Of a stretch of 64,000 nucleotides of DNA, positions 1 to 64,000 are shown piece by piece. The DNA comes from a bacterium (GTDB lineage: Bacteria > Patescibacteriota > Patescibacteriia > Patescibacteriales > JAKAJF01). Made by a program: the position numbers and the translations under genes. Location of the stretch: the NCBI GenBank assembly GCA_021788015.1, contig JAJYLD010000001.1:17581-81580 (forward strand), in the 5' to 3' direction. Every line of letters begins with the position of its first letter. Positions within the stretch are counted from its first letter, which is position 1. The notes beneath the pieces are model-generated. The model saw only the letters and a program-made list of their open reading frames with translations, was not told where the DNA came from and searched no databases.

Positions 1-2
1 CG

Positions 3-200
3 GGAACGATTCAATTTTTTTCTTTGCTTTTTTCCGATTTTAAAGACGTGCTCGCAAACTGGAAGTCTTTCTCGCTTTATATTTTGGAATCGTTGCCAAC
101 TTCCGAAATCTTATTGTCTTTAACCGGTCTTTTTATTTTATTCCTTCTTTCCGGAATTATAATTAACTTCAGAGAAAACAATAAATTTTTATTAAATTAA
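3..200 (+). CDS. 3' end of an upstream ORF (partial; hydrophobic C-terminal tail)
   Basis: Frame 3 is open from the window edge to TAA at 198-200, just before the next start. The tail ...LLSLTGLFILFLLSGIIINF looks like a TM helix. No family recognised. Confidence 0.3.
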   Translation, partial: GTIQFFSLLFSDFKDVLANWKSFSLYILESLPTSEILLSLTGLFILFLLSGIIINFRENNKFLLN

Positions 201-203
201 AAT

Positions 204-665
204 ATGTTGGAACAGATAAAAACAAAAGGTTTTATAAAATGGGGCCTCGTTGTCTTGGCCGGTCTGATTTTAATCGTCGGCTCTTTCAGTTTGGGTGTTT
301 TCGTCGGCTTTAAGAAGGCCGGGTTTTCTTATTCCTGGGGAGAAAATTACGAGCATAATTTCGGCGGTCCGCGAAACGGATTTTTTCTTTTCAGACGCAT
401 GCCGGAAGGAGTGGGAGGCGATGATTTTATCAATGCCAACGGGACAGTCGGTTCAATTTTAAAAATAAATAACAATTCCGTTGTCATCAAAGGCAACGAT
501 AATGTCGAAAAAGTGATTAATATCGGAGCCAATACGGTTATCCGCAGACAGCGCGATACCATAAAAATCGCGGATTTAAAAATTAACGATCTTATCGTAG
601 TAATCGGAAATCCGAACAATTCCGGCCAGATTGACGCCAAGTTTGTCAGGGTTTTCGAAAAATAG
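204..665 (+). CDS. membrane-anchored DUF5666-like protein (paralog 1 of 3)
   Basis: 153-aa ORF with an N-terminal TM helix (GLVVLAGLILIVGSFSLGVFVGF) and then a beta-rich domain (...VVIGNPNNSGQIDAKFVRV). Same architecture as the ORFs at 4991 and 5525. Family name is from recollection only. Confidence 0.6.
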   Translation: MLEQIKTKGFIKWGLVVLAGLILIVGSFSLGVFVGFKKAGFSYSWGENYEHNFGGPRNGFFLFRRMPEGVGGDDFINANGTVGSILKINNNSVVIKGNDNVEKVINIGANTVIRRQRDTIKIADLKINDLIVVIGNPNNSGQIDAKFVRVFEK

Positions 666-746
666 AATTTGTCGCCGAATGCGCTTTGAAGCAAAAAATC
701 CGGAATTTGAAGACGGCATTCGCGGTCGATTCGATTATCAATCAAT

Positions 747-2774
747 ATGAATTTTATAAAAAAGAAGAAAAAAGCGGTTATCATTTCCGTAATTTTGATT
801 TTAGGAGTTTCTTTTTACTTTTATAAAGCCAATGGCAGCGCGGCGCCCACTCGCTACATAGTGGGAACTCCGCAAACGCAAACTTTGGTAGTTTCCGTTT
901 CCGGAAGCGGACAAGTGTCGGCTTCGAATCAAGTCGACATAAAGCCGAATATCACCGCCAACGTGGTTTCGATCCTGAAAAAACAAGGCGACAAAGTCAA
1001 GGCGGGAGACGTCATCGCCCAACTTGACGACGCGAATTTAAAAATTCAGGCCGACCAAGCGGAAAACAGCGTCGAGATCGCTAAAGACAATCTTAATTTG
1101 AAACTGGCGGGTCCGACAAAGGAGAACATCGCCGTTTCCCAGAAATCGGTCGATTCCGCTCAAGTCGCTTACAATACTTCTCTTACCAATTTGCAAAACG
1201 CGAAAGATTCCGCAAATGAAAATTTGCAAAAAGCCCAGCTCGGTCTTTCCAACGCGCAGGTGTCGCTCGATAACGCCCAACAACAATACGACAGCGCTTT
1301 GGCTTCGCAAGACACGTCCTCCACTTCGAGTTCGCAAACACTGACAAACGCTTATGATAACGCCAAGTCGACCATCAATTCGGCCATGTTGAATTTCCAA
1401 CCTTCTTTGCAGTTGGGAGAAGATATTTTGGGAAGCGACGGTTTAAGCTCAAAATATACTTTCGGGGTATCGAACCAAGTTGTGAGCGACGCGCAAAATT
1501 CTTATTACGCCGCCAAGAACAGTTATAATAATTTTATCAACAAATACAATTCCGTTTCGCAAAACTGGAATCCGTCCGATGAAGACGCGCTTTTGACACA
1601 AACGATAGATACGGCCAATGACTTAAAAGCATTGGAACAAAACCTTTATAATTTGCTGGCAAATGTGGTTGCGACCGCCGAAGTTCCGCAAACAACGATC
1701 GATACGGAGAAACAATCTGTTTCTGGCGAAGAAACTTCTTTACTCTCGAGCATTTCGAGCGTCCAGACTTCAATTCAGACCATCAATAACGACCAGCTTG
1801 GAATAACCACTTCCGGAAATTCTTCATCTTCAAGCGTTGACAGTGCCAAGGCCTCTTTGGACACGGCCCAAAATAATTTTTCTTTGGCCGATAACGCTTT
1901 GGCTCAAGCAAAACTAAGCAACGAACAATCGATTAATACGGCGCAAGCCGATGTCAATTCCAAAAAAATTGCTCTTGGAACCGCGCAAGCCCAATACAAT
2001 TTGGAGGTGGCCAAGCCCCGTCCGGTCGACATCGCGGCCCTAGAAGCGCAAGTGCAGCAAGCGGAGAACAGTTATGAGGTGGCGTTGCAAAATCTTAAAG
2101 ACGCGCAAATCGTTTCTCCGATTGGCGGAACGGTCGCTCAAGTCGATCTTAATGTCGGCGATTCCGCTTCGCCTTCGACCGCAGTGGCCACGGTTGTCAC
2201 TCCGGAGCAAATAGCAGACGTTTCTTTGAATGAAGTCGATGCCGCCAAGGTCAAGTCCGGCCAACAAGCAACTTTGACTTTTAACGCCATCGACGGTTTA
2301 AGCATCTCCGGCGTAGTTACGGAAGTCGATACGATCGGCACGGTAACGCAAGGAGTTGTCGATTACAACGCGAAAATAGCTTTTGACACGCAGAACAACC
2401 AAATTAAACCGGGGATGAGCGCGACGGCGTCGATTATCGTCAATGAAAAACAGAATGTTTTGACCGTTCCCAATTCAGCCGTAAAATCGGACGGCAATAA
2501 CGGCAATTACGTCGAAGTCTTAACCGGTATCGATCCGAATCAGACTAACGCCGCGAACGGCGTGACCGCAAAAAATCCGCCGGAACAGGTGCCCGTGACC
2601 ATAGGATTGCAGAATGATACCGATACGGAAATTGTCCAAGGCTTGCAACCTACCGACGAAGTGGTGTCAAGAACCGTAACCTCCGGAGCAACCCAAACTT
2701 CAACCCAAAGCGGCTCGAGATCGTTCGGTGGTGGTGGCGGCGGCAGAATTTTTATGATGGGACACGGAGGGTAA
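747..2774 (+). CDS. HlyD/MacA-type membrane-fusion (periplasmic adaptor) protein with very long coiled coil
   Basis: 675 aa with an N-terminal TM helix and an extended Q/N/A/S-rich coiled coil. C-terminal beta segments (IVSPIGGTVAQVDLNVGD, LTVPNSAVKSDGNNGNYVEV) are typical of MFP adaptors. Sits immediately upstream of a MacB-type ATPase and permease. Confidence 0.8.
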   Translation: MNFIKKKKKAVIISVILILGVSFYFYKANGSAAPTRYIVGTPQTQTLVVSVSGSGQVSASNQVDIKPNITANVVSILKKQGDKVKAGDVIAQLDDANLKIQADQAENSVEIAKDNLNLKLAGPTKENIAVSQKSVDSAQVAYNTSLTNLQNAKDSANENLQKAQLGLSNAQVSLDNAQQQYDSALASQDTSSTSSSQTLTNAYDNAKSTINSAMLNFQPSLQLGEDILGSDGLSSKYTFGVSNQVVSDAQNSYYAAKNSYNNFINKYNSVSQNWNPSDEDALLTQTIDTANDLKALEQNLYNLLANVVATAEVPQTTIDTEKQSVSGEETSLLSSISSVQTSIQTINNDQLGITTSGNSSSSSVDSAKASLDTAQNNFSLADNALAQAKLSNEQSINTAQADVNSKKIALGTAQAQYNLEVAKPRPVDIAALEAQVQQAENSYEVALQNLKDAQIVSPIGGTVAQVDLNVGDSASPSTAVATVVTPEQIADVSLNEVDAAKVKSGQQATLTFNAIDGLSISGVVTEVDTIGTVTQGVVDYNAKIAFDTQNNQIKPGMSATASIIVNEKQNVLTVPNSAVKSDGNNGNYVEVLTGIDPNQTNAANGVTAKNPPEQVPVTIGLQNDTDTEIVQGLQPTDEVVSRTVTSGATQTSTQSGSRSFGGGGGGRIFMMGHGG

Positions 2775-2780
2775 TTTTTT

Positions 2781-3464
2781 ATGATTGAATTAAGAAACAT
2801 AAATAAAATCTACATCAGCGACGACGTTGAAACACAGGTGTTAAAAAACATTTCTTTCAAAATAGATAAGGGCGAGTTTGTGGCCATCACCGGTCCGTCG
2901 GGATCGGGGAAGTCAACCATAATGCATATCATCGGCGCCCTTGATTCGCCGACAAACGGAGAGTATTTTTTGGACGGGAACGATGTTTCCAAACTTTCCG
3001 ACGATGAACTTGCCGATATCCGAAGAAATAAAATCGGGTTTGTTTTTCAGGCGTTTAATCTGCTGCCGAGGGCCACAGTTTTGCGCAATGTTACGCTTCC
3101 GCTTGTTTACGCGGAGACCGTGCCTGAAAAAAGAACGGAGATGGCGAAGAAAGCTTTGCTCGCGGCCGGTTTGGACGAAAATCGCTGGTATCATTTTTCC
3201 AATCAGCTTTCCGGAGGGCAAATGCAAAGAGTGGCGATCGCCCGCGCTTTAGTAAACAATCCTTCGATTATTCTCGCCGACGAACCGACCGGCAATCTTG
3301 ATACGAAAACGGGCGAGATCGTTTTGGACACTTTCCAGAAACTTAACAGGGAAGAAGGTCATACCATTATCTTAATAACCCACGAATACGAGGTCGCGAA
3401 ACGAGCGAATCGAATAATATCAATTCGGGACGGGATGATTGTTGAGGATAGAAATAATTTCTAA
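2781..3464 (+). CDS. ABC transporter ATP-binding protein, MacB/LolD/FtsE-like
   Basis: Walker [11 protein letters not shown]-loop, signature [15 protein letters not shown], Walker [13 protein letters not shown]-loop ITHE. Confidence 0.92.
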
Positions 3465-3465
3465 A

Positions 3466-3590
3466 TCCTGATATCTAATTTCTAAAAAATTTCAAAGTTC
3501 AAAATTAAAAACTCAAAACGTTCTGATATTTCGATTTTTAATTTGGAATTTGTTTGGGATTTAAGATTTAGAGATTAGAAATTTATTTTG
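3466..3590. repeat. AT-rich imperfect palindromic intergenic element (aaatcctaa/ttagatt word family)
   Basis: The left arm (aaatcctgatatctaatttctaaa...ttcaaaattaaaaa) is the imperfect reverse complement of the right arm (tttttaatttggaa...ttagagattagaaattt). The same words recur flanking corA. Confidence 0.5.
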
Positions 3591-3592
3591 TT

Positions 3593-4816
3593 ATGTTAAT
3601 TTCCGATTTAATTTTTGAAACTTATTTGGCTGTAACGGCCAACAAGGCGAGATCCGTTCTTACCATCCTTGGTATCGTTATCGGCATCGGATCGGTTATT
3701 TCCATGATTTCCGTGGGCCAAGGTGCGCAAAGTTCGATCCAGTCGAGCATCCAATCGATCGGATCCAATTTAATTTTAGTTATGCCCGGAGCTCAGCACG
3801 AAGTGGGGCCCGGCGCGAGTTTGGGCAGAGGATCGGCCGAAACCTTAACCCTTGACGACGCCGACGCCATCCAAAAAGAGATAAGCGGAGTGAGCGCGGT
3901 GGCCCCGGAAAATTCGCGCCGTTATCAGGTAACGGCAAAGGGGCAAAATACGAATACCCAGATCGTCGGCACGGTTCCGGCTTATACTTCCGTTCGCAAT
4001 TTGGACATCGATGAAGGTTCTTTTATAACGGACGAGGAAGTAAAAAGCACGGCCAGAGTGGCGGTAATAGCGCCGACCACCTCGAGCGATCTTTTCGGAG
4101 ACGGAGTCGATCCGATAGGGAAAGACATTCAAATCAAACAAGTCGATTTCAAGATCATTGGTTTGACCAAATCCAAAGGCGGAACCGGATTCGGCAACCA
4201 AGACGATATGATTTTTATTCCGATTTCGACCGCGCAAAGATATTTGTCCGGAGACAACTACATTACCACCATCAGCGTTCAGGCGCAAGATCAATCGTCT
4301 CTGTCTTCCGTTCAACAGCAAATCACGGATTTGCTCCTGACCAGACATAAGATTTCCAATCCGCAAAACGCCGATTTTTCCACCTTGAACCAGGCCGATA
4401 TCGTCCAAACCGCTTCGTCGGTGACCGGCACTTTCACGATTCTTTTGGCCGCAATCGCCGGAATCTCTTTGGTTGTCGGCGGAATTGGCATAATGAACAT
4501 GATGCTTACGACCGTTACGGAAAGAACGAAAGAAATCGGCTTGCGCAAGGCGATCGGGGCGAAAGCGGCCGATATCAATTTGCAGTTTTTAATGGAAGCG
4601 ACCATGCTTACTTTTTTCGGCGGTGTCATCGGCGTCATTTTGGGATGGATAATATCGTTGGCGATAAGCAAATTCGCCGGTATCGCCACGACCGTTTCTC
4701 TGTTTTCCATAATTTTGGCGTTCGGCGTTTCGGCCACGATCGGGATTGTTTTCGGCTATTACCCGGCAAGAAGGGCTTCCAAATTGAATCCGATAGAAGC
4801 GTTGCGCTACGAATAG
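3593..4816 (+). CDS. ABC transporter permease, FtsX/MacB type
   Basis: 407 aa with an N-terminal TM helix, a large extracytoplasmic domain and a C-terminal FtsX-type bundle (TERTKEIGLRKAIGAKAADI...). Ends ...NPIEALRYE, typical of MacB permeases. Confidence 0.9.
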   Translation: MLISDLIFETYLAVTANKARSVLTILGIVIGIGSVISMISVGQGAQSSIQSSIQSIGSNLILVMPGAQHEVGPGASLGRGSAETLTLDDADAIQKEISGVSAVAPENSRRYQVTAKGQNTNTQIVGTVPAYTSVRNLDIDEGSFITDEEVKSTARVAVIAPTTSSDLFGDGVDPIGKDIQIKQVDFKIIGLTKSKGGTGFGNQDDMIFIPISTAQRYLSGDNYITTISVQAQDQSSLSSVQQQITDLLLTRHKISNPQNADFSTLNQADIVQTASSVTGTFTILLAAIAGISLVVGGIGIMNMMLTTVTERTKEIGLRKAIGAKAADINLQFLMEATMLTFFGGVIGVILGWIISLAISKFAGIATTVSLFSIILAFGVSATIGIVFGYYPARRASKLNPIEALRYE

Positions 4817-4990
4817 TTTTCAGATAACGCACGTAGGCTATTTTAAAAGAAATTTATAGAAATTAATTGTTTTTTACATTTTAAATAAGCAAAGACAAGA
4901 AGAGCAAGAAGATAAATAAGAGCAGAAAAATAATTTTATTATCTGCCTTCTTAATTCTTGTTTGTCTTATTTATTATTTTTATTACATCT

Positions 4991-5464
4991 ATGCAAAAAT
5001 CAATTTTGACAACCTTAATCTTGGTTTTAATCGCCGGCGGGGTCGGATTTTACGGAGGAATGCAATACGGTCAAAGTAAATCTTCCCAGAGCGGTTCGCA
5101 AAACTTCGCCAGATCCGGAGGAAATAGCGGCGGATTCATTGCCAGAAACGGAGGCGCAAGAAGAACTGGCGCCGGTGGCAATTTTATCAGCGGCGATATC
5201 CTTAAAAAGGATAACGGCAGCATTGTCATCCAAGATCAAAACGGCGGATCGAAAATTGTGCTTTTATCCGGTTCGACAACTATAGGCAAAATGGCGACCG
5301 GAACGGCGGACGACCTTGTTCCGGGTGAACGGGTTATGGTCGCGGGAAGCGCCAATCAGGACGGAAGCATAACCGCTCAGACAATCCAAATCAGACCGGA
5401 AAACCCGAACGGAAACGGCAACCAAAGCGGTCAGGGAGCGGGAGGAGCGCAGCAAGGACAATAA
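4991..5464 (+). CDS. membrane-anchored DUF5666-like protein (paralog 2), Gly-rich linker
   Basis: ATG at 4991 ([23 protein letters not shown]...); the track ORF starts earlier at a non-ATG codon. The C-terminal domain (...[22 protein letters not shown]) parallels the ORFs at 204 and 5525. Confidence 0.6.
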
Positions 5465-5524
5465 AATTATACAAAAAAATTAATACGAGGACTGTCATTC
5501 GGCAGACCCTTAAAATAAAAAAAT

Positions 5525-6037
5525 ATGGATTCACAAATGAATTCACAAAAAGAAAATTTAGAGCAAGACGAGAAAAAGCGTTCTCGTTGTTGTTCGGGTT
5601 GGCACGGCCATTTTTGGCTGAAAATCATCGGCTTAGCGGCAATTTTAATCATTATCGCGGCTTTTGTATCTTTATTCGCGAGAGTTCATAGGTTCGGCAA
5701 ATTTGAACGCGAAGGCGGGCCGGGATACCCGATGATCGAAAATTACGGCTACAAAACAGTAAAGCCGGTAATGTTTGGAAGATTGGGCTTGAATCGGGAA
5801 AACGGTAAAAATTCTTCGCAGATTTTCGGCAAAATAACAAAAATCGAAGGGAACAAAATAACCGTTTCTGACAATGGTGGAAAAGACCAAGCGATTTTTT
5901 CTCAGTCAAACACCAATATTATCGCTTCCGGCACGGAAATAAGCATACAAGACTTGAAACCGGGCCAAAACATAAACGCTTTGGGAACTTTGAACAAGGA
6001 CAACACTTTGGCGGCTCAAATAATCCAAGTGGAATAA
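5525..6037 (+). CDS. membrane-anchored DUF5666-like protein (paralog 3)
   Basis: 170 aa with a TM helix (IIGLAAILIIIAAFVSLFA) and a C-terminal domain (...GQNINALGTLNKDNTLAAQIIQV) matching the paralog pattern. Confidence 0.6.
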   Translation: MDSQMNSQKENLEQDEKKRSRCCSGWHGHFWLKIIGLAAILIIIAAFVSLFARVHRFGKFEREGGPGYPMIENYGYKTVKPVMFGRLGLNRENGKNSSQIFGKITKIEGNKITVSDNGGKDQAIFSQSNTNIIASGTEISIQDLKPGQNINALGTLNKDNTLAAQIIQVE

Positions 6038-6055
6038 AAAACGGGTTTCGATTGA

Positions 6056-6080
6056 AAACGCTCCCTTCGGGGAGCGTTTT
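6056..6080 (+). terminator. intrinsic terminator
   Basis: AAACGCTCCC-TTCG-GGGAGCGTTT followed by a T run, 19 nt after the stop codon of the ORF at 5525. Confidence 0.8.
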
Positions 6081-6172
6081 GCGTTGTTGCGGGAATTGAA
6101 AGTATGATAAAATAAAATGGCAAGCATAAAATACAACTAAAATGCGGATCAAACGACCACGCTTTTAATGAA

Positions 6173-6643
6173 ATGAAAATAAGCGCAGGAACATTAATCT
6201 ATCGAAGACGCGGCAATAAAATCGAAGTTCTGCTCGTTCACCCGGGCGGTCCCTTTTGGGCGGAAAAAGACAAAGGCGCGTGGAGCATACCCAAAGGCGA
6301 AATTGAAGAAGGGGAGGACTTGCTTCAAGCGGCGATCCGAGAGACAAAAGAAGAGTTAGGCTTTGAAGCGGAGGGCGAATTTGAGGCATTGGGTTCGGTA
6401 AAATTAAAAAGCGGTAAAATCATCCATGCCTGGGTTCATGAAGGCGATTATGATCTGAAGAATTTTCACAGCAATACGTTTAAAATGGAATGGCCGCCGA
6501 AATCGGGGAAATTTATGAACGTTCCCGAAAACGATAAGGCGGAATATTTCGATCTCGAAATCGCGAAAGAGAAAATAAACCCGGCGCAAGTTGAGTTCTT
6601 GGAAAAATTAAATACGATTTTGTCGGGTAATGATCCTCTTTAA
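6173..6643 (+). CDS. NUDIX hydrolase
   Basis: Nudix box region GGPFWAEKDKGAWSIPKGEIEEGEDLLQAAIRETKEELG. Confidence 0.85.
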   Translation: MKISAGTLIYRRRGNKIEVLLVHPGGPFWAEKDKGAWSIPKGEIEEGEDLLQAAIRETKEELGFEAEGEFEALGSVKLKSGKIIHAWVHEGDYDLKNFHSNTFKMEWPPKSGKFMNVPENDKAEYFDLEIAKEKINPAQVEFLEKLNTILSGNDPL

Positions 6644-6681
6644 ATTGTAACAAACACTCTTTTTTTTCAGTATTATATTGT

Positions 6682-7065
6682 ATGAGAAAGGGTGTTTTTT
6701 TAATTTTATTTTTATTGAATGTAAGCGGAGCTTATGCGCAGATGAGCCCGAGCGATTTGGAAGCGCGTTGCGAAAGCGATGCCGCGACCTCAAGGGATAA
6801 TTCGCTTACGGCCGCGCAAAACGATTATTATGCGAATTTATTTATCGCGGCCCAGAACAGGCAAAACGCCATGCTCGATTTTTTAAGCCAACCCAATATT
6901 TCCCCTCAATCTTTGCAAAGCAATCTTTTTGAAATCAACAATAATTACAACAACAATGTCATTGTCGTCCAAAGGCGATACCGGGAAACCGTTAACGCCG
7001 TCTGGACGAATTATTATATTACTTTGAGAAATTGCCAAACCAGAAGTTATCCGACAACGCAATGA
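6682..7065 (+). CDS. secreted hypothetical protein
   Basis: 127-aa ORF with a signal-peptide-like N-terminus (MRKGVFLILFLLNVSGAYA). No family recognised. Confidence 0.5.
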   Translation: MRKGVFLILFLLNVSGAYAQMSPSDLEARCESDAATSRDNSLTAAQNDYYANLFIAAQNRQNAMLDFLSQPNISPQSLQSNLFEINNNYNNNVIVVQRRYRETVNAVWTNYYITLRNCQTRSYPTTQ

Positions 7066-7157
7066 AAACAAATTAAATCCCGCGATTCTTTCGCAAATAC
7101 GCAAACACGATAAAACGGCCGTTTGCGGGAACGCATAATCTGGAAAGGAGGCGAAAT

Positions 7158-7526
7158 ATGCCAGGATTTATAATCAATATCGAAGACAAATCCTTAAAGA
7201 ACGATTTTTTCCGCGAAGTTTTGTTTACAACCCCGAAATCCCAGCTTGTGGTTATGAGTTTGAGGCCGGGAGAAGAAATCGGAACGGAAGCGCATGAAAA
7301 ATCCGATCAGTTTATTCGCGTTGAAGCGGGCGAAGGCAAGGCCGTTTTGAACGGCCAAACATCGAACATAGAAGACGGAAGCGCCATCGTCATTCCCGCC
7401 GGCACGGAGCATAACATTATCAACACCTCGGGAGAAAGTATGAAACTTTATACTCTTTACACTCCGCCTCAGCATCCGGACGGCACGATTCATAAAACAA
7501 AAGCGGAAGCGGAGAAAGAGGGATGA
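7158..7526 (+). CDS. cupin domain protein
   Basis: Cupin motifs GEEIGTEAHEKSDQFIRVEAGEG and IPAGTEHNIINT. GGAGG-like RBS (aaaggaggcgaaat) upstream. Confidence 0.8.
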   Translation: MPGFIINIEDKSLKNDFFREVLFTTPKSQLVVMSLRPGEEIGTEAHEKSDQFIRVEAGEGKAVLNGQTSNIEDGSAIVIPAGTEHNIINTSGESMKLYTLYTPPQHPDGTIHKTKAEAEKEG

Positions 7527-7528
7527 TT

Positions 7529-7656
7529 ATGAATCCCGTTAGAAGCCGCGATCGCTTCAACGGGAATAATACAAAATGTGGAAAATTTTATTTAAATAAA
7601 ATAATGGGCAGATTATTATAAATTATTGATCGTGATCTGCTTCTAATGGGATGAAG
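7529..7656. repeat. MITE-like structured repeat, copy A
   Basis: The 5' end ATGAATCCCGTTAGAAGCCGCGATCGCTT is identical to the copy at 44575. The 3' end GATCGTGATCTGCTTCTAATGGGATGAAG is near-identical. The ends are inverted repeats of each other and the interior is AT-rich and unrelated. Confidence 0.6.
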
Positions 7657-8175
7657 ATTGAAAAAAAATTGCCACAATTCGAAAATGAAATCGCCTTAAT
7701 CGTGGCGACGGGAGAACAAACGGCGAAATTTTATCTGGCCGGTCGGGGCGCGATAAACGAGTTGGAAGTTTTTTTCGAGCCCAATCCCGAATATACGGAT
7801 CGTGAGGGTTTTTTTGAAAAGCGCATGAGAAAAGATTACGGTTCCGGTTCTGTTTATGAACCCAAAAAAGAATATGTGCAAAATAAATTTTTGCGCGGTC
7901 TGTTGACGGAATTGAAAAATGCCCGTGAAAAATGGAAATTCGAGGCTATTTATTTCTTTTTCCCCGATTTCGTATCCAAAGAAATTTTATCCGCCCTGCC
8001 CGATGAATTTTTAAAAATGGTTCGTTTAAAAATAACCGGCAATTTTTTTCGAGAGCATCCCTTTAAATTGTTGCGAATGATTCAAAGAGAAATGAAAATC
8101 GGGGAAAACGAAGCGTTAAAAAAGGAGGCAAGAAGACTGCTAAAAGCAACTGACGATAAAGAACTAAGAAAATAA
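7651..8175 (+). CDS. hypothetical protein (possibly host-attachment/baeRF-like)
   Basis: 174-aa ORF. The weak resemblance to release-factor-like 'host attachment' proteins is recollection only. The start codon lies inside the repeat end. Confidence 0.45.
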   Translation: MKIEKKLPQFENEIALIVATGEQTAKFYLAGRGAINELEVFFEPNPEYTDREGFFEKRMRKDYGSGSVYEPKKEYVQNKFLRGLLTELKNAREKWKFEAIYFFFPDFVSKEILSALPDEFLKMVRLKITGNFFREHPFKLLRMIQREMKIGENEALKKEARRLLKATDDKELRK

Positions 8176-8178
8176 TTT

Positions 8179-8291
8179 AATCTCAAAACGCGAATGTCAA
8201 AACTCAAAATTGCAACTCAAAACTAAAAATTATAAAAAGTTTTAAGTTTTTAGTTATGATTTTGCGTTTTTGAGTTTTAAGATTTGAGATT
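8179..8291. repeat. AT-rich palindromic intergenic element (caaaactcaaa/tttgagttttg family), copy 1
   Basis: aatctcaaaacgcgaatgtcaaaactcaaaattgcaactcaaaactaaaaa ... tttttagttatgattttgcgtttttgagttttaagatttgagatt. The arms are imperfect reverse complements. Related copies lie at 26981 and 38001. Confidence 0.6.
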
Positions 8292-8370
8292 TTGGCCCGA
8301 AGAAGGTGTTTATCTCCCGTTAAAAAACTGCTATAATATATAAAAGTAAGCAGGTTTTAATTTTTATCAC

Positions 8371-9741
8371 ATGCCTAAAAAAATTTTAGAAGAAATCGTG
8401 GAAATTCCCGCCATAACCCTGGAGAAAGGGGTTGAAATTTCCGAAAAAGTCGAAAAGACGGTGGTTAACAAAAAGCCGTTTAAAATCGCCGAAGAATATT
8501 GGGAAACGCTCGGTCCGGGTTTGACGACAGGAGCGGCCGACGATGATCCCTCCGGAATCGCGACTTATTCCCAGACAGGCGCTCAATACGGATTTCAGCT
8601 TCTGTGGCTGGCGGCGTTTACTTTTCCTTTGATGGCTATCGTTCAGGAAATGTGCGCCCGGATCGGAATAGTAACCGGAAGAGGGCTGGCCGCCAACATA
8701 AAGCGCTATTTCCCCAAATGGTCTCTTTATACGGTCGCCTCTTTGCTGTTTTTTGCGAACACTTTTAATTTGGGAGCCGATCTCGGAGTCATGGCCAGGG
8801 CGACGGAACTGATTTTCCCCAAATTGGGTTTTGTTTTTACCGTTATCGGCTTCGCTTTATTGAGCCTGCTTTTGCAGATCTTTACGACTTACGCCCGCTA
8901 CGCGAAATATCTTAAATATCTCGCCCTTGTTCTTTTTTCTTACGTTTTTTCCGCCATCAGTTTGCATTTGAATTGGGGCGAGGTTTTAAGGCACGGCCTT
9001 ATTCCTTCTTTAAAATTTTCAAAAGAACAGATATTTTTAGTTTGCGCCATTTTAGGCACGACAATTTCGCCTTATCTTTTTTTCTGGCAAACTTCGCAGG
9101 AAGTCGAGGAAGAAATTTTGCAAGGGAGAAAAACCGTAAAAATGCGCCGCGAAAAAACTTCGAAAAAAGAAGTGAAAAAAATGAGGACGGACGTATGGTC
9201 GGGAATGTTTGTTTCCAATATAGCCATGTTTTTTATCATTACCGCGTCCGCCGGCGCCTTGTTCGCTCACGGCATTACCAATATTTCCACCGCCGAGCAA
9301 GCGGCTTTGGCCTTAAAACCGTTTGCCGGCGAACTGGCCTATCTTTTGTTCACGATCGGAATAGTCGGAGTCGGCATGCTCTCGATTCCGACCCTGGCCG
9401 GTTCCGCTTCTTACGCCTTGTCGGAAAGCTTCGGATGGAAGTGCGGGCTTTATAAAAAACTGAAAGGAGCTTATGATTTTTACGGAGTAATCATCATAGC
9501 CATGCTGGTCGGCCTCGCCATAAATTTTATTCATCTCGATCCGATCAAGGCTTTGATTTACTCGGCGGTCGCGAACGGAATTATCGCCCCGGTAGTCTTA
9601 TTTTTTATCATTAAAATAAGCAGCAATAAAAAAATAATGGGAAAGCATGCGAGCGGTCCGGTGACAAAAAGTTTGGGTTGGCTCATCACGGGAATAATGG
9701 CGGCGGCCGGAATCGCGGCGATTGCGGGATTGATTTTTTAG
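8371..9741 (+). CDS. NRAMP-family divalent metal cation transporter
   Basis: 456 aa, polytopic. Motif GPGLTTGAADDDPSGIATYSQTGAQYGFQLLW is typical of the Nramp/MntH family. Confidence 0.8.
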   Translation: MPKKILEEIVEIPAITLEKGVEISEKVEKTVVNKKPFKIAEEYWETLGPGLTTGAADDDPSGIATYSQTGAQYGFQLLWLAAFTFPLMAIVQEMCARIGIVTGRGLAANIKRYFPKWSLYTVASLLFFANTFNLGADLGVMARATELIFPKLGFVFTVIGFALLSLLLQIFTTYARYAKYLKYLALVLFSYVFSAISLHLNWGEVLRHGLIPSLKFSKEQIFLVCAILGTTISPYLFFWQTSQEVEEEILQGRKTVKMRREKTSKKEVKKMRTDVWSGMFVSNIAMFFIITASAGALFAHGITNISTAEQAALALKPFAGELAYLLFTIGIVGVGMLSIPTLAGSASYALSESFGWKCGLYKKLKGAYDFYGVIIIAMLVGLAINFIHLDPIKALIYSAVANGIIAPVVLFFIIKISSNKKIMGKHASGPVTKSLGWLITGIMAAAGIAAIAGLIF

Positions 9742-9949
9742 CTCGTTTATCATTTACTTCGGCTTCTTTTTATGCTATACTTTATTTTCGAGTAATGTTT
9801 GTAAAGAAAAGAACGGGGAAATTAAAAACCGAACGATGTAAAATGAACTTAATATTAACGTTCAATATTAACGAACAGGGTTTTAAATTATTTTTATAAA
9901 TTTTACACTGTAATTTTCCATTTTTTTAATTTTGTAATTTTGCATTTTT

Positions 9950-10735
9950 ATGATTGATGTAAAAAAATTAACAAAAAAATTCGACAACTTTACTGCGGTG
10001 GACGATATTTCTTTTTCCGTCGATAAAGGAACCATTTTCGCGTTTTTGGGACCTAACGGAGCGGGAAAGTCCACGACGATTAAAATGCTTACCACTCTTT
10101 TGAACCCGACGAGCGGGGAAATCAAACTTGACGGCAAAGATCCGGTTAAAGAAAAGAATGAAGTAAGAAAAGTTTTCGGCATCGTTTTTCAAGATCCCAG
10201 CCTCGACGACGAACTTACCGCTTATGAAAACATGGAATTCCACGGGGCGCTTTACGGCATCCGCAAGGCCGAACGCACGCAAAAAATCGAAGAGATTTTA
10301 AAATACGTCGAGCTTTGGAATCGAAAAGACGAATTGGTCAAACATTATTCCGGCGGCATGAAAAGAAGACTGGAAATCGCGCGCGGCTTGCTTCATCATC
10401 CGAAGATTTTGTTTTTGGACGAACCCACTCTCGGACTCGATCCGCAGACAAGAAATCATATTTGGGAATACATAAAAAGCCTGAACGAAAAGGAACGCAT
10501 TACGGTTTTTTTCACTACCCATTACATGGAAGAAGCCGAGCAGATGGCCCGGAAAATCGCCGTAATCGATCACGGAAAAATTATCGCCCAAGGCACGGCG
10601 GAAGATTTAAAAAAACAGACAAACACGGCTTCTCTCGAAAAAGCTTTTCTTGAATTGACCGGAAAAGAAATCAGAAAAGAAGAAGCTAGCACCGCGGAAA
10701 GCATGCGCATGAGAAGGAGGATGTTTAGAAGATGA
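9950..10735 (+). CDS. ABC transporter ATP-binding protein (DrrA/ABC-2 exporter type)
   Basis: Walker A GPNGAGKST, signature YSGGMKRRLEIARGL, Walker B ILFLDEPTLGLD. Confidence 0.9.
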   Translation: MIDVKKLTKKFDNFTAVDDISFSVDKGTIFAFLGPNGAGKSTTIKMLTTLLNPTSGEIKLDGKDPVKEKNEVRKVFGIVFQDPSLDDELTAYENMEFHGALYGIRKAERTQKIEEILKYVELWNRKDELVKHYSGGMKRRLEIARGLLHHPKILFLDEPTLGLDPQTRNHIWEYIKSLNEKERITVFFTTHYMEEAEQMARKIAVIDHGKIIAQGTAEDLKKQTNTASLEKAFLELTGKEIRKEEASTAESMRMRRRMFRR

Positions 10736-10833
10736 ATTAAAATATCTAAAATTATAATTTCTAATTTCTAATATTTTACCGCCCGATTTTAAATAAATTA
10801 GGAATTATAATTTAGACATTAGAAATTTTATTT

Positions 10834-11577
10834 ATGGCTATCTACATTCTTTGGTTAAGACAAATAAAAAGATATTACCGATCCAAATCGAGAATTATTG
10901 GTTCGTTGGGGCAACCTCTTTTATTTCTTCTCGCTTTCGGTTTCGGTTTCGGTCCGATTTTTCAACGGGCGGGGGGAGGAAACTATATCCAATTTCTCGC
11001 TCCGGGCATAATCGCGATGAGCATTTTATTTTTAGCCATTTTTTCCGGAATCGAAATTATTTGGGATAAGCAATTCGGATTTTTAAAAGAAACTTTGGTC
11101 GCGCCGATTTCGCGCTTGGAAATCATGATCGGTCGAACCCTGGGAGGAGCAACGGTCGCCACCGCCCAGGGGATAATCGTTTTGTTTATCGCCTACATAG
11201 CCGGATTTCGTTTGTCCGGTTGGGCCATGTTTCCTTTTGCTTTAATATTCATGGCTTTGATTTCTTTATTATTCACGGCTTTCGGAACGGCTATCGCTTC
11301 GGTTCTCGATGACATGCACGGTTTTCAATTGATTATGAATTTTTTGGTCATGCCTCTGTTCTTTTTGTCGGGAGCGCTTTTCCCGCTGGCGGGGTTGCCC
11401 AAAACTTTGGTCATCATCGCGGAAATCGATCCGCTTTCTTACGGAGTGGACGGACTCCGCCATACTTTGATTAATGCTTCGCATTTCGGTTTGCCCGTGG
11501 ATTTGGGAATTTTAAGCGCGCTTACCTTTTTACTTTTGATTCTCGGCAGTTATTTATTTTCTAAAATTCAGATATGA
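10834..11577 (+). CDS. ABC-2 type transporter permease
   Basis: 247 aa with about 6 TM helices. Follows its ATPase and its stop overlaps the next start (ATGA). Confidence 0.85.
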   Translation: MAIYILWLRQIKRYYRSKSRIIGSLGQPLLFLLAFGFGFGPIFQRAGGGNYIQFLAPGIIAMSILFLAIFSGIEIIWDKQFGFLKETLVAPISRLEIMIGRTLGGATVATAQGIIVLFIAYIAGFRLSGWAMFPFALIFMALISLLFTAFGTAIASVLDDMHGFQLIMNFLVMPLFFLSGALFPLAGLPKTLVIIAEIDPLSYGVDGLRHTLINASHFGLPVDLGILSALTFLLLILGSYLFSKIQI

Positions 11578-12686
11578 TTTTCGGGATCGTCATTTTCTTG
11601 CTTTTCGGCTTGATTATCCTTTTTGGAGCGCACTTTTTTCTTTATTTTTCCATAGTGCGCTTTTTTTCGATAACAAACCAGACCGCGAAAAATTCCATTC
11701 TCGCCGTTATAATTTTTCTCGCCGTCAGCTTTTTTCTTTCTTCGGCGATCGCGCATTGGCGCGATAATTTTTTGACAAGGGCTTATTATTTTTTTTCGGC
11801 CGCCTGGCTCGGCGTCTTCGTCAATCTTATTTTAGCCGTTGTTTTAGGGTGGATTTTAATTTGGCTCGCCGGCATTTCCGGAGTCAATTTAAACAAAGCC
11901 GCGCTCGGCGCCATTCTTTTTTTTCTCGCCTTGGTTTATTCGGGTTACGGAATTTGGAACGCGTTTCATCCGCGAGTAAAAAATATCGAAATCGATATTC
12001 CCGGCTTGCCGATTCAATGGAAGGATAAAAAAATCGTCCAAATTTCCGACGTGCATTTGGGACATATCAACCGCGCCGATTTCCTCGCGGGAGTTGTCAA
12101 TCAAATAAACAAACAAAAACCGGATTTGGTCGTAATCACCGGAGACCTCTTCGACGGCATGGACGGCGACCTTTCTTCCCTGATCGGTCCGCTCGCCGAT
12201 TTGAATCCGCCTTCGGGCGTTTATTTCGTAACGGGTAATCATGAAACTTATTTGGGCGTGCAAAAAGTTTTTTCCGTTTTGGACAAGACAAAAGTTAAAA
12301 TTCTTAACGATCAAAAACAGGATGTCAACGGCATAGAATTGATCGGGGTCGGTTATCCGGAAAGAGGGCAATCAAAAGATTTGGGAGCGATTTTGCAAAA
12401 ATTGGGAGTTCCGGGAGACGGTAAGATAAACATTCTTCTTTATCATACGCCCGCCGGATTCGAAGAAGCGCGACAAAACGGAATAAGTTTGCAATTATCC
12501 GGGCATACGCACAAAGGGCAAATCTTCCCGTTCAATTTTATAACTTACTTTGTTTATCGCGGCCATGATTACGGTTTGTTTCACGAGGGAAATTATTATT
12601 TGTACACAACCAACGGGACGGGAACGTGGGGGCCGCCGATGCGAACGGGAAATGTGCCGGAAATAGTGGCGATTACTCTAAAATAA
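11574..12686 (+). CDS. membrane-anchored metallophosphoesterase (YkuE-like)
   Basis: N-terminal TM helices, then calcineurin-like motifs ISDVHLGH, ITGDLFDG, VTGNHE, LSGHTHKGQ. Confidence 0.85.
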   Translation: MIFGIVIFLLFGLIILFGAHFFLYFSIVRFFSITNQTAKNSILAVIIFLAVSFFLSSAIAHWRDNFLTRAYYFFSAAWLGVFVNLILAVVLGWILIWLAGISGVNLNKAALGAILFFLALVYSGYGIWNAFHPRVKNIEIDIPGLPIQWKDKKIVQISDVHLGHINRADFLAGVVNQINKQKPDLVVITGDLFDGMDGDLSSLIGPLADLNPPSGVYFVTGNHETYLGVQKVFSVLDKTKVKILNDQKQDVNGIELIGVGYPERGQSKDLGAILQKLGVPGDGKINILLYHTPAGFEEARQNGISLQLSGHTHKGQIFPFNFITYFVYRGHDYGLFHEGNYYLYTTNGTGTWGPPMRTGNVPEIVAITLK

Positions 12687-12807
12687 AAGCAATTTTTAGT
12701 GCACAAATTATAAACAAAAAATATCCGCGAGGGGGCTTTACAAAATTTTTATTGTGTGATAAGCTCGGTTTACACTTGATTTGATTAAACAAAAAAGTGG
12801 AAAAAAG

Positions 12808-12946
12808 TTAATTAATAGGAGCTTTGATCCGTGATGAAAGAACACTGGTCGCCGGCCAATCTATCACGGGGAGCCAATGGCGAAACCGACTATTAATTAA
12901 TGTGTCTGATTTTTCGGATGCATTAATGAGTGGCCGGTTTTTTTCT
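12808..12946 (+). promoter_or_regulatory. riboswitch-like aptamer + intrinsic terminator, unit 1 (class unrecognised)
   Basis: P1 12808-12818/12890-12900 (TTAATTAATAG/CTATTAATTAA). P2 12829-12835/12863-12869 (CCGTGAT/ATCACGG). Distal CTGG-TCG-CCGG hairpin. The terminator reuses ACCGAC+ATTAATG (12885-12902), pairing with CATTAAT..GCCGGT (12921-12938), followed by T7. Confidence 0.6.
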
Positions 12947-12967
12947 TTTAAAATTAAATTAAATTCG

Positions 12968-13098
12968 TTTAATAGGAGCTAAGACCCGTGGTAAAAATTT
13001 CCTTGGTCGCCAGGATATCACGGTAGCCAATGGCGAAACCGACTATTAATTACATTTTGATTGCGCAAAATGGAAATGTAATTCGTGGTCGGTTTTTT
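12968..13098 (+). promoter_or_regulatory. riboswitch-like aptamer + intrinsic terminator, unit 2
   Basis: P1 12969-12975/13043-13049. P2 12986-12992/13017-13023 (CCGTGGT/ATCACGG). Its 3' strand TAGCCAATGGCGAAACCGACTATTAAT is identical to unit 1 from AGCC onward. Terminator ACCGAC..AATTACATTT (13038-13057) / AAATGTAATT..GTCGGT (13074-13093) followed by T6. Confidence 0.6.
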
Positions 13099-13308
13099 AT
13101 TTGAAGTTGGCTAAATCAGTAAAGAATTTTATGCGCGAAAATTTTCATGACAATTACAAACAAGAATTGAGAAAATTTATTTAAAGAAAAGGCGAAGGGA
13201 AAAATGGCTAAAGAAAAAAAGCCTAGCCGATTATATCGACGGAAATTCCGGATATAATGCGAAAATTAAGAGAAAGTTTGGAATACGCGAGAAAGAATAA
13301 ATAATTTT

Positions 13309-15831
13309 ATGCCCCTAAATACTTATCAGCAAAAGCGCGATTTTAAAAAGTCTCCGGAACCGAAAGGAGAACTGAAGGGGAGCAAAGGAAATTATTTGCA
13401 GTTTGTAATTCATAAGCATGACGCTTCCCATCCGCATTACGATTTAAGACTCGAGGGAGGAGGAGTCTTAAAAAGTTGGGCGATTCCGAAAGAACCGGAT
13501 TTGGATGCCGGTAAAAAAATTTTGGCGATAATGGTCGAGGATCATCCGTTCGATTACAAAAATTTCGAGGGCGTAATTCCGGAAGGAAATTACGGGGCGG
13601 GAACGGTAATGATTTGGGATAGCGGCGTTTATTACGCCATCGGAGCGTCAAACCGGGAAGAAAGCGAGAGAGAGATTTTGGATGGATTAAAAAAGGGGGA
13701 AATCGGTTTCGTCTTGGAGGGAAAAAAATTAAGAGGAGGGTTCTCGTTGGTAAAATTTAAAAAAGGGAAAGACAACAGCTGGCTATTGATTAAAAAAAAC
13801 GATCAGTTCGCAAACAAGGAAATTAAAGGCAAGGACATTTCAGTAAAAACCGGAAGAATGATGGAGGAAATAGCGGAGAATAAAAAAATAAAAAAGTTTG
13901 CGGGAAGATATTTGGAAATACATATTAAAGGGGCTCCTAGAGCTAAACTGCCGGAAATATATAAACCGATGCTGGCCCATTTAGTGAAGGAGCCTTTTAA
14001 TAGAAAAAATTGGTTGTTTGAAATAAAATACGACGGTTACAGGGCGATAGCGCGAATAGACGACGCCAGCGCGGAAATTTTTTCACGAAACGGCTTGAGT
14101 TTCAACGGTCGTTTTTCGTCGATAGCGGAATCTTTAAAGCATGTTCCTTATAAAGTCATTTTGGACGGAGAAATAGTCGTTACCGACAAACAAGGAAAAT
14201 CCGATTTCGGCCTTTTGCAAAATTATATAAAGACCGGCGACGGTTATCCGGTTTATTGCGTTTTCGACATTTTGCATTTTCAGGATTACGATTTAAAAAA
14301 TTTGCCGCTCGCGAAAAGAAAAGAGATTTTAAAAGAAATTTTGCCGGAACTTCCGAATGTAAAATATGTAAGCCATATTGAAGAAAGGGGAGAAGCTTTG
14401 TTTAAAATGACGGCCGAACGGGGAATCGAAGGCATAATCGCCAAAGACGAAGAAAGCGTTTACGAACCGGGTCAAAGAAGCGTCCATTGGCTGAAAATTA
14501 AAAAAATGAACCGGCAGGAGGCGGTTATCGGCGGCTTTACGGAACCGCGAGGCGAAAGAAGGGGAATCGGGGCTTTGGTTTTGGGAGTGTATGAAGACGA
14601 CGATCTTGTTTACATCGGCCATACCGGCGGGGCTTTTGCCGGAGAAAAACTCGCGGAGATGAGAAAAAGATTGAAGCCGTTAATCAAAAAAATTTCTCCG
14701 TTTAAGAAAGAACCGAAAACAAACGGAAAAGTCCATTGGGTTGAGCCGAAATTGGTTTGCGAAGCGAAATTTTCGAACTGGACAAAAGATGGCTATATGC
14801 GCCAGCCGATTTTTCTCGGACTCAGGGAGGATAAAAATCCACGCGAAATCAAAAGAGAAAAGGCGGAAGACGCGAAACTAATCGCCAAGGAGAGTAAGGG
14901 CGCGATTAAACATAAATTAAAAACGGCGGATAATTCGGAATTTAAAAATTTGGATAAAATTTTTTGGCCGAAAGAAGGTTACACTAAAGGAGACTTGTTG
15001 GACTATTATGAAAAAATCGCGCCGATAATTTTACCTTATTTGAAAGACAGGCCGGAATCGTTGCATCGTTTTCCTGACGGGGTAGAAGGGAAAAATTTTT
15101 TTCAGAAAAACATGGAAAAAATTCCGGGCGGGACGGAAACTAAAACGATTTATTCCGAAACGCAGGACAGGGAAATCAATTATATTTTATGCCAAGACAG
15201 GGAAACGCTTCTGTACCTTGTCAATTTGGGATGCATCGAATTAAATCCATGGAATTCAAGAATAAAAAGCTTGGACAATCCCGATTATATCGTTTTCGAT
15301 ATCGATCCGGGGGAAGCGCCTTTTCGGAAAGCGGTTCAAACGGCCTTGGTAACGCATGCGGTTTTGGGAGAGACGGGAGTAAAAAATTTTTGCAAGACAT
15401 CCGGAGCGACGGGATTGCACGTTTTTGTTCCCTTGGGAGGAAATTACAGTTATGAACAGGCGCGTGAATTCGTAAAACTGATAAATATCATTGTAAATGG
15501 CCGTCTGCCGAAAATAACGACCCTGGAGCGAAGCCCTGGCGAAAGGGACTCAAGAATTTATTTGGATTATTTGCAAAATCGAAAAGGGCAAACAACGGCT
15601 TCGGCTTACTCGGTCAGTCCTTTGCCCGGGGCCCCGGTTTCGACTCCTTTGAGATGGGAAGAAGTAAATTTTGATTTGAATCCGAAAAGTTTTAACATAA
15701 AAAATATTTTTGAAAGAATAAAAAAGATCGGAGATGTCTGGGAAGGAGTTCTCGGGGAAGGGATCGACATGGAAAAGGCTTTGCATAAATTGGAGCGATT
15801 TTTGGAAATTAAGAAGGGGGGTGGCTCATAA
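13309..15831 (+). CDS. ligD: ATP-dependent DNA ligase D (3'-phosphoesterase + ligase + polymerase/primase domains)
   Basis: 840 aa. The N-terminal PE domain has KRDFKKSPEPKG and FVIHKHDASHPHYDLRLE..GVLKSWAIPKEP. The ligase domain has adenylation motif EIKYDGYRA. The C-terminal LigD polymerase domain has LDKIFWPKEGYTKGDLLDYYEKIAP...SGATGLHVFVPL. Confidence 0.92.
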   Translation: MPLNTYQQKRDFKKSPEPKGELKGSKGNYLQFVIHKHDASHPHYDLRLEGGGVLKSWAIPKEPDLDAGKKILAIMVEDHPFDYKNFEGVIPEGNYGAGTVMIWDSGVYYAIGASNREESEREILDGLKKGEIGFVLEGKKLRGGFSLVKFKKGKDNSWLLIKKNDQFANKEIKGKDISVKTGRMMEEIAENKKIKKFAGRYLEIHIKGAPRAKLPEIYKPMLAHLVKEPFNRKNWLFEIKYDGYRAIARIDDASAEIFSRNGLSFNGRFSSIAESLKHVPYKVILDGEIVVTDKQGKSDFGLLQNYIKTGDGYPVYCVFDILHFQDYDLKNLPLAKRKEILKEILPELPNVKYVSHIEERGEALFKMTAERGIEGIIAKDEESVYEPGQRSVHWLKIKKMNRQEAVIGGFTEPRGERRGIGALVLGVYEDDDLVYIGHTGGAFAGEKLAEMRKRLKPLIKKISPFKKEPKTNGKVHWVEPKLVCEAKFSNWTKDGYMRQPIFLGLREDKNPREIKREKAEDAKLIAKESKGAIKHKLKTADNSEFKNLDKIFWPKEGYTKGDLLDYYEKIAPIILPYLKDRPESLHRFPDGVEGKNFFQKNMEKIPGGTETKTIYSETQDREINYILCQDRETLLYLVNLGCIELNPWNSRIKSLDNPDYIVFDIDPGEAPFRKAVQTALVTHAVLGETGVKNFCKTSGATGLHVFVPLGGNYSYEQAREFVKLINIIVNGRLPKITTLERSPGERDSRIYLDYLQNRKGQTTASAYSVSPLPGAPVSTPLRWEEVNFDLNPKSFNIKNIFERIKKIGDVWEGVLGEGIDMEKALHKLERFLEIKKGGGS

Positions 15832-16016
15832 TGAACGAAAATAGAAAAAAATCGGAAAAAAATAAAAATGAAGCCATGGATAGAATTTTGGAATGGGGAG
15901 AAATGGCGAAGGGCAAAACTTCGCAAATTAAAGAAAAGGCGAAAACCAAAGCGCGGGAATGGCGCGAAAAGAGCAAACGGCGAATCGATAAAATTAAAAA
16001 AGAAGGAAGGTGGTAA
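15831..16016 (+). CDS. Lys/Glu/Arg-rich low-complexity ORF (reading frame uncertain)
   Basis: Starts at an ATG overlapping the ligD stop (ATAATG). The region 15831-16250 is a purine-rich tract open in all three forward frames, so coding status and frame are ambiguous. Confidence 0.3.
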   Translation: MNENRKKSEKNKNEAMDRILEWGEMAKGKTSQIKEKAKTKAREWREKSKRRIDKIKKEGRW

Positions 16017-16249
16017 AGAAGGGCGCGCTACGGAAGAAAAACTCGGGGAACGGTCAAAGAAGAAATGCGCAAAATGAAAAAGAGTCGGTTAAAGACGGGA
16101 AAATCGAGAAAGAAAGCGACCGATCCCAAGCGGGTGAATCGCCATCTAAGCCTGAAAAAGGGGCGCGCAAGTCCCGCCGCGACGATCAAAAAAGAAGAAA
16201 AATTAAAAATATAAATAGTGGAGACTGGGAGGAGGTCTTCACCCGTTAG
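16010..16249 (+). CDS. Lys/Arg/Glu-rich low-complexity ORF (reading frame uncertain)
   Basis: GTG start overlapping the previous stop (GTGGTAA). 79 aa, highly basic. Could be the frameshifted continuation of the ORF at 15831. Confidence 0.3.
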   Translation: MVKKGALRKKNSGNGQRRNAQNEKESVKDGKIEKESDRSQAGESPSKPEKGARKSRRDDQKRRKIKNINSGDWEEVFTR

Positions 16250-16441
16250 AGATTCGATTTCGAAAATTTTTAATGGTTTATAATGAAGAAATTGAAATTA
16301 CATACATTTCTAACGGGAGTCCACAAAAAACAAAAATATGAATTCCGTTGAATGCGCCCGCAGATTAAAAAGATTTAACGCGGTCATAAATAAAAATTTG
16401 AAAAAACAAAAAACATCCGGGGCGAAGGGAGGTGAACGGAG

Positions 16442-16693
16442 ATGAGCATCATTATAATGATAATCATCGGCTTAATCGCGGGCTGGGTCGCAAGCGCGAT
16501 TATGAAAAGCAGAGGATTGGGTACGGGCGGAGACATTATAGCTGGAATTATCGGAGCGCTTTTGGGAGGCTATCTTTTGGGATTGATCGGTTTTAGAAAC
16601 GATACGATTATCGGGGCGGTTGTCACATCCGTAATCGGAGCCGTTATTTTCCTTTTTATCATCAGTTTGATAAAAAAGAGCCCGAGCACTTAA
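16442..16693 (+). CDS. GlsB/YeaQ/YmgE family stress-response membrane protein
   Basis: 83 aa. The pattern IIGLIAGWVASAIM...GIIGALLGGYL is typical of the family. GGAGG RBS upstream. Confidence 0.8.
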   Translation: MSIIIMIIIGLIAGWVASAIMKSRGLGTGGDIIAGIIGALLGGYLLGLIGFRNDTIIGAVVTSVIGAVIFLFIISLIKKSPST

Positions 16694-16694
16694 T

Positions 16695-17165
16695 ATGAGA
16701 AAAAAAATAACGACCATTCTGGCACTGGCAGTAATTGTAATTATCGCTCTTTTCGCGCTCGGCATTTCGGCGGGAGAAAAAAAAGAGGTTGCCGTAAACG
16801 ACGCAAACAATCGGCAAGTTGCCGCGCAGGAAAGAAAAATGGAATTTTCGATTGCGGAACACGATCATTCGGGCGAAAAAGGCGCGGCTATTTTTACCGA
16901 TATCGGAAACGGGCAAACGAAAGTCGAGTTGGATATGACGGGCGGTCCCAAAAATACGGATCAGCCGGCCCATATCCATTCCGGATCTTGCGATTCGCTC
17001 GGCGGGATTGTTTATACTTTGAATTACGTCAGGAACGGCTATTCGGAAACGATTTTGGATATTTCATTAGACCAGCTTTTGGACGAGCCCTTGGCGATAA
17101 ACATACATAAGTCGTCGAAAGATCTTCAGAATTATCTTTCGTGCGGAGATATAAAAAATAAATAA
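16695..17165 (+). CDS. secreted/lipid-anchored hypothetical protein with HIHxGxC motif (CHRD/SOD-like?)
   Basis: 156 aa with a signal/TM N-terminus. Motifs PAHIHSGSCDSLGG and LAINIHKS suggest a metal-binding beta-sandwich. Family assignment is uncertain. Confidence 0.5.
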   Translation: MRKKITTILALAVIVIIALFALGISAGEKKEVAVNDANNRQVAAQERKMEFSIAEHDHSGEKGAAIFTDIGNGQTKVELDMTGGPKNTDQPAHIHSGSCDSLGGIVYTLNYVRNGYSETILDISLDQLLDEPLAINIHKSSKDLQNYLSCGDIKNK

Positions 17166-17170
17166 ATTTT

Positions 17171-17365
17171 ATGTTTAAAGAATATTTCGAATTTGGGTGT
17201 AAGGATTTGGGAATCGATTGCGACTTTTTAATCCAATCGAGTTCGAAAGATGAGTTAATGGAAATCGCTCTCGACCATTTTGCAAAAATACACGGCAAGA
17301 AAGAAATACAAGACGGAGAAAAAAATGAAATGCACGAAGCGATAAGGACTATAACGGTCATTTAG
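17171..17365 (+). CDS. DUF1059 small metal-binding protein
   Basis: 64 aa. FGCKDLGIDCDFLIQSSSKDELMEIALDHFAKIHG matches the DUF1059 pattern. Confidence 0.7.
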   Translation: MFKEYFEFGCKDLGIDCDFLIQSSSKDELMEIALDHFAKIHGKKEIQDGEKNEMHEAIRTITVI

Positions 17366-17490
17366 TTCATTTTAACATACGATCGCGAAATGGCGGCGCA
17401 TATTTGTCGTTTCACGGTTGAAAAAAAGAAAAATTTTCACTACCCATGCCGGATTCACAGATGAATTTTTGGGAAGAAACGCTCGGAAGA

Positions 17491-17525
17491 AGCTTGCCGC
17501 CGAAACAAATTTTCGGCGGCAAGCT
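17491..17525. other. perfect 15-bp hairpin (intergenic)
   Basis: AGCTTGCCGCCGAAA-CAAAT-TTTCGGCGGCAAGCT. Lies inside the N-terminal extension of track ORF 17446, which argues against that extension. Confidence 0.6.
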
Positions 17526-17550
17526 TAAAGAGCAAAATCGTATTAATGAC

Positions 17551-17580
17551 AAAAAACTCCGGCGGGGACCGGAGTTTTTT
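17551..17580. terminator. bidirectional intrinsic terminator
   Basis: AAAAAACTCCGG-CGGGGA-CCGGAGTTTTTT. Confidence 0.75.
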
Positions 17581-17589
17581 GAGGACGTA

Positions 17590-18363
17590 ATGATTTCAAA
17601 AAAAGAAAAAATACATATCGGAACGTCGGGGTGGGTTTATCGCCATTGGCGGGGAGTTTTTTATCCCGAGGACTTGCCCGACAAAAAAAAATTAAAATTT
17701 TTTTCCGAACATTTTAAAACCGCGGAAGTAAATTATTCTTTTTACCGTTTGCCCGCCTTAAAAGTTTTTGAAAATTGGCGCGAACAAACGCCGGACGATT
17801 TCATATTCGCGGTGAAAGCGAGCCGTTTCATAACTCATGTAAAGCGTTTGCGCGATGTCGGGGGAGCGTGGACGGAATTTTTAAGGCGGGCAAAGGGTTT
17901 AAAAGAAAAAACGGGACCGTTGCTTTTGCAATTTTCTCCGAATTTTAAATTTAACGACGCGAATTTGCGAAGAATCGAAACGTTTCTCGAAGAATCAAAA
18001 AGCATTGAGAAAAAGTTATTTGGCAAAAAATTGAAATTGGCGTTTGAATTTCGCGATGCGAGCTGGGTTAACGAAAAAATTTTTGAAGTTTTAAAAAAAC
18101 ATCAAGCCGCCTGGGTCATCGCCGATTCGGGGGCATACCCTAAAACAGAAGCGGTTACCGCGCGATTTGTTTATGTTCGGATGCACGGACCGGCGGGTTT
18201 GTTCGGCTCCGGTTACCCCGAAAATGAAATAAAGAGTTTGGCCGAAAGAATTAAAACATGGACAAAAAACAATTTGGAGGTTTATGTGTATTTCAATAAT
18301 GATGCGCAAGGATTTGCGGTTAAAAATGCCAAAGAACTGCTGTCATTTTTAAAGCGATTATGA
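17590..18363 (+). CDS. DUF72 (YecE/UPF0759) family protein
   Basis: ATG at 17590 (MISKKEKIHIGTSGWVYRHWRGVFYPEDL...), downstream of the two hairpins. The motifs are typical of DUF72. The stop overlaps the next start (ATGA). Confidence 0.8.
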   Translation: MISKKEKIHIGTSGWVYRHWRGVFYPEDLPDKKKLKFFSEHFKTAEVNYSFYRLPALKVFENWREQTPDDFIFAVKASRFITHVKRLRDVGGAWTEFLRRAKGLKEKTGPLLLQFSPNFKFNDANLRRIETFLEESKSIEKKLFGKKLKLAFEFRDASWVNEKIFEVLKKHQAAWVIADSGAYPKTEAVTARFVYVRMHGPAGLFGSGYPENEIKSLAERIKTWTKNNLEVYVYFNNDAQGFAVKNAKELLSFLKRL

Positions 18364-19304
18364 TCAAGCGTTACGACGCGATCCGGTCCTTGAACTTAAG
18401 ATTTCCCGGATTGGAAAATCATATAAAATTCGACGTCAATAAAGATATCTTTTTATTTTACCGGATGTTTGTCGACGATCCGGATTTCTTAATTTGCGCT
18501 TTGATTCAAAATCCTTACGGTCCGACAAAAATAGGAAAAATAAAAACCGCCTTTGGCGACGTGGTGGCGGAAAATATAAAGATTTTAAACCGTTTGCACG
18601 GTTTCGATAAAAGCATTTTGCGTTCGTACGTTCGATATGAAAAAATAATAATATTGTTTTTGCTTAATTTCAAATTCATTTTTGAAGATAAAAAAAACAG
18701 GATGACGAAAAAAGTCTTTAACGGAAAGAAGGTGAGATACGCAATGAAGCTTCTCGAGGAAACGCGCATAAGCCAGGTAAAGAACAATTTGGAAGATTTG
18801 TTTTTTTCTTTTCTCAAACCCGAAATATACGATCATTATTCTTCTTTATTGAATTTGACGAAAAGCATTTATCTGAATCGGGAGAGAGAGATCAAAAAAA
18901 AGTTCGAGAAAATTTTGGAGAAAGAGATGATAAAAGTAAAAACGGAAACGCGGTTAAAATCCGTTTGCAGCATCCATAAAAAAATAATCAAGAAAAATAT
19001 TCTTCTTTCCCAGGTCCTGGACGTGATCGGTTTGAGACTTATCGTGGAAAATGAAGCCGAGTGTTATAAGGTTATGGGAATTATTCTCGCTCATTATCCG
19101 GTTATTTTAAACAAGATTAAAGATTATATCGCCATCCCGAAAGAAAACGGGTACGAAAGCATCCATCTGACGATTTTGCATGGTAATTATCCCCTGGAAA
19201 TTCAAATAAGAACCGAAGAAATGCATGCGATTGCGCAGTATGGCAAAGCCTCTCATTATAATTATAAGAAATACGAGTCCCGTCGTAAGCCGATCGCTGC
19301 GTAA
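18360..19304 (+). CDS. RelA/SpoT homolog: degenerate HD region + (p)ppGpp synthetase domain, no C-terminal regulatory domains
   Basis: Synthetase motifs DVIGLRLIV, DYIAIPKENGYESIHLTI, PLEIQIRTEEMHAIAQYGKASHYNYK. In the N-terminal region, ...DPDFLICALIQNPYGPTKIGKIKTAFGDVVAENIKILNRL aligns to the Rel HD domain but lacks the HD dyad. Confidence 0.85.
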   Translation: MIKRYDAIRSLNLRFPGLENHIKFDVNKDIFLFYRMFVDDPDFLICALIQNPYGPTKIGKIKTAFGDVVAENIKILNRLHGFDKSILRSYVRYEKIIILFLLNFKFIFEDKKNRMTKKVFNGKKVRYAMKLLEETRISQVKNNLEDLFFSFLKPEIYDHYSSLLNLTKSIYLNREREIKKKFEKILEKEMIKVKTETRLKSVCSIHKKIIKKNILLSQVLDVIGLRLIVENEAECYKVMGIILAHYPVILNKIKDYIAIPKENGYESIHLTILHGNYPLEIQIRTEEMHAIAQYGKASHYNYKKYESRRKPIAA

Positions 19305-19319
19305 AAATCAAATTAATTT

Positions 19320-20339
19320 ATGTCAAAGGAACAAAAATTATTCGATAAGGCGGAAACCGATTTAAGCGAAATTTATTCACTTACCTTCAATTCGAGTCCC
19401 AGTCCGATCGTTATCGCGTCTTTTGACGAAGATAAATTTTTTTTAGCCAACGAAAGCTTTTTGCGTCTGGTAGGACTCAACCGCGAAGAAATTATCGGTT
19501 TTCGGGCTCCCGATCTAAAAATCGGTTTGAACAATCGGGACAGAAATATCGTGAAACAAATTTTGAACAGGAAAAAATGGTTTCGAAATTTGGAATATGA
19601 TTTTCTGATTAAAACCGGAGAAAAGAGAAGCGTTCTTTTGTCCGCGGAACTTGTGGAAATTAAAAATCAGAAAAGCGTTTTATACGCGATCGTCGATATC
19701 ACCGATCGCAAAGCGATGGAAGAAGAATTAAGGAAGGCGAGAAATCAGCTGGAAGAACGAGTAAAAGAAAGGACGCGAGAACTTGAAAAATTGAACGGAT
19801 CTCTTCTTGAATCGTACAGGCATCTCGGAATCATCAACCGTCAAATTTCCATCTTTTTGAATTTAAATAAAAAAACGGGGGAAAACGCGAGAGAGATTGT
19901 CGAATATGTTTTAAATTCCGCAATCAGTCTTTCGCGCGCCGATGCCGGCATTATTTACGCAGTTGACGAAAACGATATGAGCTTGCGCCTTCTGGCCAGC
20001 AACGAGACCGATAAAAAAATAAGAAAAATTATCGAGAATTTGCCCTTGCAATCCTCCAAGTCGTTACTTTCTTTGATTACAAAGAGAATAAGACTGCAAG
20101 GAATGATTCAGCAGTATAATTTAAAAAAATTGAGCCTTAACAATAAAATCAATTATTTTGTCATGATTCCTCTGGCCGCGGACGGAAAGGTCAGAGGTTC
20201 TTTGTTTTTGGGGTTTTTCGAGGTGCAAAATTTGTCAATTCAGGAATTAGATTTCTTCGAAGCCTTTGCCATGCAAGCGGCCGTCGCCCTGTCGAGATTG
20301 CATGTTTTTTTCGAAAAGAATAATCATGAGGAGGTTTAG
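19320..20339 (+). CDS. PAS domain - coiled coil - GAF-like sensor protein without recognisable output domain
   Basis: 339 aa. PAS-like N-terminus (SPSPIVIASFDEDKFFLANESFLRLVGLNREEIIG...AIVDITDRK), a coiled coil (EELRKARNQLEERVKERTRELEKLN) and a GAF-like C-terminus. Confidence 0.7.
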   Translation: MSKEQKLFDKAETDLSEIYSLTFNSSPSPIVIASFDEDKFFLANESFLRLVGLNREEIIGFRAPDLKIGLNNRDRNIVKQILNRKKWFRNLEYDFLIKTGEKRSVLLSAELVEIKNQKSVLYAIVDITDRKAMEEELRKARNQLEERVKERTRELEKLNGSLLESYRHLGIINRQISIFLNLNKKTGENAREIVEYVLNSAISLSRADAGIIYAVDENDMSLRLLASNETDKKIRKIIENLPLQSSKSLLSLITKRIRLQGMIQQYNLKKLSLNNKINYFVMIPLAADGKVRGSLFLGFFEVQNLSIQELDFFEAFAMQAAVALSRLHVFFEKNNHEEV

Positions 20340-20462
20340 ATCTCGTATCGTATATCATAATCGCGGTTAACTGACAAAATGAGATATGTGATATGGGACA
20401 CGCGATACGTGTTCGTAATTTTTCTCGACAGATCGGGTGAAATGGTGTATAATGCTAAGGCT

Positions 20463-21356
20463 ATGTCGAAGTATTTTTTCATTTTTGTTTTGCTTTTGCT
20501 GCCTTTTTTATTTTTTTATTCTAGGTTTGAAGAAAATAGAGCGTTTAAGCAAAATTTCGATGTGGAAAAAACGTTTACAACCGGCGATTCCGGCAATACC
20601 GCGCGAAACGCCGTTCAGAGTTTTTCTTTTACTTCGAAAATTCCCGACGCTCCCGCAGTTTCCGACCCCGCAATCTCCGTTCCCCCCAAAACGATGCTTA
20701 ACCACACTAAAACTTCCGTCCCGGCGACCCCCCCAATCTTATCGTCCGCAAATTTGACATCCGCCGGCTCTTCAACAATCCTAGAAGACGTGCCCTTTAC
20801 TTCTCAAGCTCCTTTCGGAGAATGGAGCGACCCGCGTCAAGAGAATGGGTGCGAGGAGGCTTCCGCGCTTATGGCCGTGAAATGGGCGAGAGGAGAAAGC
20901 GATTTAAGCAAGACCGAAGCGGAACAAACTATCCTTGACGCATCAAATTGGGAGGAGAAAACTTACGGCGATTACCATGATACTTCGGCTAAAGATACGG
21001 CGGAAAGAATTTTTAAGGGTTATTTCCATTATGACAATATCGAGGTAAAATATAATATATCGGCTAATGATATTGTTCATGAACTTCAAGGTGGCAATCT
21101 GGTGATTGTGCCGATGGACGGGCAACTTTTAAATGATCCGTACTATACCGCGCCCGGTCCGGATATGCACATGATTTTGGTGATCGGGTACAACCCTGTC
21201 GCAAAAGAATTCATAACCAACGATCCGGGGACAGAAAGAGGAGAGCGATACCGTTATCCCGAAAATGTATTCTATAACGCCATTCGCGATTATCCGACCG
21301 GAGATCATGAGTCGATAGTGGGAGTGAAGAAGGATATGATTGTGGTGAGCAAATAG
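20463..21356 (+). CDS. secreted C39-like cysteine peptidase domain protein
   Basis: ATG at 20463 (MSKYFFIFVLLLLPFLFF, signal/TM), a P/S/T-rich linker, then DVPFTSQAPFGEWSDPRQENGCEEASALMA, typical of Peptidase_C39_2-type domains. Confidence 0.75.
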   Translation: MSKYFFIFVLLLLPFLFFYSRFEENRAFKQNFDVEKTFTTGDSGNTARNAVQSFSFTSKIPDAPAVSDPAISVPPKTMLNHTKTSVPATPPILSSANLTSAGSSTILEDVPFTSQAPFGEWSDPRQENGCEEASALMAVKWARGESDLSKTEAEQTILDASNWEEKTYGDYHDTSAKDTAERIFKGYFHYDNIEVKYNISANDIVHELQGGNLVIVPMDGQLLNDPYYTAPGPDMHMILVIGYNPVAKEFITNDPGTERGERYRYPENVFYNAIRDYPTGDHESIVGVKKDMIVVSK

Positions 21357-21613
21357 ATAAGTAAAATCTATCTAAAAAATAGCTTTATGTCCGATATGAA
21401 CGCAAAATTAACAGTTAATAATTTTGCATTTTAAATTGTCACTTTGATTTTTCTGTGCGGATTGCGCTTCGTCATAGTCTCTCGGAGAGGAATCTGATGC
21501 CATGATCGGCACACAACCTCGCAATTGCTCTATGCCCAAAATGAGCTGAACTAATACAGAGATTTGACTTTTTTCCGGATTTGTCTTAATCTAAATATAG
21601 GAAACTTAAGCGG

Positions 21614-21640
21614 ATTCTGCTTTAACGGGCAGAATTTTTT
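21614..21640 (+). terminator. intrinsic terminator
   Basis: ATTCTGC-TTTAACGG-GCAGAAT followed by T6. Ends a possible non-coding transcript from the 21.4-21.6 kb gap. Confidence 0.65.
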
Positions 21641-21656
21641 AATCCCCACACCAATT

Positions 21657-21860
21657 ATGCTTTGTGTTCACGTTTTAAAAAGCAGAAAAGATCATAATTT
21701 ATATACCGGTTCTACAAACGATCTAAAGAAAAGACTCAAAGAGCATAATCTGGGCAGGGTGGATTCTACAATATTTCGCAGGCATTTCGAGTTAATTTAT
21801 TATGAATCATATAAACATATAAAAATGAAAAAGACGCTCGCCAAAGAGAACATAATTTAA
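21657..21860 (+). pseudogene. GIY-YIG (UPF0213/YhbQ-like) nuclease gene, degenerate and truncated
   Basis: MLCVHVLKSRKDHNLYTGSTNDLKKRLKEHNLGRV... matches the GIY-YIG N-terminal half (YxYILxS...LYxGxTxDLxxRLxxHN). It ends early at TAA 21858. Family-like sequence (..REHNLKLRSRALAQLKKR) continues in another frame. Confidence 0.6.
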
Positions 21861-21945
21861 AATTAAGAAGCAGGGCCCTGGCCCAACTTAAAAAACGCAT
21901 TCAAGAAAGTTTAAAATCATTTAAACATAATTGGTGTGGGGACGT

Positions 21946-23739
21946 ATGGAAATACGAAATATAGCTATAATAGCGCATGTTGATCATGGCAAAACAACTT
22001 TAACCGACGCGTTGATGCGGCAGACCGGGATGGCTGCCGAAGGCGTGAGTATGGATTCGAACGCTTTGGAACAGGAGCGGGGAATTACCATTTATTCAAA
22101 AAATACATCCGTTTTTTACAAAGATACGAAAATCAATATCGTCGATACCCCGGGTCATGCCGATTTCGGTTCCGAAGTCGAGCGCGTTTTAAGATCGATT
22201 GATTCCGTTCTCTTGGTGGTGGACGCGCAGGAAGGACCGATGCCCCAGACGAAATTCGTTTTGAAAAAATCGCTTGAGCTCGGTTTAAAACCAATCGTGG
22301 TGATAAACAAAATCGACAAACCCGCCGCCCGTCCCGACGCCGTTCATGAACTTGTTTTTGAATTATTCATGGACCTCGGAGCGAATGACGGGCAACTCGA
22401 TTTTACGACGGTTTACGCGATCGCAAAGCGGGGAATCGCAAAAATGAAGCTGGAAGACGATTCCAAAGACTTGGCCCCGCTACTCGACACGATTTTAAAA
22501 GAAGTGAAACCGGCTTCGTCGGACGAACTCGCGGATAAGCCGCTTCGCGCCCAGCCGTTCAATTTGGGTTATGACAATTTTCTCGGGCGGCTTGCCATCG
22601 GGAGAATTTACGAAGGAAAAATAAAAAGCGGCGAAAATGTTTTTGTCAAAAAAAATAACGGCGAAGCGAAACAGGGGAAAGTCGTAAAACTTTTTACTTT
22701 TCACGGACTCGACAAAAAAGAAGTCGACGAAGCGTCCGCCGGTGACATCGTCATGATCGCGGGGCTCTCGGACGCTTACATCGGCGACACTATTTGCGCA
22801 TCGCCGGATCAGGAACTTTTGCCGTCGATTGAAATAGACGAGCCCACGATTTCTTTGAATTTTTTAGTAAACAATTCCCCTTTTGCCGGCCGCGAAGGAA
22901 AGTTCGTCACTACTCGCCAAATTAAAGAAAGACTGGAAAAGGAACTCGAAATCAATGTCGGCTTGCGAATCGATTTTTCTTCATCCGACCATTATAAAGT
23001 TTATGGCCGCGGCGAACTACATATCGCCATTTTACTTGAAAATATGAGGCGCGAAGGTTATGAATTGCAGGTTTCGCAGCCGCATGTAATTATTAAAGAG
23101 GAAGGCGGACAAAAATTGGAACCGTTTGAAGAGGCGACAATCGATATTCCCGACGAAATGTCCGGAGTCGTGATTGAAAAAATGTCAAAACGAAAAGGAA
23201 CCATGACCGAGATGCGGCCGGAGCATGGTCATACGCGTCTGGTTTTTGAAATTCCGACGCGTGGGCTTTTGGGTTATCGCGGAGAATTCACGATCGATAC
23301 CCGCGGCGAAGGCATCCTTTGCACTCGGGTTATCGGTTTTAGGCCGCATGTCGGCGAGATCGAAAAGAATTATTTAGGCTCAATGATTTCCATGGCGACC
23401 GGCAAGGCTTTGGCGTTTTCGCTTTGGAATTTGCAGGAACGGGGGACTTTATATATCGGACCGAACACGGACGTTTACGAAGGCATGGTCATCGGCAATG
23501 TTTCGAAAGGAAATGATTTAACCGTCAACCCGATTAAGGGCAAACAGCTTACAAACATCCGCGCTTCCGGGTCGGACGAAGCGATTCGTTTGACTCCGCC
23601 GCTCGAACTCTCGCTCGAACGCGCTCTGGAAATTATGAATGATGATGAATATCTTGAAATCACGCCAAAAAGTATCCGCTTGCGCAAGCAGTATTTGACG
23701 GAAGTTGAAAGAGTGAGAGCGTTTAGAAAAAATTCGTAG
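21946..23739 (+). CDS. typA: translational GTPase TypA/BipA
   Basis: Start at MEIRNIAIIAHVDHGKTTLTDALM. G-motifs DTPGHADF and NKIDK. Full-length similarity pattern to BipA. Confidence 0.95.
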   Translation: MEIRNIAIIAHVDHGKTTLTDALMRQTGMAAEGVSMDSNALEQERGITIYSKNTSVFYKDTKINIVDTPGHADFGSEVERVLRSIDSVLLVVDAQEGPMPQTKFVLKKSLELGLKPIVVINKIDKPAARPDAVHELVFELFMDLGANDGQLDFTTVYAIAKRGIAKMKLEDDSKDLAPLLDTILKEVKPASSDELADKPLRAQPFNLGYDNFLGRLAIGRIYEGKIKSGENVFVKKNNGEAKQGKVVKLFTFHGLDKKEVDEASAGDIVMIAGLSDAYIGDTICASPDQELLPSIEIDEPTISLNFLVNNSPFAGREGKFVTTRQIKERLEKELEINVGLRIDFSSSDHYKVYGRGELHIAILLENMRREGYELQVSQPHVIIKEEGGQKLEPFEEATIDIPDEMSGVVIEKMSKRKGTMTEMRPEHGHTRLVFEIPTRGLLGYRGEFTIDTRGEGILCTRVIGFRPHVGEIEKNYLGSMISMATGKALAFSLWNLQERGTLYIGPNTDVYEGMVIGNVSKGNDLTVNPIKGKQLTNIRASGSDEAIRLTPPLELSLERALEIMNDDEYLEITPKSIRLRKQYLTEVERVRAFRKNS

Positions 23740-23744
23740 GTTTG

Positions 23745-23963
23745 TTATTCTTTATTATTCTTTTTTCGTTTTATCATTTTTCTCATCACCGCTCCTCCGA
23801 TTAACGCGGTTGCTCCGGCAACCGCGTTTTTGATTTTCTTTTTCTGGCCCTCGTCCAAGTTATCGTATTTTTCTTTTGCCACCTTTAAAATTTCTTTCAA
23901 GTCTTCGGCGAGAGCGGAAATGTCATCTTTGATTTTTTCGATTTTGACTTTTTTGGCAGGCAT
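23745..23963 (-). CDS. small coiled-coil protein with C-terminal TM helix (YtxH-like?)
   Basis: 72-aa ORF, convergent with typA. KNAVAGATALIGGAVM is a hydrophobic segment. Family uncertain. Confidence 0.45.
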   Translation of the reverse strand: MPAKKVKIEKIKDDISALAEDLKEILKVAKEKYDNLDEGQKKKIKNAVAGATALIGGAVMRKMIKRKKNNKE

Positions 23964-24090
23964 ATGATAAATATTAATTTTTCTATTTTAGCATAAATTT
24001 GCATTTTTGGAAAGCAAAATGCCCATTTCTTGACTAATGCTGAATTTTGTATTTAAAATTAATTATAAATATAAAGGATGGAGGGCGTTC

Positions 24091-24423
24091 ATGACGACTG
24101 CAACTACGGATAAGAAACAGACTGCAGAAGAGAAACGGGAAAAATGGAAAGATGAACTGATCCCTTTGCTGAAGAGGCTGCAAAAAAACACATCGACAAG
24201 CATCCTCCTCGATCCGGAGGAAAAAAAGGAAAAGCTTTCGTTCATTGAAGGCCTCATTGCCGAGGTAGAAACAAATCCTTCGACGGGCCGCTGCAGTTGC
24301 GGCAAGTTCATTGAACCCGGCAGGATAATAGCCAGGCTCAAGTTAAATGGGGATTGTGCGATATGCGCCCGCAGAAAAAGCAAGCGGGCCATGTCTTCCG
24401 GCAAAAAAATATACGCCCTCTAA
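24091..24423 (+). CDS. small zinc-ribbon protein, TraR/DksA-like C-terminus
   Basis: ATG at 24091 behind the RBS ggatggaggg. The C-terminus CSCGKFIEPGRIIARLKLNGDCAICARR (CxC...CxxC) resembles a TraR/DksA finger. Confidence 0.5.
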   Translation: MTTATTDKKQTAEEKREKWKDELIPLLKRLQKNTSTSILLDPEEKKEKLSFIEGLIAEVETNPSTGRCSCGKFIEPGRIIARLKLNGDCAICARRKSKRAMSSGKKIYAL

Positions 24424-24436
24424 ATGCATTTTCTTT

Positions 24437-24465
24437 AGACCTGAAATTCATCTCAGGTCTTTTTT
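24437..24465 (+). terminator. intrinsic terminator
   Basis: AGACCTGA-AATTCATC-TCAGGTCT followed by T5, then a TTGACA promoter-like hexamer at 24468. Confidence 0.8.
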
Positions 24466-24622
24466 CTTGACAAAAAACAAAATTTGTTTTTAGATGGAAT
24501 TAAACACAAGGGGGTTGGTGGGAAAGAATAAAGAGGAAAGGAGGTTATTTAGACTCAACTCCATGTTCATTTTCATTCTGGGGGATTAATTTCCAAGTTC
24601 ATCTACTCACAGAGGAGGCGTC

Positions 24623-25018
24623 ATGTCTGGAAAAAAGAAAACATGGGAAGAGGAGGCTTTGGAAATCCTTCTGTCTCTGAAAAAGAAGGAAGAAGCGGGA
24701 TTAAATAATCTCCTTGAACAGGAGAGAAAGGAAAGAAGCGAAAACCCGCGTCAGGAATTCGAACCTGACGAAATGGTCTCTCAGACCGTTCCTCTGGATG
24801 ACATAATATCCAGAACAAGGAAAAGGGTCGAGGCCATTAAAACGGCCATCGAGAGACACAAAAAAGGTAATTACGGTATCTGCCAGGGCGAAGGCTGCGG
24901 CGAGCAGATAGACATTAAAAGGCTCAAAGCCCAACCTTTTGCTCTACTCTGCCTTAAGTGCCAGGGTGAAAAAGAAAAAAAAGAAGTCCACAAAAGGATT
25001 AATCCCGCCTACGCATGA
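24623..25018 (+). CDS. TraR/DksA family C4-type zinc finger protein
   Basis: RBS agaggaggcgtc. C-terminus YGICQGEGCGEQIDIKRLKAQPFALLCLKCQGEKE matches the TraR/DksA finger (..CG..I...RL.A.P.A..C..CQ). Confidence 0.7.
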   Translation: MSGKKKTWEEEALEILLSLKKKEEAGLNNLLEQERKERSENPRQEFEPDEMVSQTVPLDDIISRTRKRVEAIKTAIERHKKGNYGICQGEGCGEQIDIKRLKAQPFALLCLKCQGEKEKKEVHKRINPAYA

Positions 25019-25219
25019 TCCCCCTCGAAAGAGAGGTGACCCTAGGCTCCCATCTCCAAAAATGGGTGTCCGCGCGCGGGTCTCTCTCGCAGGGGATCAT
25101 CCCTGTCCTTCCAAAAAAATAAAAGGGCGAGTCCAGTTCCCACGGACCCGCCTTTCTCTTTTTTAATTTAATCTCGAAAGAGATTTTTTTGTTAGACGCT
25201 GCGCTGGACCCTGCTTTTT

Positions 25220-25310
25220 GCCCGCCTGTCCGGTAGGCAGGTAACTAAAAAGTAAGCAAAAAGTTTCGGGGCTCCAACCTGCCTGCCGCCTGCCTGTCCG
25301 ATAGGCAGGC
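25220..25310. repeat. two GC-rich REP-like hairpins (GCCTGCCT-AYCGGAC-AGGCAGGC)
   Basis: The copy at 25288-25310 is a perfect 8-bp stem. The copy at 25220-25242 is degenerate. Track ORF 25163..25357(-) is just their translation (PTGQAG/RTGRRQAG). Confidence 0.55.
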
Positions 25311-25450
25311 TCAATTCCGCCCCCAAACCCCGCGGTGTTCTGAATACCGATTTTCAAGTCACAACTTTTATTTTTGCGTTATGTGAAAGATAATTTTGCC
25401 CAAAATGTAAAAATAAGGTATAATAAAAATATTAAACGTTACTCTTTGTT

Positions 25451-26527
25451 ATGGACAAGGAAAAAGTCATAAACATAAGCTTCACGACCGGAACCGTAAT
25501 TAAAATAGTTTTGATTTTTTTGCTTCTTTATTTTCTTTATTTAATAAGCGACATTCTCGCCATCCTTTTCGTCTCTTTGATTTTGGCGAGCGCGTTCGAC
25601 CCTTGGGTGGACTGGATGCAATCCAAAAAAATTCCCCGAGCGGCGGGGATTCTCTTTATTTATCTTGTTTTGGCCATAGTCATAGGTTCGTCGATTTATC
25701 TCATCATTCCTCCCATTGCCCAGCAAATCGGCGAGCTTTCGAACGATTTTCCAAAGTATCTAGATAAAATAATTTCGGAATACAGGACCGTCCAACAATT
25801 CACCGTCCAGCACAGCATTCTAAACAGTATCCGCGAGAGTTTGGGAAGCGTGAGTTCGAATTTGCAAAAAGCCGCCACCAGCATCTTCTCGACCGTAACC
25901 GGAATATTCGGAGGCATTTTTTCTTTCTTTTTGATCGTGATTATAACTTTTTACATGGTTGTCGAAGAGAACGCGATAAAAAAATTGATTTGGTCGGTCG
26001 CGCCCTCAGAACATCAGCCCTATTTGATACATCTCGTCAATCGCATGCAGAAGAAAATCGGTCTTTGGCTTCGAGGTCAGCTTATGGTAAGTCTCGCGAT
26101 TTTTCTTTTGGACTTTATCGGTTTGACCATTTTGGGAGTGAAGTACGCTTTGATTTTGGGACTGATCGGCGGAATCGCCGAAGTCGTCCCTTACGTCGGT
26201 CCGATTTTGGCTGCCATTCCCGGCGTGTTTATCGCTTTTACCCAAGCGCCGATTTTGGCTTTGTTCGCCGCGGTTTTGTATGAAATAGTCCATCTTATCG
26301 AAGGAAATATCTTGGTTCCGAAAATTATGGAGAAAGCCGTCGGTTTGAATCCGATTGTCAGCATCAGCGTATTGTTAATCGGTTTCAAGGTGGGCGGAAT
26401 CGTCGGCGCGGTAATTTCGATTCCGGTGGCGACGGCGGTAAGCGTTTTTGTGAAAGATATTTTCGATCATAAAGCCGCCGCCGAAAAAACCTTTGACGAC
26501 ATTGAAAAAAACATAGACACGTTTTAA
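25451..26527 (+). CDS. AI-2E family transporter (PerM/UPF0118)
   Basis: 358 aa, polytopic, with the usual AI-2E layout including ...GLIGGIAEVVPYVGPILAAIPGV... and ..EGNILVPKIM... Confidence 0.85.
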   Translation: MDKEKVINISFTTGTVIKIVLIFLLLYFLYLISDILAILFVSLILASAFDPWVDWMQSKKIPRAAGILFIYLVLAIVIGSSIYLIIPPIAQQIGELSNDFPKYLDKIISEYRTVQQFTVQHSILNSIRESLGSVSSNLQKAATSIFSTVTGIFGGIFSFFLIVIITFYMVVEENAIKKLIWSVAPSEHQPYLIHLVNRMQKKIGLWLRGQLMVSLAIFLLDFIGLTILGVKYALILGLIGGIAEVVPYVGPILAAIPGVFIAFTQAPILALFAAVLYEIVHLIEGNILVPKIMEKAVGLNPIVSISVLLIGFKVGGIVGAVISIPVATAVSVFVKDIFDHKAAAEKTFDDIEKNIDTF

Positions 26528-26566
26528 AGTTGAATCACGAAAACAAATCGCATAAATCGGAAATAT

Positions 26567-26977
26567 ATGCAATATGAGATTTTAGAACACCCCGGCGATA
26601 TTAAAATCCGAATTTTTGGAAAAGACGATAAAGAACTTTTTGCAAACGCCGCGCTCGGAATGACATCGTACATTTATGGACAAAAAATAACAGAGGACAG
26701 GCAGGGGCCTGTCTTTTTTGAAACCGCGGAAATTCGTTCGCCGGACAAGGAAGCGTTGCTCGTAGACTGGCTTTCGGAAATTTTGTACAGGAGCGAAACA
26801 AACAAACGCGCTTATACCGATTATGAAATTTTGGATATAAAAGAAACTGATTTAAAGGCGAAAATAGGTTCGATTGAAGCAAAAGCGATTGAAGATATAA
26901 AAGCGGTCACCTACAGCGGATTGAAAATAGAAAAAGAAAAAGACCATTGGGAAGCCGAAGTGGTATTTGATATATAA
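26567..26977 (+). CDS. archease
   Basis: 136 aa. The start MQYEILEHPGDIKIRIFG and the end ...VKAVTYSGLKIEKEKDHWEAEVVFDI are typical of archease. Adjacent to rtcB. Confidence 0.85.
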   Translation: MQYEILEHPGDIKIRIFGKDDKELFANAALGMTSYIYGQKITEDRQGPVFFETAEIRSPDKEALLVDWLSEILYRSETNKRAYTDYEILDIKETDLKAKIGSIEAKAIEDIKAVTYSGLKIEKEKDHWEAEVVFDI

Positions 26978-26980
26978 AGA

Positions 26981-27080
26981 AGTCAAAACTCAAATGTCAA
27001 AAGTCGAAATCACAACTCAAAATTCAAAAGTTTTTAGTTTCGCGATTTAATTTTAAGTTTTGCGTTTTGAGATTTGAGTT
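26981..27080. repeat. AT-rich palindromic intergenic element (caaaactcaaa family), copy 2
   Basis: agtcaaaactcaaatgtcaaaagtcgaaatcacaactcaaaattcaaaag...ttttaagttttgcgttttgagatttgagtt. Shares long word blocks with the copies at 8179 and 38001. Confidence 0.6.
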
Positions 27081-27087
27081 AATATTT

Positions 27088-28476
27088 ATGAAAATTTTAG
27101 ATTTCATCCAAGTTAATCCGTATCTTTTTGAAATACCCAAGTCGTACAGATCGGATATGCGCGTACCGGCGCGGATTTACATCAAAAAAGAAATGCTCGA
27201 GGCGGTTTTGAAAGAAAGGGCAATCGAACAGCTTTTGAACGTCGCCACCTTGCCGGGAGTGGACCATTTCGCGCTTGCCATGCCCGATATACATGAAGGC
27301 TATGGCTTTCCGATCGGCGGGGTGGCCGCGATTCGCGCGCGTGACGGAGTAATTTCGCCGGGCGGCGTAGGATATGATATAAACTGCGGTGTCCGGTTGC
27401 TTTTAAGCGAACACGGTCATGACGAGCTGAAAGAAAAAATTTTGCCCTTGGTTAATCAAATGCAGCGCGACGTTCCGTCGGGAGTGGGGCGGGGTGGGAA
27501 AGTGGTTTTAAAAGAAAGCGAATCGGACGAGATTTTAAATACGGGCGCGGAATGGGCGTTGAAAAACGGATACGCGTTCGGAGAGGATTTGAAAAATATC
27601 GAAGAGAACGGCAATTTTAAAATCGCGGACGCGAAATTTGTTTCGGACAAAGCGAAAAAAAGAGGGGCGGACCAACTCGGCACGATCGGTTCGGGAAATC
27701 ATTTTTTGGAAATCCAAAAAGTCGAAGAAATTTACGACCGGGAAACGGCGGATAGATTCGGAATGTTTTTAAATCAAATTACGGTCATGATCCATACCGG
27801 ATCGCGCGGCCTCGGCCATCAGGTATGCACGGATTATGTTCGCGTCATGAACGAAGTCGTGCCGAAATATAAAATCGTTTTGCCGGACCGGGAACTCGCT
27901 TGCGCGCCGTTTCAATCGGAAGACGGACAAAATTATTTTCGCGCCATGGCCGCGGCGGCGAATTTCGCCTGGGTCAACCGGCAGATGATCACGCATTTAG
28001 TCAGAGGAGCGTGGGAAAGAGTTTTGAAAGATGGAAAATCGCTGAAACTGCTTTACGACGTCGCGCATAATATCGCGAAATTGGAAAAATACAACGGCCG
28101 CGAGTACATTGTCCATCGCAAAGGAGCGACGCGCGCTTTCCCGGGTCAGCCCGTAATTATTCCTGGATCGATGGGCACGGCTTCGTATGTCCTTGCCGGG
28201 ACGGAAACGGCGATGCGAGAGACTTTCGGTTCAAGCTGTCATGGCGCGGGGCGGGCGATGTCGAGAATGAAAGCGAAAAAGACAATTGATTATAATGAGT
28301 TGAAACAAGATTTGGCGAAGAAAGAAATCATATTCCGGGTCGGCTCGGCGAAAGAGATGCTCGAAGAGGCGCCGCAAGCCTACAAGAATATAGATGATGT
28401 AGTGGACGTTGTCCATGGCGCCGGTATCGCGAAAAAGGTGGCGAAGTTGAAACCGTTGGCGGTGATTAAGGGGTGA
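27088..28476 (+). CDS. rtcB: RNA-splicing ligase RtcB
   Basis: ATG at 27088. Motifs MPDIHEGYGFPIGG, GYDINCGVRLL, GSGNHFLEIQ, HTGSRGLGHQV, GSSCHGAGR. Confidence 0.95.
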   Translation: MKILDFIQVNPYLFEIPKSYRSDMRVPARIYIKKEMLEAVLKERAIEQLLNVATLPGVDHFALAMPDIHEGYGFPIGGVAAIRARDGVISPGGVGYDINCGVRLLLSEHGHDELKEKILPLVNQMQRDVPSGVGRGGKVVLKESESDEILNTGAEWALKNGYAFGEDLKNIEENGNFKIADAKFVSDKAKKRGADQLGTIGSGNHFLEIQKVEEIYDRETADRFGMFLNQITVMIHTGSRGLGHQVCTDYVRVMNEVVPKYKIVLPDRELACAPFQSEDGQNYFRAMAAAANFAWVNRQMITHLVRGAWERVLKDGKSLKLLYDVAHNIAKLEKYNGREYIVHRKGATRAFPGQPVIIPGSMGTASYVLAGTETAMRETFGSSCHGAGRAMSRMKAKKTIDYNELKQDLAKKEIIFRVGSAKEMLEEAPQAYKNIDDVVDVVHGAGIAKKVAKLKPLAVIKG

Positions 28477-28652
28477 AGATTAGGTGTAGGTTTGTAGGTT
28501 TTTAATTTAGATCTCGTTATGTGTTACGCGTTATATGAAGATCTTGATTTATTTTTCAATTTGAGTTAATTTATTTAAAGATTAAACGAGGAGGTTTGGT
28601 CTTTTTATTTTTGAAAAATAAATATCCTGTAAGGATAATCCAAGGAGGAAAG

Positions 28653-28820
28653 ATGAAGAGGGTAAAAAGATATCCGCTTTTACAAGAAGCAGTTGACCGG
28701 AATCTGTTTAAATGCTGGCAAGCGGTCCCTCTTCACATCAAAGATATTTTAAGACACCCCGAATTATACACAGGGGATGCAAAGAAAATCGCTCTAAGAG
28801 AAGCGAAAAATAAATTGTAA
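28653..28820 (+). CDS. small hypothetical protein (55 aa)
   Basis: ATG at 28653 behind a strong RBS (ccaaggaggaaag). Followed directly by a terminator. No family recognised. Confidence 0.45.
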   Translation: MKRVKRYPLLQEAVDRNLFKCWQAVPLHIKDILRHPELYTGDAKKIALREAKNKL

Positions 28821-28847
28821 ACCGCTATTAAAACCAGCGGTTTTTTT
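28821..28847 (+). terminator. intrinsic terminator
   Basis: ACCGCT-ATTAAAACC-AGCGGT followed by T7. Confidence 0.75.
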
Positions 28848-28963
28848 ATAATTTAAAAATTTGGAAATAATTCTTAAATTCGCTCGAATTAAAATGAAAC
28901 AAAACCCCCAACCCCCTTTGTTAACAGGGGGGGGTTAAATAAAAAAAGGCAGACGATTCTGCC

Positions 28964-29977
28964 TTATGCGGTTATGTGCATTTCCTCTCTTTGAAAGTCA
29001 ACGACATGCTTCCCGACAAGTCTCTCGAAGATTGCGAGGTATCTCGCGGTCGTATCCGTAATGACTTTATCGGGAATCGGAAGGTTCGCGATGAAAGCGA
29101 GGTGTTCTTCGTTTTGCGGATCAAGAGTATGAATACCGACCGATCCGAAAGGAGTCCAGACCATTTTGCCCCATTGCCTTGCCGGTTCTTTGTCATAGCC
29201 GGAAGGCGATTTTTTCTGCTTCTGGGCCTCTTTATATTCTTTCAGGTCCCAGAGGCGGGAAGAGTCCGGGGTCAAGACCTCGTCCGCGAGGATGTAATTG
29301 ATTAACCCGTTTAGGATGAATCTGCCCCACTCGAACTTGGTGTCCGCGATGACTATGTCCTTACGCAAGGCGCAATCAGAAGCCCTGCTGAATATATCTA
29401 TCGAAAGCTTTGCTAGTTTGGGATCAACACTGTTAAAGTGGACATGCTCATCATGGCCAATTTGCGCCTTTGTGGTCGGCGTAAAAATCGGGCCGCCAGG
29501 AATGCGGGAGCCGTCGTGCAAACCGGGCGAAAGCTCTATTCCGCAAACCTGCCCGTTTTCTTTATATGATTTCCATCCCGATCCCGTGAGGATAGCGCGG
29601 ACTATGCATTCTTTGTCGACCATATCCAGTCTCTGCACCACGATGGCGCGCTTCTGTAATTCGGGGTCACCGCGGAGTTCGTAAGGCAGGAATTCGTCGA
29701 TACCGGCGCCGTAGGCCATTAGATGGTTGTCTATATAGGCGAGAACGCCGGTAAGCCAGAAGATTGTCATTGCTGTCAGAACCTCGCCCTTGAACGGAAC
29801 GAGACAGTTCAGGACGACATCAAAAATGCTCAGCCGTTCCGTAGCCAGGACGAGGTTGGTGGGGTATTTTGGGATCGCATAAGTATCCCTGACTTTCCCC
29901 TGATGAGTGCGCGGTAAGTATTTGAGAAGTTTTCTGCTCAAATCCGTTTCACGTACTACCTGTGGTATTTTTGCCAT
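28964..29977 (-). CDS. purC: phosphoribosylaminoimidazole-succinocarboxamide synthase (SAICAR synthetase), long form
   Basis: 337 aa. HQGKVRDTYAI...LVLATERLSIFDVVLNCLVPFKGEVLTAMTIFW matches PurC (GKVRD.Y...DR.SAFD....IP.KG..L...S.FWF). Terminator AAGGCAGA-ATCG-TCTGCCTT followed by T7 on the minus strand at 28937-28962. Confidence 0.85.
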   Translation of the reverse strand: MAKIPQVVRETDLSRKLLKYLPRTHQGKVRDTYAIPKYPTNLVLATERLSIFDVVLNCLVPFKGEVLTAMTIFWLTGVLAYIDNHLMAYGAGIDEFLPYELRGDPELQKRAIVVQRLDMVDKECIVRAILTGSGWKSYKENGQVCGIELSPGLHDGSRIPGGPIFTPTTKAQIGHDEHVHFNSVDPKLAKLSIDIFSRASDCALRKDIVIADTKFEWGRFILNGLINYILADEVLTPDSSRLWDLKEYKEAQKQKKSPSGYDKEPARQWGKMVWTPFGSVGIHTLDPQNEEHLAFIANLPIPDKVITDTTARYLAIFERLVGKHVVDFQREEMHITA

Positions 29978-30515
29978 TACGTCGCTTCCTCCTTTTTTCT
30001 TTTCGCCAATTCGGCGGCTTCCCTTATAGTCCTCGTTTTGGTCAATTTCGGAGTCGGGAGTTTAATTTCGGGAAGTTTGCCGTTCACCGCAAAGTGGCAA
30101 GCGCGTCTGAATCCGTCCTCGCCGATAAAGTCGCCCTGGTGGTCTTTGTATACGACCTGCGTTCCCGGTACTTTCTTTATACTCAGGATCGCGGCCAGCG
30201 TATCCTCTTCGGTTTTACCCTCAAAGGCGACACCGATCACTATCGTTTTTTGTTACGTACCATATATCTAAGGTACGCGTCGTCCGCGCCTGTTAATTGA
30301 TTGGCCATCCCCGCGCCGGTTACCAGAACATCGATATCGTCCATGTTCCAGAGATGCTCCCTTACTTCGTCCATGTTCCTATGAATACTGGCGGTTATGA
30401 CCGCCTTCACTTTTGCGGCGCCGACTACATCGGCTTCGTCAAGAAAACGCAAACCTTGAGCGCACTGCGGCAAATCGGAATCTGAACCGATCATGACTAA
30501 GATTTTTCTGATCAT
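29977..30515 (-). pseudogene. PurE/AIR-carboxylase-family gene interrupted by a frameshift in an A6 run
   Basis: N-terminal ORF: MIRKILVMIGSDSDLPQCAQGL...VLVTGAGMANQLTGADDAYLRYMVRNKKR*. Family sequence resumes one base out of frame as (KT)IVIGVAFEGKTEEDTLAAILSIKKVPGTQVV. The junction is AACAAAAAACGATAGTG (A6 at 30246-30251). Confidence 0.7.
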
Positions 30516-30624
30516 GAACACCCCCTTATGTATTTCTAAAACTAAAAAGAGCGAGTTAAAAACTCCTCCTGCATTTAATCTATAGTAAATTAGAAAAAAA
30601 TGCAAGAAAAAAGGCTTTGAAAAA

Positions 30625-31242
30625 TCAAAGCCAAAGACTTAATGCGAAAAAAGTGACATTAACAAGAAAATGCGAAGTCAAGGCGACCAAGAAGCCGTAT
30701 TTAACGAAAATAAAAGACAGAAACAAACCAATGAAAAAATGAGGAGTCACTACGAAAACATTTCTATTCGATTTCTCAAAATTATTAAGATGAGCCAGGC
30801 TCCAGACAAAATTGTATCCAAGCATGAGGCAATAAAACTGCGGTACGCCGGAAAAAAGAGAAAATCTCGGCACCCAGCCCAAAAAAATTCCTCTTGCGCC
30901 TTCTTCAATACAATTTGAACCGAAAACATTAAGAAAGAAACAAAGTAGATCCGATTTTTTCACTGAAGCTTCTTTCAGAAGTTCTCCAATTTTTGTCTCT
31001 TCGGTCGGTCCGATCAATCCTTCAATCATATTTCCCAAAGAAAGAGCGATAATGACCATAAGAAAGACAAGCCAGAGGACGTCATTTTTGAAAATGAAAA
31101 AAGTTAATTTCACTCTGACGATCTCTTTCGCTCCGCCGAGAAGAAATTTTGCCATATCCGCCCGGTTGAACAGGATTATCGTTATGACAAGAAGGTAAAA
31201 TGGAACCGTGAAAAAACGAAACGCTTTATTTTTAAAGGACAT
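30625..31242 (-). CDS. CPBP-family (CAAX/Abi) intramembrane protease
   Basis: 205 aa, polytopic. Motifs CIEEGARG (EExxxR), WSLAHL and LTSHFLVN (HxxxN). Confidence 0.75.
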   Translation of the reverse strand: MSFKNKAFRFFTVPFYLLVITIILFNRADMAKFLLGGAKEIVRVKLTFFIFKNDVLWLVFLMVIIALSLGNMIEGLIGPTEETKIGELLKEASVKKSDLLCFFLNVFGSNCIEEGARGIFLGWVPRFSLFSGVPQFYCLMLGYNFVWSLAHLNNFEKSNRNVFVVTPHFFIGLFLSFIFVKYGFLVALTSHFLVNVTFFALSLWL

Positions 31243-31322
31243 GTTTTTCCTCCCGTGTTTTTTTATTATTTTAAGTTATATTTCCGAATTGTCAAATAAA
31301 AAAAGCGGGTTTTTGTTCCGCT

Positions 31323-31421
31323 CTACTTTTTTGCGCGTTTGGAACGCGCTTTTTTACTTTGTTTCCTTTTGTTTTTCTTGTAGCCGCCACCGCATTTTTT
31401 CATGACAGCATATTTTTTCAT
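31323..31421 (-). CDS. 32-aa highly basic peptide ORF (not in track)
   Basis: ATG at 31421, 10 nt after GAGGAG. MKKYAVMKKCGGGYKKNKRKQSKKARSKRAKK*. Followed by terminator AGCGG-AACAAAAAC-CCGCT and T7. Confidence 0.35.
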   Translation of the reverse strand: MKKYAVMKKCGGGYKKNKRKQSKKARSKRAKK

Positions 31422-31428
31422 TTTTTAC

Positions 31429-32490
31429 TCAGCTCCTCTGGATTTTATCGAGCTCTGCCGGCTTGAATACTCCACGGTCTGTGATAATCCGGGTTATGTA
31501 TTTCGCCGGGGTCACATCGAAGCCGAGATTTACGGCCTCGGCGCCTTCGGGAGCGATCGCCTCTTCCCGGAAGTGCGTCAATTCTTTGGGAGACCGTTCC
31601 TCGATTTTAATCTCGTCTCCTGAATTAAGATTGAAATCGATTGTACTGGTCGGCGCCGCTACATAAAATGGAATGCCGTGCTCCTTGGCGAGGACGGCGA
31701 TCTGGTACGTACCGATTTTGTTCGCCGCATCGCCGTTCGCGACCACGCGGTCGGCGCCCACGACGACAACGTTGATTTTACCCTGGCGCATAAGAGCTCC
31801 GACGGCGCTATCCGCGACAAGAGAAGCGGGCACGCCCTCTTCAATGAGCTCATACATGGAAAGCTTTGAACCCTGATTCAGCGGGCGCGTTTCCGTCTGG
31901 AAAACATACTCCACCCTACCCGTACGGAAACCTCTAACGATAATGCCGAGAGCCGTACCTCCGCCGCCCACGACGGCGAGATTGCCCGTGTTTCAGTGAT
32001 GCAAAACACACGCGCCTTCGGGTAAAATCCCGAGGCCGTATGCTGAGATCGCTCGGTTTACTACTATATCTTCCCGTGCGATCGCAATGGCCTCGTCAAG
32101 AACCGCCTCCTTGATCTCAGCCGCGGTTTTCGTTTTGCGCGCTCTTTCCATAACTCTATCCAGACATTCGAACAGGTTCACCGCCGTCGGCCTCGTAGTC
32201 AATAATTCATCGGCCGCTGTCTCGAGATAGCGCAGAAGAAAAATGGCGTCTTCAGTCTCAGTCTCCTCCGAAGCGAGCACCATTCCGAACGCCCCCGCGG
32301 CTCCGATTGCCGGCGCGCCCCTGACGGCCATGTCTTTTATGGCTATGGCTACGTCTCCCCATGCGCGGCAAATAAGATACTCTGTTATTCCGGGCAACTT
32401 ACGCGTGTCCAGAATTTTTAGGATGTGTCCATCGTACGGTACGCCTCTCCACGTGAGCTGCAAAGTAGTTGAGGCAAATTCTGTTTGCAT
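31429..32490 (-). CDS. MtnA/eIF-2B-family sugar-phosphate isomerase (MTR-1-P or ribose-1,5-bisphosphate isomerase type) with in-frame UGA at the active-site Cys codon
   Basis: Track ORFs 31993-32535 and 31429-31971 are colinear in one frame: ...MAVRGAPAIGAAGAFGM...EGACVLHH-TGA-NTGNLAVVGGGGTALGII...ETRPLNQGSKL...VVVGADRVVANGDAANKIGT. The TGA is at 31993-31995. ATG at 32490 lies behind GGGGGTGA. Confidence 0.75.
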
Positions 32491-32634
32491 TTTCACCCCC
32501 ATTTTAGATTTAAAAAAAGAGCCGATCCAAATCAAGCTCCTCCTTTAAACTTAATCTAAGGCAAAATTAAAAATAATGCAAGGCGGGACGGAATAATAAA
32601 AAAGTTCGCGTCTAGCGAACTTGGATGCGCGGGT

Positions 32635-33867
32635 TTAACCCGCGTGTTTTCTGAAGCCCCGGTGTTCGGGGGCGAGGAAAGCGACAGACAGGCCGGCATC
32701 GGCGAAGAGCTGTTTTACCTCGTCCTTGTGCTGGCCATCACAAGGAACGACACCGCCCTTGCATCCGGCGTCAATGAGCAGCTCCGGCCCCTCGCGGCGG
32801 TCGGATTGGGAAACGAGACTGGAAATCTCGGAAAGGTAATTTAAGGCCTCTCTTTTCCCATCTCCGGTTTCCGCTGCGAGTGCGTCTTCCGCGGCTGCGT
32901 TTAAACCGCCGATTCTGTCTATTAATTTGTCAAGATCAGAAAGGTTGCCCTTAGCGTACGGGAAAAATGCATCGGAAGCAAACAGTGAATCCTTTGGATC
33001 ATGTCCGGCTCTATTCGCCCGTTCAAGGCAAAGGCGGACGCAGGCGATTCTGTCCTGCTGGCCGCAGCCCAAACCGATGAGCATCTGGTCCTTGGCGAGC
33101 GCGACTGTATTGCTCGATGCGAACCAGCAGCAGGCCCAGGCGATGATCAATGTCCCGAAATCAGTAATATTGGGTTTGCCTCTCATCGCAAGGGCAGGTA
33201 CATAATTGGTCCAATCAACCACCTCACTCGGAGTAAGATAAAACCCCGGAGCTCGCTGGACAAGCATGTCGGCGCCGATGCTCTTCCGTTCCCAAAGTCC
33301 GGGAAACGGCCTGGGATCAAGTAGCGCTTTATTGGCTATCAAACGTCTTTTTTCTCTCTTGCCGAGGAGCTCGATTGCTTCCTTTGAAAATGACGGCGCG
33401 AGTATGAGATCGAGTCCCCATTTTTTGCGGCCGATATCCGGGTCGTTCGGCACGGTAAAAAGTCCATCGGCAAGCCCCTCATCAATGGCAAAGTTGGTAA
33501 CCACCTCTCCGCCCATGACCGCGACAGAATCGCCCGTAAGCGCTTTGCGTATGGCCTTGGCTGGGTTGTCCCAATCATAAGCCGCGCCGCACGGATTGCC
33601 GTGCTTGCCGGCGACCGTGATATAAGGCATCTTGCCGGATGCTGCTTGCCTGAACGTTTCGGCGATGGTGCGCAAGATCGTGGTAATCTGGTATCCGTCG
33701 GCCATGGAAATATAGCTCGGCTCGCCGGAAACGATCTTAAATTTCGACATGGCCAACGGATCTCTAACCCCTTCAATCGACACAAGTGAAGCTGGATTTT
33801 GATACCGGTTCTCCGCGTAAGCGAGCTCCTTCGGAGTTCCTAACTTTATGTGGTTCGTTTTAGACAT
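32635..33867 (-). CDS. purH: AICAR formyltransferase (PurH C-terminal domain as a separate gene)
   Basis: Start MSKTNH at 33867 overlaps the stop of the upstream gene (ATGTCTAA). Motifs [59 protein letters not shown]. Confidence 0.8.
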
Positions 33868-34474
33868 CGGTTCCATCTCCGTCCTCGCCCATGGCCCGCG
33901 CGAGATAATCGGCAATCGTTCCGTCGTACCGAGACATCAGTTCGAAGACTTTTTTGGCAAGCCCGAGCCTGGTTTCTCTGTCGACCTGTCCGTTGTCGCT
34001 CATCTTTTTGAGAATCATATCGTAGTCATGCGGATCGACCACGACCACCACGCTTTCGAAGTTCTTGGCCGCGGCGCGAATCATTGTCGGCCCGCCAATG
34101 TCGATATTCTCGATGGCATCCTCGAATGTGCAGTTCGGTTTCGCGATCGTTTTCTCGAACGGGTAGAGGTTCACGACAACCATGTCGATCATCCCGATTC
34201 CGTGCTTTGCCGCTTCCGTCATATCTGCCTGCACATGCCTGCGCGCGAGTATGCCGCCGTGGATTTTCGGGTGAAGCGTCTTCACTCTCCCGTCCATCAT
34301 CTCGGGGGAGCCTGTGTAAGTGGAAACATCGATGACAGGAATGTCGGCGTCTTTAAGAGTCTTTGCCGTGCCGCCGGTCGAGATGATCTCGACACCCATT
34401 TCCGAAAGTCCCCGCGCAAAGTTCACAAGCCCGGTTTTGTCCGAAACACTGATTAACGTTCTTTTAATTTTCAT
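33860..34474 (-). CDS. purH: IMP cyclohydrolase (PurH N-terminal MGS-like domain as a separate gene)
   Basis: [35 protein letters not shown]...[25 protein letters not shown]...[16 protein letters not shown]. Confidence 0.85.
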
Positions 34475-34506
34475 ACGCCCTCCATTTCAAAATGTCTTTA
34501 CAAACA

Positions 34507-34746
34507 TCACCCTTCTTTTTTTAAGGAATCCAATTCTTTCGCTTCCATGATGCAGGCGATCCACCCGGGATCAAGAATTCTACTATTCGGATCTCTTGCC
34601 CAGAATTTATCGCCTGACTTTCCTTGATACCCCTCTTTTTTTAAAATCTCTTCCGCTTGCGTTCTCGAGCAAGGCCCCCTTATATTTAAGGTTTCCATGA
34701 CTGCAGTGAATTTGTACGCAATGATAAACAATTTTTCTATTTCCAT
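34507..34746 (-). CDS. small hypothetical protein
   Basis: 79-aa ORF with a GAGGTGA RBS-like sequence just upstream. No family recognised. Confidence 0.4.
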   Translation of the reverse strand: MEIEKLFIIAYKFTAVMETLNIRGPCSRTQAEEILKKEGYQGKSGDKFWARDPNSRILDPGWIACIMEAKELDSLKKEG

Positions 34747-34879
34747 GTATCACCTCATGTTTTATTTTAAAGACCAAAAGAGCCGGATCAAAAAGATCGG
34801 CTCCCCCTTAACTAAGGTAAGATTAAAACAGAAACGGAAAAATTGCAAGAAAAAATCCAATTATCTAAATTGGATTATT

Positions 34880-35128
34880 TTATGAAGCGGTGTAATAAAC
34901 CAGCTCGTTTTTGTCGGGAAGTGGCAATTCCGTTAATTCGAGTTCTTTGACAAAGAGCAAAACGTCTTTTTTAATGGCATTTTCAATCAGGAATTCGATC
35001 GGTCCCTTTCCGGCATTGGCCAGTAATATTATTTTTTTTTCGTTTTTAAGAAAGTATAAAAAGTACTCAACCTTTTTGTCACCGAGTTTGTCAAGGATTT
35101 CCTTCAGGACTTCTTCTTTTTTTGTCAT
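34880..35128 (-). CDS. small hypothetical protein
   Basis: ATG at 35128 (MTKKEEVLKEILDKLG...) behind AAGGAGGGG. No family recognised. Confidence 0.45.
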   Translation of the reverse strand: MTKKEEVLKEILDKLGDKKVEYFLYFLKNEKKIILLANAGKGPIEFLIENAIKKDVLLFVKELELTELPLPDKNELVYYTAS

Positions 35129-35157
35129 CTGACCCCTCCTTATTATCAAAGTTTTGT

Positions 35158-35348
35158 TAGTGCCAAAAGAGGGAATCGTCCCGCCATTCGCTTCGCGGGC
35201 GGGATCGCTCGCTCACACGCTCGCGAAACTCATCTGCTCTGTGGGCATAGTGGAATCGAACCCTCATGAGATTGCTCTCACACGATTTTGCCCCGGCACC
35301 AATAAGGTGCGGGGCACCCTGAACCCTTTGTGGTTCAGGGTGAGTCGT
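35158..35348 (-). other. decayed partial duplicate of tRNA-Leu (anticodon stem to 3' end) split by GC-rich hairpin insertions
   Basis: 35252-35289 is identical (38/38) to 35373-35410 of the intact tRNA. 35341-35348 (TGAGTCGT) matches 35410-35417. 35158-35178 (tagtgccaaaagagggaatcg) matches the tRNA 3' end 35359-35379. The intervening segments form hairpins. Confidence 0.7.
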
Positions 35349-35361
35349 TTTTAATTTCTAG

Positions 35362-35445
35362 TGCCCGGAGAGGGAATCGAACCCTCATGAGATTGCTCTC
35401 ACACGATTTTGAGTCGTGCGCGTCTGCCAGTTCCGCCATCTGGGC
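35362..35445 (-). tRNA. tRNA-Leu (anticodon CAA), type II with long variable arm
   Basis: Minus strand: GCCCAGATGGCGGAACTGGCAGACGCGCACGACTCAAAATCGTGTGAGAGCAATCTCATGAGGGTTCGATTCCCTCTCCGGGCA. Anticodon loop CTCAAAA and T-arm GAGGG-TTCGATT-CCCTC. One A-C mismatch in the acceptor stem. CCA is not encoded. Confidence 0.85.
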
Positions 35446-35448
35446 CTT

Positions 35449-35698
35449 TTAAAGCAAGCTTTTTCTTAGCATTAATTTTAATGTATTTTTTCCTTTTGAT
35501 GTTTTAAAGTAAGTTTCTCTTCTTATGGCATCCTCTTTGTTTAAAAATGCTTCGTAAAAAGTTAAAATTAGCGGACGTCTATTTTTTGGATTTCACTTTT
35601 CCGTTTTTGTGTTCGGCAAATCTTCTTTTTAAATCATCGGTTCTTCCTATGTATAATTTAAAATCTTTCAGACTTTTTAAAATATAAACATGATACAT
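35449..35698 (-). pseudogene. GIY-YIG (UPF0213) nuclease gene with frameshift in an A6 run
   Basis: MYHVYILKSLKDFKLYIGRTDDLKRRFAEHKNGKVKSKK* stops in the run (plus-strand T6 at 35582-35587). The family continues in the +1 frame as KNRRPLILTFYEAFLNKEDAIRRETYFKTSKGKNTLKLMLRKSLL*. Confidence 0.75.
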
Positions 35699-35829
35699 AA
35701 GCAGTTCCGTCATCGCGGCAAATTAAATAAAAGGGTAGAAACCCTTAATCAATTTTAATATAACCGATAAATTTTAAATTGTCAAAGATTTTCATTTGGG
35801 TTATAATAAATTTATATTATAAAATTCTC

Positions 35830-36594
35830 ATGGGAAAAATCATAGCAGTCGTAAATCAAAAGGGTGGAGTGGGAAAGACGACAACCGCGGTCAATCTCGG
35901 CGCGTATTTGGCGTACCTCGGAAAAGGCGTTTTGCTCGTCGATATCGATCCGCAGGCGAATGCGACTTCGGGGATCGGCATCGATCATAAAAATTTGGAA
36001 CACGGAATTTACGAATCTTTGATCGGACAGAAACCGATTTACGAAATTATCAAACGGACGCTTCAGGAAAATTTTAACGTCGCGCCGGCGACGATTTCTC
36101 TCGCCGGAGCGGGAATCGAAATGGTGCATCTTGACGACCGCGAATTCAGACTCGAAAAAATTCTTAAGGAAGTAAGAGACGAATACGATTATATAATAGT
36201 GGACGGACCGCCTTCGCTCGGGCTTTTGACGATAAACAGCTTGGTCGCGGCCGATGAAGTTTTAATTCCGGTGCAAAGCGAATATTTCGCGCTTGAAGGA
36301 TTGGGCCAGCTTTTGAATACGATCGGGCTTGTGCAAAACAATCTGAAACCGAATTTAAGCGTAATGGGCGCGATTATAACCATGTACGACAGCCGCAACC
36401 GCTTGTCCGAATCCGTCATGAACGAACTTCATCAATATTTCCCCAACCGCGTTTTTAGGTCTATAATCCCGAGGAGCGTCCGTCTCGCCGAAGCGCCTAG
36501 TTACGGCCGTTCGATTTTGCATTACGATTCGAAATCTAAAGGTGCGAAAGCGTACGAAAGATTGGCGAGGGAAATCGTGGATTTAGAAAAATGA
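35830..36594 (+). CDS. parA: chromosome partitioning ATPase ParA/Soj
   Basis: MGKIIAVVNQKGGVGKTTTAVNLGAYLA (deviant Walker A), DIDPQANAT, IIVDGPPSLG. Confidence 0.93.
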   Translation: MGKIIAVVNQKGGVGKTTTAVNLGAYLAYLGKGVLLVDIDPQANATSGIGIDHKNLEHGIYESLIGQKPIYEIIKRTLQENFNVAPATISLAGAGIEMVHLDDREFRLEKILKEVRDEYDYIIVDGPPSLGLLTINSLVAADEVLIPVQSEYFALEGLGQLLNTIGLVQNNLKPNLSVMGAIITMYDSRNRLSESVMNELHQYFPNRVFRSIIPRSVRLAEAPSYGRSILHYDSKSKGAKAYERLAREIVDLEK

Positions 36595-36625
36595 TTTTCA
36601 ATTTTCGATTTTCAATTTGCAATTT

Positions 36626-36979
36626 ATGAATGAAGAAGGTTTAAGGGGAAGGACAAAAATATTTGCGCTAAGAATCATTAAATTATTTTCGGTACTTAAT
36701 AAAATCCTGGAAGCAAAAGCCATAGGTAATCAACTGATAAGATCCGGAACATCCGTAGGCGCAAATTACAGAGCGGCTTGTAAGGCGCGTTCAAGAGCTG
36801 AATTTATCTCTAAACTCGGAACTGCGGAAGAAGAAGCGGACGAAAACGCTTTTTAGTTAGAGATTTTAATTGAAGGCAAATTAATTAAAAAAGAGTTGAT
36901 CGAACCATTATTAAGGGAGGCTTGTGAGGTTACCGCAATAATAGCCGCTTCAAAAAAATCAGCTAAAAATAAAAATTAA
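36626..36979 (+). pseudogene. four-helix-bundle (23S rRNA intervening-sequence protein family) gene with TGG-to-TAG nonsense codon
   Basis: ..FALRIIKLFSVL...IGNQLIRSGTSVGANYRAACKARSRAEFISKLGTAEEEADENAF-TAG-LEILIEGKLI... In the family this position reads ..EE.DE..YWLELL, so the TAG at 36854-36856 replaces Trp. Confidence 0.7.
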
Positions 36980-37048
36980 ATTGCAAATTGCAAATAAAAA
37001 AATAGATTGCATTAAAATTTATAATTTGTAATTTAAAATTTTAAATAT

Positions 37049-37927
37049 ATGTCCAATGGTCTTGGTAGGGGATTAAGCTCTCTTATCCCACAAAAAGTGA
37101 ATAAAGCCGGAACGACGCAAAGCGGCGAAGCTTTGGTGCATGTCATTTCGGAAGAAGACAAAAACAAAGTTTTGCAAATCGAAGTCGAGAAAATAAAAGT
37201 CAATCCCATGCAGCCTCGAAAAAATTTTTCCGAGACGGAATTGAACGAACTCGTCGATTCGATTAAAAAATACGGGATCATCCAGCCCCTGATCGTAACG
37301 GAAAAGAACGGAGATTTCGAATTGATCGCGGGAGAGCGAAGACTCAGGGCTTCAAAAATCTTGGGACTGGAAAAAATTCCGGTCATAATCCGCGACGCCT
37401 CGAGCCAGCAAAAATTGGAAGTGGCTTTGATCGAAAATGTGCAAAGAGAAAATTTAAACGCGATCGAAACGGCGCTCGCTTACCGAAAACTTATCGATGA
37501 ATTCAGTTTAAGTCAGGAAGAAGTCGCGAGCCGGGTCAGCAAATCGCGTCCGTCCGTTACGAACACATTAAGACTTTTGAATTTGCCAGACGAAATCCAG
37601 GCGGCTCTAATCGAGGGCAGGATTTCGGAAGGCCATGCCAAGTTATTGGTTGGAGTAGATAATGAAGCGAAGCGGATGGCGCTTTTCCGGAAAATCGTTC
37701 ATAGCGGTTTGTCGGTAAGCGACACTTACGACGAAACGCGAAGACTCGGCGGAACGAAACAGGCGAGAATAAAAATAAATTACGCGGACAAGGACAAGGA
37801 ATTCGCTTTCCGCGAGTTTTTCGGAACGAAAGTGGAAATTAAAAGAAAAGGGAAGGGCGGTCAGGTGATTTTGGATTTTTTTAGCGATGAAGAATTGAGT
37901 GCGATGGTCGAGAAGGTAAAAAAGTGA
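37049..37927 (+). CDS. parB: chromosome partitioning protein ParB/Spo0J
   Basis: GLGRGLSSLIP, IKVNPMQPRKNF, GIIQPLIV, ELIAGERRLRASK, and the HTH region SQEEVASRVSKSRPSVTNTLRLL. Confidence 0.93.
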   Translation: MSNGLGRGLSSLIPQKVNKAGTTQSGEALVHVISEEDKNKVLQIEVEKIKVNPMQPRKNFSETELNELVDSIKKYGIIQPLIVTEKNGDFELIAGERRLRASKILGLEKIPVIIRDASSQQKLEVALIENVQRENLNAIETALAYRKLIDEFSLSQEEVASRVSKSRPSVTNTLRLLNLPDEIQAALIEGRISEGHAKLLVGVDNEAKRMALFRKIVHSGLSVSDTYDETRRLGGTKQARIKINYADKDKEFAFREFFGTKVEIKRKGKGGQVILDFFSDEELSAMVEKVKK

Positions 37928-38000
37928 ACCGTTGAAGCGCGCTGAGGCACACTGAATGCACTGAAAGTTTATTACGTCGTCAGAGTTTATACAGAAATAA

Positions 38001-38092
38001 CTCAAAACTCAAATGTCAAAAGTCAAAACTGCAACTTAAAATTCAAAACTTTTTAGCTTTTAGTTTTGGTTTTTGAGTTTTGCGTTTTGAGA
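38001..38092. repeat. AT-rich palindromic intergenic element (caaaactcaaa family), copy 3
   Basis: ctcaaaactcaaatgtcaaaagtcaaaactgcaacttaaaattcaaaac...tagttttggtttttgagttttgcgttttgag. Confidence 0.6.
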
Positions 38093-38224
38093 ATTTAGAT
38101 ATTTTAAAAAACGCTTCTCGCGTTCTTTTTTATTTTTGGGCAAATTTAAGGGAGCCTTTTTAGGGGCTCCCCGAGGTGTGTGCGGCCGGAACCGTTTTGG
38201 GTTCGGCCATTTTTTCGAGGTCAT
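38060..38224 (-). CDS. 54-aa highly basic small ORF
   Basis: ATG at 38224, 3 nt after AAGGGAGG. MTSKKWPNPKRFRPHTPRGAPKKAPLNLPKNKKEREKRFLKYLNSQNAKLKNQN*. The 3' part runs into the AT-rich palindrome, so the true end is uncertain. Confidence 0.35.
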   Translation of the reverse strand: MTSKKWPNPKRFRPHTPRGAPKKAPLNLPKNKKEREKRFLKYLNSQNAKLKNQN

Positions 38225-38556
38225 AAACCTCCCTTTCTGCCCCGACGTTTCGGGGCGGCGTTTTTTTCCGGAAAAGGGGAGGGGGCCGGCTTTCTTTGGG
38301 AAGCGTCCCATAAAGCCGGCCGGCGAGTGCGCTATCCTGCCTGCCGTTAAGATGTCGGCCTAGTTGGAGTGGGGGGCGGACTGGCGGCGTGCGCATTCGC
38401 TTCCGAATGCCTACTCAAATGGTTCCGTTTTGGCCGGAGGAACTCGGCAAAGTCTCCCGGCCCTTTGATGGACGGCTTTATGCCAGAGCCATCAATCATT
38501 CGGTGGCATCAGAATCCCTCCCTTGTTTTTCCGTACGTGCGTCCGGGCGCCCAGGG
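38225..38556 (-). ncRNA. GC-rich highly structured RNA region (leader or ncRNA, unclassified)
   Basis: Minus-strand helices: GGCCGGCTTT/AAAGCCGGCC (10 bp perfect, 38284-38321) enclosing GGGA-CGCT-TCCC; GCCCCGA-AACG-TCGGGGC; GCATTCG-GAAG-CGAATGC; TGATGG..CCATCA; and CCTCCCCTTT pairing with the AAAGGGAGG RBS of the ORF at 38224. Both-strand track ORFs here look like GC artefacts. Confidence 0.4.
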
Positions 38557-38709
38557 TTATATCTTTATTATCTGGTCCAGGCCCGCGCTCTCGGCGGCGA
38601 TCAGCTCGGTCGTCTTCTTCATCTCGGCGTTCTTCAGGCCCACGTCGTGGCCGGCGGCGAAATTGGATAAGGTCCTCATATGGTCGGCTCTCTTGGTGTG
38701 TCCGTTCAT
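38557..38709 (-). CDS. 50-aa small ORF
   Basis: ATG at 38709 behind GGAGGAAACAAACCAC. MNGHTKRADHMRTLSNFAAGHDVGLKNAEMKKTTELIAAESAGLDQIIKI*. No family recognised. Confidence 0.4.
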   Translation of the reverse strand: MNGHTKRADHMRTLSNFAAGHDVGLKNAEMKKTTELIAAESAGLDQIIKI

Positions 38710-39095
38710 GTGGTTTGTTTCCTCCGTGTTGTCTTTTTTCGATTTTACTTCTTTTTGGATTTTGGTTTTTTTTGCTCTCTGGTTCTGCAAACGACGACTA
38801 CCGCGAATTAGGACAAATGGATACCTACCCTCCTTTCGTTATAAATTAAAATTAATTTTTATGCCGTCTCCTGTTTTAGGAAGTCGGCATTTTAAGGACA
38901 AAATTTTTATTATCCACAAAATGCCGAATTCCTTGACTCTCGAAAAATATCTAATTTTAGGGTTATTTAAAGAACATGATTACTCAATAATGAAATATTA
39001 GCAAAACTAATTTTAAAAATCAAGCAACAAACGTTTTAATTTAGCATGGAGTTAAAAGTTTGTCAAGGACCGAAAGATAAAGGGGAATTTGATAT

Positions 39096-39123
39096 TTGAC
39101 ATTTTCGTAAAATTTATTAAAAT
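39096..39123 (+). promoter_or_regulatory. sigma-70-type promoter candidate
   Basis: TTGACA (39096-39101), 16 nt, TAAAAT (39118-39123), about 50 nt upstream of the ORF at 39176. Confidence 0.45.
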
Positions 39124-39175
39124 TGATTAAATTTGGAGAAAATTCGAAAAATTCAATAAAGAAGGGGGATTTCGA

Positions 39176-39814
39176 ATGAAGATTGTATCGGCATCAGCTC
39201 TTTACAAAGGCGGCGATCTTTGCCCCATATGCGGCAGGGAAAAGGAAAAAGGAGTGGTATTTTGCTCATCATGCTGGAAGCCCGAATTGATGGAAGAAAT
39301 TTACGCCATCGAAAGGGCGCAGAGGTTGATTGATCTCGCCAACGAGCGGCTTGCTTCGAGGAGAAAAGCGGTTTCCAAAAAGCCGGTCCTCTCTTTATTC
39401 AGGATCAGCCAGAACGCAAGATGGCACAAGGAGATAAAAGAGGTTCCGGTTTCGTACCTCGAAACATCTTTTTCTATCCCGGATCCTTTGGGCGAAGGGA
39501 TCGGGAGTTTGCCGGTTTTCGTTTTCGGGGTCAACCAAAATGATGCTGGCAGAACAATATCCGTTCTCGCGGAGCTTAAGAAAAAAATGGCCAGAGTGAA
39601 CGGAGAAAAAAGAGGAATAAAGTATCTGCGTCTGCAGAAAGTCGATTTTCACAATCTGCGGCCGGATGTGTGTCTGCATATTACCGTACACAAAGATGCG
39701 CGGGAATTATTCGTGCCCGGCCTGCCCCAGCTCGCTCTTACGGATTTCTTCGATTACAAAAATCCGCACAAAGAGCAGTTTAAAAAATTTCTTATGGGTT
39801 TCATCAAAGCGTAA
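39176..39814 (+). CDS. hypothetical protein with N-terminal zinc-ribbon (CPICG...CSSCW)
   Basis: 212-aa ORF with RBS agaaggggg. No family recognised. Confidence 0.55.
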   Translation: MKIVSASALYKGGDLCPICGREKEKGVVFCSSCWKPELMEEIYAIERAQRLIDLANERLASRRKAVSKKPVLSLFRISQNARWHKEIKEVPVSYLETSFSIPDPLGEGIGSLPVFVFGVNQNDAGRTISVLAELKKKMARVNGEKRGIKYLRLQKVDFHNLRPDVCLHITVHKDARELFVPGLPQLALTDFFDYKNPHKEQFKKFLMGFIKA

Positions 39815-39863
39815 CTTCGGTCGCGCTTTTTTTCTTGCAAAAAACGCAATTTTACGCTAAGAT

Positions 39864-41255
39864 ATGGCTATGCCTAAATTATTTTTATATAACACTTTAA
39901 CGCGGAAAAAAGAAGAATTCAAACCGATTTACGATGGTATGGTCGGGCTTTATACTTGCGGTCCGACCGTTTACAATTACGCGCATTTGGGAAATTTAAG
40001 AACATATATTTTTGAAGACATTTTAAAGCGTGTTCTTTTTTACGACGGCTATAAAGTCAGGCATGTCATGAACATAACCGATGTCGGGCATCTGACCGGA
40101 GACATGGATATGGGCGAAGACAAGCTCGAAGTCGAAGCAAAGCGCGAGGGAAAAACGGCTTGGGAGATCGCCGAGTTTTATACTCAAGCGTTTAAAAATG
40201 ACATAAAAAAATTAAACATTTTGGAGCCGGAAGAATGGTGCAAAGCGACGGACAATATTCAAGAACAAATTGATTTGGTCAAAAAGCTCGAAGAGCAAGG
40301 CTATACCTATAAAACGAGCGATGGCATCTATTTCGATACTTCGAAATTCAAAGATTATACGAAATTGAGCCATCTTGATTTGGAAAAACTGAAAGAAGGC
40401 GCGCGTGTCGAGAGAAATCCGGAAAAGGAAAACCCGACCGATTTCGCGCTTTGGAAATTTTCTCCAAAAGGAGAAAAACGACAAATGGAATGGGACAGTC
40501 CGTGGGGAATCGGCTTTCCGGGATGGCATATCGAATGCTCGGCCATGAGCATGAAATATTTGGGAAAGCATCTTGATATCCATTGCGGCGGCATCGATCA
40601 TATCAACGTCCATCACACGAACGAAATCGCGCAATCGGAAGCGGCAACGGGCGAGAAGTTTTTCAATTACTGGGCGCACGGAGCTTTTTTAAACATCGCG
40701 GGAGGTAAGAAAATGGCGAAGAGCGAAGAAAATTTCTTGACGGTCGAAAACGCTTTGGAAAAGAAAGGAATCAATCCGCTTGTTTACAGATTTGCCGCTT
40801 TGCAGGTTCATTATCGCAAGCCGATGGAATACGGCGAAGACGCGATGCGCACGGCGCAAAACGGGCTTGAACATTTATATAACAAGGTACGCGAACTTGG
40901 CAATGAAAAGGGAAAAATCGACGAAGAATTTAAAGATGAATTTTTAAAAGCGATCAATGATGACTTGAACATGCCCAGGGCATTGGCCGTCGTTCAGGAA
41001 GTTTTAAAATCGAATTTGGCGAATGAAGATAAACGGGCGACGATTTTGGATTTCGATGCGGTTTTGGGATTGGGGTTTGTTGATGCGGTTATAGGAGTGG
41101 AATTGCCGGCGGAGATAAAATCACTCGTGGAAAAACGCGAGCAGGCAAGAAGGGAAAAAAACTTTCAGGAATCGGATCGCTTGCGCAAAGAAATTGAGAG
41201 CAGGGGTTATATCCTTGAGGATACGAAAGAGGGAGTCAGGGTCGTTAAGCGTTGA
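39864..41255 (+). CDS. cysS: cysteine--tRNA ligase
   Basis: Class I motifs: [17 protein letters not shown] (HIGH region) and KMAKS (KMSKS variant). WHIECSAM is also present. Confidence 0.95.
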
Positions 41256-41279
41256 CATGTTCAAATAATTTTTGTAAAA
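41251..41279 (+). promoter_or_regulatory. sigma-70-type promoter candidate overlapping the cysS stop
   Basis: TTGACA (41251-41256), 17 nt, TAAAAT (41274-41279). Confidence 0.45.
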
Positions 41280-41545
41280 TTTTAGTATCACTTACTGTTC
41301 CGGATGGAGTAAAGTCGGCGCGCAGTGTCCACGCTGGAGAATTTCCGGACACCTCTAGAATACTTACAATTTACCAAAACAGAGATGGTCTTTTCAGCTG
41401 GTCCCTGCCGGAAGGAATGATGGACAGTCCCTTCTGGAAAAGGTTCGGCATTTTTATTCCCGACTACGTTAAGCCGGGGGATGTTGTTACAATTTTATGG
41501 CAGGACGAAACCTGCGCTTGCGCAAAGTTGCTCTTACCTATCTAA
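41252..41545 (+). CDS. hypothetical small protein (start uncertain)
   Basis: 97-aa track ORF. Its 5' part overlaps the promoter-like signal, so the real start may be internal (e.g. [10 protein letters not shown]...). No family recognised. Confidence 0.3.
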
Positions 41546-41584
41546 TGGCCCTTAACAAGCGGCCTTTTTATTTAAAATAAAAAG

Positions 41585-41607
41585 AGTACGTTCAATTTGA
41601 ACGTACT
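41585..41607. terminator. palindromic terminator overlapping the GGDEF gene stop
   Basis: AGTACGTTCAA-T-TTGAACGTACT. On the minus strand it is followed by CTTTTTATTTT. Confidence 0.6.
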
Positions 41608-42158
41608 TTGCTCGGCAAAAGAATTATTTTTTCCTTGCTTCTTTTAATTTTATACATCATTTCATCCGCTCGATCAATCAACTCAAGCGGACTTACATCT
41701 TCGCCGGGTTTATATTCCGTAATTCCTATGCTCGCCTTAATTTTATGGTCGGCGAGCAATTTTTTGGCAAAGATTTTGGCACTGTTATTATCCGTTTCCG
41801 GGAGAACGACCACGAATTCATCGCCTCCGTATCGCGCGCATAAATCGGACGACCTTGTATAGCGCTTGATTGTTTCGCCTACATAGGCCAGGTGTCGATC
41901 GCCCTCGATATGCCCCTCCGTGTCGTTCAGTTTTTTGAACCCGTCAAGATCCATAAACAAAACGGATAATTTGCGGCCGTATCGATCGGATCGATCCATT
42001 TCCAATTTCAGTTCTCTCGCCAGCCCCCGACGATTTAAAAGTCCGGTGAGATCGTCTATGGCGGCTTGCTGTTTCAGCTTTTCATTTTCGCGCCGCAATG
42101 ATATATTCTTTATCAATGCGACTATGAGTAAGGCTAAAATTAAAAAAAGAGCATACAT
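41592..42158 (-). CDS. membrane-anchored GGDEF diguanylate cyclase
   Basis: ATG at 42158 (MYALFLILALLIVALI) behind GGGAGGAC. DDLTGLLNRRG, FMDLDGFKKLND, RYGGDEFVVVL. Confidence 0.88.
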   Translation of the reverse strand: MYALFLILALLIVALIKNISLRRENEKLKQQAAIDDLTGLLNRRGLARELKLEMDRSDRYGRKLSVLFMDLDGFKKLNDTEGHIEGDRHLAYVGETIKRYTRSSDLCARYGGDEFVVVLPETDNNSAKIFAKKLLADHKIKASIGITEYKPGEDVSPLELIDRADEMMYKIKRSKEKIILLPSKVRSN

Positions 42159-42218
42159 GCCTAAAGTCCTCCCATTTTGTTTTTTTATCAAGGCAAAACA
42201 TCTGACTTTACAATAAAA

Positions 42219-43190
42219 ATGAAAAAACGTCAAGACTTTTGGAAAGAATTAAAAAAACGAGGGAAAATATACGCTTTGGCGCCAATGGCCGGCGTTACCG
42301 ATAGCGCGTTTCGGCAAATTTGCAAATCATACGGAGCCGATGTCGTTTACAGCGAAATGGCGAGCGCGACCGCTTTGACTTTTAATCCGAAAGAAACTTT
42401 GGACATGCTTAAGTTTGAAAAAATGGAACGGCCGTACGTCGTGCAACTGTTCGGAAGCAAGCCCGAACATTTCGCAGTCGCGGCGAAATTGGTAGCAAAG
42501 AAAATAAAGCCGGACGGAATCGATATCAACTTCGGATGTCCGGTCAAAAAAGTGCAAAAGCAGCATGCCGGCGCATCGCTCATGAGCGATTTGCGATTAT
42601 CGAAGAAAGTAATCGAGGCAGTTTTAGAAAATGCGAATTTGCCGGTTTCCGTAAAAATGAGAAGCGCGTCGGGTAAAATAGACGCGATAAAATTTTTAAA
42701 GAACATTGGAAATCTGAAAGTGAGCGCGGTCATGATTCATGGCAGAACGATGGCGCAGGGACACGCGGGAGAAGCGGATTGGAAAATTATCAGAGAGGCG
42801 CGGAAACATTTCCGGGGCGTTCTTCTCGCGAACGGAGGAATTACGAGCGCGGAAGACGCTCGAGCAATGCTCGAAAAAACCGGCGCGGACGGAGCGGGGA
42901 TCGCGCGCGGCGCCTTGGGCAGGCCGTGGATATTTAAAAATATAAAAAATAAAAAATTAAAAATAAAAAATGAGGATGTTTTCAAGATTGCCTTAAAGCA
43001 TTCGAGGCTGGCTTATAAACTGAAAGGCAAGCGGGGGGTTATTGAAATGAGAAAACATTTATGTTGGTATGTTTCGGGCATGTCGAACGCGAGCGAGTTG
43101 AGGAGGGAATTGGTGAAGGTGGAAAAAATAAACAAGATAAAGAGCATCTTGATAACGGATAACAAAAAAATTCTAAATCCTAATATCTAA
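42219..43190 (+). CDS. dus: tRNA-dihydrouridine synthase
   Basis: ATG at 42219. LAPMAGVTDSAFRQICKSYGADVVYSEM, GIDINFGCP, VMIHGRT. Confidence 0.9.
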   Translation: MKKRQDFWKELKKRGKIYALAPMAGVTDSAFRQICKSYGADVVYSEMASATALTFNPKETLDMLKFEKMERPYVVQLFGSKPEHFAVAAKLVAKKIKPDGIDINFGCPVKKVQKQHAGASLMSDLRLSKKVIEAVLENANLPVSVKMRSASGKIDAIKFLKNIGNLKVSAVMIHGRTMAQGHAGEADWKIIREARKHFRGVLLANGGITSAEDARAMLEKTGADGAGIARGALGRPWIFKNIKNKKLKIKNEDVFKIALKHSRLAYKLKGKRGVIEMRKHLCWYVSGMSNASELRRELVKVEKINKIKSILITDNKKILNPNI

Positions 43191-43325
43191 ACTCTAAACA
43201 ATATCGGATGACAAAAATAAAAATTCAAAATGTTTTGGTTATTTGAATTTTATAGCTTTGGATTTGTTCAATCTGCCGGCCGGCCGGCGGGGATTTAGAA
43301 ATTAGGATTTAGGATTTATAATTTT
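43170..43325. repeat. left arm of long inverted repeat flanking corA
   Basis: ttctaaatcctaatatctaaactctaaacaatatcggatgacaaaaataaaaattcaaaatgttttgg... is the near-exact reverse complement of 44313-44450. It carries a 25-nt GC insert (gttcaatctgccggccggccggcgg). Confidence 0.7.
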
Positions 43326-43347
43326 GTTTGTTTTCCGTCGTCTAAAG

Positions 43348-44310
43348 TTACAGCCATTTTTTCTTCTTAAAGAACATAAGCATGCCGGCCGCTATTAAAG
43401 CCATAAATCCGATGATTATCCAGAAACCGTGCTTCCCGTGAATAAAAGGCATGCCGTCGACCGTGTTCATGCTAAAAATCGTCGCGAACAGAGTCAAAGG
43501 AAAAACGATAACGGAAAAAATGGTCAAAGTTTTGATGACGTCGTTCAATTTATAATTCAAGAGAGATTCATTCGTTTCGTATAGAATGTCAACCATTTCT
43601 TTTTGATTTTCAAGAATTTCCCAAATCGTTTTCGAATGCTCGATCAAATCCTTGTAAAATCTTATTATTTCTTCGTTCATGACGATATGGTTTTTCATTT
43701 CGAGAAGTTTTTTGAAAATGTTTTTATGGTTCTGCATGATTTTCCTGAAGTTGATGATATTGAGGCGCAAAGCCAAAATTTCCGAAATCGCCTTTTTTCT
43801 TTCGGGCGAAAAAATCATGTTTTCGACATTTTGTATTTCCAAGCTGTTTTTGTCGATAAGCGAATAGCATGAGAGCATCAATTTTTCCAAAACCTCGTAA
43901 AGCAGGACGGCCGTCGATCCGAATTCGCAAGCCAGGAAAGAGCTCCCGTCCTTTTTGCACAAATTGAACAAAATGTTGAGATGCGGCACGTTGTTATGAA
44001 TCGTCGCCAAATATGTCTCACTTATGAAAAAATCAAACTCATCCGGCACGATTTTCCCGTCCTTCAAGGCGGGAAATTGCAAAATCAAAAAAAGATAACC
44101 GTTACCCTGGCTTAGGCTCGGCCGTTGCGCGATCGCTTTTGCGGAGGAAGCCTGAAGATGACTGAGATTGAAATTGTATTCCTTCCGCAAATATTCGATT
44201 TCTTTTTTTCCGGCGTTGGTGATATTAAGCCAAACAAGTTCATTGTCGAGAGCCGGATTGCTAATGGCAACTTGTTGAATCGTTTTTGAAATTTGATTGA
44301 ATCTGGACAT
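43348..44310 (-). CDS. corA: CorA-family magnesium/cobalt transporter
   Basis: 320 aa. Two C-terminal TM helices with ..FATIFSMNTVDGMPF.. (GMN-type motif). Confidence 0.85.
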   Translation of the reverse strand: MSRFNQISKTIQQVAISNPALDNELVWLNITNAGKKEIEYLRKEYNFNLSHLQASSAKAIAQRPSLSQGNGYLFLILQFPALKDGKIVPDEFDFFISETYLATIHNNVPHLNILFNLCKKDGSSFLACEFGSTAVLLYEVLEKLMLSCYSLIDKNSLEIQNVENMIFSPERKKAISEILALRLNIINFRKIMQNHKNIFKKLLEMKNHIVMNEEIIRFYKDLIEHSKTIWEILENQKEMVDILYETNESLLNYKLNDVIKTLTIFSVIVFPLTLFATIFSMNTVDGMPFIHGKHGFWIIIGFMALIAAGMLMFFKKKKWL

Positions 44311-44312
44311 AA

Positions 44313-44450
44313 ATAAATAAAATCCTAAATCCTAATTTCCAAATCCTAAATAAATCCGAAATTATAAATCCAAATGACCAAAATGTTTTGAATTTTTATT
44401 TTTTGTCATCCGATATTGCTTAGAGTTTTAGATATTAGAAATTAGATTTT
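44313..44450. repeat. right arm of long inverted repeat flanking corA
   Basis: ...caaatgaccaaaatgttttgaatttttattttttgtcatccgatattgcttagagttttagatattagaaattagattt; see the left arm. Confidence 0.7.
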
Positions 44451-44574
44451 TTAAAATTTAAATTCGGGTTGGAATTTAAATTTATTCGGGTCATTCGAAA
44501 TAAATCGGCAGATTCCGATTACTTATATTATAGCACACCTTGACAGGTTTACGAAAATTTAATAAGATGAAAAC

Positions 44575-44705
44575 ATGAATCCCGTTAGAAGCCGCGATCG
44601 CTTTGGCGGGGAAAAGCATATAAATAAAAGATTAAATTAAACTATCCGCATTAAATTAAGCAGATAAAGAAAAACGATCGCGATCTGCTTCTAGCGAGAT
44701 GAATC
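44575..44705. repeat. MITE-like structured repeat, copy B
   Basis: ATGAATCCCGTTAGAAGCCGCGATCGCTT...CGATCGCGATCTGCTTCTAGCGAG, bounded by direct ATGAATC at 44575 and 44699. Confidence 0.6.
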
Positions 44706-44784
44706 AAAGATTTATAAAAGTTAACCCGAGCAACGTGCCGGCTCCGCGAGAGTCGGGTTGCTTCGGTTTATAAATCTTTTGATT
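44706..44784 (+). other. long rod-like hairpin (about 31 bp in three segments) upstream of proB
   Basis: TCAAAGATTTATAAA/TTTATAAATCTTTTGA (15 bp, 1 bulge), CCGAGCAAC/GTTGCTTCGG, CCGGCTC-CGCGA-GAGTCGG. Followed at 44806-44832 by CAACC..GGTTG and T6. Confidence 0.5.
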
Positions 44785-44871
44785 TAAACAGAACGCTATC
44801 GAGGCAACCTGAATTAAAAAAGGTTGTTTTTTGTTGCTTTTAAAATTAAAATTCATAAAGGGGGATTCATC

Positions 44872-45615
44872 ATGAAGAGAATTCTGGTCTTAAAAATCGG
44901 CACAAAATCAATAGTCACGCCCGGAGGTAAAATAAGGCGGGACTTATTGAAAAACACGGCCGCGGATGTCGCGCGGGTTATGAAAAAGGGATGGAAGGTA
45001 ATAATAGTTTCGTCCGGCGCTATCGCTTTTGGGAAAAATCATAAGCTGGTCCAAGGCAAAAAGTTGACGAAGCAGAATTACGCCATGATCGGCCAGAATA
45101 AACTGGTGGGAGCTTGGCAAAAATTTTTTGAGCCGCTTGGCATTCCCGCCGGTCAGGTTCTTTACGAAAACAAAAGCCTGCGAGGGGAAAGCCGAGAATC
45201 GGTAACCGAAGTGCTTATGGCTTTTTTGAGAATTGGGGTTCCCGTCGTGAATGAAAACGATGGGATTACCAATGAAGAAATCCGAGATCTGTTCGGTTTC
45301 GGCGATAACGACCAACTCGCCGCGCTCATTTCCAAAGCGGTCAAAGCCGAAAAGGTGATTTTTCTCACGACCGTTCCCGGAATATATGATAAGGCCGGCA
45401 AAATCATTCGGGTGATAAATGCCAGGGAACGGAAAATCCAAAACGGCCTCTGCGTCAAATCAGGGGACTCGAATGGAGGCATGCCCTCGAAACTGAAAGC
45501 CGGGAAAATGGCCGCCCTCGCCGGTAGCGAAGCGATAATCGCAAGCTACAAAGAGAAAGACATTCTCACTCGCCTGATTAAAGGCGAGGAGATCGGAACA
45601 AAAATAGTCGCTTAA
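44872..45615 (+). CDS. proB: glutamate 5-kinase (amino-acid kinase domain only, no PUA)
   Basis: ATG at 44872 behind aaagggggatt. LVLKIGTKSIV, VIIVSSGAIAFG, FGDNDQLAALI. Confidence 0.8.
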   Translation: MKRILVLKIGTKSIVTPGGKIRRDLLKNTAADVARVMKKGWKVIIVSSGAIAFGKNHKLVQGKKLTKQNYAMIGQNKLVGAWQKFFEPLGIPAGQVLYENKSLRGESRESVTEVLMAFLRIGVPVVNENDGITNEEIRDLFGFGDNDQLAALISKAVKAEKVIFLTTVPGIYDKAGKIIRVINARERKIQNGLCVKSGDSNGGMPSKLKAGKMAALAGSEAIIASYKEKDILTRLIKGEEIGTKIVA

Positions 45616-45663
45616 AAAAAGCGACTTTTTTATATTTCAGAAGATTCGTTTAAAAATTTATGA

Positions 45664-46104
45664 TTACATTGATTCAACCTTGCGTCTAAAGAAAAACCTA
45701 TACTCTTCTTTTTTTAAATCGTAAGGATCTTTTACTTTCTTCACCAGTTCGAAACCCAGTTTTTTGTGGGCCGCGACAGAAATGCCATTCTTTAATTCGA
45801 CATAACTGATTATATTTTTATTTCCAATTTCTTTTTTTAATTTTTCAAATAATTTTTTGCCTATTCCTTTGCCTCTGTGTTTTTTGTCGACAACCCAATC
45901 GTTTAAGTACACTTCATTATTTTTAGTCGCAAATGCGCAAATCGCCCCTATAATTTTATTTTTGTCTTCAGCGATAAAAACATAACCGAAAGTTATAAAA
46001 GCGGCCATGTCATAAATATTCACCACTTCTTCATCCCAAATTTCATTTTCCAGCGCGCGTATTTTTTGAGATTGATTGATTTTGGCTTTTTTTATTTTGA
46101 TCAT
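45664..46104 (-). CDS. GNAT family N-acetyltransferase
   Basis: WVVDKKHRGKGIGKKLFEKL (acetyl-CoA binding motif). The start may be at 46104 or 46125. Confidence 0.8.
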   Translation of the reverse strand: MIKIKKAKINQSQKIRALENEIWDEEVVNIYDMAAFITFGYVFIAEDKNKIIGAICAFATKNNEVYLNDWVVDKKHRGKGIGKKLFEKLKKEIGNKNIISYVELKNGISVAAHKKLGFELVKKVKDPYDLKKEEYRFFFRRKVESM

Positions 46105-46187
46105 AAAATTTATAAATATATACATTAATCATATCAAAAAAATTTATTTCGGGCGAGAAAAACGGAAAAAATTATAAAAAAACCGCC

Positions 46188-46580
46188 TCAACTTTTTGTT
46201 GGGCGGATTTGGCCGTGTTTAGAGTCTTCGTCATCGGCGTCCGGTATAACCCGGCTTCCTCCGATGAACAAAACACAAAAATAACTCTCTCTTGTTTTTT
46301 CTCGGATTTTAGCTTCCTCCGGCGTGCCTCTCTCATACAGTAGTGGTACGGGAATCGCCCGAGGGTCGTTTATCGGCTTGCCAAGGAAAACGCGGTTACC
46401 GTTTTTAACGCCGCAGTATTGGCCCCGCTCGAAAATACATTCTCTGGGCTCGCATATTTTCGTATCGAACCACCTTGAGATAGCAGTGGCCTTAATCGGA
46501 GGGTCGAAACGATAATTTCTGCCGACGACAAGATGTGGTGCGTCCATCGAGACTTGTCCTCGGGTGATATTACGGCGCAT
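46188..46580 (-). CDS. hypothetical protein
   Basis: ATG at 46580 (MRRNITRGQVSMDAPH...) behind AAGGAGGAG. 130 aa, several Cys. No family recognised. Confidence 0.5.
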   Translation of the reverse strand: MRRNITRGQVSMDAPHLVVGRNYRFDPPIKATAISRWFDTKICEPRECIFERGQYCGVKNGNRVFLGKPINDPRAIPVPLLYERGTPEEAKIREKTRESYFCVLFIGGSRVIPDADDEDSKHGQIRPTKS

Positions 46581-46725
46581 CTTAAATTTCAACTTCTCCT
46601 CCTTATCTTTTTTCCTTTTTTTGATTAAAAATATCAATAGTATAAAATAGCACCTGTTGCGAAAACTGTCAATTTCGTTTGTTTTCCGTTTTTCATGTTT
46701 TCTTAATTTATGTTATAATAAATTC

Positions 46726-47226
46726 ATGCCCGACAAAGAAGAAGCGCAAAAAAATACGCTTGAAAACCATGAACAAAGAATAAAAACCGAAACGACAAAA
46801 GTCGAATCTGGTCCCTTTGTTCATGGACCGGAAAGAATGAATGAAATCGATCATGAAGAAGAGAAAAAAATCATCGGAGAAATTTCGGGAAAAGACGCCG
46901 ACGCCGGAAATATCGTCGCGGCCACGAACGCCAGGGAAGAAACTCGAAGAGAGGAAAAAGAAATCGAAAAAGCGCTTGAAAGCGGACTGGAAGACATTTA
47001 TTTGAAGATGTCTCCGGAAAAGCAAAAAGAATTTAAGGCCAAAGGCGAAGAGACCGCGAAAAAAATCAACCGACTTTTGCATAAGGCCAAAGTGAAGATC
47101 AAAGACATTATCGACTTAATCAAAAAATGGCTCGCCGTCATTCCGGGCGTGAATAAATTTTTTATTGAAAAAGAAGCGAAGATAAAGACGGACGAAATTG
47201 TGAAGATTAAGAATAAACCTTTTTGA
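46726..47226 (+). CDS. Glu/Lys-rich hypothetical protein with C-terminal amphipathic/TM segment
   Basis: ATG at 46726. 166 aa. ...IIDLIKKWLAVIPGVNKFF... Sits upstream of the VirD4-like ATPase. Confidence 0.5.
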   Translation: MPDKEEAQKNTLENHEQRIKTETTKVESGPFVHGPERMNEIDHEEEKKIIGEISGKDADAGNIVAATNAREETRREEKEIEKALESGLEDIYLKMSPEKQKEFKAKGEETAKKINRLLHKAKVKIKDIIDLIKKWLAVIPGVNKFFIEKEAKIKTDEIVKIKNKPF

Positions 47227-47250
47227 TATTTATCAGTCTAATAAGAAAAA

Positions 47251-47317
47251 TTTTCAATTTGCAATTTTCAATTTGCGATTATTTTTATTAAAATCGGAAA
47301 TCGAAAATTGAAAATCG
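47251..47317. repeat. AT-rich palindromic intergenic element (ttttcaatttgcaatt family)
   Basis: ttttcaatttgcaattttcaatttgcgatt ... aatcggaaatcgaaaattgaaaatcg (17/19 pairing). The same words flank the four-helix-bundle gene at 36596-36625 and 36978-36995. Confidence 0.55.
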
Positions 47318-47327
47318 TGAATTATAT

Positions 47328-49874
47328 ATGGATTACGGTATCTCTCAACAAAATTACCCCATTCAAATCAATGCCAGCATGAACGCCAGCTCCAATCAGT
47401 GGCTGGTTGTTTTGTTTTGGATAGCCGTTGTCGCGCTCGTCATTTTAATTATCCGTTCCATTATTAAATTTTTCGTAAAACGTTCGCGTTTGCACGATCA
47501 TATTATTTATCTCGTCCGCCTCCCCAAAGAAAAACCGAAAGACCAGGAGAAAATTTACGGCGTCCAGCAGCTTCGGGAGGAAATCGCGCGCGGAGAAACG
47601 ATTTTCGCGAGTATCGGCGGATTGCGCGCCCAGCGCGGTTTGAATAAGGAAGGTATTCGCGCCTGGCTTTTCGGCAGAAACGACCATTTTTCTTTCGAAA
47701 TCACGGCCAATCACAAGGTGATTTCTTTCTACGCGGTCGCTCCGAAACGCATGGCCCGCTATCTCGAGCAGCAAATCCAAGCGCATTTTCCCGAAGCGGC
47801 AATGGAAGAAGTGAAAGATTATAATATTTTCAATCCCTCCGGAGATACGGAAGCCTGCTTTCTAAAAACCCAACGCGAATTTATTTTTCCCTTAAAGACA
47901 TACACGCGCATGGAAGCCGACCCGATGAATTCCTTGATCAACGTCATGTCGAAATTGAACAAGGACGAGGCGATCGCCGTGCAATACGTCGTCCGCAGCG
48001 CGAAACCGGGTTGGCATCGAGTCGTCGTCAAGTTTGTCGCCAACGTTCATAAGTTCAACTCGGTGCGGGACGCTTTGCGCAATCGTGGTCTCGTCAAGGT
48101 TCTTCTTTTTTGGAGCGATCTTTTCAAATCGGCCAAGCCGAAAAATTCGAATCCGGAAAACCAAAGACGCTTGACCCCGATGGAAGAGGAAACTTTAAAA
48201 ATCATCGAGGAGAAAAACGCGAAAGCGGGGCTGGACGTCAATTTGCGCATCGTCGTAAGCGCGCGCGACCGTTATCACGCCAAACATATCTTAAACAACA
48301 TGGTCGGCGCTTTCAGCCAGTACAACTATTACGAGTACGGCAACAGTTTTAAAAATAAGGTCAGTCATTTTTGGAACATATTGCTGCATTGGCGCGGGCG
48401 CAATCGAATTTTGACCGATTTCATTTACCGCCGTTTCGACGCGAAGACCGGTTTTATTCTGAACACGGAGGAACTGGACAGTATGTATCATTTTCCTTTG
48501 CGTCAAGCGGAAACGCCGAACATAAATTGGCTTACGGCGAAACACGCGGCCGCTCCGACGAACATTCCCGACGAGGGCATAATTCTCGGGCGCAATATTT
48601 ATCGAGGCGTGGTCAGGGACGTAAAAATAAAAAGAACCGATCGCAGAAGACATGCGTATATAATAGGTAAGTCGGGCGTGGGCAAATCGCAACTTATGGC
48701 CAGTATGGCCATTCAGGATATTTTAAACGGCGAGGGCGTTTGCGTCATCGATCCGCACGGCGATTTGATCAACGACATTTTAACGCGTATTCCGCCGGAA
48801 CGGGCCGAAGACGTCATCCTGTTCTCCCCGGCCGATATTTCGAGGCCGATGGGATTGAATTTGCTTGAATTCGATTCGCGCTATCCCGAACAGAAAACTT
48901 TCGTCATCAACGAAATGATAAAAATATTCGACAAGCTTTACGATCTGAAAGCGACCGGCGGGCCGATTTTCGAGCAATACATGCGCAACGCCATGCTCCT
49001 TGTCATGAGCGACCCGGAATCAGGTTCGACGTTGATGGAAATTCCGCGCGTTTTGGCCGACCCCGAATTTCGCAGAATGAAACTTTCGAAATGCGGCGAC
49101 CCAACCGTTGTCGATTTCTGGCGCAAGGAAGCGGAAAAGGCGGGGGGAGAAGCGGCTCTGGCGAATGTCGTTCCTTATATCACTTCGAAATTAACTTCTT
49201 TCATTTCGAACGATACCATGCGTCCGATCATCGGTCAGCAAAAAAGCTCGTTTAATTTGCGCGATGTCATGGATCATCAAAAAATTCTTCTCGTCGATTT
49301 GACGAAAGGTTTGATCGGCGAACTGAACGCGCATCTTCTCGGCATGATTCTGGTCGGAAAAATTTTGATGTCCGCCCTGTCCCGCGCCGACATGCCGCAG
49401 GAAAAAAGAAAAGATTTTTACCTTTACATCGACGAATTTCAAAATTTTACGACCGATTCGATTTCTTCGATTCTTTCCGAAGCGAGAAAATACAGTTTGA
49501 ATTTGATCATCGCCCATCAATACCTCGGCCAGCTCGTGAAGCCGAACGACACCTCGATTCGCGACGCGGTTTTCGGAAACGTGGGCACATGGATTGTTTT
49601 CAAGATCGGCTCGGAAGACGCGGAAAAGATGGAAAAAGAATTCGCGCCCGTCTTTAATCAGTATGACTTGATCAATGTGGAAAAATACACGGCTTACATA
49701 AAATTGTTGATCGACAATACGGCTTCCCGTCCTTTCTCGATGGTTACTCCCTGGCCCTTGCCCGGGGTGAAACGGGAAGAGTCGGGAGCGCGCATAAAAA
49801 CTTTAAGTCGTTTAAAATTCGGCCAGGATCGAAACATAATCGAGGCGGAGATAAGAAAAAGAGCAGTGATTTAA
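47328..49874 (+). CDS. membrane-anchored P-loop ATPase, TraG/TraD/VirD4 (type IV coupling protein)-like
   Basis: 848 aa with an N-terminal TM helix. Walker A IIGKSGVGKSQL, Walker B FYLYIDEFQNF, and ARKYSLNLIIAHQYLGQL, typical of TraD/VirD4/HerA-FtsK-clade ATPases. Confidence 0.7.
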   Translation: MDYGISQQNYPIQINASMNASSNQWLVVLFWIAVVALVILIIRSIIKFFVKRSRLHDHIIYLVRLPKEKPKDQEKIYGVQQLREEIARGETIFASIGGLRAQRGLNKEGIRAWLFGRNDHFSFEITANHKVISFYAVAPKRMARYLEQQIQAHFPEAAMEEVKDYNIFNPSGDTEACFLKTQREFIFPLKTYTRMEADPMNSLINVMSKLNKDEAIAVQYVVRSAKPGWHRVVVKFVANVHKFNSVRDALRNRGLVKVLLFWSDLFKSAKPKNSNPENQRRLTPMEEETLKIIEEKNAKAGLDVNLRIVVSARDRYHAKHILNNMVGAFSQYNYYEYGNSFKNKVSHFWNILLHWRGRNRILTDFIYRRFDAKTGFILNTEELDSMYHFPLRQAETPNINWLTAKHAAAPTNIPDEGIILGRNIYRGVVRDVKIKRTDRRRHAYIIGKSGVGKSQLMASMAIQDILNGEGVCVIDPHGDLINDILTRIPPERAEDVILFSPADISRPMGLNLLEFDSRYPEQKTFVINEMIKIFDKLYDLKATGGPIFEQYMRNAMLLVMSDPESGSTLMEIPRVLADPEFRRMKLSKCGDPTVVDFWRKEAEKAGGEAALANVVPYITSKLTSFISNDTMRPIIGQQKSSFNLRDVMDHQKILLVDLTKGLIGELNAHLLGMILVGKILMSALSRADMPQEKRKDFYLYIDEFQNFTTDSISSILSEARKYSLNLIIAHQYLGQLVKPNDTSIRDAVFGNVGTWIVFKIGSEDAEKMEKEFAPVFNQYDLINVEKYTAYIKLLIDNTASRPFSMVTPWPLPGVKREESGARIKTLSRLKFGQDRNIIEAEIRKRAVI

Positions 49875-49885
49875 TTTTAATAAAA

Positions 49886-49909
49886 AAGACCGGATTATAA
49901 ACCGGCCTT
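49886..49909 (-). terminator. intrinsic terminator (best on minus strand)
   Basis: Minus strand: AAGGCCGG-TTTATAAT-CCGGTCTT followed by T6. Confidence 0.7.
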
Positions 49910-49921
49910 GAGGCTCAACTA

Positions 49922-50215
49922 TTAGTCGCCATGATCCTCGAAAGGAAGATCTTTTTCCTTTGCGAAGTCGCGAATGAACGCATAGAGCTTATCTTTTTGT
50001 TCTTTTTCCACGCTCACGATTACATGCCAAGTCGGATGGGTCGGGTAGCAACGATATTCGTCGACTTTTTTAATATATTATTCCCCCATCATGATGTTTC
50101 TAAGGGCGAATTTTTCCCCGAATTTCACCATGAAATCGCCGGCATGCTCCTTAAGTATGACCACGTTCAGCTGAATAAGCTCTTTACTCGAGAAGATAAG
50201 AACCCCGTCTGTCAT
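49922..50215 (-). pseudogene. small hypothetical gene interrupted by an in-frame TAA
   Basis: ATG at 50215 behind AAGGAGG. MTDGVLIFSSKELIQLNVVILKEHAGDFMVKFGEKFALRNIMMGE-TAA(50080-50078)-YIKKVDEYRCYPTHPTWHVIVSVEKEQKDKLYAFIRDFAKEKDLPFEDHGD*. The terminator follows the second stop, not the first. Confidence 0.45.
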
Positions 50216-50356
50216 GTTCGCCTCCTTAAAGGAGGCAAAAGTTACGTTTAAATTAAAGCAAAATAAAAGATTTGTCAAGAAAGTTCGAGGTTTATCTTTA
50301 CAAAAATAAAAAATTGGTGTATAATGAGTTAGCTTTTTAAAAATAAATATAAAAAT

Positions 50357-51061
50357 ATGACAAATAAAATTTTATTTAAAGACGAAAACGATTTCAATGA
50401 AGACGAAAGAGAGAATGTGGAAAATGCGGAGAGCGAAGACGAAGACATGAGCGATGAAATGGATGAAGATGAACATGAAGAAGAGTCGGACGAAGAAGAG
50501 GACAAAGACAATGTTCTTATCGCCAAATCGAAAATTTTGCTCATAAAAAAACTTCTCGGCAATATAAAAGACAACAGCGATAAATTGTCCGATCTTCTGG
50601 CGCCGCTTCTGACCGCGGAGGAAGAGGAAAGAATCAGTTTGGGCCAGATCGGCGAAGAAGGTTTTAAAAGGGAAGAAAAAGAAGGTGAAAGAATCATCGA
50701 AGGAGTGTTCGACGGCGAAAGCATGATCGGTCCGGACGGAAAGGTCTACAGCGTGCCCGCCAACTACGCTTCGAAATCAAAGTTGGTGGAAGGCGACATC
50801 TTAAAATTGACCATAACCGAAAATGGGACTTTCATTTATAAACAAATCGGTCCGATCGAAAGAGGGAGAATCGTGGGCAAGTTGGAAAAAGAAGCCGATG
50901 GAAGTTATTTCGTAACTCTGGACGGAAAAAAATGGCGAGTTTTGACCGCGAGCGTGACTTACTTCAAGGGCGATGAAGGAGATGAAGTCGTAATTCTCGT
51001 GCCGAAAGCGGGGGAGAGTAAATGGGGAGCGGTAGAAAACATAATCAAGAACCCGGAATAA
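50357..51061 (+). CDS. hypothetical protein with acidic N-terminus
   Basis: 234-aa ORF. Promoter-like TTTACA, 17 nt, (TG)TATAAT at about 50296-50324. No family recognised. Confidence 0.6.
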   Translation: MTNKILFKDENDFNEDERENVENAESEDEDMSDEMDEDEHEEESDEEEDKDNVLIAKSKILLIKKLLGNIKDNSDKLSDLLAPLLTAEEEERISLGQIGEEGFKREEKEGERIIEGVFDGESMIGPDGKVYSVPANYASKSKLVEGDILKLTITENGTFIYKQIGPIERGRIVGKLEKEADGSYFVTLDGKKWRVLTASVTYFKGDEGDEVVILVPKAGESKWGAVENIIKNPE

Positions 51062-51089
51062 TCGCCGAAAATTCGATAAGTATAAAAAT

Positions 51090-51116
51090 AGAGGCTTTAA
51101 AATCAGCCTCTTTTTT
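51090..51116 (+). terminator. intrinsic terminator
   Basis: AGAGGCT-TTAAAATC-AGCCTCT followed by T6. Confidence 0.8.
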
Positions 51117-51286
51117 ATTATAAGATTGCATAAATTTCAATAACCGACACCCAAGTTCCAAAGCCATTCCAAATATCAAAATCCAAATTACAAATAAAAT
51201 CCAGACGACAAAATATGGACAGTCCGTGTTTAAAGGAGTAAGATTAATTTCATGAAATTTTCATCCGGGAGGTAAATGATACAGAT

Positions 51287-51961
51287 ATGCGAATATTGGT
51301 TATCGAGGACAATAAGAAATTAGCCGCTTCAATCAAACTCGGTTTGGAGCGGGAAGGTTTTGCGGTCGATTGCTTGTTTGACGGCAAGGCGGGGCAAGAT
51401 CGTTTAATGATGAGCTACGGTGTGTATGATTTATTGATTTTGGACATTATGCTGCCACAAGTAGACGGGATAACCGTTTGCCAGAATGTCAGAAAACAAA
51501 AAATAGTTTTGCCTGTTATTATGTTAACGGCGAAAGATACCGTTGATGATAAAATTTGGGGGTTGAATTGCGGGGCCGACGATTATTTGATAAAACCATT
51601 TTCCTTCGACGAGTTGGTAGCCAGAATCCGCGCCTTATTAAGACGACCTCAAGGCGTTTTGCCGGTGGAATTAAAAGTCGGCGATTTGGTATTAAACGCC
51701 ACCGCCGGGAAAGTGTACAGAAAAAACAAGGAAATCGAACTTTCACTTAAAGAATTTTCTTTATTGGAATACTTGATGCGCAACGCCAATCAAGTATTAA
51801 GTCGGGAGCAAATTTTGGATCATGTTTGGGATTTCGCTTTTGATTCATTCAGCAATGTCGTTGACGTCCAAATAAAAAATTTACGAAAAAAAATCGATAA
51901 AGGACACAATGAAAAATTATTGGAAACAGTTCGCGGTTTGGGCTACCGGCTTAAAAATTAA
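51287..51961 (+). CDS. OmpR-family two-component response regulator
   Basis: Receiver domain (MRILVIEDN...DLLILDIMLP..DG) plus a winged-helix output domain (...LLETVRGLGYRLK). Confidence 0.92.
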   Translation: MRILVIEDNKKLAASIKLGLEREGFAVDCLFDGKAGQDRLMMSYGVYDLLILDIMLPQVDGITVCQNVRKQKIVLPVIMLTAKDTVDDKIWGLNCGADDYLIKPFSFDELVARIRALLRRPQGVLPVELKVGDLVLNATAGKVYRKNKEIELSLKEFSLLEYLMRNANQVLSREQILDHVWDFAFDSFSNVVDVQIKNLRKKIDKGHNEKLLETVRGLGYRLKN

Positions 51962-52916
51962 TCTTTTTCAAAGGGCCCGCTTCAGGCTGACCGCTTATTA
52001 TATCTTGGTGATAGCGGTCATTTTAAGCGTATACAGCCTGATTTTATTCCAGGCCTTGGCGGGCAATCTTAGGGATGGCGAATTCGGGGACGAACAAGTC
52101 AATCCGATGGCGATTGACAGAACGATTGATAATTTGAAAACCAGCATTTTTATTATCGACCTGATTGTTTTGGTCTTAGTAAGTTTTTTAAGCTATATTT
52201 TGGCCGGCCGAACATTAAAACCGATCAAAAAATCATTGGAAGCGCAGCAGCAGTTTAGCGCCAACGCCTCCCATGAACTGCGTACGCCTTTGGCTATTAT
52301 GAAAACCGACAGCGAAGTGGCCTTACGGAATCCTCGCAATACTCTTAATGATTTGAGGGTTCTCACCGAAAGCAATTTGGAAGAAGTCGAGCGGATGTCC
52401 AAAATAGTGAACGATCTGCTTATTTTATCGCGCAGCCAGCGGCTGAAAGAGACGCATTTTTCAAAAATAGATTTATCAGAAGCAGTGATTAAAATGGCGC
52501 ATAAAATGCGGCAGCAAGCATTAAATAAAAATGTCTCGCTTAATGTAACAAAGACGGAAGGCGGATTTATATCTGGCGATAACGATGCCGTCGAGCAAAT
52601 GATTTTGAACATTCTGCAGAATGCCGTCAACTATACGCCCGAAAAAGGGAGTATCGAAGTGGCGCTCGAAAACAAAGAAAATTTTATCGAACTCAAAATA
52701 ACGGATACCGGCATCGGCATTGAAAAGAATAAATTGTCCCGCATTTTTGAACGTTTTTACAAGGCGGACGACTCGAGGACAAGCGTAACCGAAGGCGCCG
52801 GTCTCGGCTTGTCCATCGTTAAAGAAATCGTTGACAATCATCGAGGCAAGATTACAATCAGTAGCGAACTTAACAAAGGCACAGAGGTAATTATTCAATT
52901 TGCCAGAATAATTTAA
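51909..52916 (+). CDS. sensor histidine kinase
   Basis: Two TM helices, H-box FSANASHELRTPLA, N-box ILQNAVNYTP, G-boxes DTGIGI and GAGLGLSIV. The start is uncertain (the ATG at 51909 overlaps the regulator by 53 nt). Confidence 0.85.
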   Translation: MKNYWKQFAVWATGLKINLFQRARFRLTAYYILVIAVILSVYSLILFQALAGNLRDGEFGDEQVNPMAIDRTIDNLKTSIFIIDLIVLVLVSFLSYILAGRTLKPIKKSLEAQQQFSANASHELRTPLAIMKTDSEVALRNPRNTLNDLRVLTESNLEEVERMSKIVNDLLILSRSQRLKETHFSKIDLSEAVIKMAHKMRQQALNKNVSLNVTKTEGGFISGDNDAVEQMILNILQNAVNYTPEKGSIEVALENKENFIELKITDTGIGIEKNKLSRIFERFYKADDSRTSVTEGAGLGLSIVKEIVDNHRGKITISSELNKGTEVIIQFARII

Positions 52917-53000
52917 TTTCATCCTTTTTTCATTTTGAAAAATTATACTGAAATTAATTCAATGCTGTCGATTTTTCGAGAATTGATTCCGCCTTAATCC

Positions 53001-53732
53001 ATGAAATACATAATTTACACCTTAAGAATAACCGCTTGGCTTTTGGCTGCCGTTTCCGTCGCGGTTTTATTCACCGCTTTGCCGAATTTGCCTTGGCCGA
53101 CTTTTAAAAGCGACTATCATCTCCATACCGTTATCTTGCCGATGGTTTTCGTTCCTTTGTTTTATCTTCATACTCTTGCCGGTTTCTGGTTTCTGCTTTC
53201 AAGACATAAAAGACTCAATAAGCTTTGGATAAAGGTGGAGACAAGTATTTTGTGGACGGCGATATTAATCGTCTTTGGTTGGTTTTACGCCATAAATTTA
53301 ACCCGGGTCGATTTGCAAAAGACTTTAAATAATACCGCCGGCCATCAAACAAATGCGGCAAATTCATCTTTATCCGTCTCCGTTCCGAATTCTAAAACGG
53401 TCGGATCGATTACGACCGTTTTAACGGCAAACGAAGTAAGCAAGCACAATAAAATCGATGATTGCTGGTTGATCATAAACGACAAAGTTTACGATGTTAC
53501 GAGATATCTGGGCGTCCACCCCGGCGGCCCTTCTACGATAATTCCTTATTGCGGCAAAGACGCGACAGCCGCTTTTGCCGACCTTCCTCATTCGCAAAGC
53601 GCTGTCAATCTTTTGCAATCGTTTTATATCGGCAATCTCGGCGGTCCCATCAATCAGCAGAGCGCTAAAAAGGTAAAAACCCAACCGTTGCCCGTCAAGG
53701 CGGTAACAAACGGCGGAGAGGAAAATGATTAA
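53001..53732 (+). CDS. membrane protein with C-terminal cytochrome b5-like heme-binding domain
   Basis: About 4 TM helices, then HNKIDDCWLIINDKVYDVTRYLGVHPGGPSTIIPYCGKDATAAF (HPGG motif). Confidence 0.75.
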   Translation: MKYIIYTLRITAWLLAAVSVAVLFTALPNLPWPTFKSDYHLHTVILPMVFVPLFYLHTLAGFWFLLSRHKRLNKLWIKVETSILWTAILIVFGWFYAINLTRVDLQKTLNNTAGHQTNAANSSLSVSVPNSKTVGSITTVLTANEVSKHNKIDDCWLIINDKVYDVTRYLGVHPGGPSTIIPYCGKDATAAFADLPHSQSAVNLLQSFYIGNLGGPINQQSAKKVKTQPLPVKAVTNGGEEND

Positions 53733-53903
53733 CAGGATAAAAACAACATAAAACATAAAAAGATCAGATTTTTTCATGCCATTTTCATCTTCGGATATAA
53801 AAATATAAGTTAATATGAACAAGAAAATTTTTCATTATCTACGAACAGGAAAAAGCATTTATAATTTTTTCGTCTTTTTCCGTATCATAAAACCATAAAT
53901 AAA

Positions 53904-54641
53904 ATGCCAGTTATCAAAATAAACGGATTGGGCCATAGATACGGCAATCAAGCTGCGTTGAACAATTTGAATTTAATCGTTCTCGAAGGAGAGATCTTTG
54001 GATTTTTAGGTCATAACGGTGCCGGAAAAACCACAACTATAAATATTCTGACAACCTTACTTACCCAAACATCGGGAACGGCCGAAGTTGCCGGATTTAA
54101 CACGATTAGCCAGAGCCGACAGGTGCGCCAAAACATCGGTTACTTGCCGGAAAATGTCATGTTTTATGATAATCTTACCGCTTTTGAAAATTTAGCTTTT
54201 TTCGCCAAACTTTCCGGAGTCACGGATATTGAAGAAAAAATATTCGAAGTTCTCGACTTTTTGGATTTCCGAGGAATTGAAAACAAGAAAATGGGAGAAT
54301 TTTCCAAAGGAATGAGACAACGCATCGGCATTGCTCAGGCCATAATTCACAAACCGAAAGTTTTATTTCTCGATGAGCCTACCTCCGGACTGGACCCGAT
54401 GGGAATAAAAAATTTGCGAGAAATTATTATTCGGCTGAACAAAGAAAAAAATATGACAATTTTCATGAATACTCATCTGCTTTCGGAAGTGGCTTTAACC
54501 TGTACTTCTATCGGCGTACTTAGCCGCGGACATCTGATTTACAATGATACGCTGGAAAATACTCTCAAAAAATTTCCCAGCGAAGCGTCTTTGGAAGATA
54601 TATATGAGCACGTGGAAAAAACGGCGAAAAAGATTAAGTAA
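53904..54641 (+). CDS. ABC transporter ATP-binding protein (ABC-2 exporter type)
   Basis: Walker A GHNGAGKTT, signature FSKGMRQRIGIAQAI, Walker B VLFLDEPTSGLD. Confidence 0.9.
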   Translation: MPVIKINGLGHRYGNQAALNNLNLIVLEGEIFGFLGHNGAGKTTTINILTTLLTQTSGTAEVAGFNTISQSRQVRQNIGYLPENVMFYDNLTAFENLAFFAKLSGVTDIEEKIFEVLDFLDFRGIENKKMGEFSKGMRQRIGIAQAIIHKPKVLFLDEPTSGLDPMGIKNLREIIIRLNKEKNMTIFMNTHLLSEVALTCTSIGVLSRGHLIYNDTLENTLKKFPSEASLEDIYEHVEKTAKKIK

Positions 54642-54644
54642 AAT

Positions 54645-55601
54645 ATGGCAAAAATAATTTTTACGCTGGCGATTAATGAACTAAAAATACTTTTGCGCGA
54701 AAAGACTTTCTTGCTTCTTTTGGCGATTTTTATGGCCATGACTTTTTTTTCCGTCTACATCGGTTGGTCTACAAGGACTACGATTTTTGCAATTTATCGC
54801 GAATCGCTGTCAATCCTTCGGGAAGCGGGGATGTCAAAGTTTCCTCCGGACCCCGTCTTAAATGTTCCGGCTTTGGCAGTGTTTAATAACATGATTGTTT
54901 ATATTTTTCTCATCGGAGCGCTTTTGGCCATAGTTATCGGCCATCGATCATTTATCCGGGAAAGAAAATCAGGAGTTCTTCCGCTTATTTTTTCAAGACC
55001 TGTTGGACGCAAAGAATATATAGGCGGAAAAATGGCCGGCATCATGCTGGCGCTTGCCTTCGTACTGGCGATCACCTTTGCGGTCAGCGCTCTTTCTTCC
55101 TTGTTTATACCCGGTTTGCGGATGTCTTTTGCGGAGATTGAAAAACTTTTCTTCTTTTACGGCGTTTCTTTTTTATATCTGTTTGTTTTTTCTCTTTTAG
55201 GTCTTTTATTTTCCATATTTATGAGGGCGGAATCGATGGCCCTTCTCGTGCCGATTATCATCTGGGTCGCCTTATCTTTTGTTTTGCCCGAATTGACTAC
55301 CGGCCAAAATCCGGTGGCCCTTCTTAATCCTGTCAATATTGCCCAAAGCCCGCAGGCTCAAGGTCAGTTTTTTGTGTGGGCAAGAAACCTATTGGCGCCG
55401 TTTTCAATCAGTCAGCACTTCACCGTTTTATCCTTACATCTTTTGGGAATAGAAAAGCAGACAGAGGCGTCCGGCGGCTTGTCGGTATTATCGGTTAATT
55501 TTCAGCATCTGATCTTACTCATGATCTCCATTTTCATTTTTGTTGCCGCCAATATTTTCGCCTTGAGCAAGTATTCAATAACTCGGGATAAAATTGTATG
55601 A
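54645..55601 (+). CDS. ABC-2 family transporter permease
   Basis: 318 aa with about 6 TM helices. Follows the ATPase and its stop overlaps the next start. Confidence 0.75.
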   Translation: MAKIIFTLAINELKILLREKTFLLLLAIFMAMTFFSVYIGWSTRTTIFAIYRESLSILREAGMSKFPPDPVLNVPALAVFNNMIVYIFLIGALLAIVIGHRSFIRERKSGVLPLIFSRPVGRKEYIGGKMAGIMLALAFVLAITFAVSALSSLFIPGLRMSFAEIEKLFFFYGVSFLYLFVFSLLGLLFSIFMRAESMALLVPIIIWVALSFVLPELTTGQNPVALLNPVNIAQSPQAQGQFFVWARNLLAPFSISQHFTVLSLHLLGIEKQTEASGGLSVLSVNFQHLILLMISIFIFVAANIFALSKYSITRDKIV

Positions 55602-56578
55602 GAAATAGCGACGCTTTCATTGTTATAGCGAAGAAGGAGTATGCCGACGCGGTCAAAAATGTTCTTTTTTTAACGCTAGTCTCGTTCCTTCTGGGATTAG
55701 TGGGTATTTCGCTGCTTGTGGCGGCTTTTAATTTTCAATCACAGGTGGCTCAGTATAATCAGGCTCTCGAACAAATCAAGCAATCCGGACTTACGGGAGC
55801 CATGCTGGAAGAGCCGCAATATTATCCGCTCCAGATGCTGCGAGGAACTGTCGAGTATTTGGAAATTATCGGAGCCATTATCGGCATAATCCTGGGCTAT
55901 CTGGCGATTGCCAAAGAAAAAGGAGCCAACACCGCGCGCTTACTTTTGAGCCGTCCTCTTGGCGGGGTTTCTTTTGTCGGAGGAAAAATTTTTGGAAACA
56001 GCCTTTTAATTCTTTCCGTGCTGGGTATTATATTTTTATTTATAATTGTTTCGATATCCGGCATCGGCCATGTACTGTTTTCACAATTGGAATTGCTAAA
56101 ACTTTTTCTGGCGTTTTTATTTTCTTTCATCTATTTGGTTTTCTTTTTTTGCTTTGCGATGCTCCTGACACTTTTTTTTAGGTCGATGCCGCACGCTCTT
56201 ATCGTCGCTTTTTCCGTATGGCTGGTTTTTGTTTTAATTATTCCGCAAATCGGCGATACGATGGATCCGGACAATCAGGTTCCCGGCGGATTTTTCAACA
56301 GCATGCATATGACCCAGGACCAACAAAAGCGGGTTATCGCGAAATTTAAAAGATACGAAAATTTTCGGAATGCCATGGAAGAGTCATCAGTGGAGAAACA
56401 TTACGAGCGTCTGGTTTTTGCCACGCTTGGCATAAAAGATATGTACAACGATAAGGGCCTGTCTTTTATATTCAAGGACAAATGGGGTGATTTAGTCTGG
56501 GTGATCGGTTACTGTATCATGGGAGCTATTCTTTCTTTTGCGCTTTTCAAAAACGGACGTTTATTAAACTCGCCCTGA
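55598..56578 (+). CDS. ABC-2 family transporter permease (second subunit)
   Basis: 326 aa, polytopic, translationally coupled (ATGA overlap) to the ORF at 54645. Confidence 0.75.
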   Translation: MRNSDAFIVIAKKEYADAVKNVLFLTLVSFLLGLVGISLLVAAFNFQSQVAQYNQALEQIKQSGLTGAMLEEPQYYPLQMLRGTVEYLEIIGAIIGIILGYLAIAKEKGANTARLLLSRPLGGVSFVGGKIFGNSLLILSVLGIIFLFIIVSISGIGHVLFSQLELLKLFLAFLFSFIYLVFFFCFAMLLTLFFRSMPHALIVAFSVWLVFVLIIPQIGDTMDPDNQVPGGFFNSMHMTQDQQKRVIAKFKRYENFRNAMEESSVEKHYERLVFATLGIKDMYNDKGLSFIFKDKWGDLVWVIGYCIMGAILSFALFKNGRLLNSP

Positions 56579-56648
56579 CATATGGTGAATAGTTAAAATC
56601 TTTTATAATAACTAAGCTAATCAATTAAACTAATCAATAACCAAATCT

Positions 56649-57272
56649 ATGAAAAAATTTTACATTATTGGAGCGATGGTTATCGTTATAATGGTTTTGA
56701 TATATGCCGGCCATAAAACTTCTTCGCCAAAATATTCCGAAAAACCATCTCCAAAAAATCAAGTCGCTATTGTTGCTTCAAACGGTTCTTCACAAAATTC
56801 GGCCACGGTAGAAACAAAACAAGATCCGGAAGATGTAGTGCCGGGTATATATCCCAATCCGATTAATAATAATGCCACAGCCGAAGGCTTCAAACTTTCT
56901 TCGCTTATGGTGGAGAATAATACTGATGCTTTGGGGAACGCGGTTAATGACCATCTGCAGTTTACCCTTCAGAATTTGACCAACAAGGATATTTCCAATT
57001 TTGAAGTTTATTACACGATTACCGATACAACAAATAATAAGAAGGAAGGCTATTATAAAAAACTGGACAATTTTACTCTGAAGGCGAATTCTTCCCAAGA
57101 TGTGCATTTTGACGGGCAACCCGGTTATGGCCATTACACTGACAATCCGCACAACCTTTACCACACCTCTTCAGACAAACTGCAATTCACAGTGGAGGTA
57201 AGCGCGCCGGGATACAAGATTGAATCAGCCGATGTTGCTAAAGACGCGGGGGGAGCGGAAACCAAAGATTAA
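56649..57272 (+). CDS. secreted hypothetical protein
   Basis: 207 aa with an N-terminal TM/signal segment. No family recognised. Confidence 0.55.
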   Translation: MKKFYIIGAMVIVIMVLIYAGHKTSSPKYSEKPSPKNQVAIVASNGSSQNSATVETKQDPEDVVPGIYPNPINNNATAEGFKLSSLMVENNTDALGNAVNDHLQFTLQNLTNKDISNFEVYYTITDTTNNKKEGYYKKLDNFTLKANSSQDVHFDGQPGYGHYTDNPHNLYHTSSDKLQFTVEVSAPGYKIESADVAKDAGGAETKD

Positions 57273-57348
57273 TGAGATTTTTAATTTGGATCGATTGGCG
57301 CGTCTTAAACAATAAATCAATTTGTTATAATTAAGTCATATTAAATTT

Positions 57349-57630
57349 ATGAACAAAGCAGCATTAATCGAAAGACTGACCGCAGAAGTGCAAGTCACAA
57401 AAAAGCAGGCCGAAGACATGATCGAAGGCCTGACAAAAATCATTATTGGCGAGCTGAAAGCCGGCAAAGAAGTAGTCTTGGCCGGCTTCGGCGCGTTCAT
57501 GGTTAAAGCTCGTCATGCGCGCGGCGGCGTCAATCCTCAAAATCCGATAGAAAGGATTCAAATTCCGGAAGTCAAAGTGGCTAAATTCAAAACGGGAAAA
57601 AATTTGAAAGACGCATTAAAGGGAAGGTAA
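57349..57630 (+). CDS. hup: HU family DNA-binding protein
   Basis: MNKAALIERLTAEVQVTKKQAEDMIEGL...GFGAFMVKARHARGGVNPQNP..I.IPEVKVAKFKTGKNLKDAL. Confidence 0.93.
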   Translation: MNKAALIERLTAEVQVTKKQAEDMIEGLTKIIIGELKAGKEVVLAGFGAFMVKARHARGGVNPQNPIERIQIPEVKVAKFKTGKNLKDALKGR

Positions 57631-57778
57631 ACTCCATAGCGATTAGGAGAAAATAAACCTAACTCAAAGATAAATTAATTATATTAATTTTGTTTTTGAA
57701 TCATAGTTCTATACGAAGAGGCTTGCCAATTTGTTTAAGAATTATAACAGAAAACAAGCTTTTTTATCCCAATAAATT

Positions 57779-58819
57779 ATGCAAGATTTCAAAAATTATT
57801 CGATAAAGAAAAAAAAGTCCTTTAATGTTTTGGCCAGTCCGCTAGCGGTTATTTTTTTGATAATCATTATCGGGTTGATTGCCCTCTTTTTCTTATCCGG
57901 AAATCACGGCGGAAAAAGTGGAAACGGCAAGTTGGTCATAGCCTCAACCGGGTCGCCGGCAAATGCAGGCGATGCCAAAAATAATGGCGCGGCCCATAAA
58001 CCGCCGGCTTTTGATATTGCTAAGCGTAAAAGCCTGCCCATGGATAATGAAACAGGTTACCTTAATTGGATGTTGACAAATACTCCTGAAAAAAAAGATT
58101 ATTTGATGGCTAAATGGGATCGTGCTCAGGCGGTTATCGCAAATCAAGATGCCACTGACCCGCGAGTCATTGAGGCGTTCTTGCGCGCACCGCGGGAATT
58201 TTTCTTTAACGCCGGAAGCGCTCAAGCGGCTTATGCCATGCCGGCCGCGCCGATCGGCTATGGCCAAACTATCTCCGGACCGCACCTGGTGTCCCGCATG
58301 ACGCAAGCTATCGATCCAAAACCGAATCAAAAAGTGCTCGAGATCGGAACCGGATCGGGTTACCAATCCTCCGTGCTAGCCGAACTTTCCAATTATGTTT
58401 ATACTATTGAGATAGTGCCTCAATTGGCGCAAAAAGACGATGCAAATTATACCAAGCTGTCCCAATATTATCCCGAGTACGCGAATATCAAACGAAAAAA
58501 TGCCGATGGTTATTACGGCTGGCCGGAATATGCGCCGTTTGACAGAATAATCGTCACTTGTGGTATCGATCATGTCCCTCCGGAACTGTTGAAAGAGCTG
58601 GCGCCCGGTGGTATTATGGTTATTCCGGTCGGTCCGCCTTCCGGGCAAACTGTGCTCAAAATCACCAAAGAAGTCGCATCCGACGGTTCGATAACTTTTA
58701 AGCGCGAAGACATTTATCATGGCAAGAAAGTAATTTTTGTGCCTTTTACCGCCGGACAAGGTCAAATCCATTCAAATTCCATTGATTCAAATGCCACCAG
58801 TTCAAGCGCCTCCAAATAA
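57779..58819 (+). CDS. pcm: protein-L-isoaspartate O-methyltransferase with N-terminal membrane anchor and linker
   Basis: IGYGQTISGPHLVSRMTQAI...VLEIGTGSGYQSSVLAEL...VYTIEIVPQLA...FDRIIVTCG. Preceded by a TM helix (VLASPLAVIFLIIIIGLIALFFL). Confidence 0.85.
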   Translation: MQDFKNYSIKKKKSFNVLASPLAVIFLIIIIGLIALFFLSGNHGGKSGNGKLVIASTGSPANAGDAKNNGAAHKPPAFDIAKRKSLPMDNETGYLNWMLTNTPEKKDYLMAKWDRAQAVIANQDATDPRVIEAFLRAPREFFFNAGSAQAAYAMPAAPIGYGQTISGPHLVSRMTQAIDPKPNQKVLEIGTGSGYQSSVLAELSNYVYTIEIVPQLAQKDDANYTKLSQYYPEYANIKRKNADGYYGWPEYAPFDRIIVTCGIDHVPPELLKELAPGGIMVIPVGPPSGQTVLKITKEVASDGSITFKREDIYHGKKVIFVPFTAGQGQIHSNSIDSNATSSSASK

Positions 58820-58832
58820 TCAGCAAAATCCA

Positions 58833-61469
58833 ATGAATAAAAAAATTTTTAATTTCCGTCTGCTCGCGCTTTTTATTGTTTCAATTGTTTTAATTGCTTA
58901 TGAGCTGGCAGTTATGCGCACTTTTGCTGTCGGCAGTTGGTCGAATTTCGGTTCAATGGTGATCAGTATAGCGTTGCTCGGCATGGGTCTTGCCGGAACG
59001 CTATTAACTTTCTTTTCCGAACGGATTCGGCAAAGCGCCGGAGCATGGCTTAAATGGCCGGCTATTGCGCTCGGTCCGGCCATGGCCGCCGCCCAGATTG
59101 CGGCTCAGTATGTTCCTTTTAATCCGGTCATGATCGGCGTTGACGCTACTCAAATTTTTTGGATCGGAACTTATTATTTCATTTACGCCGTTCCTTTTTT
59201 TATCGGCGCGATTTTTATCGGCGCCGTTTTTATCGAACTCCAGGATCGAATGCACCAGGTTTATTTTTGGAACATGGCCGGATCGGGACTGGGTGGTGTG
59301 GTGGTGTTGGGACTCATGTATCTTTTGCCTCCGGAACGCTTGATTGAACCGCTTTTAATCCTGTCCGCCTTGGTACCTCTCCTTTGTTTCCTGCAATTTA
59401 ATGAAGAAGATAAACAAATTAAATTGGCAACCGCACCGTCAGTCGCCATAGCTCTGCTCATGATCATTTCCATCGCATTTGTAGCCACTGTCGGCCGGAT
59501 TAAAGTTTCTGAATTCAAGCCCGTAAGCTATGCCCGTCAATTTCCCGACGCCAACCCGGTCTATTATTCTTATGGTCCGACCGGAGAGTACCAGGTTTAT
59601 CAAAGCTCCTATTTTCATTTCGCGCCGGGTCTGAGCGATAATGCCAGCTTGAACGTAAAATCCATGCCCGAAAACGCTTTTTTAGGACTCTATATCGACG
59701 GCCAGGGACCGATCGGCGTGATGCGTAAATTGAAGCCGGACGAAGAAGCATATATGGACTATCTTCCAATGGCCGCGCCTTACTCACTTCTTAAAAAACC
59801 GAGCGTCCTCCTTCTCGAACTTGGAGGCGGAATCGGCGTGTCAGACGCGCTTTATCATCAAGCGCGATACGTATCGGTTGTCGAGCCGGATCCGGCGTTG
59901 ATTCATATGCTTAAAGATACCGATTTTTTCCGGCAGTATACCGGCGATGTCTTAAATGATCCCAAAGTGCGGATCTATAATACTGAACCGCGCGCTTTTA
60001 CCGGCAGCACTTCCAAACGTTTCGACTTGGTTGAAATCGGGCTGATCGATTCAGTCGGCCTTTCCCAAACGGGTGGCTATGATCTTGAAGAAAATTATAC
60101 TTATACGTCCGAAGGAATACAAAACTATCTTCGCACCTTGAATCCAAACGGAATTTTGTCGATTACCGTCTGGAATAAACTTGATCCTCCCCGCAATGTT
60201 CCGAAACTTTTGACGACTGTGATTGATGCGTTACAAAAGAAGGGGGTTAAAGATCCGGGGAAGCATTTGTTTGTTTTTGATTCGCTTCTTTCCACCGCGA
60301 CGGTACTGGTTAAAAATTCGGAATTTACCGGGGCTGATTTAAAAACCTTAAAGCAGTTTCTTCATAAGACTTCTTTCGAACCGTGCTATTATCCGGGCAT
60401 GCCCGATCCCGGCAAAGATTTTTCGGCAATTTTAAGCGCTTACACCGACAAATTCAAACCGCAAGTTTCTATTGTGGCGCCAACCGCGACAGATGCAAAG
60501 ATGAAAAACGCCATCGGGGCAGAAACTAAAACTGGGATTGCGGCCGGCGCAACAGTTAATGACCAAACCGTCTCCGGCTCAAATTCCGCAGCATCAATTG
60601 ATCTTCTTCCGGAAGATCTTTACTATTATACAATTAAATGGCTTTTAAACGGCCGGGCCAAAAAATTATACGACGGCTACTTTTTTAATATCTCTCCGGC
60701 TGATGATAACCGGCCTTACTATACCGGTTATGTAAAACCGGCCGCCGTTCCCGAAGTGGTAAATAATATAAAAGATTTGTCTGAAGAATGGGGATATGTG
60801 CTTGAACTTGCGACGCTGGTCTTGTCCATATTCTTTGGAATGCTTATCGTTCTTATCCCTCTTGTCGGCCGACGTCAGGAATTATTTCGTCGTCAAAAAG
60901 GAACGGTGCGTGTGATTATCTATTATGCGGCATTAGGCATAGGGTATATGATGCTGGAAATGTATCTTATTCAAAGACTGGTATTTTTTTTGGCCAATCC
61001 GATTTTTTCCAATACCATTGTCATTACGGCCATGCTTTCGATTTCCGGAATCGGCGCTTTGGCGGCCGGACGCTTCAAAGGCGGTAAGCGCCGGCTAATA
61101 ATTTACGCGGTCGCAGGCATTGCGGTTACAATTGTCTTCTATCTGACTTTAATGCCAAAGATTATCGATGCATTCTTGGGCTGGCCGCTTATTTTAAAAA
61201 TGCTGTTATCCATTCTCTTTATCGCGCCCGGCGCTTTTTTTCTCGGCATGCCTTTTCCAACCGGTTTGGATGAGCTTTCCAAAAACCGAAGCGGCCTGAT
61301 TCCCTGGGCATGGGGAATAAACGGCGCGCTTTCCGTAACTGGCGCGGCCCTCACTCGTTTGATTTCAATTTCTTGGGGTTTTCCTGTTGTGCTTATGACA
61401 GTTATCATTCTTTATTTTCTCGCCCTTCTTGCCTTTTCCGGCAATCAGATTAAAACTGCCGAAAAATAA
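58833..61469 (+). CDS. large polytopic membrane protein with central spermidine-synthase-like methyltransferase fold
   Basis: ATG at 58833 (MNKKIFNFRLLALFIV). N- and C-terminal TM bundles flank VLLLELGGGIGVSDAL..VSVVEPDP...RFDLVEIGLIDS, which resembles fused MFS/spermidine-synthase proteins. Confidence 0.7.
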   Translation: MNKKIFNFRLLALFIVSIVLIAYELAVMRTFAVGSWSNFGSMVISIALLGMGLAGTLLTFFSERIRQSAGAWLKWPAIALGPAMAAAQIAAQYVPFNPVMIGVDATQIFWIGTYYFIYAVPFFIGAIFIGAVFIELQDRMHQVYFWNMAGSGLGGVVVLGLMYLLPPERLIEPLLILSALVPLLCFLQFNEEDKQIKLATAPSVAIALLMIISIAFVATVGRIKVSEFKPVSYARQFPDANPVYYSYGPTGEYQVYQSSYFHFAPGLSDNASLNVKSMPENAFLGLYIDGQGPIGVMRKLKPDEEAYMDYLPMAAPYSLLKKPSVLLLELGGGIGVSDALYHQARYVSVVEPDPALIHMLKDTDFFRQYTGDVLNDPKVRIYNTEPRAFTGSTSKRFDLVEIGLIDSVGLSQTGGYDLEENYTYTSEGIQNYLRTLNPNGILSITVWNKLDPPRNVPKLLTTVIDALQKKGVKDPGKHLFVFDSLLSTATVLVKNSEFTGADLKTLKQFLHKTSFEPCYYPGMPDPGKDFSAILSAYTDKFKPQVSIVAPTATDAKMKNAIGAETKTGIAAGATVNDQTVSGSNSAASIDLLPEDLYYYTIKWLLNGRAKKLYDGYFFNISPADDNRPYYTGYVKPAAVPEVVNNIKDLSEEWGYVLELATLVLSIFFGMLIVLIPLVGRRQELFRRQKGTVRVIIYYAALGIGYMMLEMYLIQRLVFFLANPIFSNTIVITAMLSISGIGALAAGRFKGGKRRLIIYAVAGIAVTIVFYLTLMPKIIDAFLGWPLILKMLLSILFIAPGAFFLGMPFPTGLDELSKNRSGLIPWAWGINGALSVTGAALTRLISISWGFPVVLMTVIILYFLALLAFSGNQIKTAEK

Positions 61470-61611
61470 TAATTTGCGGGAGGCAACGGTATAAATTATA
61501 CATTTTATTGCTTCTTTATTGTTTGCGGGCGGATTGGTTTTTGGAGGCGTAAAATTTACGGAATTTTTCTTAAGTTGCTTTATTCTCGGGCAAGATATAG
61601 AATAGTGGCAA

Positions 61612-62157
61612 ATGCAAAATCAAATCGAAAAAGAAGATTTGGAAAAGTTAAAAAGGGGAGATATCGAGACTTTCGAAAAGGTCCTTTTCGTTTACGAAAG
61701 GGCCATTTTTGGTTACATTTTCAATATGGTCGGGCAAAAAGAAACCGCCGAAGATTTGACCCAGGAAGTTTTCATGAAACTTTATAAAAATCTTAAGTCG
61801 ATAGATCCCGAGAAGAGTTTTAAAAGTTGGCTTTACAAAATAGCCACAAACGCCGCTTACGATTGGTTTCGGGCGAAGAGAAATAAACGGGAACTTTTGA
61901 TTTTGGATAAAGACGACGCGCCTGAAACAATCGGCGAAGATTCGCCGTATCTAGAAATAGAAGGCAACATAGATTTGGAAGAGGCTTTCAAAAAAATAAA
62001 GCCAATCCACAGAACCGTTTTATCGCTGTTTTATTTCGAGGGCTTCGATTACAAAGAAATAGCTTCGATTTTATCCATACCCATAAATACCGTTAAGACT
62101 CACATCAGGCGAGGCAAAGAATCTTTAAAAAACGAATTGGAAGAAAAAAATGCGTAA
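61612..62157 (+). CDS. ECF (sigma-70 family) RNA polymerase sigma factor
   Basis: Region 2 is ETAEDLTQEVFMKLYKNL...SWLYKIATNAAYDWFR. Region 4 is LSLFYFEGFDYKEIASILSIPINTVKTHIRRGKESL. Confidence 0.9.
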   Translation: MQNQIEKEDLEKLKRGDIETFEKVLFVYERAIFGYIFNMVGQKETAEDLTQEVFMKLYKNLKSIDPEKSFKSWLYKIATNAAYDWFRAKRNKRELLILDKDDAPETIGEDSPYLEIEGNIDLEEAFKKIKPIHRTVLSLFYFEGFDYKEIASILSIPINTVKTHIRRGKESLKNELEEKNA

Positions 62158-63304
62158 ATTATTTTTAAAAACCGACGGACAAGAAGAAAAAGAATTTCCA
62201 AGTGCTCTTCATAATAATATCATGAAGAACGTGGTCTTTTATAAATTGCGCCGTGTCTTTTTAATCACGGCTTTGCTTTTGATCGCGAATTTAATTTTTT
62301 TCTCTTTTTACGCATGGACAAGGATGAGCGAAGTCGAATTTTTGCAAGTGGCCCGGGTTACGGTTTCCAGTTTTGAAATGGATCGGGCGGTCATAAGCGG
62401 AATAATCATGTCTTTGTACGATTTCGCTCCCAAGATTTCTATTATTTTTTTCCTTTTAAGTTTCGGACTGGCTGCGTACTTTTTTTATTCGCTGTTGAAA
62501 TTCAAAACGGCGAAAAATTTTGATTATAAAAAATCATTTTTAAAGAAATTGGTAAATTTTAAATCTTTAAGAGTCGAAAATTTTAAAAATATTTTTAAGA
62601 ATAATGACGGGACGTTGAAGAAAGCGTTTGTCGTCGTCTTTATTTTGATTTTGGCGGCGAGTTTGACTTTGCCGGTTTTCGCGTCCGGTATTTTGGGAAA
62701 CGCGAGCAAACGATATATCGCCGGCTTGAAAGTCGTCAACAAAAATTATATTACCGCCGTCAAATCCGCCAACAGCGCTTACGCCGCCGCCGTCAAAACG
62801 GCCGAAACGAATTTAAAAACCGCCTTGGCGACGAAAAACAAGACCAAAATAGTCGAGGCGAGAAAGGCCTATAAAGACGCGCTTGACTCGGCGCGAACGG
62901 CCAGAGAAAATGCTTTCATCTGGGCGAGGATAAATTTAAAAACGGCGAAAAAGGTCGTTCTTGATCGATATAAAACGGAGAAAGAGGTGAAAAAAGAAAC
63001 GACATCGGGAGAGAAGAAGCAGTACGCGGCCGCCGTGAAAACCGCCGATGAGGCGTATGACAACGCCGTCAAATCCGCCAACAGCGCTTACGCCGCCGCC
63101 GTCAAAACGGCCGAAACGAATTTCAAAACCGCCTTAGCGACGAAAAACAAGACCGAAATGGCGGCCGGAATAGCGGCCCATAAAGACGCGCTCGCGGCCG
63201 CGAAAAAGGCGAGAGAAAACGCTCTTTCCCGAGCCAAGGTAAACTTTGAAGCGGCGAAAAAATCGGCCTCGGCCGAATACAAAAATACGGAAAGGCGCGA
63301 ATAA
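62150..63304 (+). CDS. membrane protein downstream of ECF sigma (anti-sigma candidate) with duplicated Ala/Lys-rich helical repeat
   Basis: The start overlaps the sigma-gene stop. TM helices are followed by two ~100-aa repeats (AVKSANSAYAAAVKTAETN[LF]KTALATKNKT...). Confidence 0.65.
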   Translation: MRKLFLKTDGQEEKEFPSALHNNIMKNVVFYKLRRVFLITALLLIANLIFFSFYAWTRMSEVEFLQVARVTVSSFEMDRAVISGIIMSLYDFAPKISIIFFLLSFGLAAYFFYSLLKFKTAKNFDYKKSFLKKLVNFKSLRVENFKNIFKNNDGTLKKAFVVVFILILAASLTLPVFASGILGNASKRYIAGLKVVNKNYITAVKSANSAYAAAVKTAETNLKTALATKNKTKIVEARKAYKDALDSARTARENAFIWARINLKTAKKVVLDRYKTEKEVKKETTSGEKKQYAAAVKTADEAYDNAVKSANSAYAAAVKTAETNFKTALATKNKTEMAAGIAAHKDALAAAKKARENALSRAKVNFEAAKKSASAEYKNTERRE

Positions 63305-63611
63305 CGATGAAAACGCGACGATGAGATTGTCGTGATCGCGAATAAATCGATTTTTATACCGAGATAAAAGCGTTCCGGACGGGCGCTTTTATTGTTGCTT
63401 GATTATTTTATGTTTTGTTGTAAAATTAAAGGGTCCATCGCTAAATACCATTTTGGCTGCAATTCCTGAAATTCGGTAAAATTTTTCAAAAAATTTCTCA
63501 GCTTATATTTCATATAAACCTCAAAATTTATTTGAAAAATTTTCCTCGAATTTCAAAAATTTCGCTTCAAAAGCGTATTTAACAATGAACCCTAAAGTAA
63601 AAAGAAAAATT

Positions 63612-64000
63612 ATGGCGACATTATATCGAAAATACAGACCGCAGAATTTTAACGAAGTTGTCGGGCAAAATCACATAAAATTGACTTTGGAGCATGAGAT
63701 CGAGTCGGGCAAGATCGCCCATGCTTATCTTTTTTGTGGGCCGAGAGCGGTCGGCAAAACGACCATGGCCAGGGTTTTCGCGAAAGCGATCAATTGCCAA
63801 AACCGGAAAGAAGGAGAATTCGAGCCGTGCAACAAATGCGAAAGTTGTAAAGACATAACCGAAGGCAGAAGCATGGACATAATCGAAATCGACGCGGCGA
63901 GTCATACGGGAGTGGATAATGTTCGCGAGAACATAATCGCTTCGGCGAGAGTCGCGCCGACGCGTGAGAAATTTAAAGTTTTTATCATAGACGAAGTGCA
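63612..64000 (+). CDS. dnaX: DNA polymerase III subunit gamma/tau, 5' part (runs off window)
   Basis: MATLYRKYRPQNFNEVVGQNHIKLTLEHEIESGKIAHAYLFCGPRAVGKTTMARVFAKAINC...CNKCESC...IIEIDAAS. Absent from the ORF track because there is no stop within the window. Confidence 0.92.
   Translation, partial: MATLYRKYRPQNFNEVVGQNHIKLTLEHEIESGKIAHAYLFCGPRAVGKTTMARVFAKAINCQNRKEGEFEPCNKCESCKDITEGRSMDIIEIDAASHTGVDNVRENIIASARVAPTREKFKVFIIDEV

Follow-up and report, generated by a model that had tools for sequence, protein, structure and literature searches.

A UGA codon at the catalytic cysteine position of MtnA: a candidate selenocysteine-containing isomerase

An mtnA gene interrupted by a single UGA

In the window, by which we mean the whole 64-kb stretch of DNA analysed, two minus-strand open reading frames of 180 amino acids each (31993-32535 and 31429-31971) lie in the same frame and are separated solely by a TGA at 31995-31993. 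Read through, they specify a product containing ...EGACVLHH*NTGNLAVVGGGGTALGII..., and the peptide predicted to span the UGA is HH-U-NTGNLAVVGGGGTALGIIVR. The gene and its immediate signals are as follows.

31429..32490, minus strand: mtnA (S-methyl-5-thioribose-1-phosphate isomerase family), 353 codons followed by a stop; codon 166 is the sole in-frame UGA
31993..31995, minus strand: in-frame UGA, the proposed selenocysteine (Sec) codon, at the invariant catalytic Cys of the THCN motif, placed by alignments with structures and homologues
31750..31752, minus strand: catalytic Asp codon (D247, GADR motif), intact downstream of the UGA, in an invariant alignment column
32494..32500, minus strand: Shine-Dalgarno-like GGGGGUG, 3 nt upstream of the ATG at 32490, read from the sequence
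32602..32622, minus strand: terminator-like hairpin and T-run between purH(C) and mtnA

The terminator-like hairpin suggests that mtnA is a transcription unit of its own. When the stop is replaced by C for profile scoring, the product reaches 400.2 bits against TIGR00512, the MtnA equivalog (cut-off 279), and 400.8 bits against NF004326 (cut-off 271), which together with the shared frame bears out the original prediction that the two frames are one colinear MtnA-type gene. A ribose-1,5-bisphosphate isomerase was considered and rejected, as TIGR00511 gives 184 bits, below its cut-off of 314, versus 400 for MtnA. Among solved structures, T. maritima 1T9K is the best match (E = 3e-88). The TGA aligns on the Cys of (T/H)HCN(T/A)G in the solved structures, in a 15-sequence MAFFT alignment (the window protein plus 14 homologues) and against up to 236 homologues; the earlier placement of the UGA exactly at the conserved Cys is thereby confirmed. 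This position is Cys in 237 of 243 full-length database homologues, and the remaining six list a 'W', which is the TGA of a second lineage, described below, read with genetic code 4. We take the THCN cysteine to be the equivalent of Cys160 in B. subtilis MtnA and to be catalytic; Tamura et al. reportedly described the catalytic role of Cys160 in 2008. With the Asp of the GADR motif it presumably forms the catalytic pair treated in the structural papers on B. subtilis MtnA and the T. kodakarensis ribose-1,5-bisphosphate isomerase. The window gene does not encode this Cys, its codon being TGA, and keeps D247 and 84 of the 91 columns of at least 95% conservation. A chemical counterpart of the cysteine would be present only if the UGA is read as Sec.

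Is the TGA real? The Logan assembly of run SRR13170411 matches the window at 100% identity across 13,289 bases, a stretch that takes in the TGA, a frameshift in a purE-like gene and a split purH. This independent k-mer assembly excludes an assembler error; it comes from the same population, so a real mutation is compatible with it. TGA ends 19 of the window's 60 long open reading frames, among them full-length RtcB and CysS, and no further pair joined by an in-frame TGA is present among these frames. A global reassignment of UGA, which the original prediction had also judged unlikely because no other long gene was broken in this way, can be rejected on these grounds. Since the TGA is reproduced in Logan and stop usage elsewhere is standard, the site is a real, isolated UGA in a standard code.

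The surroundings of mtnA give a mixed picture of gene integrity. Two genes downstream, the purE-like gene is frameshifted at an A6 run near 30246-30251, in line with the earlier report of a frameshift there. The split purH was examined as a further sign of local decay and discarded: the break falls between the IMPCH and AICARFT domains, where stop and start overlap (ATGTCTAA, 33867-33860), and looks like a natural two-gene arrangement. The TAA and TAG interruptions once attributed to other accessory genes do not hold up either, as the pairs concerned are distinct neighbours (HlyD/ABC, ABC/permease) or have no family match. Only purE is broken among about 60 open reading frames. GC and GC3 peak in the purC-purE-mtnA-purH block (0.50-0.55, against a window mean of 0.44). 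Within mtnA itself, seven of the 91 conserved columns are off consensus, versus a mean of 0.7 and a maximum of 6 in 236 homologues, and the C-terminal half is 53% identical to homologues versus 59% expected from the N-terminal half. Genes for SelA, SelB and SelD, tRNA-Sec and other selenoprotein candidates are absent from the 64-kb window and about 4 kb of extra flank, which agrees with the earlier remark that no selA, selB, selC or selD is present in the window.

The best database matches to the window MtnA are 49-53% identical and all carry Cys. No relative above 53% identity was found among 5.8 billion proteins with full-length and N-terminal-half queries, nor among the matches listed for GTDB representative genomes, which were dominated by the conserved KEHGIPFY pattern. 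Among the 120 matches listed for the N-terminal half, the window's own fragment is the only one that stops just before the Cys, and the others are distant fragments. The window's proteins form singleton clusters; its BipA has a best match of 55% identity, and one partial match labelled 'Paceibacterota' of 61%, among 1.84 billion representatives. This scarcity of relatives and the BipA values of at most 55-61% indicate that the source organism belongs to a sparsely sampled lineage, and the window allele has been seen in one population. The gene content of the window (GGDEF, a two-component system, ECF sigma factors, LigD, CorA, Nramp) looks free-living rather than CPR-like.

A hairpin downstream of the UGA

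The original prediction had drawn attention to a compact hairpin shortly after the UGA. The hairpin is real and longer than was described.

31957..31982, minus strand: candidate bacterial SECIS hairpin, AUCUCGCCGUC / GUG loop / GGCGGC(G)GAGGU, 11 bp, spanning 10-36 nt after the UGA

Its stem starts 10 nt and its loop 21 nt after the UGA, and the upper stem contains 8 uninterrupted base pairs. Folded as a 31-mer, it has an energy of -14.2 kcal/mol (z = -2.42), and 2 of 200 shuffles fold equally well. Taken over the full 60 nt downstream of the UGA, folding is no better than that of shuffles (z = -0.56), and GC-rich Cys-type genes match it in average stability; the 60-nt folding energy was for these reasons set aside as uninformative on a SECIS. 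With broad SECIS-like criteria, 10% of the 79 Cys-type genes compared have an uninterrupted stem of at least 7 bp. Tighter criteria (loop of 3-8 nt, G within its first two positions, loop beginning 16-30 nt past the UGA) were fixed post hoc with the hairpins already seen; by these, 1 of 82 Cys-type genes has a stem of at least 7 bp and none of the 82 has one of at least 8 bp, versus 8 bp in the window and 7 bp in the second lineage. Because the tighter criteria are post hoc and GC-rich Cys-type genes are equally stable, the hairpin is to be regarded as supportive, not decisive, evidence for a SECIS.

A bacterial SECIS lies directly 3' of the UGA, within the coding region, and has a small apical loop with a G (PMC1088965). 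The window hairpin fits this description in its position after the UGA and in its small, G-containing loop; binding of SelB to it is a prediction. Rfam returned no relevant family, either for the entire window at the gathering threshold or for the 161 nt around the UGA at E values up to 10.

The peptide encoded by the hairpin is itself unusual. The arms encode L-A-V-V-G-G-G-G. In homologues, the residues between L-A and G-T-A-L-G follow the pattern T-x-x-(Y/F): of 243 homologues, 242 begin the segment with T, 240 end it in Y or F, and 238 have four residues in it; in the window it is VVGGG, five residues long. Atypical residues placed exactly at the RNA stem are the pattern expected from a coding-region SECIS that constrains the peptide, if such an element is indeed what the sequence holds.

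A second MtnA lineage with TGA at the same codon

A metagenome collection was scanned with a degenerate DNA pattern (TGA, then N-(T/A)-G-x-L-A...G-T-A-L-G). The scan returned one true match (L083) and one chance match in a phage-like contig (L084), which was rejected. The true match is a low-GC, Tissierellales-like MtnA with a single TGA at the same Cys codon; it is 69% identical to the nearest Cys-type MtnA (Anaerosalibacter, Tissierella) and 44% identical to the window protein. The lineage is represented by loci L083, L086-L096 and L100-L103, including the NCBI MAG contigs DGZX01000016.1 and DHRJ01000020.1, in all 16 contigs (ENA, JGI, Logan and the two NCBI MAGs) from more than 10 samples, and in every one of them TGA stands at codon 157 with no other lesion. 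Comparison of 12 contigs gave 8 distinct alleles, so that there are at least 8 overall; the other four contigs were checked for the TGA and for the absence of other stops. One additional variant, known from protein alone, apparently carries a deletion. Public protein sets contain the second-lineage MtnA as fragments of 156 and 144 amino acids, or as a 349-amino-acid product with 'W' at the site. The DNA reads TGA at every such 'W' locus, which means that the gene caller had applied genetic code 4. The predicted read-through peptide is ILTH-U-NAGALATVGYGTALGVVR.

The alleles of this lineage differ by a synonymous divergence of up to 0.14, and pairwise dN/dS lies between 0.02 and 0.33 before the TGA and between 0.05 and 0.19 after it. 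Downstream, segregating sites number about 21 synonymous versus 7-8 non-synonymous, where the neutral synonymous fraction is 0.24; a scripted count gave 23 versus 6 (P = 4e-10), having treated as synonymous an Ala/Leu change of two bases at codon 241. The organism uses TGG for Trp 13 times and has TGA in frame once, and TGA ends its dltA and dltD. Purifying selection downstream of a codon that otherwise serves as a stop, with TGG as the Trp codon, implies that the C-terminal half is translated and under selection and that the UGA is recoded. On this pattern of substitution the second lineage is clearly read through, and a UGA-at-Cys MtnA exists as a functional form.

A hairpin is found here as well, UACCGUA-GGU-UACGGUA, with 7 bp and a G-first triloop, 24 nt after the UGA. 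The codons that make it up (ACC GUA GGU UAC GGU) include a rare ACC (9 of 125 Thr codons) and a rare TAC (7 of 77 Tyr codons), and through these two codons G-C pairs replace two G·U pairs. Where Cys-type relatives encode TVGYG, the codons are ACU or ACA and UAU, and the fold is weak (-4.4 kcal/mol, versus -7.8 kcal/mol in the second lineage). The gene sits in a deoR-mtnA-aldolase/PNP salvage operon, and its product departs at 5 of the 91 conserved columns even though it is under selection. Glycine-reductase selenoproteins are common in the group that includes its relatives. Should the window copy prove dead, the second lineage would still be, from its sequences, a strong new candidate for a selenoprotein.

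Selenocysteine or a dead gene

What does the UGA mean for the window gene? We propose, with a probability of roughly 0.55, that it encodes a Sec-containing MtnA and that the UGA is recoded. The product would be a full-length aldose-ketose isomerase of the MtnA family in which selenocysteine replaces the catalytic Cys. UGA-166 would be recoded co-translationally, the hairpin 10-36 nt downstream, with its GUG triloop, acting as a bacterial SECIS that recruits SelB·GTP·Sec-tRNASec to the ribosome. Translation would then proceed through the C-terminal half, with the catalytic Asp and all other invariant motifs, and a selenolate might take the role of the thiolate in converting (methylthio)ribose-1-phosphate, or a related ribose-1-phosphate, to its ribulose form. 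We infer that the inserted residue is Sec, that the source organism has selA, selB, selC and selD, and that the window gene itself, and not the second lineage alone, is functional.

Several lines of evidence converge on recoding. In the window mtnA, 93 codons (110 single-base paths) could become a stop by one substitution, and 26 codons lie one step from TGA, which gives a random nonsense mutation a chance of about 1-4% of falling on the Cys codon. It is this low figure, taken with the hairpin, the SECIS-shaped anomaly in the peptide and the precedent of the second lineage, that favours Sec in the window gene. The features of a selenoprotein gene found there are the pairing of UGA with Cys (237 of 243), the SECIS-like stem-loop and the TGA-containing homologues elsewhere (16 contigs). 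As to selection after the UGA, the window gene keeps all its invariant motifs but has a slightly under-conserved C-terminal half, and the count of about 21 versus 7-8 sites belongs to the second lineage. A previously unlisted selenoprotein is, in our assessment of the sequence, probably likelier than a dead gene, whether freshly inactivated or stranded; a dead gene is the main rival and has a considerable share of the probability. The choice between a selenoprotein and a pseudogene that the original prediction offered has shifted: Sec is strengthened by the second lineage, the local significance of the hairpin and the atypical residues, and the pseudogene alternative stands for the window genome.

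Sec is typical of redox enzymes, and an isomerase is an atypical place for it. Counted against Sec in the window gene are also the absence of sel genes and tRNA-Sec from the 64 kb and its flank, the single population, the single substitution that separates TGY from TGA, the frameshifted purE-like gene nearby, the 7 of 91 off-consensus columns, the under-conserved C-terminal half, the 60-nt z of -0.56 and the post hoc hairpin criteria. Most of these points speak for a fresh pseudogene, in which a recent single TGY-to-TGA transversion has struck the catalytic Cys codon and the hairpin arises incidentally from GC-rich codons for Gly, Ala and Val. One mutational step suffices, the allele is confined to one population, the purE-like neighbour has lost its frame at the A6 run, the conserved-column departures are the most numerous in the sample and the C-terminal half is slightly under-conserved, the folding energy over 60 nt is unremarkable, and no Sec machinery is seen in the window and its flank. 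We nevertheless consider this explanation unlikely. It needs one specific path of about 110 and, in addition, a locally significant hairpin at SECIS distance, whose arms encode precisely those residues that depart from the near-invariant T-x-x-Y/F; the same UGA-at-Cys arrangement is demonstrably functional in the second lineage, and the pseudogene load is otherwise low.

A less probable, and in our view distinctly doubtful, explanation is a stranded selenoprotein gene, with a true UGA and SECIS acquired from a Sec-using donor or ancestor, now residing in a host without the machinery and giving a truncated product. This would account together for the SECIS-like features and the decay of purE nearby; the high GC and GC3 of the pur-mtnA block are compatible with a foreign origin, and the host lineage is sparsely sampled. 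The GC excess is, however, weak evidence, as conserved metabolic genes are often GC-richer than hypothetical genes, and mtnA has neither added lesions nor an adjoining mobile-element signature. Decoding of the UGA as Trp, Cys or Gly, by reassignment or by leaky near-cognate read-through, is very improbable: public gene callers did give Trp for the TGA of the second lineage, but the use of TGA as a stop in both organisms and of TGG for Trp in the second lineage speaks against it, and Trp or Gly at the catalytic Cys would inactivate the enzyme. A sequencing or assembly error at one base is the least credible of all, with nothing specific counted in its favour and the TGA reproduced in the Logan assembly.

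Taking Sec as the preferred reading, what would be new? The literature covered contains no description of a Sec-containing MtnA; two papers by Haft on new selenoprotein families lay outside that coverage. By text search, MtnA (PF01008/TIGR00512) is absent from the 119 prokaryotic selenoprotein families and subfamilies of a 2026 review, in whose family table a thiol-disulfide isomerase-like family is the sole 'isomerase' (PMC13188914). Sec-MtnA also goes unmentioned in the deep-Sep and BSepDB papers. The mechanism is already known; the family and its non-redox chemistry would be new. To our knowledge, almost all known selenoproteins are oxidoreductases. We give about even odds to the broader proposal that MtnA is an uncatalogued selenoprotein family, a non-redox isomerase in which Cys was replaced by Sec at least twice independently (in the window lineage and in a Tissierellales-like fermenter), each time with a coding-region SECIS over the LA-T-x-x-Y-GTALG segment. 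If this is true, Sec serving as catalytic nucleophile or base in a sugar-phosphate isomerase widens the chemistry that selects for it, and a clean Sec/Cys pair becomes available for asking why selenium is preferred, for example because a selenolate is ionised at low pH in fermentative habitats. There is also a practical side. Public gene calls split or mistranslate UGA-type mtnA, either into two 'partial MtnA' fragments or with Trp via genetic code 4, and such genomes are consequently scored as having broken methionine or 5'-deoxyadenosine salvage.

How does the window gene compare with known systems? Like bacterial selenoprotein genes with a coding-region SECIS (E. coli fdhF; the families of Zhang and Gladyshev; PMC1088965, PMC13188914), it has a UGA aligned to the Cys of its homologues, a stem-loop inside the open reading frame with a small G-containing loop about 20 nt from the UGA, and TGA-containing homologues in another organism. 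Unlike most selenoproteins, which are oxidoreductases, MtnA is a non-redox sugar-phosphate isomerase. The window protein is colinear over its full length with Cys-type MtnA (B. subtilis 2YVK/2YRF, T. maritima 1T9K, P. horikoshii 6A34) and shares the motifs THxN(T/A)G, GTALG, ETRP, GADR, NGDxANKIGT and PFYVAAP; it differs in having UGA for Cys, VVGGG (five residues) for T-x-x-Y/F (four) after L-A, and six more departures at conserved columns. It belongs to the same fold family as ribose-1,5-bisphosphate isomerase (e2b2; T. kodakarensis 3A11, P. horikoshii 5YFS), for which Nakamura et al. are said to have described an equivalent catalytic Cys/Asp pair in 2012. Its closest parallel in arrangement is the UGA-type MtnA of the Tissierellales-like spore-former, with the same TGA codon, a hairpin and an otherwise intact gene; at 44% identity the two are of independent origin. 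They differ in how the hairpin is accommodated, since the second lineage retains the T-V-G-Y peptide and builds its hairpin from rare synonymous codons, and in setting, the window mtnA lying between purine genes and the other in a deoR-mtnA-aldolase/PNP operon. In that second lineage selection is measurable, and strongly purifying.

A second MtnA lineage whose catalytic Cys codon is TGA

TGA occupies the catalytic Cys codon of MtnA in 16 contigs recovered from many samples and belonging to a Tissierellales-like spore-former.

118-1167 of locus L083: mtnA with TGA at the Cys codon; also present in loci L086-L096 and L100-L103 (e.g. NCBI DGZX01000016.1 and DHRJ01000020.1; JGI Ga0134835_1006878)

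The region 3' of the TGA is under strong purifying selection in this lineage, and the hairpin of the gene is built from rare codons. The MtnA of this second lineage is a stronger candidate for a new selenoprotein than the MtnA of the window. A variant of the second-lineage protein encoded on a JGI contig (P0367) seems to carry a deletion of ~30 nt and a frameshift 3' of the ETRARLQG region; the explanation is either faulty assembly or an allele that is dead in a single strain.

How do these genes appear in public protein sets? The second-lineage proteins (entry P0244 and the members of its cluster) are recorded in one of two forms: split into two 'partial MtnA' fragments, or full-length with Trp at the site of the catalytic Cys. 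The Trp results from the use of genetic code 4 by a gene caller on short contigs of low GC. This artefact of annotation masks in-frame UGA codons.

Surroundings of mtnA in the window

The block that runs purC-purE-(membrane ORF)-mtnA-purH (28964-34474) has the highest GC and GC3 of the window, with a GC content of 0.50-0.55 where the mean is 0.44. The cause may be transfer of the block as an island, or just the conservation of the enzymes it encodes. The features flanking mtnA are as follows.

29977-30605, minus strand: divergent PurE/AIR-carboxylase-like gene, split by a frameshift at AAAAAAC (A-run at about 30246-30251)
30625-31242, minus strand: 205-aa hydrophobic protein without a Pfam match, between mtnA and the purE-like gene
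31323-31421, minus strand: small ORF of 32 codons encoding a very basic peptide, MKKYAVMKKCGGGYKKNKRKQSKKARSKRAKK
32635-33876 and 33860-34474, minus strand: purH as two overlapping ORFs

The split in purH falls exactly at the boundary between the IMP cyclohydrolase and AICAR transformylase domains, where the ORFs overlap by ATGTCTAA (33867-33860); this gives the appearance of two naturally separate genes, not of a pseudogene with a frameshift. In the purE-like gene, one more A or a -1 slip would regain the reading ...RNKKTIVIGVAFEG..., and mutation, phase variation and programmed slippage are all possible origins of the frameshift. The 205-aa product is probably a membrane protein. The 32-codon ORF starts 8 nt past the mtnA stop; its 3' end is overlapped by hairpins that resemble terminators when scored on the plus strand, and others of this kind lie just past that end.

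The organism and other features of the window

The organism has a very sparse presence in public data. Among 1.84 billion representative proteins, its BipA (21931-23739, plus strand) reaches at most 55% identity, except for a single partial fragment at 61%. Four window proteins were checked, and each forms a singleton cluster.

57944-58366 and 58376-58771, minus strand: two ORFs (140 and 131 aa) that share a frame, with a lone TAG between them
12808-12900 and 12965-13053, plus strand: tandem pair of c-di-GMP-II-GAG riboswitch aptamers (RF03169; 61.6 and 43 bits)

A family match was sought for the 140-aa and 131-aa ORFs and none was found for either; they represent either one interrupted gene or two genes. 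Both aptamers lie upstream of a three-domain LigD of 840 aa (13309-15831), which would be an unusual target for c-di-GMP control.

Follow-up and report, generated by a model that had tools for sequence, protein, structure and literature searches.

The 1.25-kb gap between parB and p212 in this Patescibacterium (Parcubacteria/Falkowbacteria-like) contains a GC-rich stretch (38225-38556) that is predicted to fold, on its minus strand, into a well-defined four-way junction. The reading favored here, with a probability of roughly 40%, is that this structured RNA domain is co-transcribed 3' of an orphan, possibly acquired small gene, with terminators stacked after it that face parB. All positions refer to the window, that is, the whole 64,000-nt stretch of DNA that was analyzed, and the coordinates of the features are collected in Table 1. 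The first-pass annotation had described the stretch as GC-rich, densely structured RNA, and this description holds: GC content is 60%, and the minus-strand minimum free energy (MFE) has a z-score of -4.66 against dinucleotide shuffles. In the statistical sense the structure is real, and the stretch is a non-coding orphan.

As envisaged, a GC-rich cassette of ~600 bp, found only in this lineage, would occupy the space between parB and the orphan gene p212, where synteny breaks. Read along the minus strand, it would carry first the gene for a 50-aa helical protein (38709-38557), then the ~265-nt non-coding domain (38533-38269), a four-way junction closed by CCCUCCC/GGGAGGG, and lastly three terminator-type hairpins (38256-38106), two of which would stop transcription from parB and one of which, being bidirectional, would end the minus transcript. 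Transcription of the small gene would continue into the domain, giving a long structured 3' region that functions as RNA. It would either stabilize and insulate the 3' end of the small mRNA or, once processed, form a stand-alone RNA. Which strand is transcribed, whether one transcript covers both the small gene and the domain, and what the domain does are inferred. Counting against this reading, a 3' UTR of 450 nt is unusually long for bacteria, and structure in foreign DNA can be accidental.

Table 1. Features of the parB-p212 gap and its borders, in window coordinates.
Feature	Position	Strand	Remarks
parB	37049-37927	+	precedes the gap
Long AT-rich palindrome by the parB end	37994-38094		one of the window's family of AT-rich intergenic palindromes
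54-aa basic ORF	38060-38224	-	probably spurious; dicodon score -0.16
Bidirectional terminator A6-AACGC-loop-GCGUU-U6	38106-38131		runs on both sides; plus-strand scan 38110-38124
GC-rich island, 602 bp	38136-38737		GC 57.5% vs 32%/30% in adjoining intergenic flanks and 43% in the window
Hairpin GGGAGCC-loop-GGCUCCC	38150-38171		P = 0.99
Second terminator GGCCGGAACC-GUUUUG-GGUUCGGCC, then A-U6	38184-38215	+	scan 38189-38204
SD-like AAAGGGAGG (38236-38228) with AUG 38224	38217-38236	-	GGAGG core in local hairpin GAGGUU/GACCUC, P = 0.9-1.0
Canonical intrinsic terminator GCCCCGA-CGUU-UCGGGGC, then GGCG-U7	38239-38267	+	9 pairs, 7 of them G-C; scan 38237-38258
Core domain, ~265 nt, four-way junction	38269-38533	-	z = -5.66; well-defined ensemble
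P1 closing helix	CGGAAAA 38533-38527/UUUUCCG 38275-38269 and GGGAGGG 38522-38516/CCCUCCC 38283-38277	-	predicted fold
Arm C, perfect 10-bp plus 5-bp hairpin GGCCGGCUUU-AU-GGGA-CGCU-UCCC-AAAG-AAAGCCGGCC	38284-38321	-	P = 0.94-0.99
Arm B, basal GCGA/UCGC and UGCGC/GCGCA	38323-38400	-	base P = 0.99; weaker interior, P = 0.4-0.7
Arm B terminal loop, C-rich, 14 nt, CCCCACUCCAACUA	38374-38361	-	predicted fold
Arm A, long irregular stem	38401-38514	-	branches UUGAUGG..CCAUCAA 38495-38465 and GGCCGG..CCGGCC 38462-38432
50-aa ORF MNGHTKRADHMRTLSNFAAGHDVGLKNAEMKKTTELIAAESAGLDQIIKI	38557-38709	-	probably a real gene; dicodon +0.53, GC3 0.84
Promoter-like site TTGACA-17-TAAATT with extended TG	39038-39066	-	best on the minus strand; consensus match only
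p212, 212-aa zinc-ribbon-like orphan gene	39176-39814	+	database search returns only itself

The setting of the GC-rich island

The island stands out from its surroundings by base composition, with sharp edges. An identical copy of its sequence is present in an independent Logan assembly, so an assembly chimera can be ruled out. The order of genes up to parB (purine genes, tRNA-Leu, parA, parB) is common to relatives, and the order 3' of parB is different in all relatives examined, which places the island at a synteny break. No GTDB species representative has a protein more than 73% identical to ParB, and no entry in a collection of 5.8 billion proteins exceeds 77%. In the closest ParB relative with usable flanks (L084, 77% identical), a gene-poor stretch of ~2.1 kb (1708-3883) with a GC content of up to 64% lies right 3' of parB; its sequence is unrelated to the island and has no Rfam match. 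Foreign DNA may insert repeatedly at the site 3' of parB. A gene for a 23S-rRNA-intervening-sequence protein (PF05635; 36617-36856, plus strand) lies between parA and parB and is missing there in the closest relatives, L083 and L085.

The promoter-like site of the minus strand is divergent from a promoter-like site for p212 at 39096-39123. Two other roles for the gap were considered and set aside: a centromere, as no parS-like site was found, and a replication origin, as there is a single perfect DnaA box at 38910 and no box cluster. That box, TTATCCACA (38910-38918), is the window's only perfect match to the DnaA-box consensus and is held in a hairpin with 24-nt arms (38878-38933) in the AT-rich gap upstream of the 50-aa ORF. 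AT-rich palindromic repeats of the AAATCCTAAATCC type occur at 43164-43333, 44311-44452, and 37994-38094; an inverted pair of 80 nt (74% complementary) flanks the CorA gene (43348-44310), and a related long palindrome abuts the parB end.

Irregularities were also seen elsewhere in the window. The tRNA-Leu(CAA) gene (35361-35445, within 35150-35445 on the minus strand) is followed by a 39-nt copy of its anticodon-to-T-arm portion that is 100% identical (35252-35290) and by a third copy of the tRNA 3' end that is 77% similar (35158-35187); these tandem fragments look like integration scars or a pseudo-tRNA. On the minus strand, two genes appear split: an IF-2B/MtnA-like gene (31429-32535) into a pair of 180-aa ORFs, and purH (32635-34474) into overlapping ORFs of 204 and 426 aa. 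Both lie in a locally GC-richer block (52-56%), and the splits may reflect frameshifts, pseudogenes, or assembly indels.

The predicted fold and the terminators beside it

MFE and centroid structures concur on a four-way junction spanning 38533-38269, in which most helices have probabilities of 0.85-1.0. The perfect 10-bp stem described in the first-pass annotation forms arm C, pairing GGCCGGCUUU (38321-38312) with AAAGCCGGCC (38293-38284) beneath the cap UGGGA-CGCU-UCCCA. The UGAUGG helix reported there was likewise found, as UUGAUGG/CCAUCAA at 38495-38489/38471-38465. The base of arm A includes a mini-ORF of five codons that runs from the AUG at 38509 to a UGA at 38492; here too the SD-preceded start and its product, MPPND-UGA, were as first described. 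A third hairpin from the same list, GCAUUCG-GAAG-CGAAUGC, is present as sequence (38410-38393) but has no place in the favored fold, where its probability is ~0 and its enforced formation carries a penalty of +7.8 kcal/mol. No GNRA loops or other recognizable tertiary motifs were seen when the predicted loops were inspected.

The fold is both more stable and better defined than chance would give. A 273-nt core (38265-38537) has an MFE z-score of -5.66 when read on the minus strand and of -4.33 when read on the plus strand. Shuffled sequences have an ensemble diversity of 0.207 +/- 0.066 per nt; the core has 0.081, and only 2 of 120 shuffles were as low. Of its positions, 79% are well defined, against 42% in shuffles, a level reached by 1 of 120. 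The difference between the two strands is modest, amounting to 5 G-U pairs, and the minus strand was chosen because of this difference together with the orientation of the 50-aa ORF. Across 192 background windows of 332 nt from the contig (mean z = -0.9, sd 1.8), a z-score of -4.66 or lower was found in six, mostly at intergenic hairpins, terminator palindromes, or a tRNA. GC-rich perfect hairpins are frequent in the intergenic DNA of this genome (e.g., 17490-17580), and part of the z-score may be due to ordinary terminator-style hairpins. No part of the window has a more extreme folding z-score than 17265-17596 (-9.8 in a scan with 12 shuffles, -6.8 with 100), which owes it to a perfect 16-bp hairpin, AGCUUGCCGCCGAAA..UUUCGGCGGCAAGCU, together with a bidirectional terminator, AAAAAACUCCGG..CCGGAGUUUUUU; the two fall within a listed ORF (17446-18363), the true start of which is probably further downstream.

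The closing helix P1 invites another explanation, in which CGGAAAA..GGGAGGG and CCCTCCC..TTTTCCG are the terminal inverted repeats of a 265-bp non-autonomous element resembling a MITE. The imperfect inverted termini, of about 15-18 nt, fall exactly at the ends of the domain, the size is typical of MITEs, and the locus is variable. However, BLAST, nhmmer, and a covariance model gave no further copy in the parts of the 361-kb contig that were covered, namely the 64-kb window and ~3.5 kb in L089, or in 54-88 other loci. Moreover, the flanks carry no target-site duplication, the interior consists of independent arms rather than a single long palindrome, and no transposase is nearby. A mobile element of this kind is thought very unlikely.

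Next to the junction lie hairpins of a more familiar kind. G+C stems followed by U-runs, as in intrinsic terminators, occur at 38106-38131, 38184-38215, and 38239-38267, the first with runs on both strands. The hairpins at 38239-38256 and 38184-38208, with U7 and U6 on the plus strand, face transcription coming from parB. On the minus strand, the stem AAAGAACGC/GCGUUUUUU at 38128-38106 is the only canonical stop for a transcript. The GCCCCGA-AACG-UCGGGGC hairpin of the first-pass annotation is indeed present (38256-38239), and is most simply the terminator on the parB side. The hallmarks of intrinsic terminators are confined to 38106-38267, and they leave the 265-nt junction unexplained, accounting for no more than the structured zone's 3' third.

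Coding potential and the small ORFs

Coding signal was assessed by GC content at each codon phase and by a dicodon log-odds model for which 47 ORFs of the window, taken as genes, served as the training set. All six frames of 38225-38556 lack such a signal: GC by phase is flat, dicodon scores do not exceed 0.26, and residual 3-nt periodicity and coding-like dicodon scores are absent throughout. The long overlapping ORFs on the two strands, which had initially been regarded as artefacts, proved to be so: the called ORFs of 78 aa (minus) and 177 aa (plus) are singletons with non-coding scores. The 78-aa ORF, called by gene finders, scores -0.16, and the plus-strand ORF (177/210 aa; 38369/38468-39001) scores -0.13 to -0.17, with -0.16 within the block of high GC3.

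The 50-aa ORF just upstream on the minus strand behaves differently and is probably a gene missed by annotation. Its dicodon score equals the real-gene median, a level that 0% of off-frame segments reach, and the minus frame scores +0.5 to +0.7 over about 38800-38555. A GGAGG at 38725-38721 lies 11 nt 5' of the ATG, and an in-frame TTG at 38790 would extend the product to 77 aa. Third codon positions are G or C in 42 of 50 codons, including 29 in a row (P ~6e-5), and every other gene in the window has a GC3 of 0.68 or less. AlphaFold2 predicts one long helix for the product (pLDDT 89), which is uninformative for a fold search. The product is charged and amphipathic and is predicted as a soluble helix, and a type I toxin-antitoxin system was accordingly rejected, as its toxin would be a small hydrophobic, membrane-active peptide, accompanied by an overlapping antisense RNA.

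Frame arithmetic shows that the 50-aa ORF and the plus-strand ORF share their wobble positions. GC3 was therefore dropped as a means of telling the strands apart, and the dicodon model was used instead; the assignment to the minus strand follows from this model and from a periodicity that ends at the stop codon of the minus ORF. The same evidence bears on the reading that the 177/210-aa plus ORF is the real gene and that the zone is a terminator or insulator region after parB or else a plus-strand RNA. Three canonical plus-strand terminators and a plus-strand fold with z = -4.3 fit such an arrangement, and GC3 by itself is indecisive given the shared wobble positions. Nevertheless, the plus ORF is a singleton whose scores (-0.13 to -0.17, and -0.16 in the high-GC3 block) compare poorly with the +0.53 of the minus frame, the periodicity stops with the minus ORF, and the terminators cover 38106-38267 only and not the four-way junction. 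The plus-strand reading is decidedly improbable.

The extreme GC3 of the 50-aa ORF (0.84 vs at most 0.68) suggests that the ORF, or the whole cassette, came from a foreign source of higher GC. Taken further, the island could be nothing other than decaying foreign DNA, a recent fragment of a higher-GC genome or element in which one small ORF, or else a gene's 3' end, survives together with intergenic sequence and terminators, and in which the fold is incidental and without function. The GC3 and the 29-codon run unlike native genes, the sharp composition boundaries, the synteny break with the orphan p212 adjoining, and the lack of relatives in the searches that were run all agree with this. So do the SD and AUG at 38522-38507, which open just five codons; two phage contigs contain the same 18-mer, oriented and placed, when judged by eye, as an RBS with an ATG would be, a hint of a truncated gene start. 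Set against these, a z-score of -5.7 with a well-defined ensemble is rare in arbitrary genomic sequence, 38225-38556 shows no residual 3-nt periodicity or dicodon signal, unlike a fresh pseudogene, and the small ORF is intact and has its own SD. On balance, decay without function is judged somewhat unlikely, and a structured domain following the small gene is the preferred account.

The stretch had been placed between two tiny ORFs, and of these the upstream one looks real and the downstream one, the 54-aa basic ORF, looks spurious. In a statistical test on what is a short ORF, the latter scores like off-frame sequence and under all 51-codon segments of real genes. It also runs through three terminator-type hairpins, two of them canonical terminators, is not called by gene finders, and has no significant match in Pfam or NCBIfam. 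It was the proposed target of a switch, in which a 5' leader, riboregulator, or thermosensor would mask its AAAGGGAGG RBS through CCUCCCCUUU. Both the anti-SD tract CCCUCCCCUUUU (38283-38272) and the RBS are present as described, with a complementarity of 6 bp, a 1-nt bulge, and 3 bp. Likewise, the order GGGAGGG ... CCCUCCC ... GGGAGG resembles an anti-anti-SD/anti-SD/SD switch, and AAAGG:CCUUU pairing reaches ~0.5 once the upstream partner is removed (fragment 38150-38300).

In the transcript context, however, the CCUCCCCUUU tract (CCCUCCC) pairs with the upstream GGGAGGG in P1 (P = 0.98), and the probability of the anti-SD:SD helix is at most 0.04, with the SD core taken up by its local 6-bp hairpin. 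The sequestering helix thus finds no support. The spacing between SD and AUG is only 3 nt, and the supposed target scores as non-coding (-0.16, under all real-gene segments), crosses the three hairpins, including canonical terminators, and is skipped by gene finders. With the anti-SD engaged in the closing helix, a riboregulator or thermosensor for the 54-aa ORF is regarded as highly improbable. SD-sequestering leaders and RNA thermometers such as ROSE and fourU do offer a likeness, in that a GGAGG element is base-paired near an AUG. They differ in that the ORF downstream here is probably not a gene, the partner of the GGAGG is a 6-bp local hairpin, and there is no Rfam match.

Relatives, known systems, and significance

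The view that the stretch matches no RNase P, tmRNA, SRP, or 6S RNA was borne out by Rfam, where riboswitches, group I and II introns, and OLE, GOLLD, ROOL, and raiA were also negative. At gathering thresholds (Rfam 15), the island had no match. The best hits, with E-values of 0.7-7, scored 11-18 bits where the families require 36-92 bits. Runs at gathering and permissive thresholds on the window, 37900-39200, and 38140-38720 returned nothing credible, and ARAGORN found no tmRNA. Elsewhere in the window, two tandem c-di-GMP-II-GAG riboswitch aptamers (12808-12900 and 12965-13053, plus strand; 61.6 and 43 bits) lie upstream of an 840-aa ORF (13309-15831), and a GGDEF diguanylate cyclase is encoded at 41592-42233.

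Searches for homologues of the island gave a similar outcome. Among ParB-linked loci (80 GTDB species and four closer metagenomic contigs), blastn and nhmmer returned self matches only, as did a covariance model of the 273-nt domain run on 54 such loci. For the 50-aa ORF, a word-index search, phmmer against 1.84 billion representatives (0 matches), Pfam, NCBIfam, PDB, and IMG/VR were all empty. Pseudo-proteins, that is, translations of non-coding DNA (38369-38710 plus, 38163-38396 minus) with several degenerate patterns scanned together, had no relatives in two scans of JGI metagenomes or in IMG/VR. Exact-motif scans of IMG/VR gave chance matches only (a coding region in L082 and RBS-looking sites in L087 and L088), and the blastn matches among phages and plasmids were all chance ones, to coding DNA of high GC. 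Across these searches, no homologue of the island was found.

In dual-function RNAs, such as S. aureus RNAIII/hld, SgrS/SgrT, and SR1/SR1P, a small protein is encoded together with a structured regulatory domain. The island is similar in having a small ORF on the same strand as several hundred nt of predicted stable hairpins, and an anatomy of this kind, with the 50-aa ORF followed by the modeled structured domain, is compatible with a dual-function RNA. C-rich UCCC loops have been described (PMC2790875), and the RNAIII-like, C-rich single-stranded or loop tracts CCCCACUCCAACUA and CCCUCCCC of the present fold could pair with SD sequences. Even so, there is no sequence or structural homology to the known cases and the host is a Patescibacterium, so the likeness is one of resemblance only. 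A bolder possibility, thought quite unlikely, is an undescribed class of structured RNA in Patescibacteria, in which a dual-function transcript would encode the 50-aa helical protein and have the four-way junction of ~265 nt as its 3' part. The domain would then be the RNA partner of the protein or a trans-acting, SD-binding regulator working through its C-rich loop or tract, and the cassette may come from a higher-GC host.

Screens of long, GC-rich intergenic regions (GC-IGR/DIMPL, from the Breaker laboratory) nominate structured ncRNAs by high GC content and strong structure (PMC8632094, PMC6429828, PMC8723152), and rank a motif only if it has more than three representatives (PMC8632094). 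The island shares with their "Unnamed IGR" candidates a long intergenic extent, a GC content far above background, and strong predicted structure. It differs in having only one representative, which puts it in the bin "Unnamed: insufficient evidence". Known from a single sequence, it would be an "Unnamed IGR" by the GC-rich-IGR criteria (PMC8632094), and comparative pipelines leave such single-copy orphans unnamed by design.

The practical value of the check is negative: the SD switch is unsupported, two called ORFs are artefacts, and a probable gene of 50 aa is unannotated. Should the domain be a functional RNA, it would join the very small number of structured ncRNAs that have been proposed for the candidate phyla radiation outside the universal set. 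It would also represent a cassette of a small protein plus an RNA that has possibly moved between genomes of widely different GC, and would bear on how episymbiotic bacteria acquire genes.
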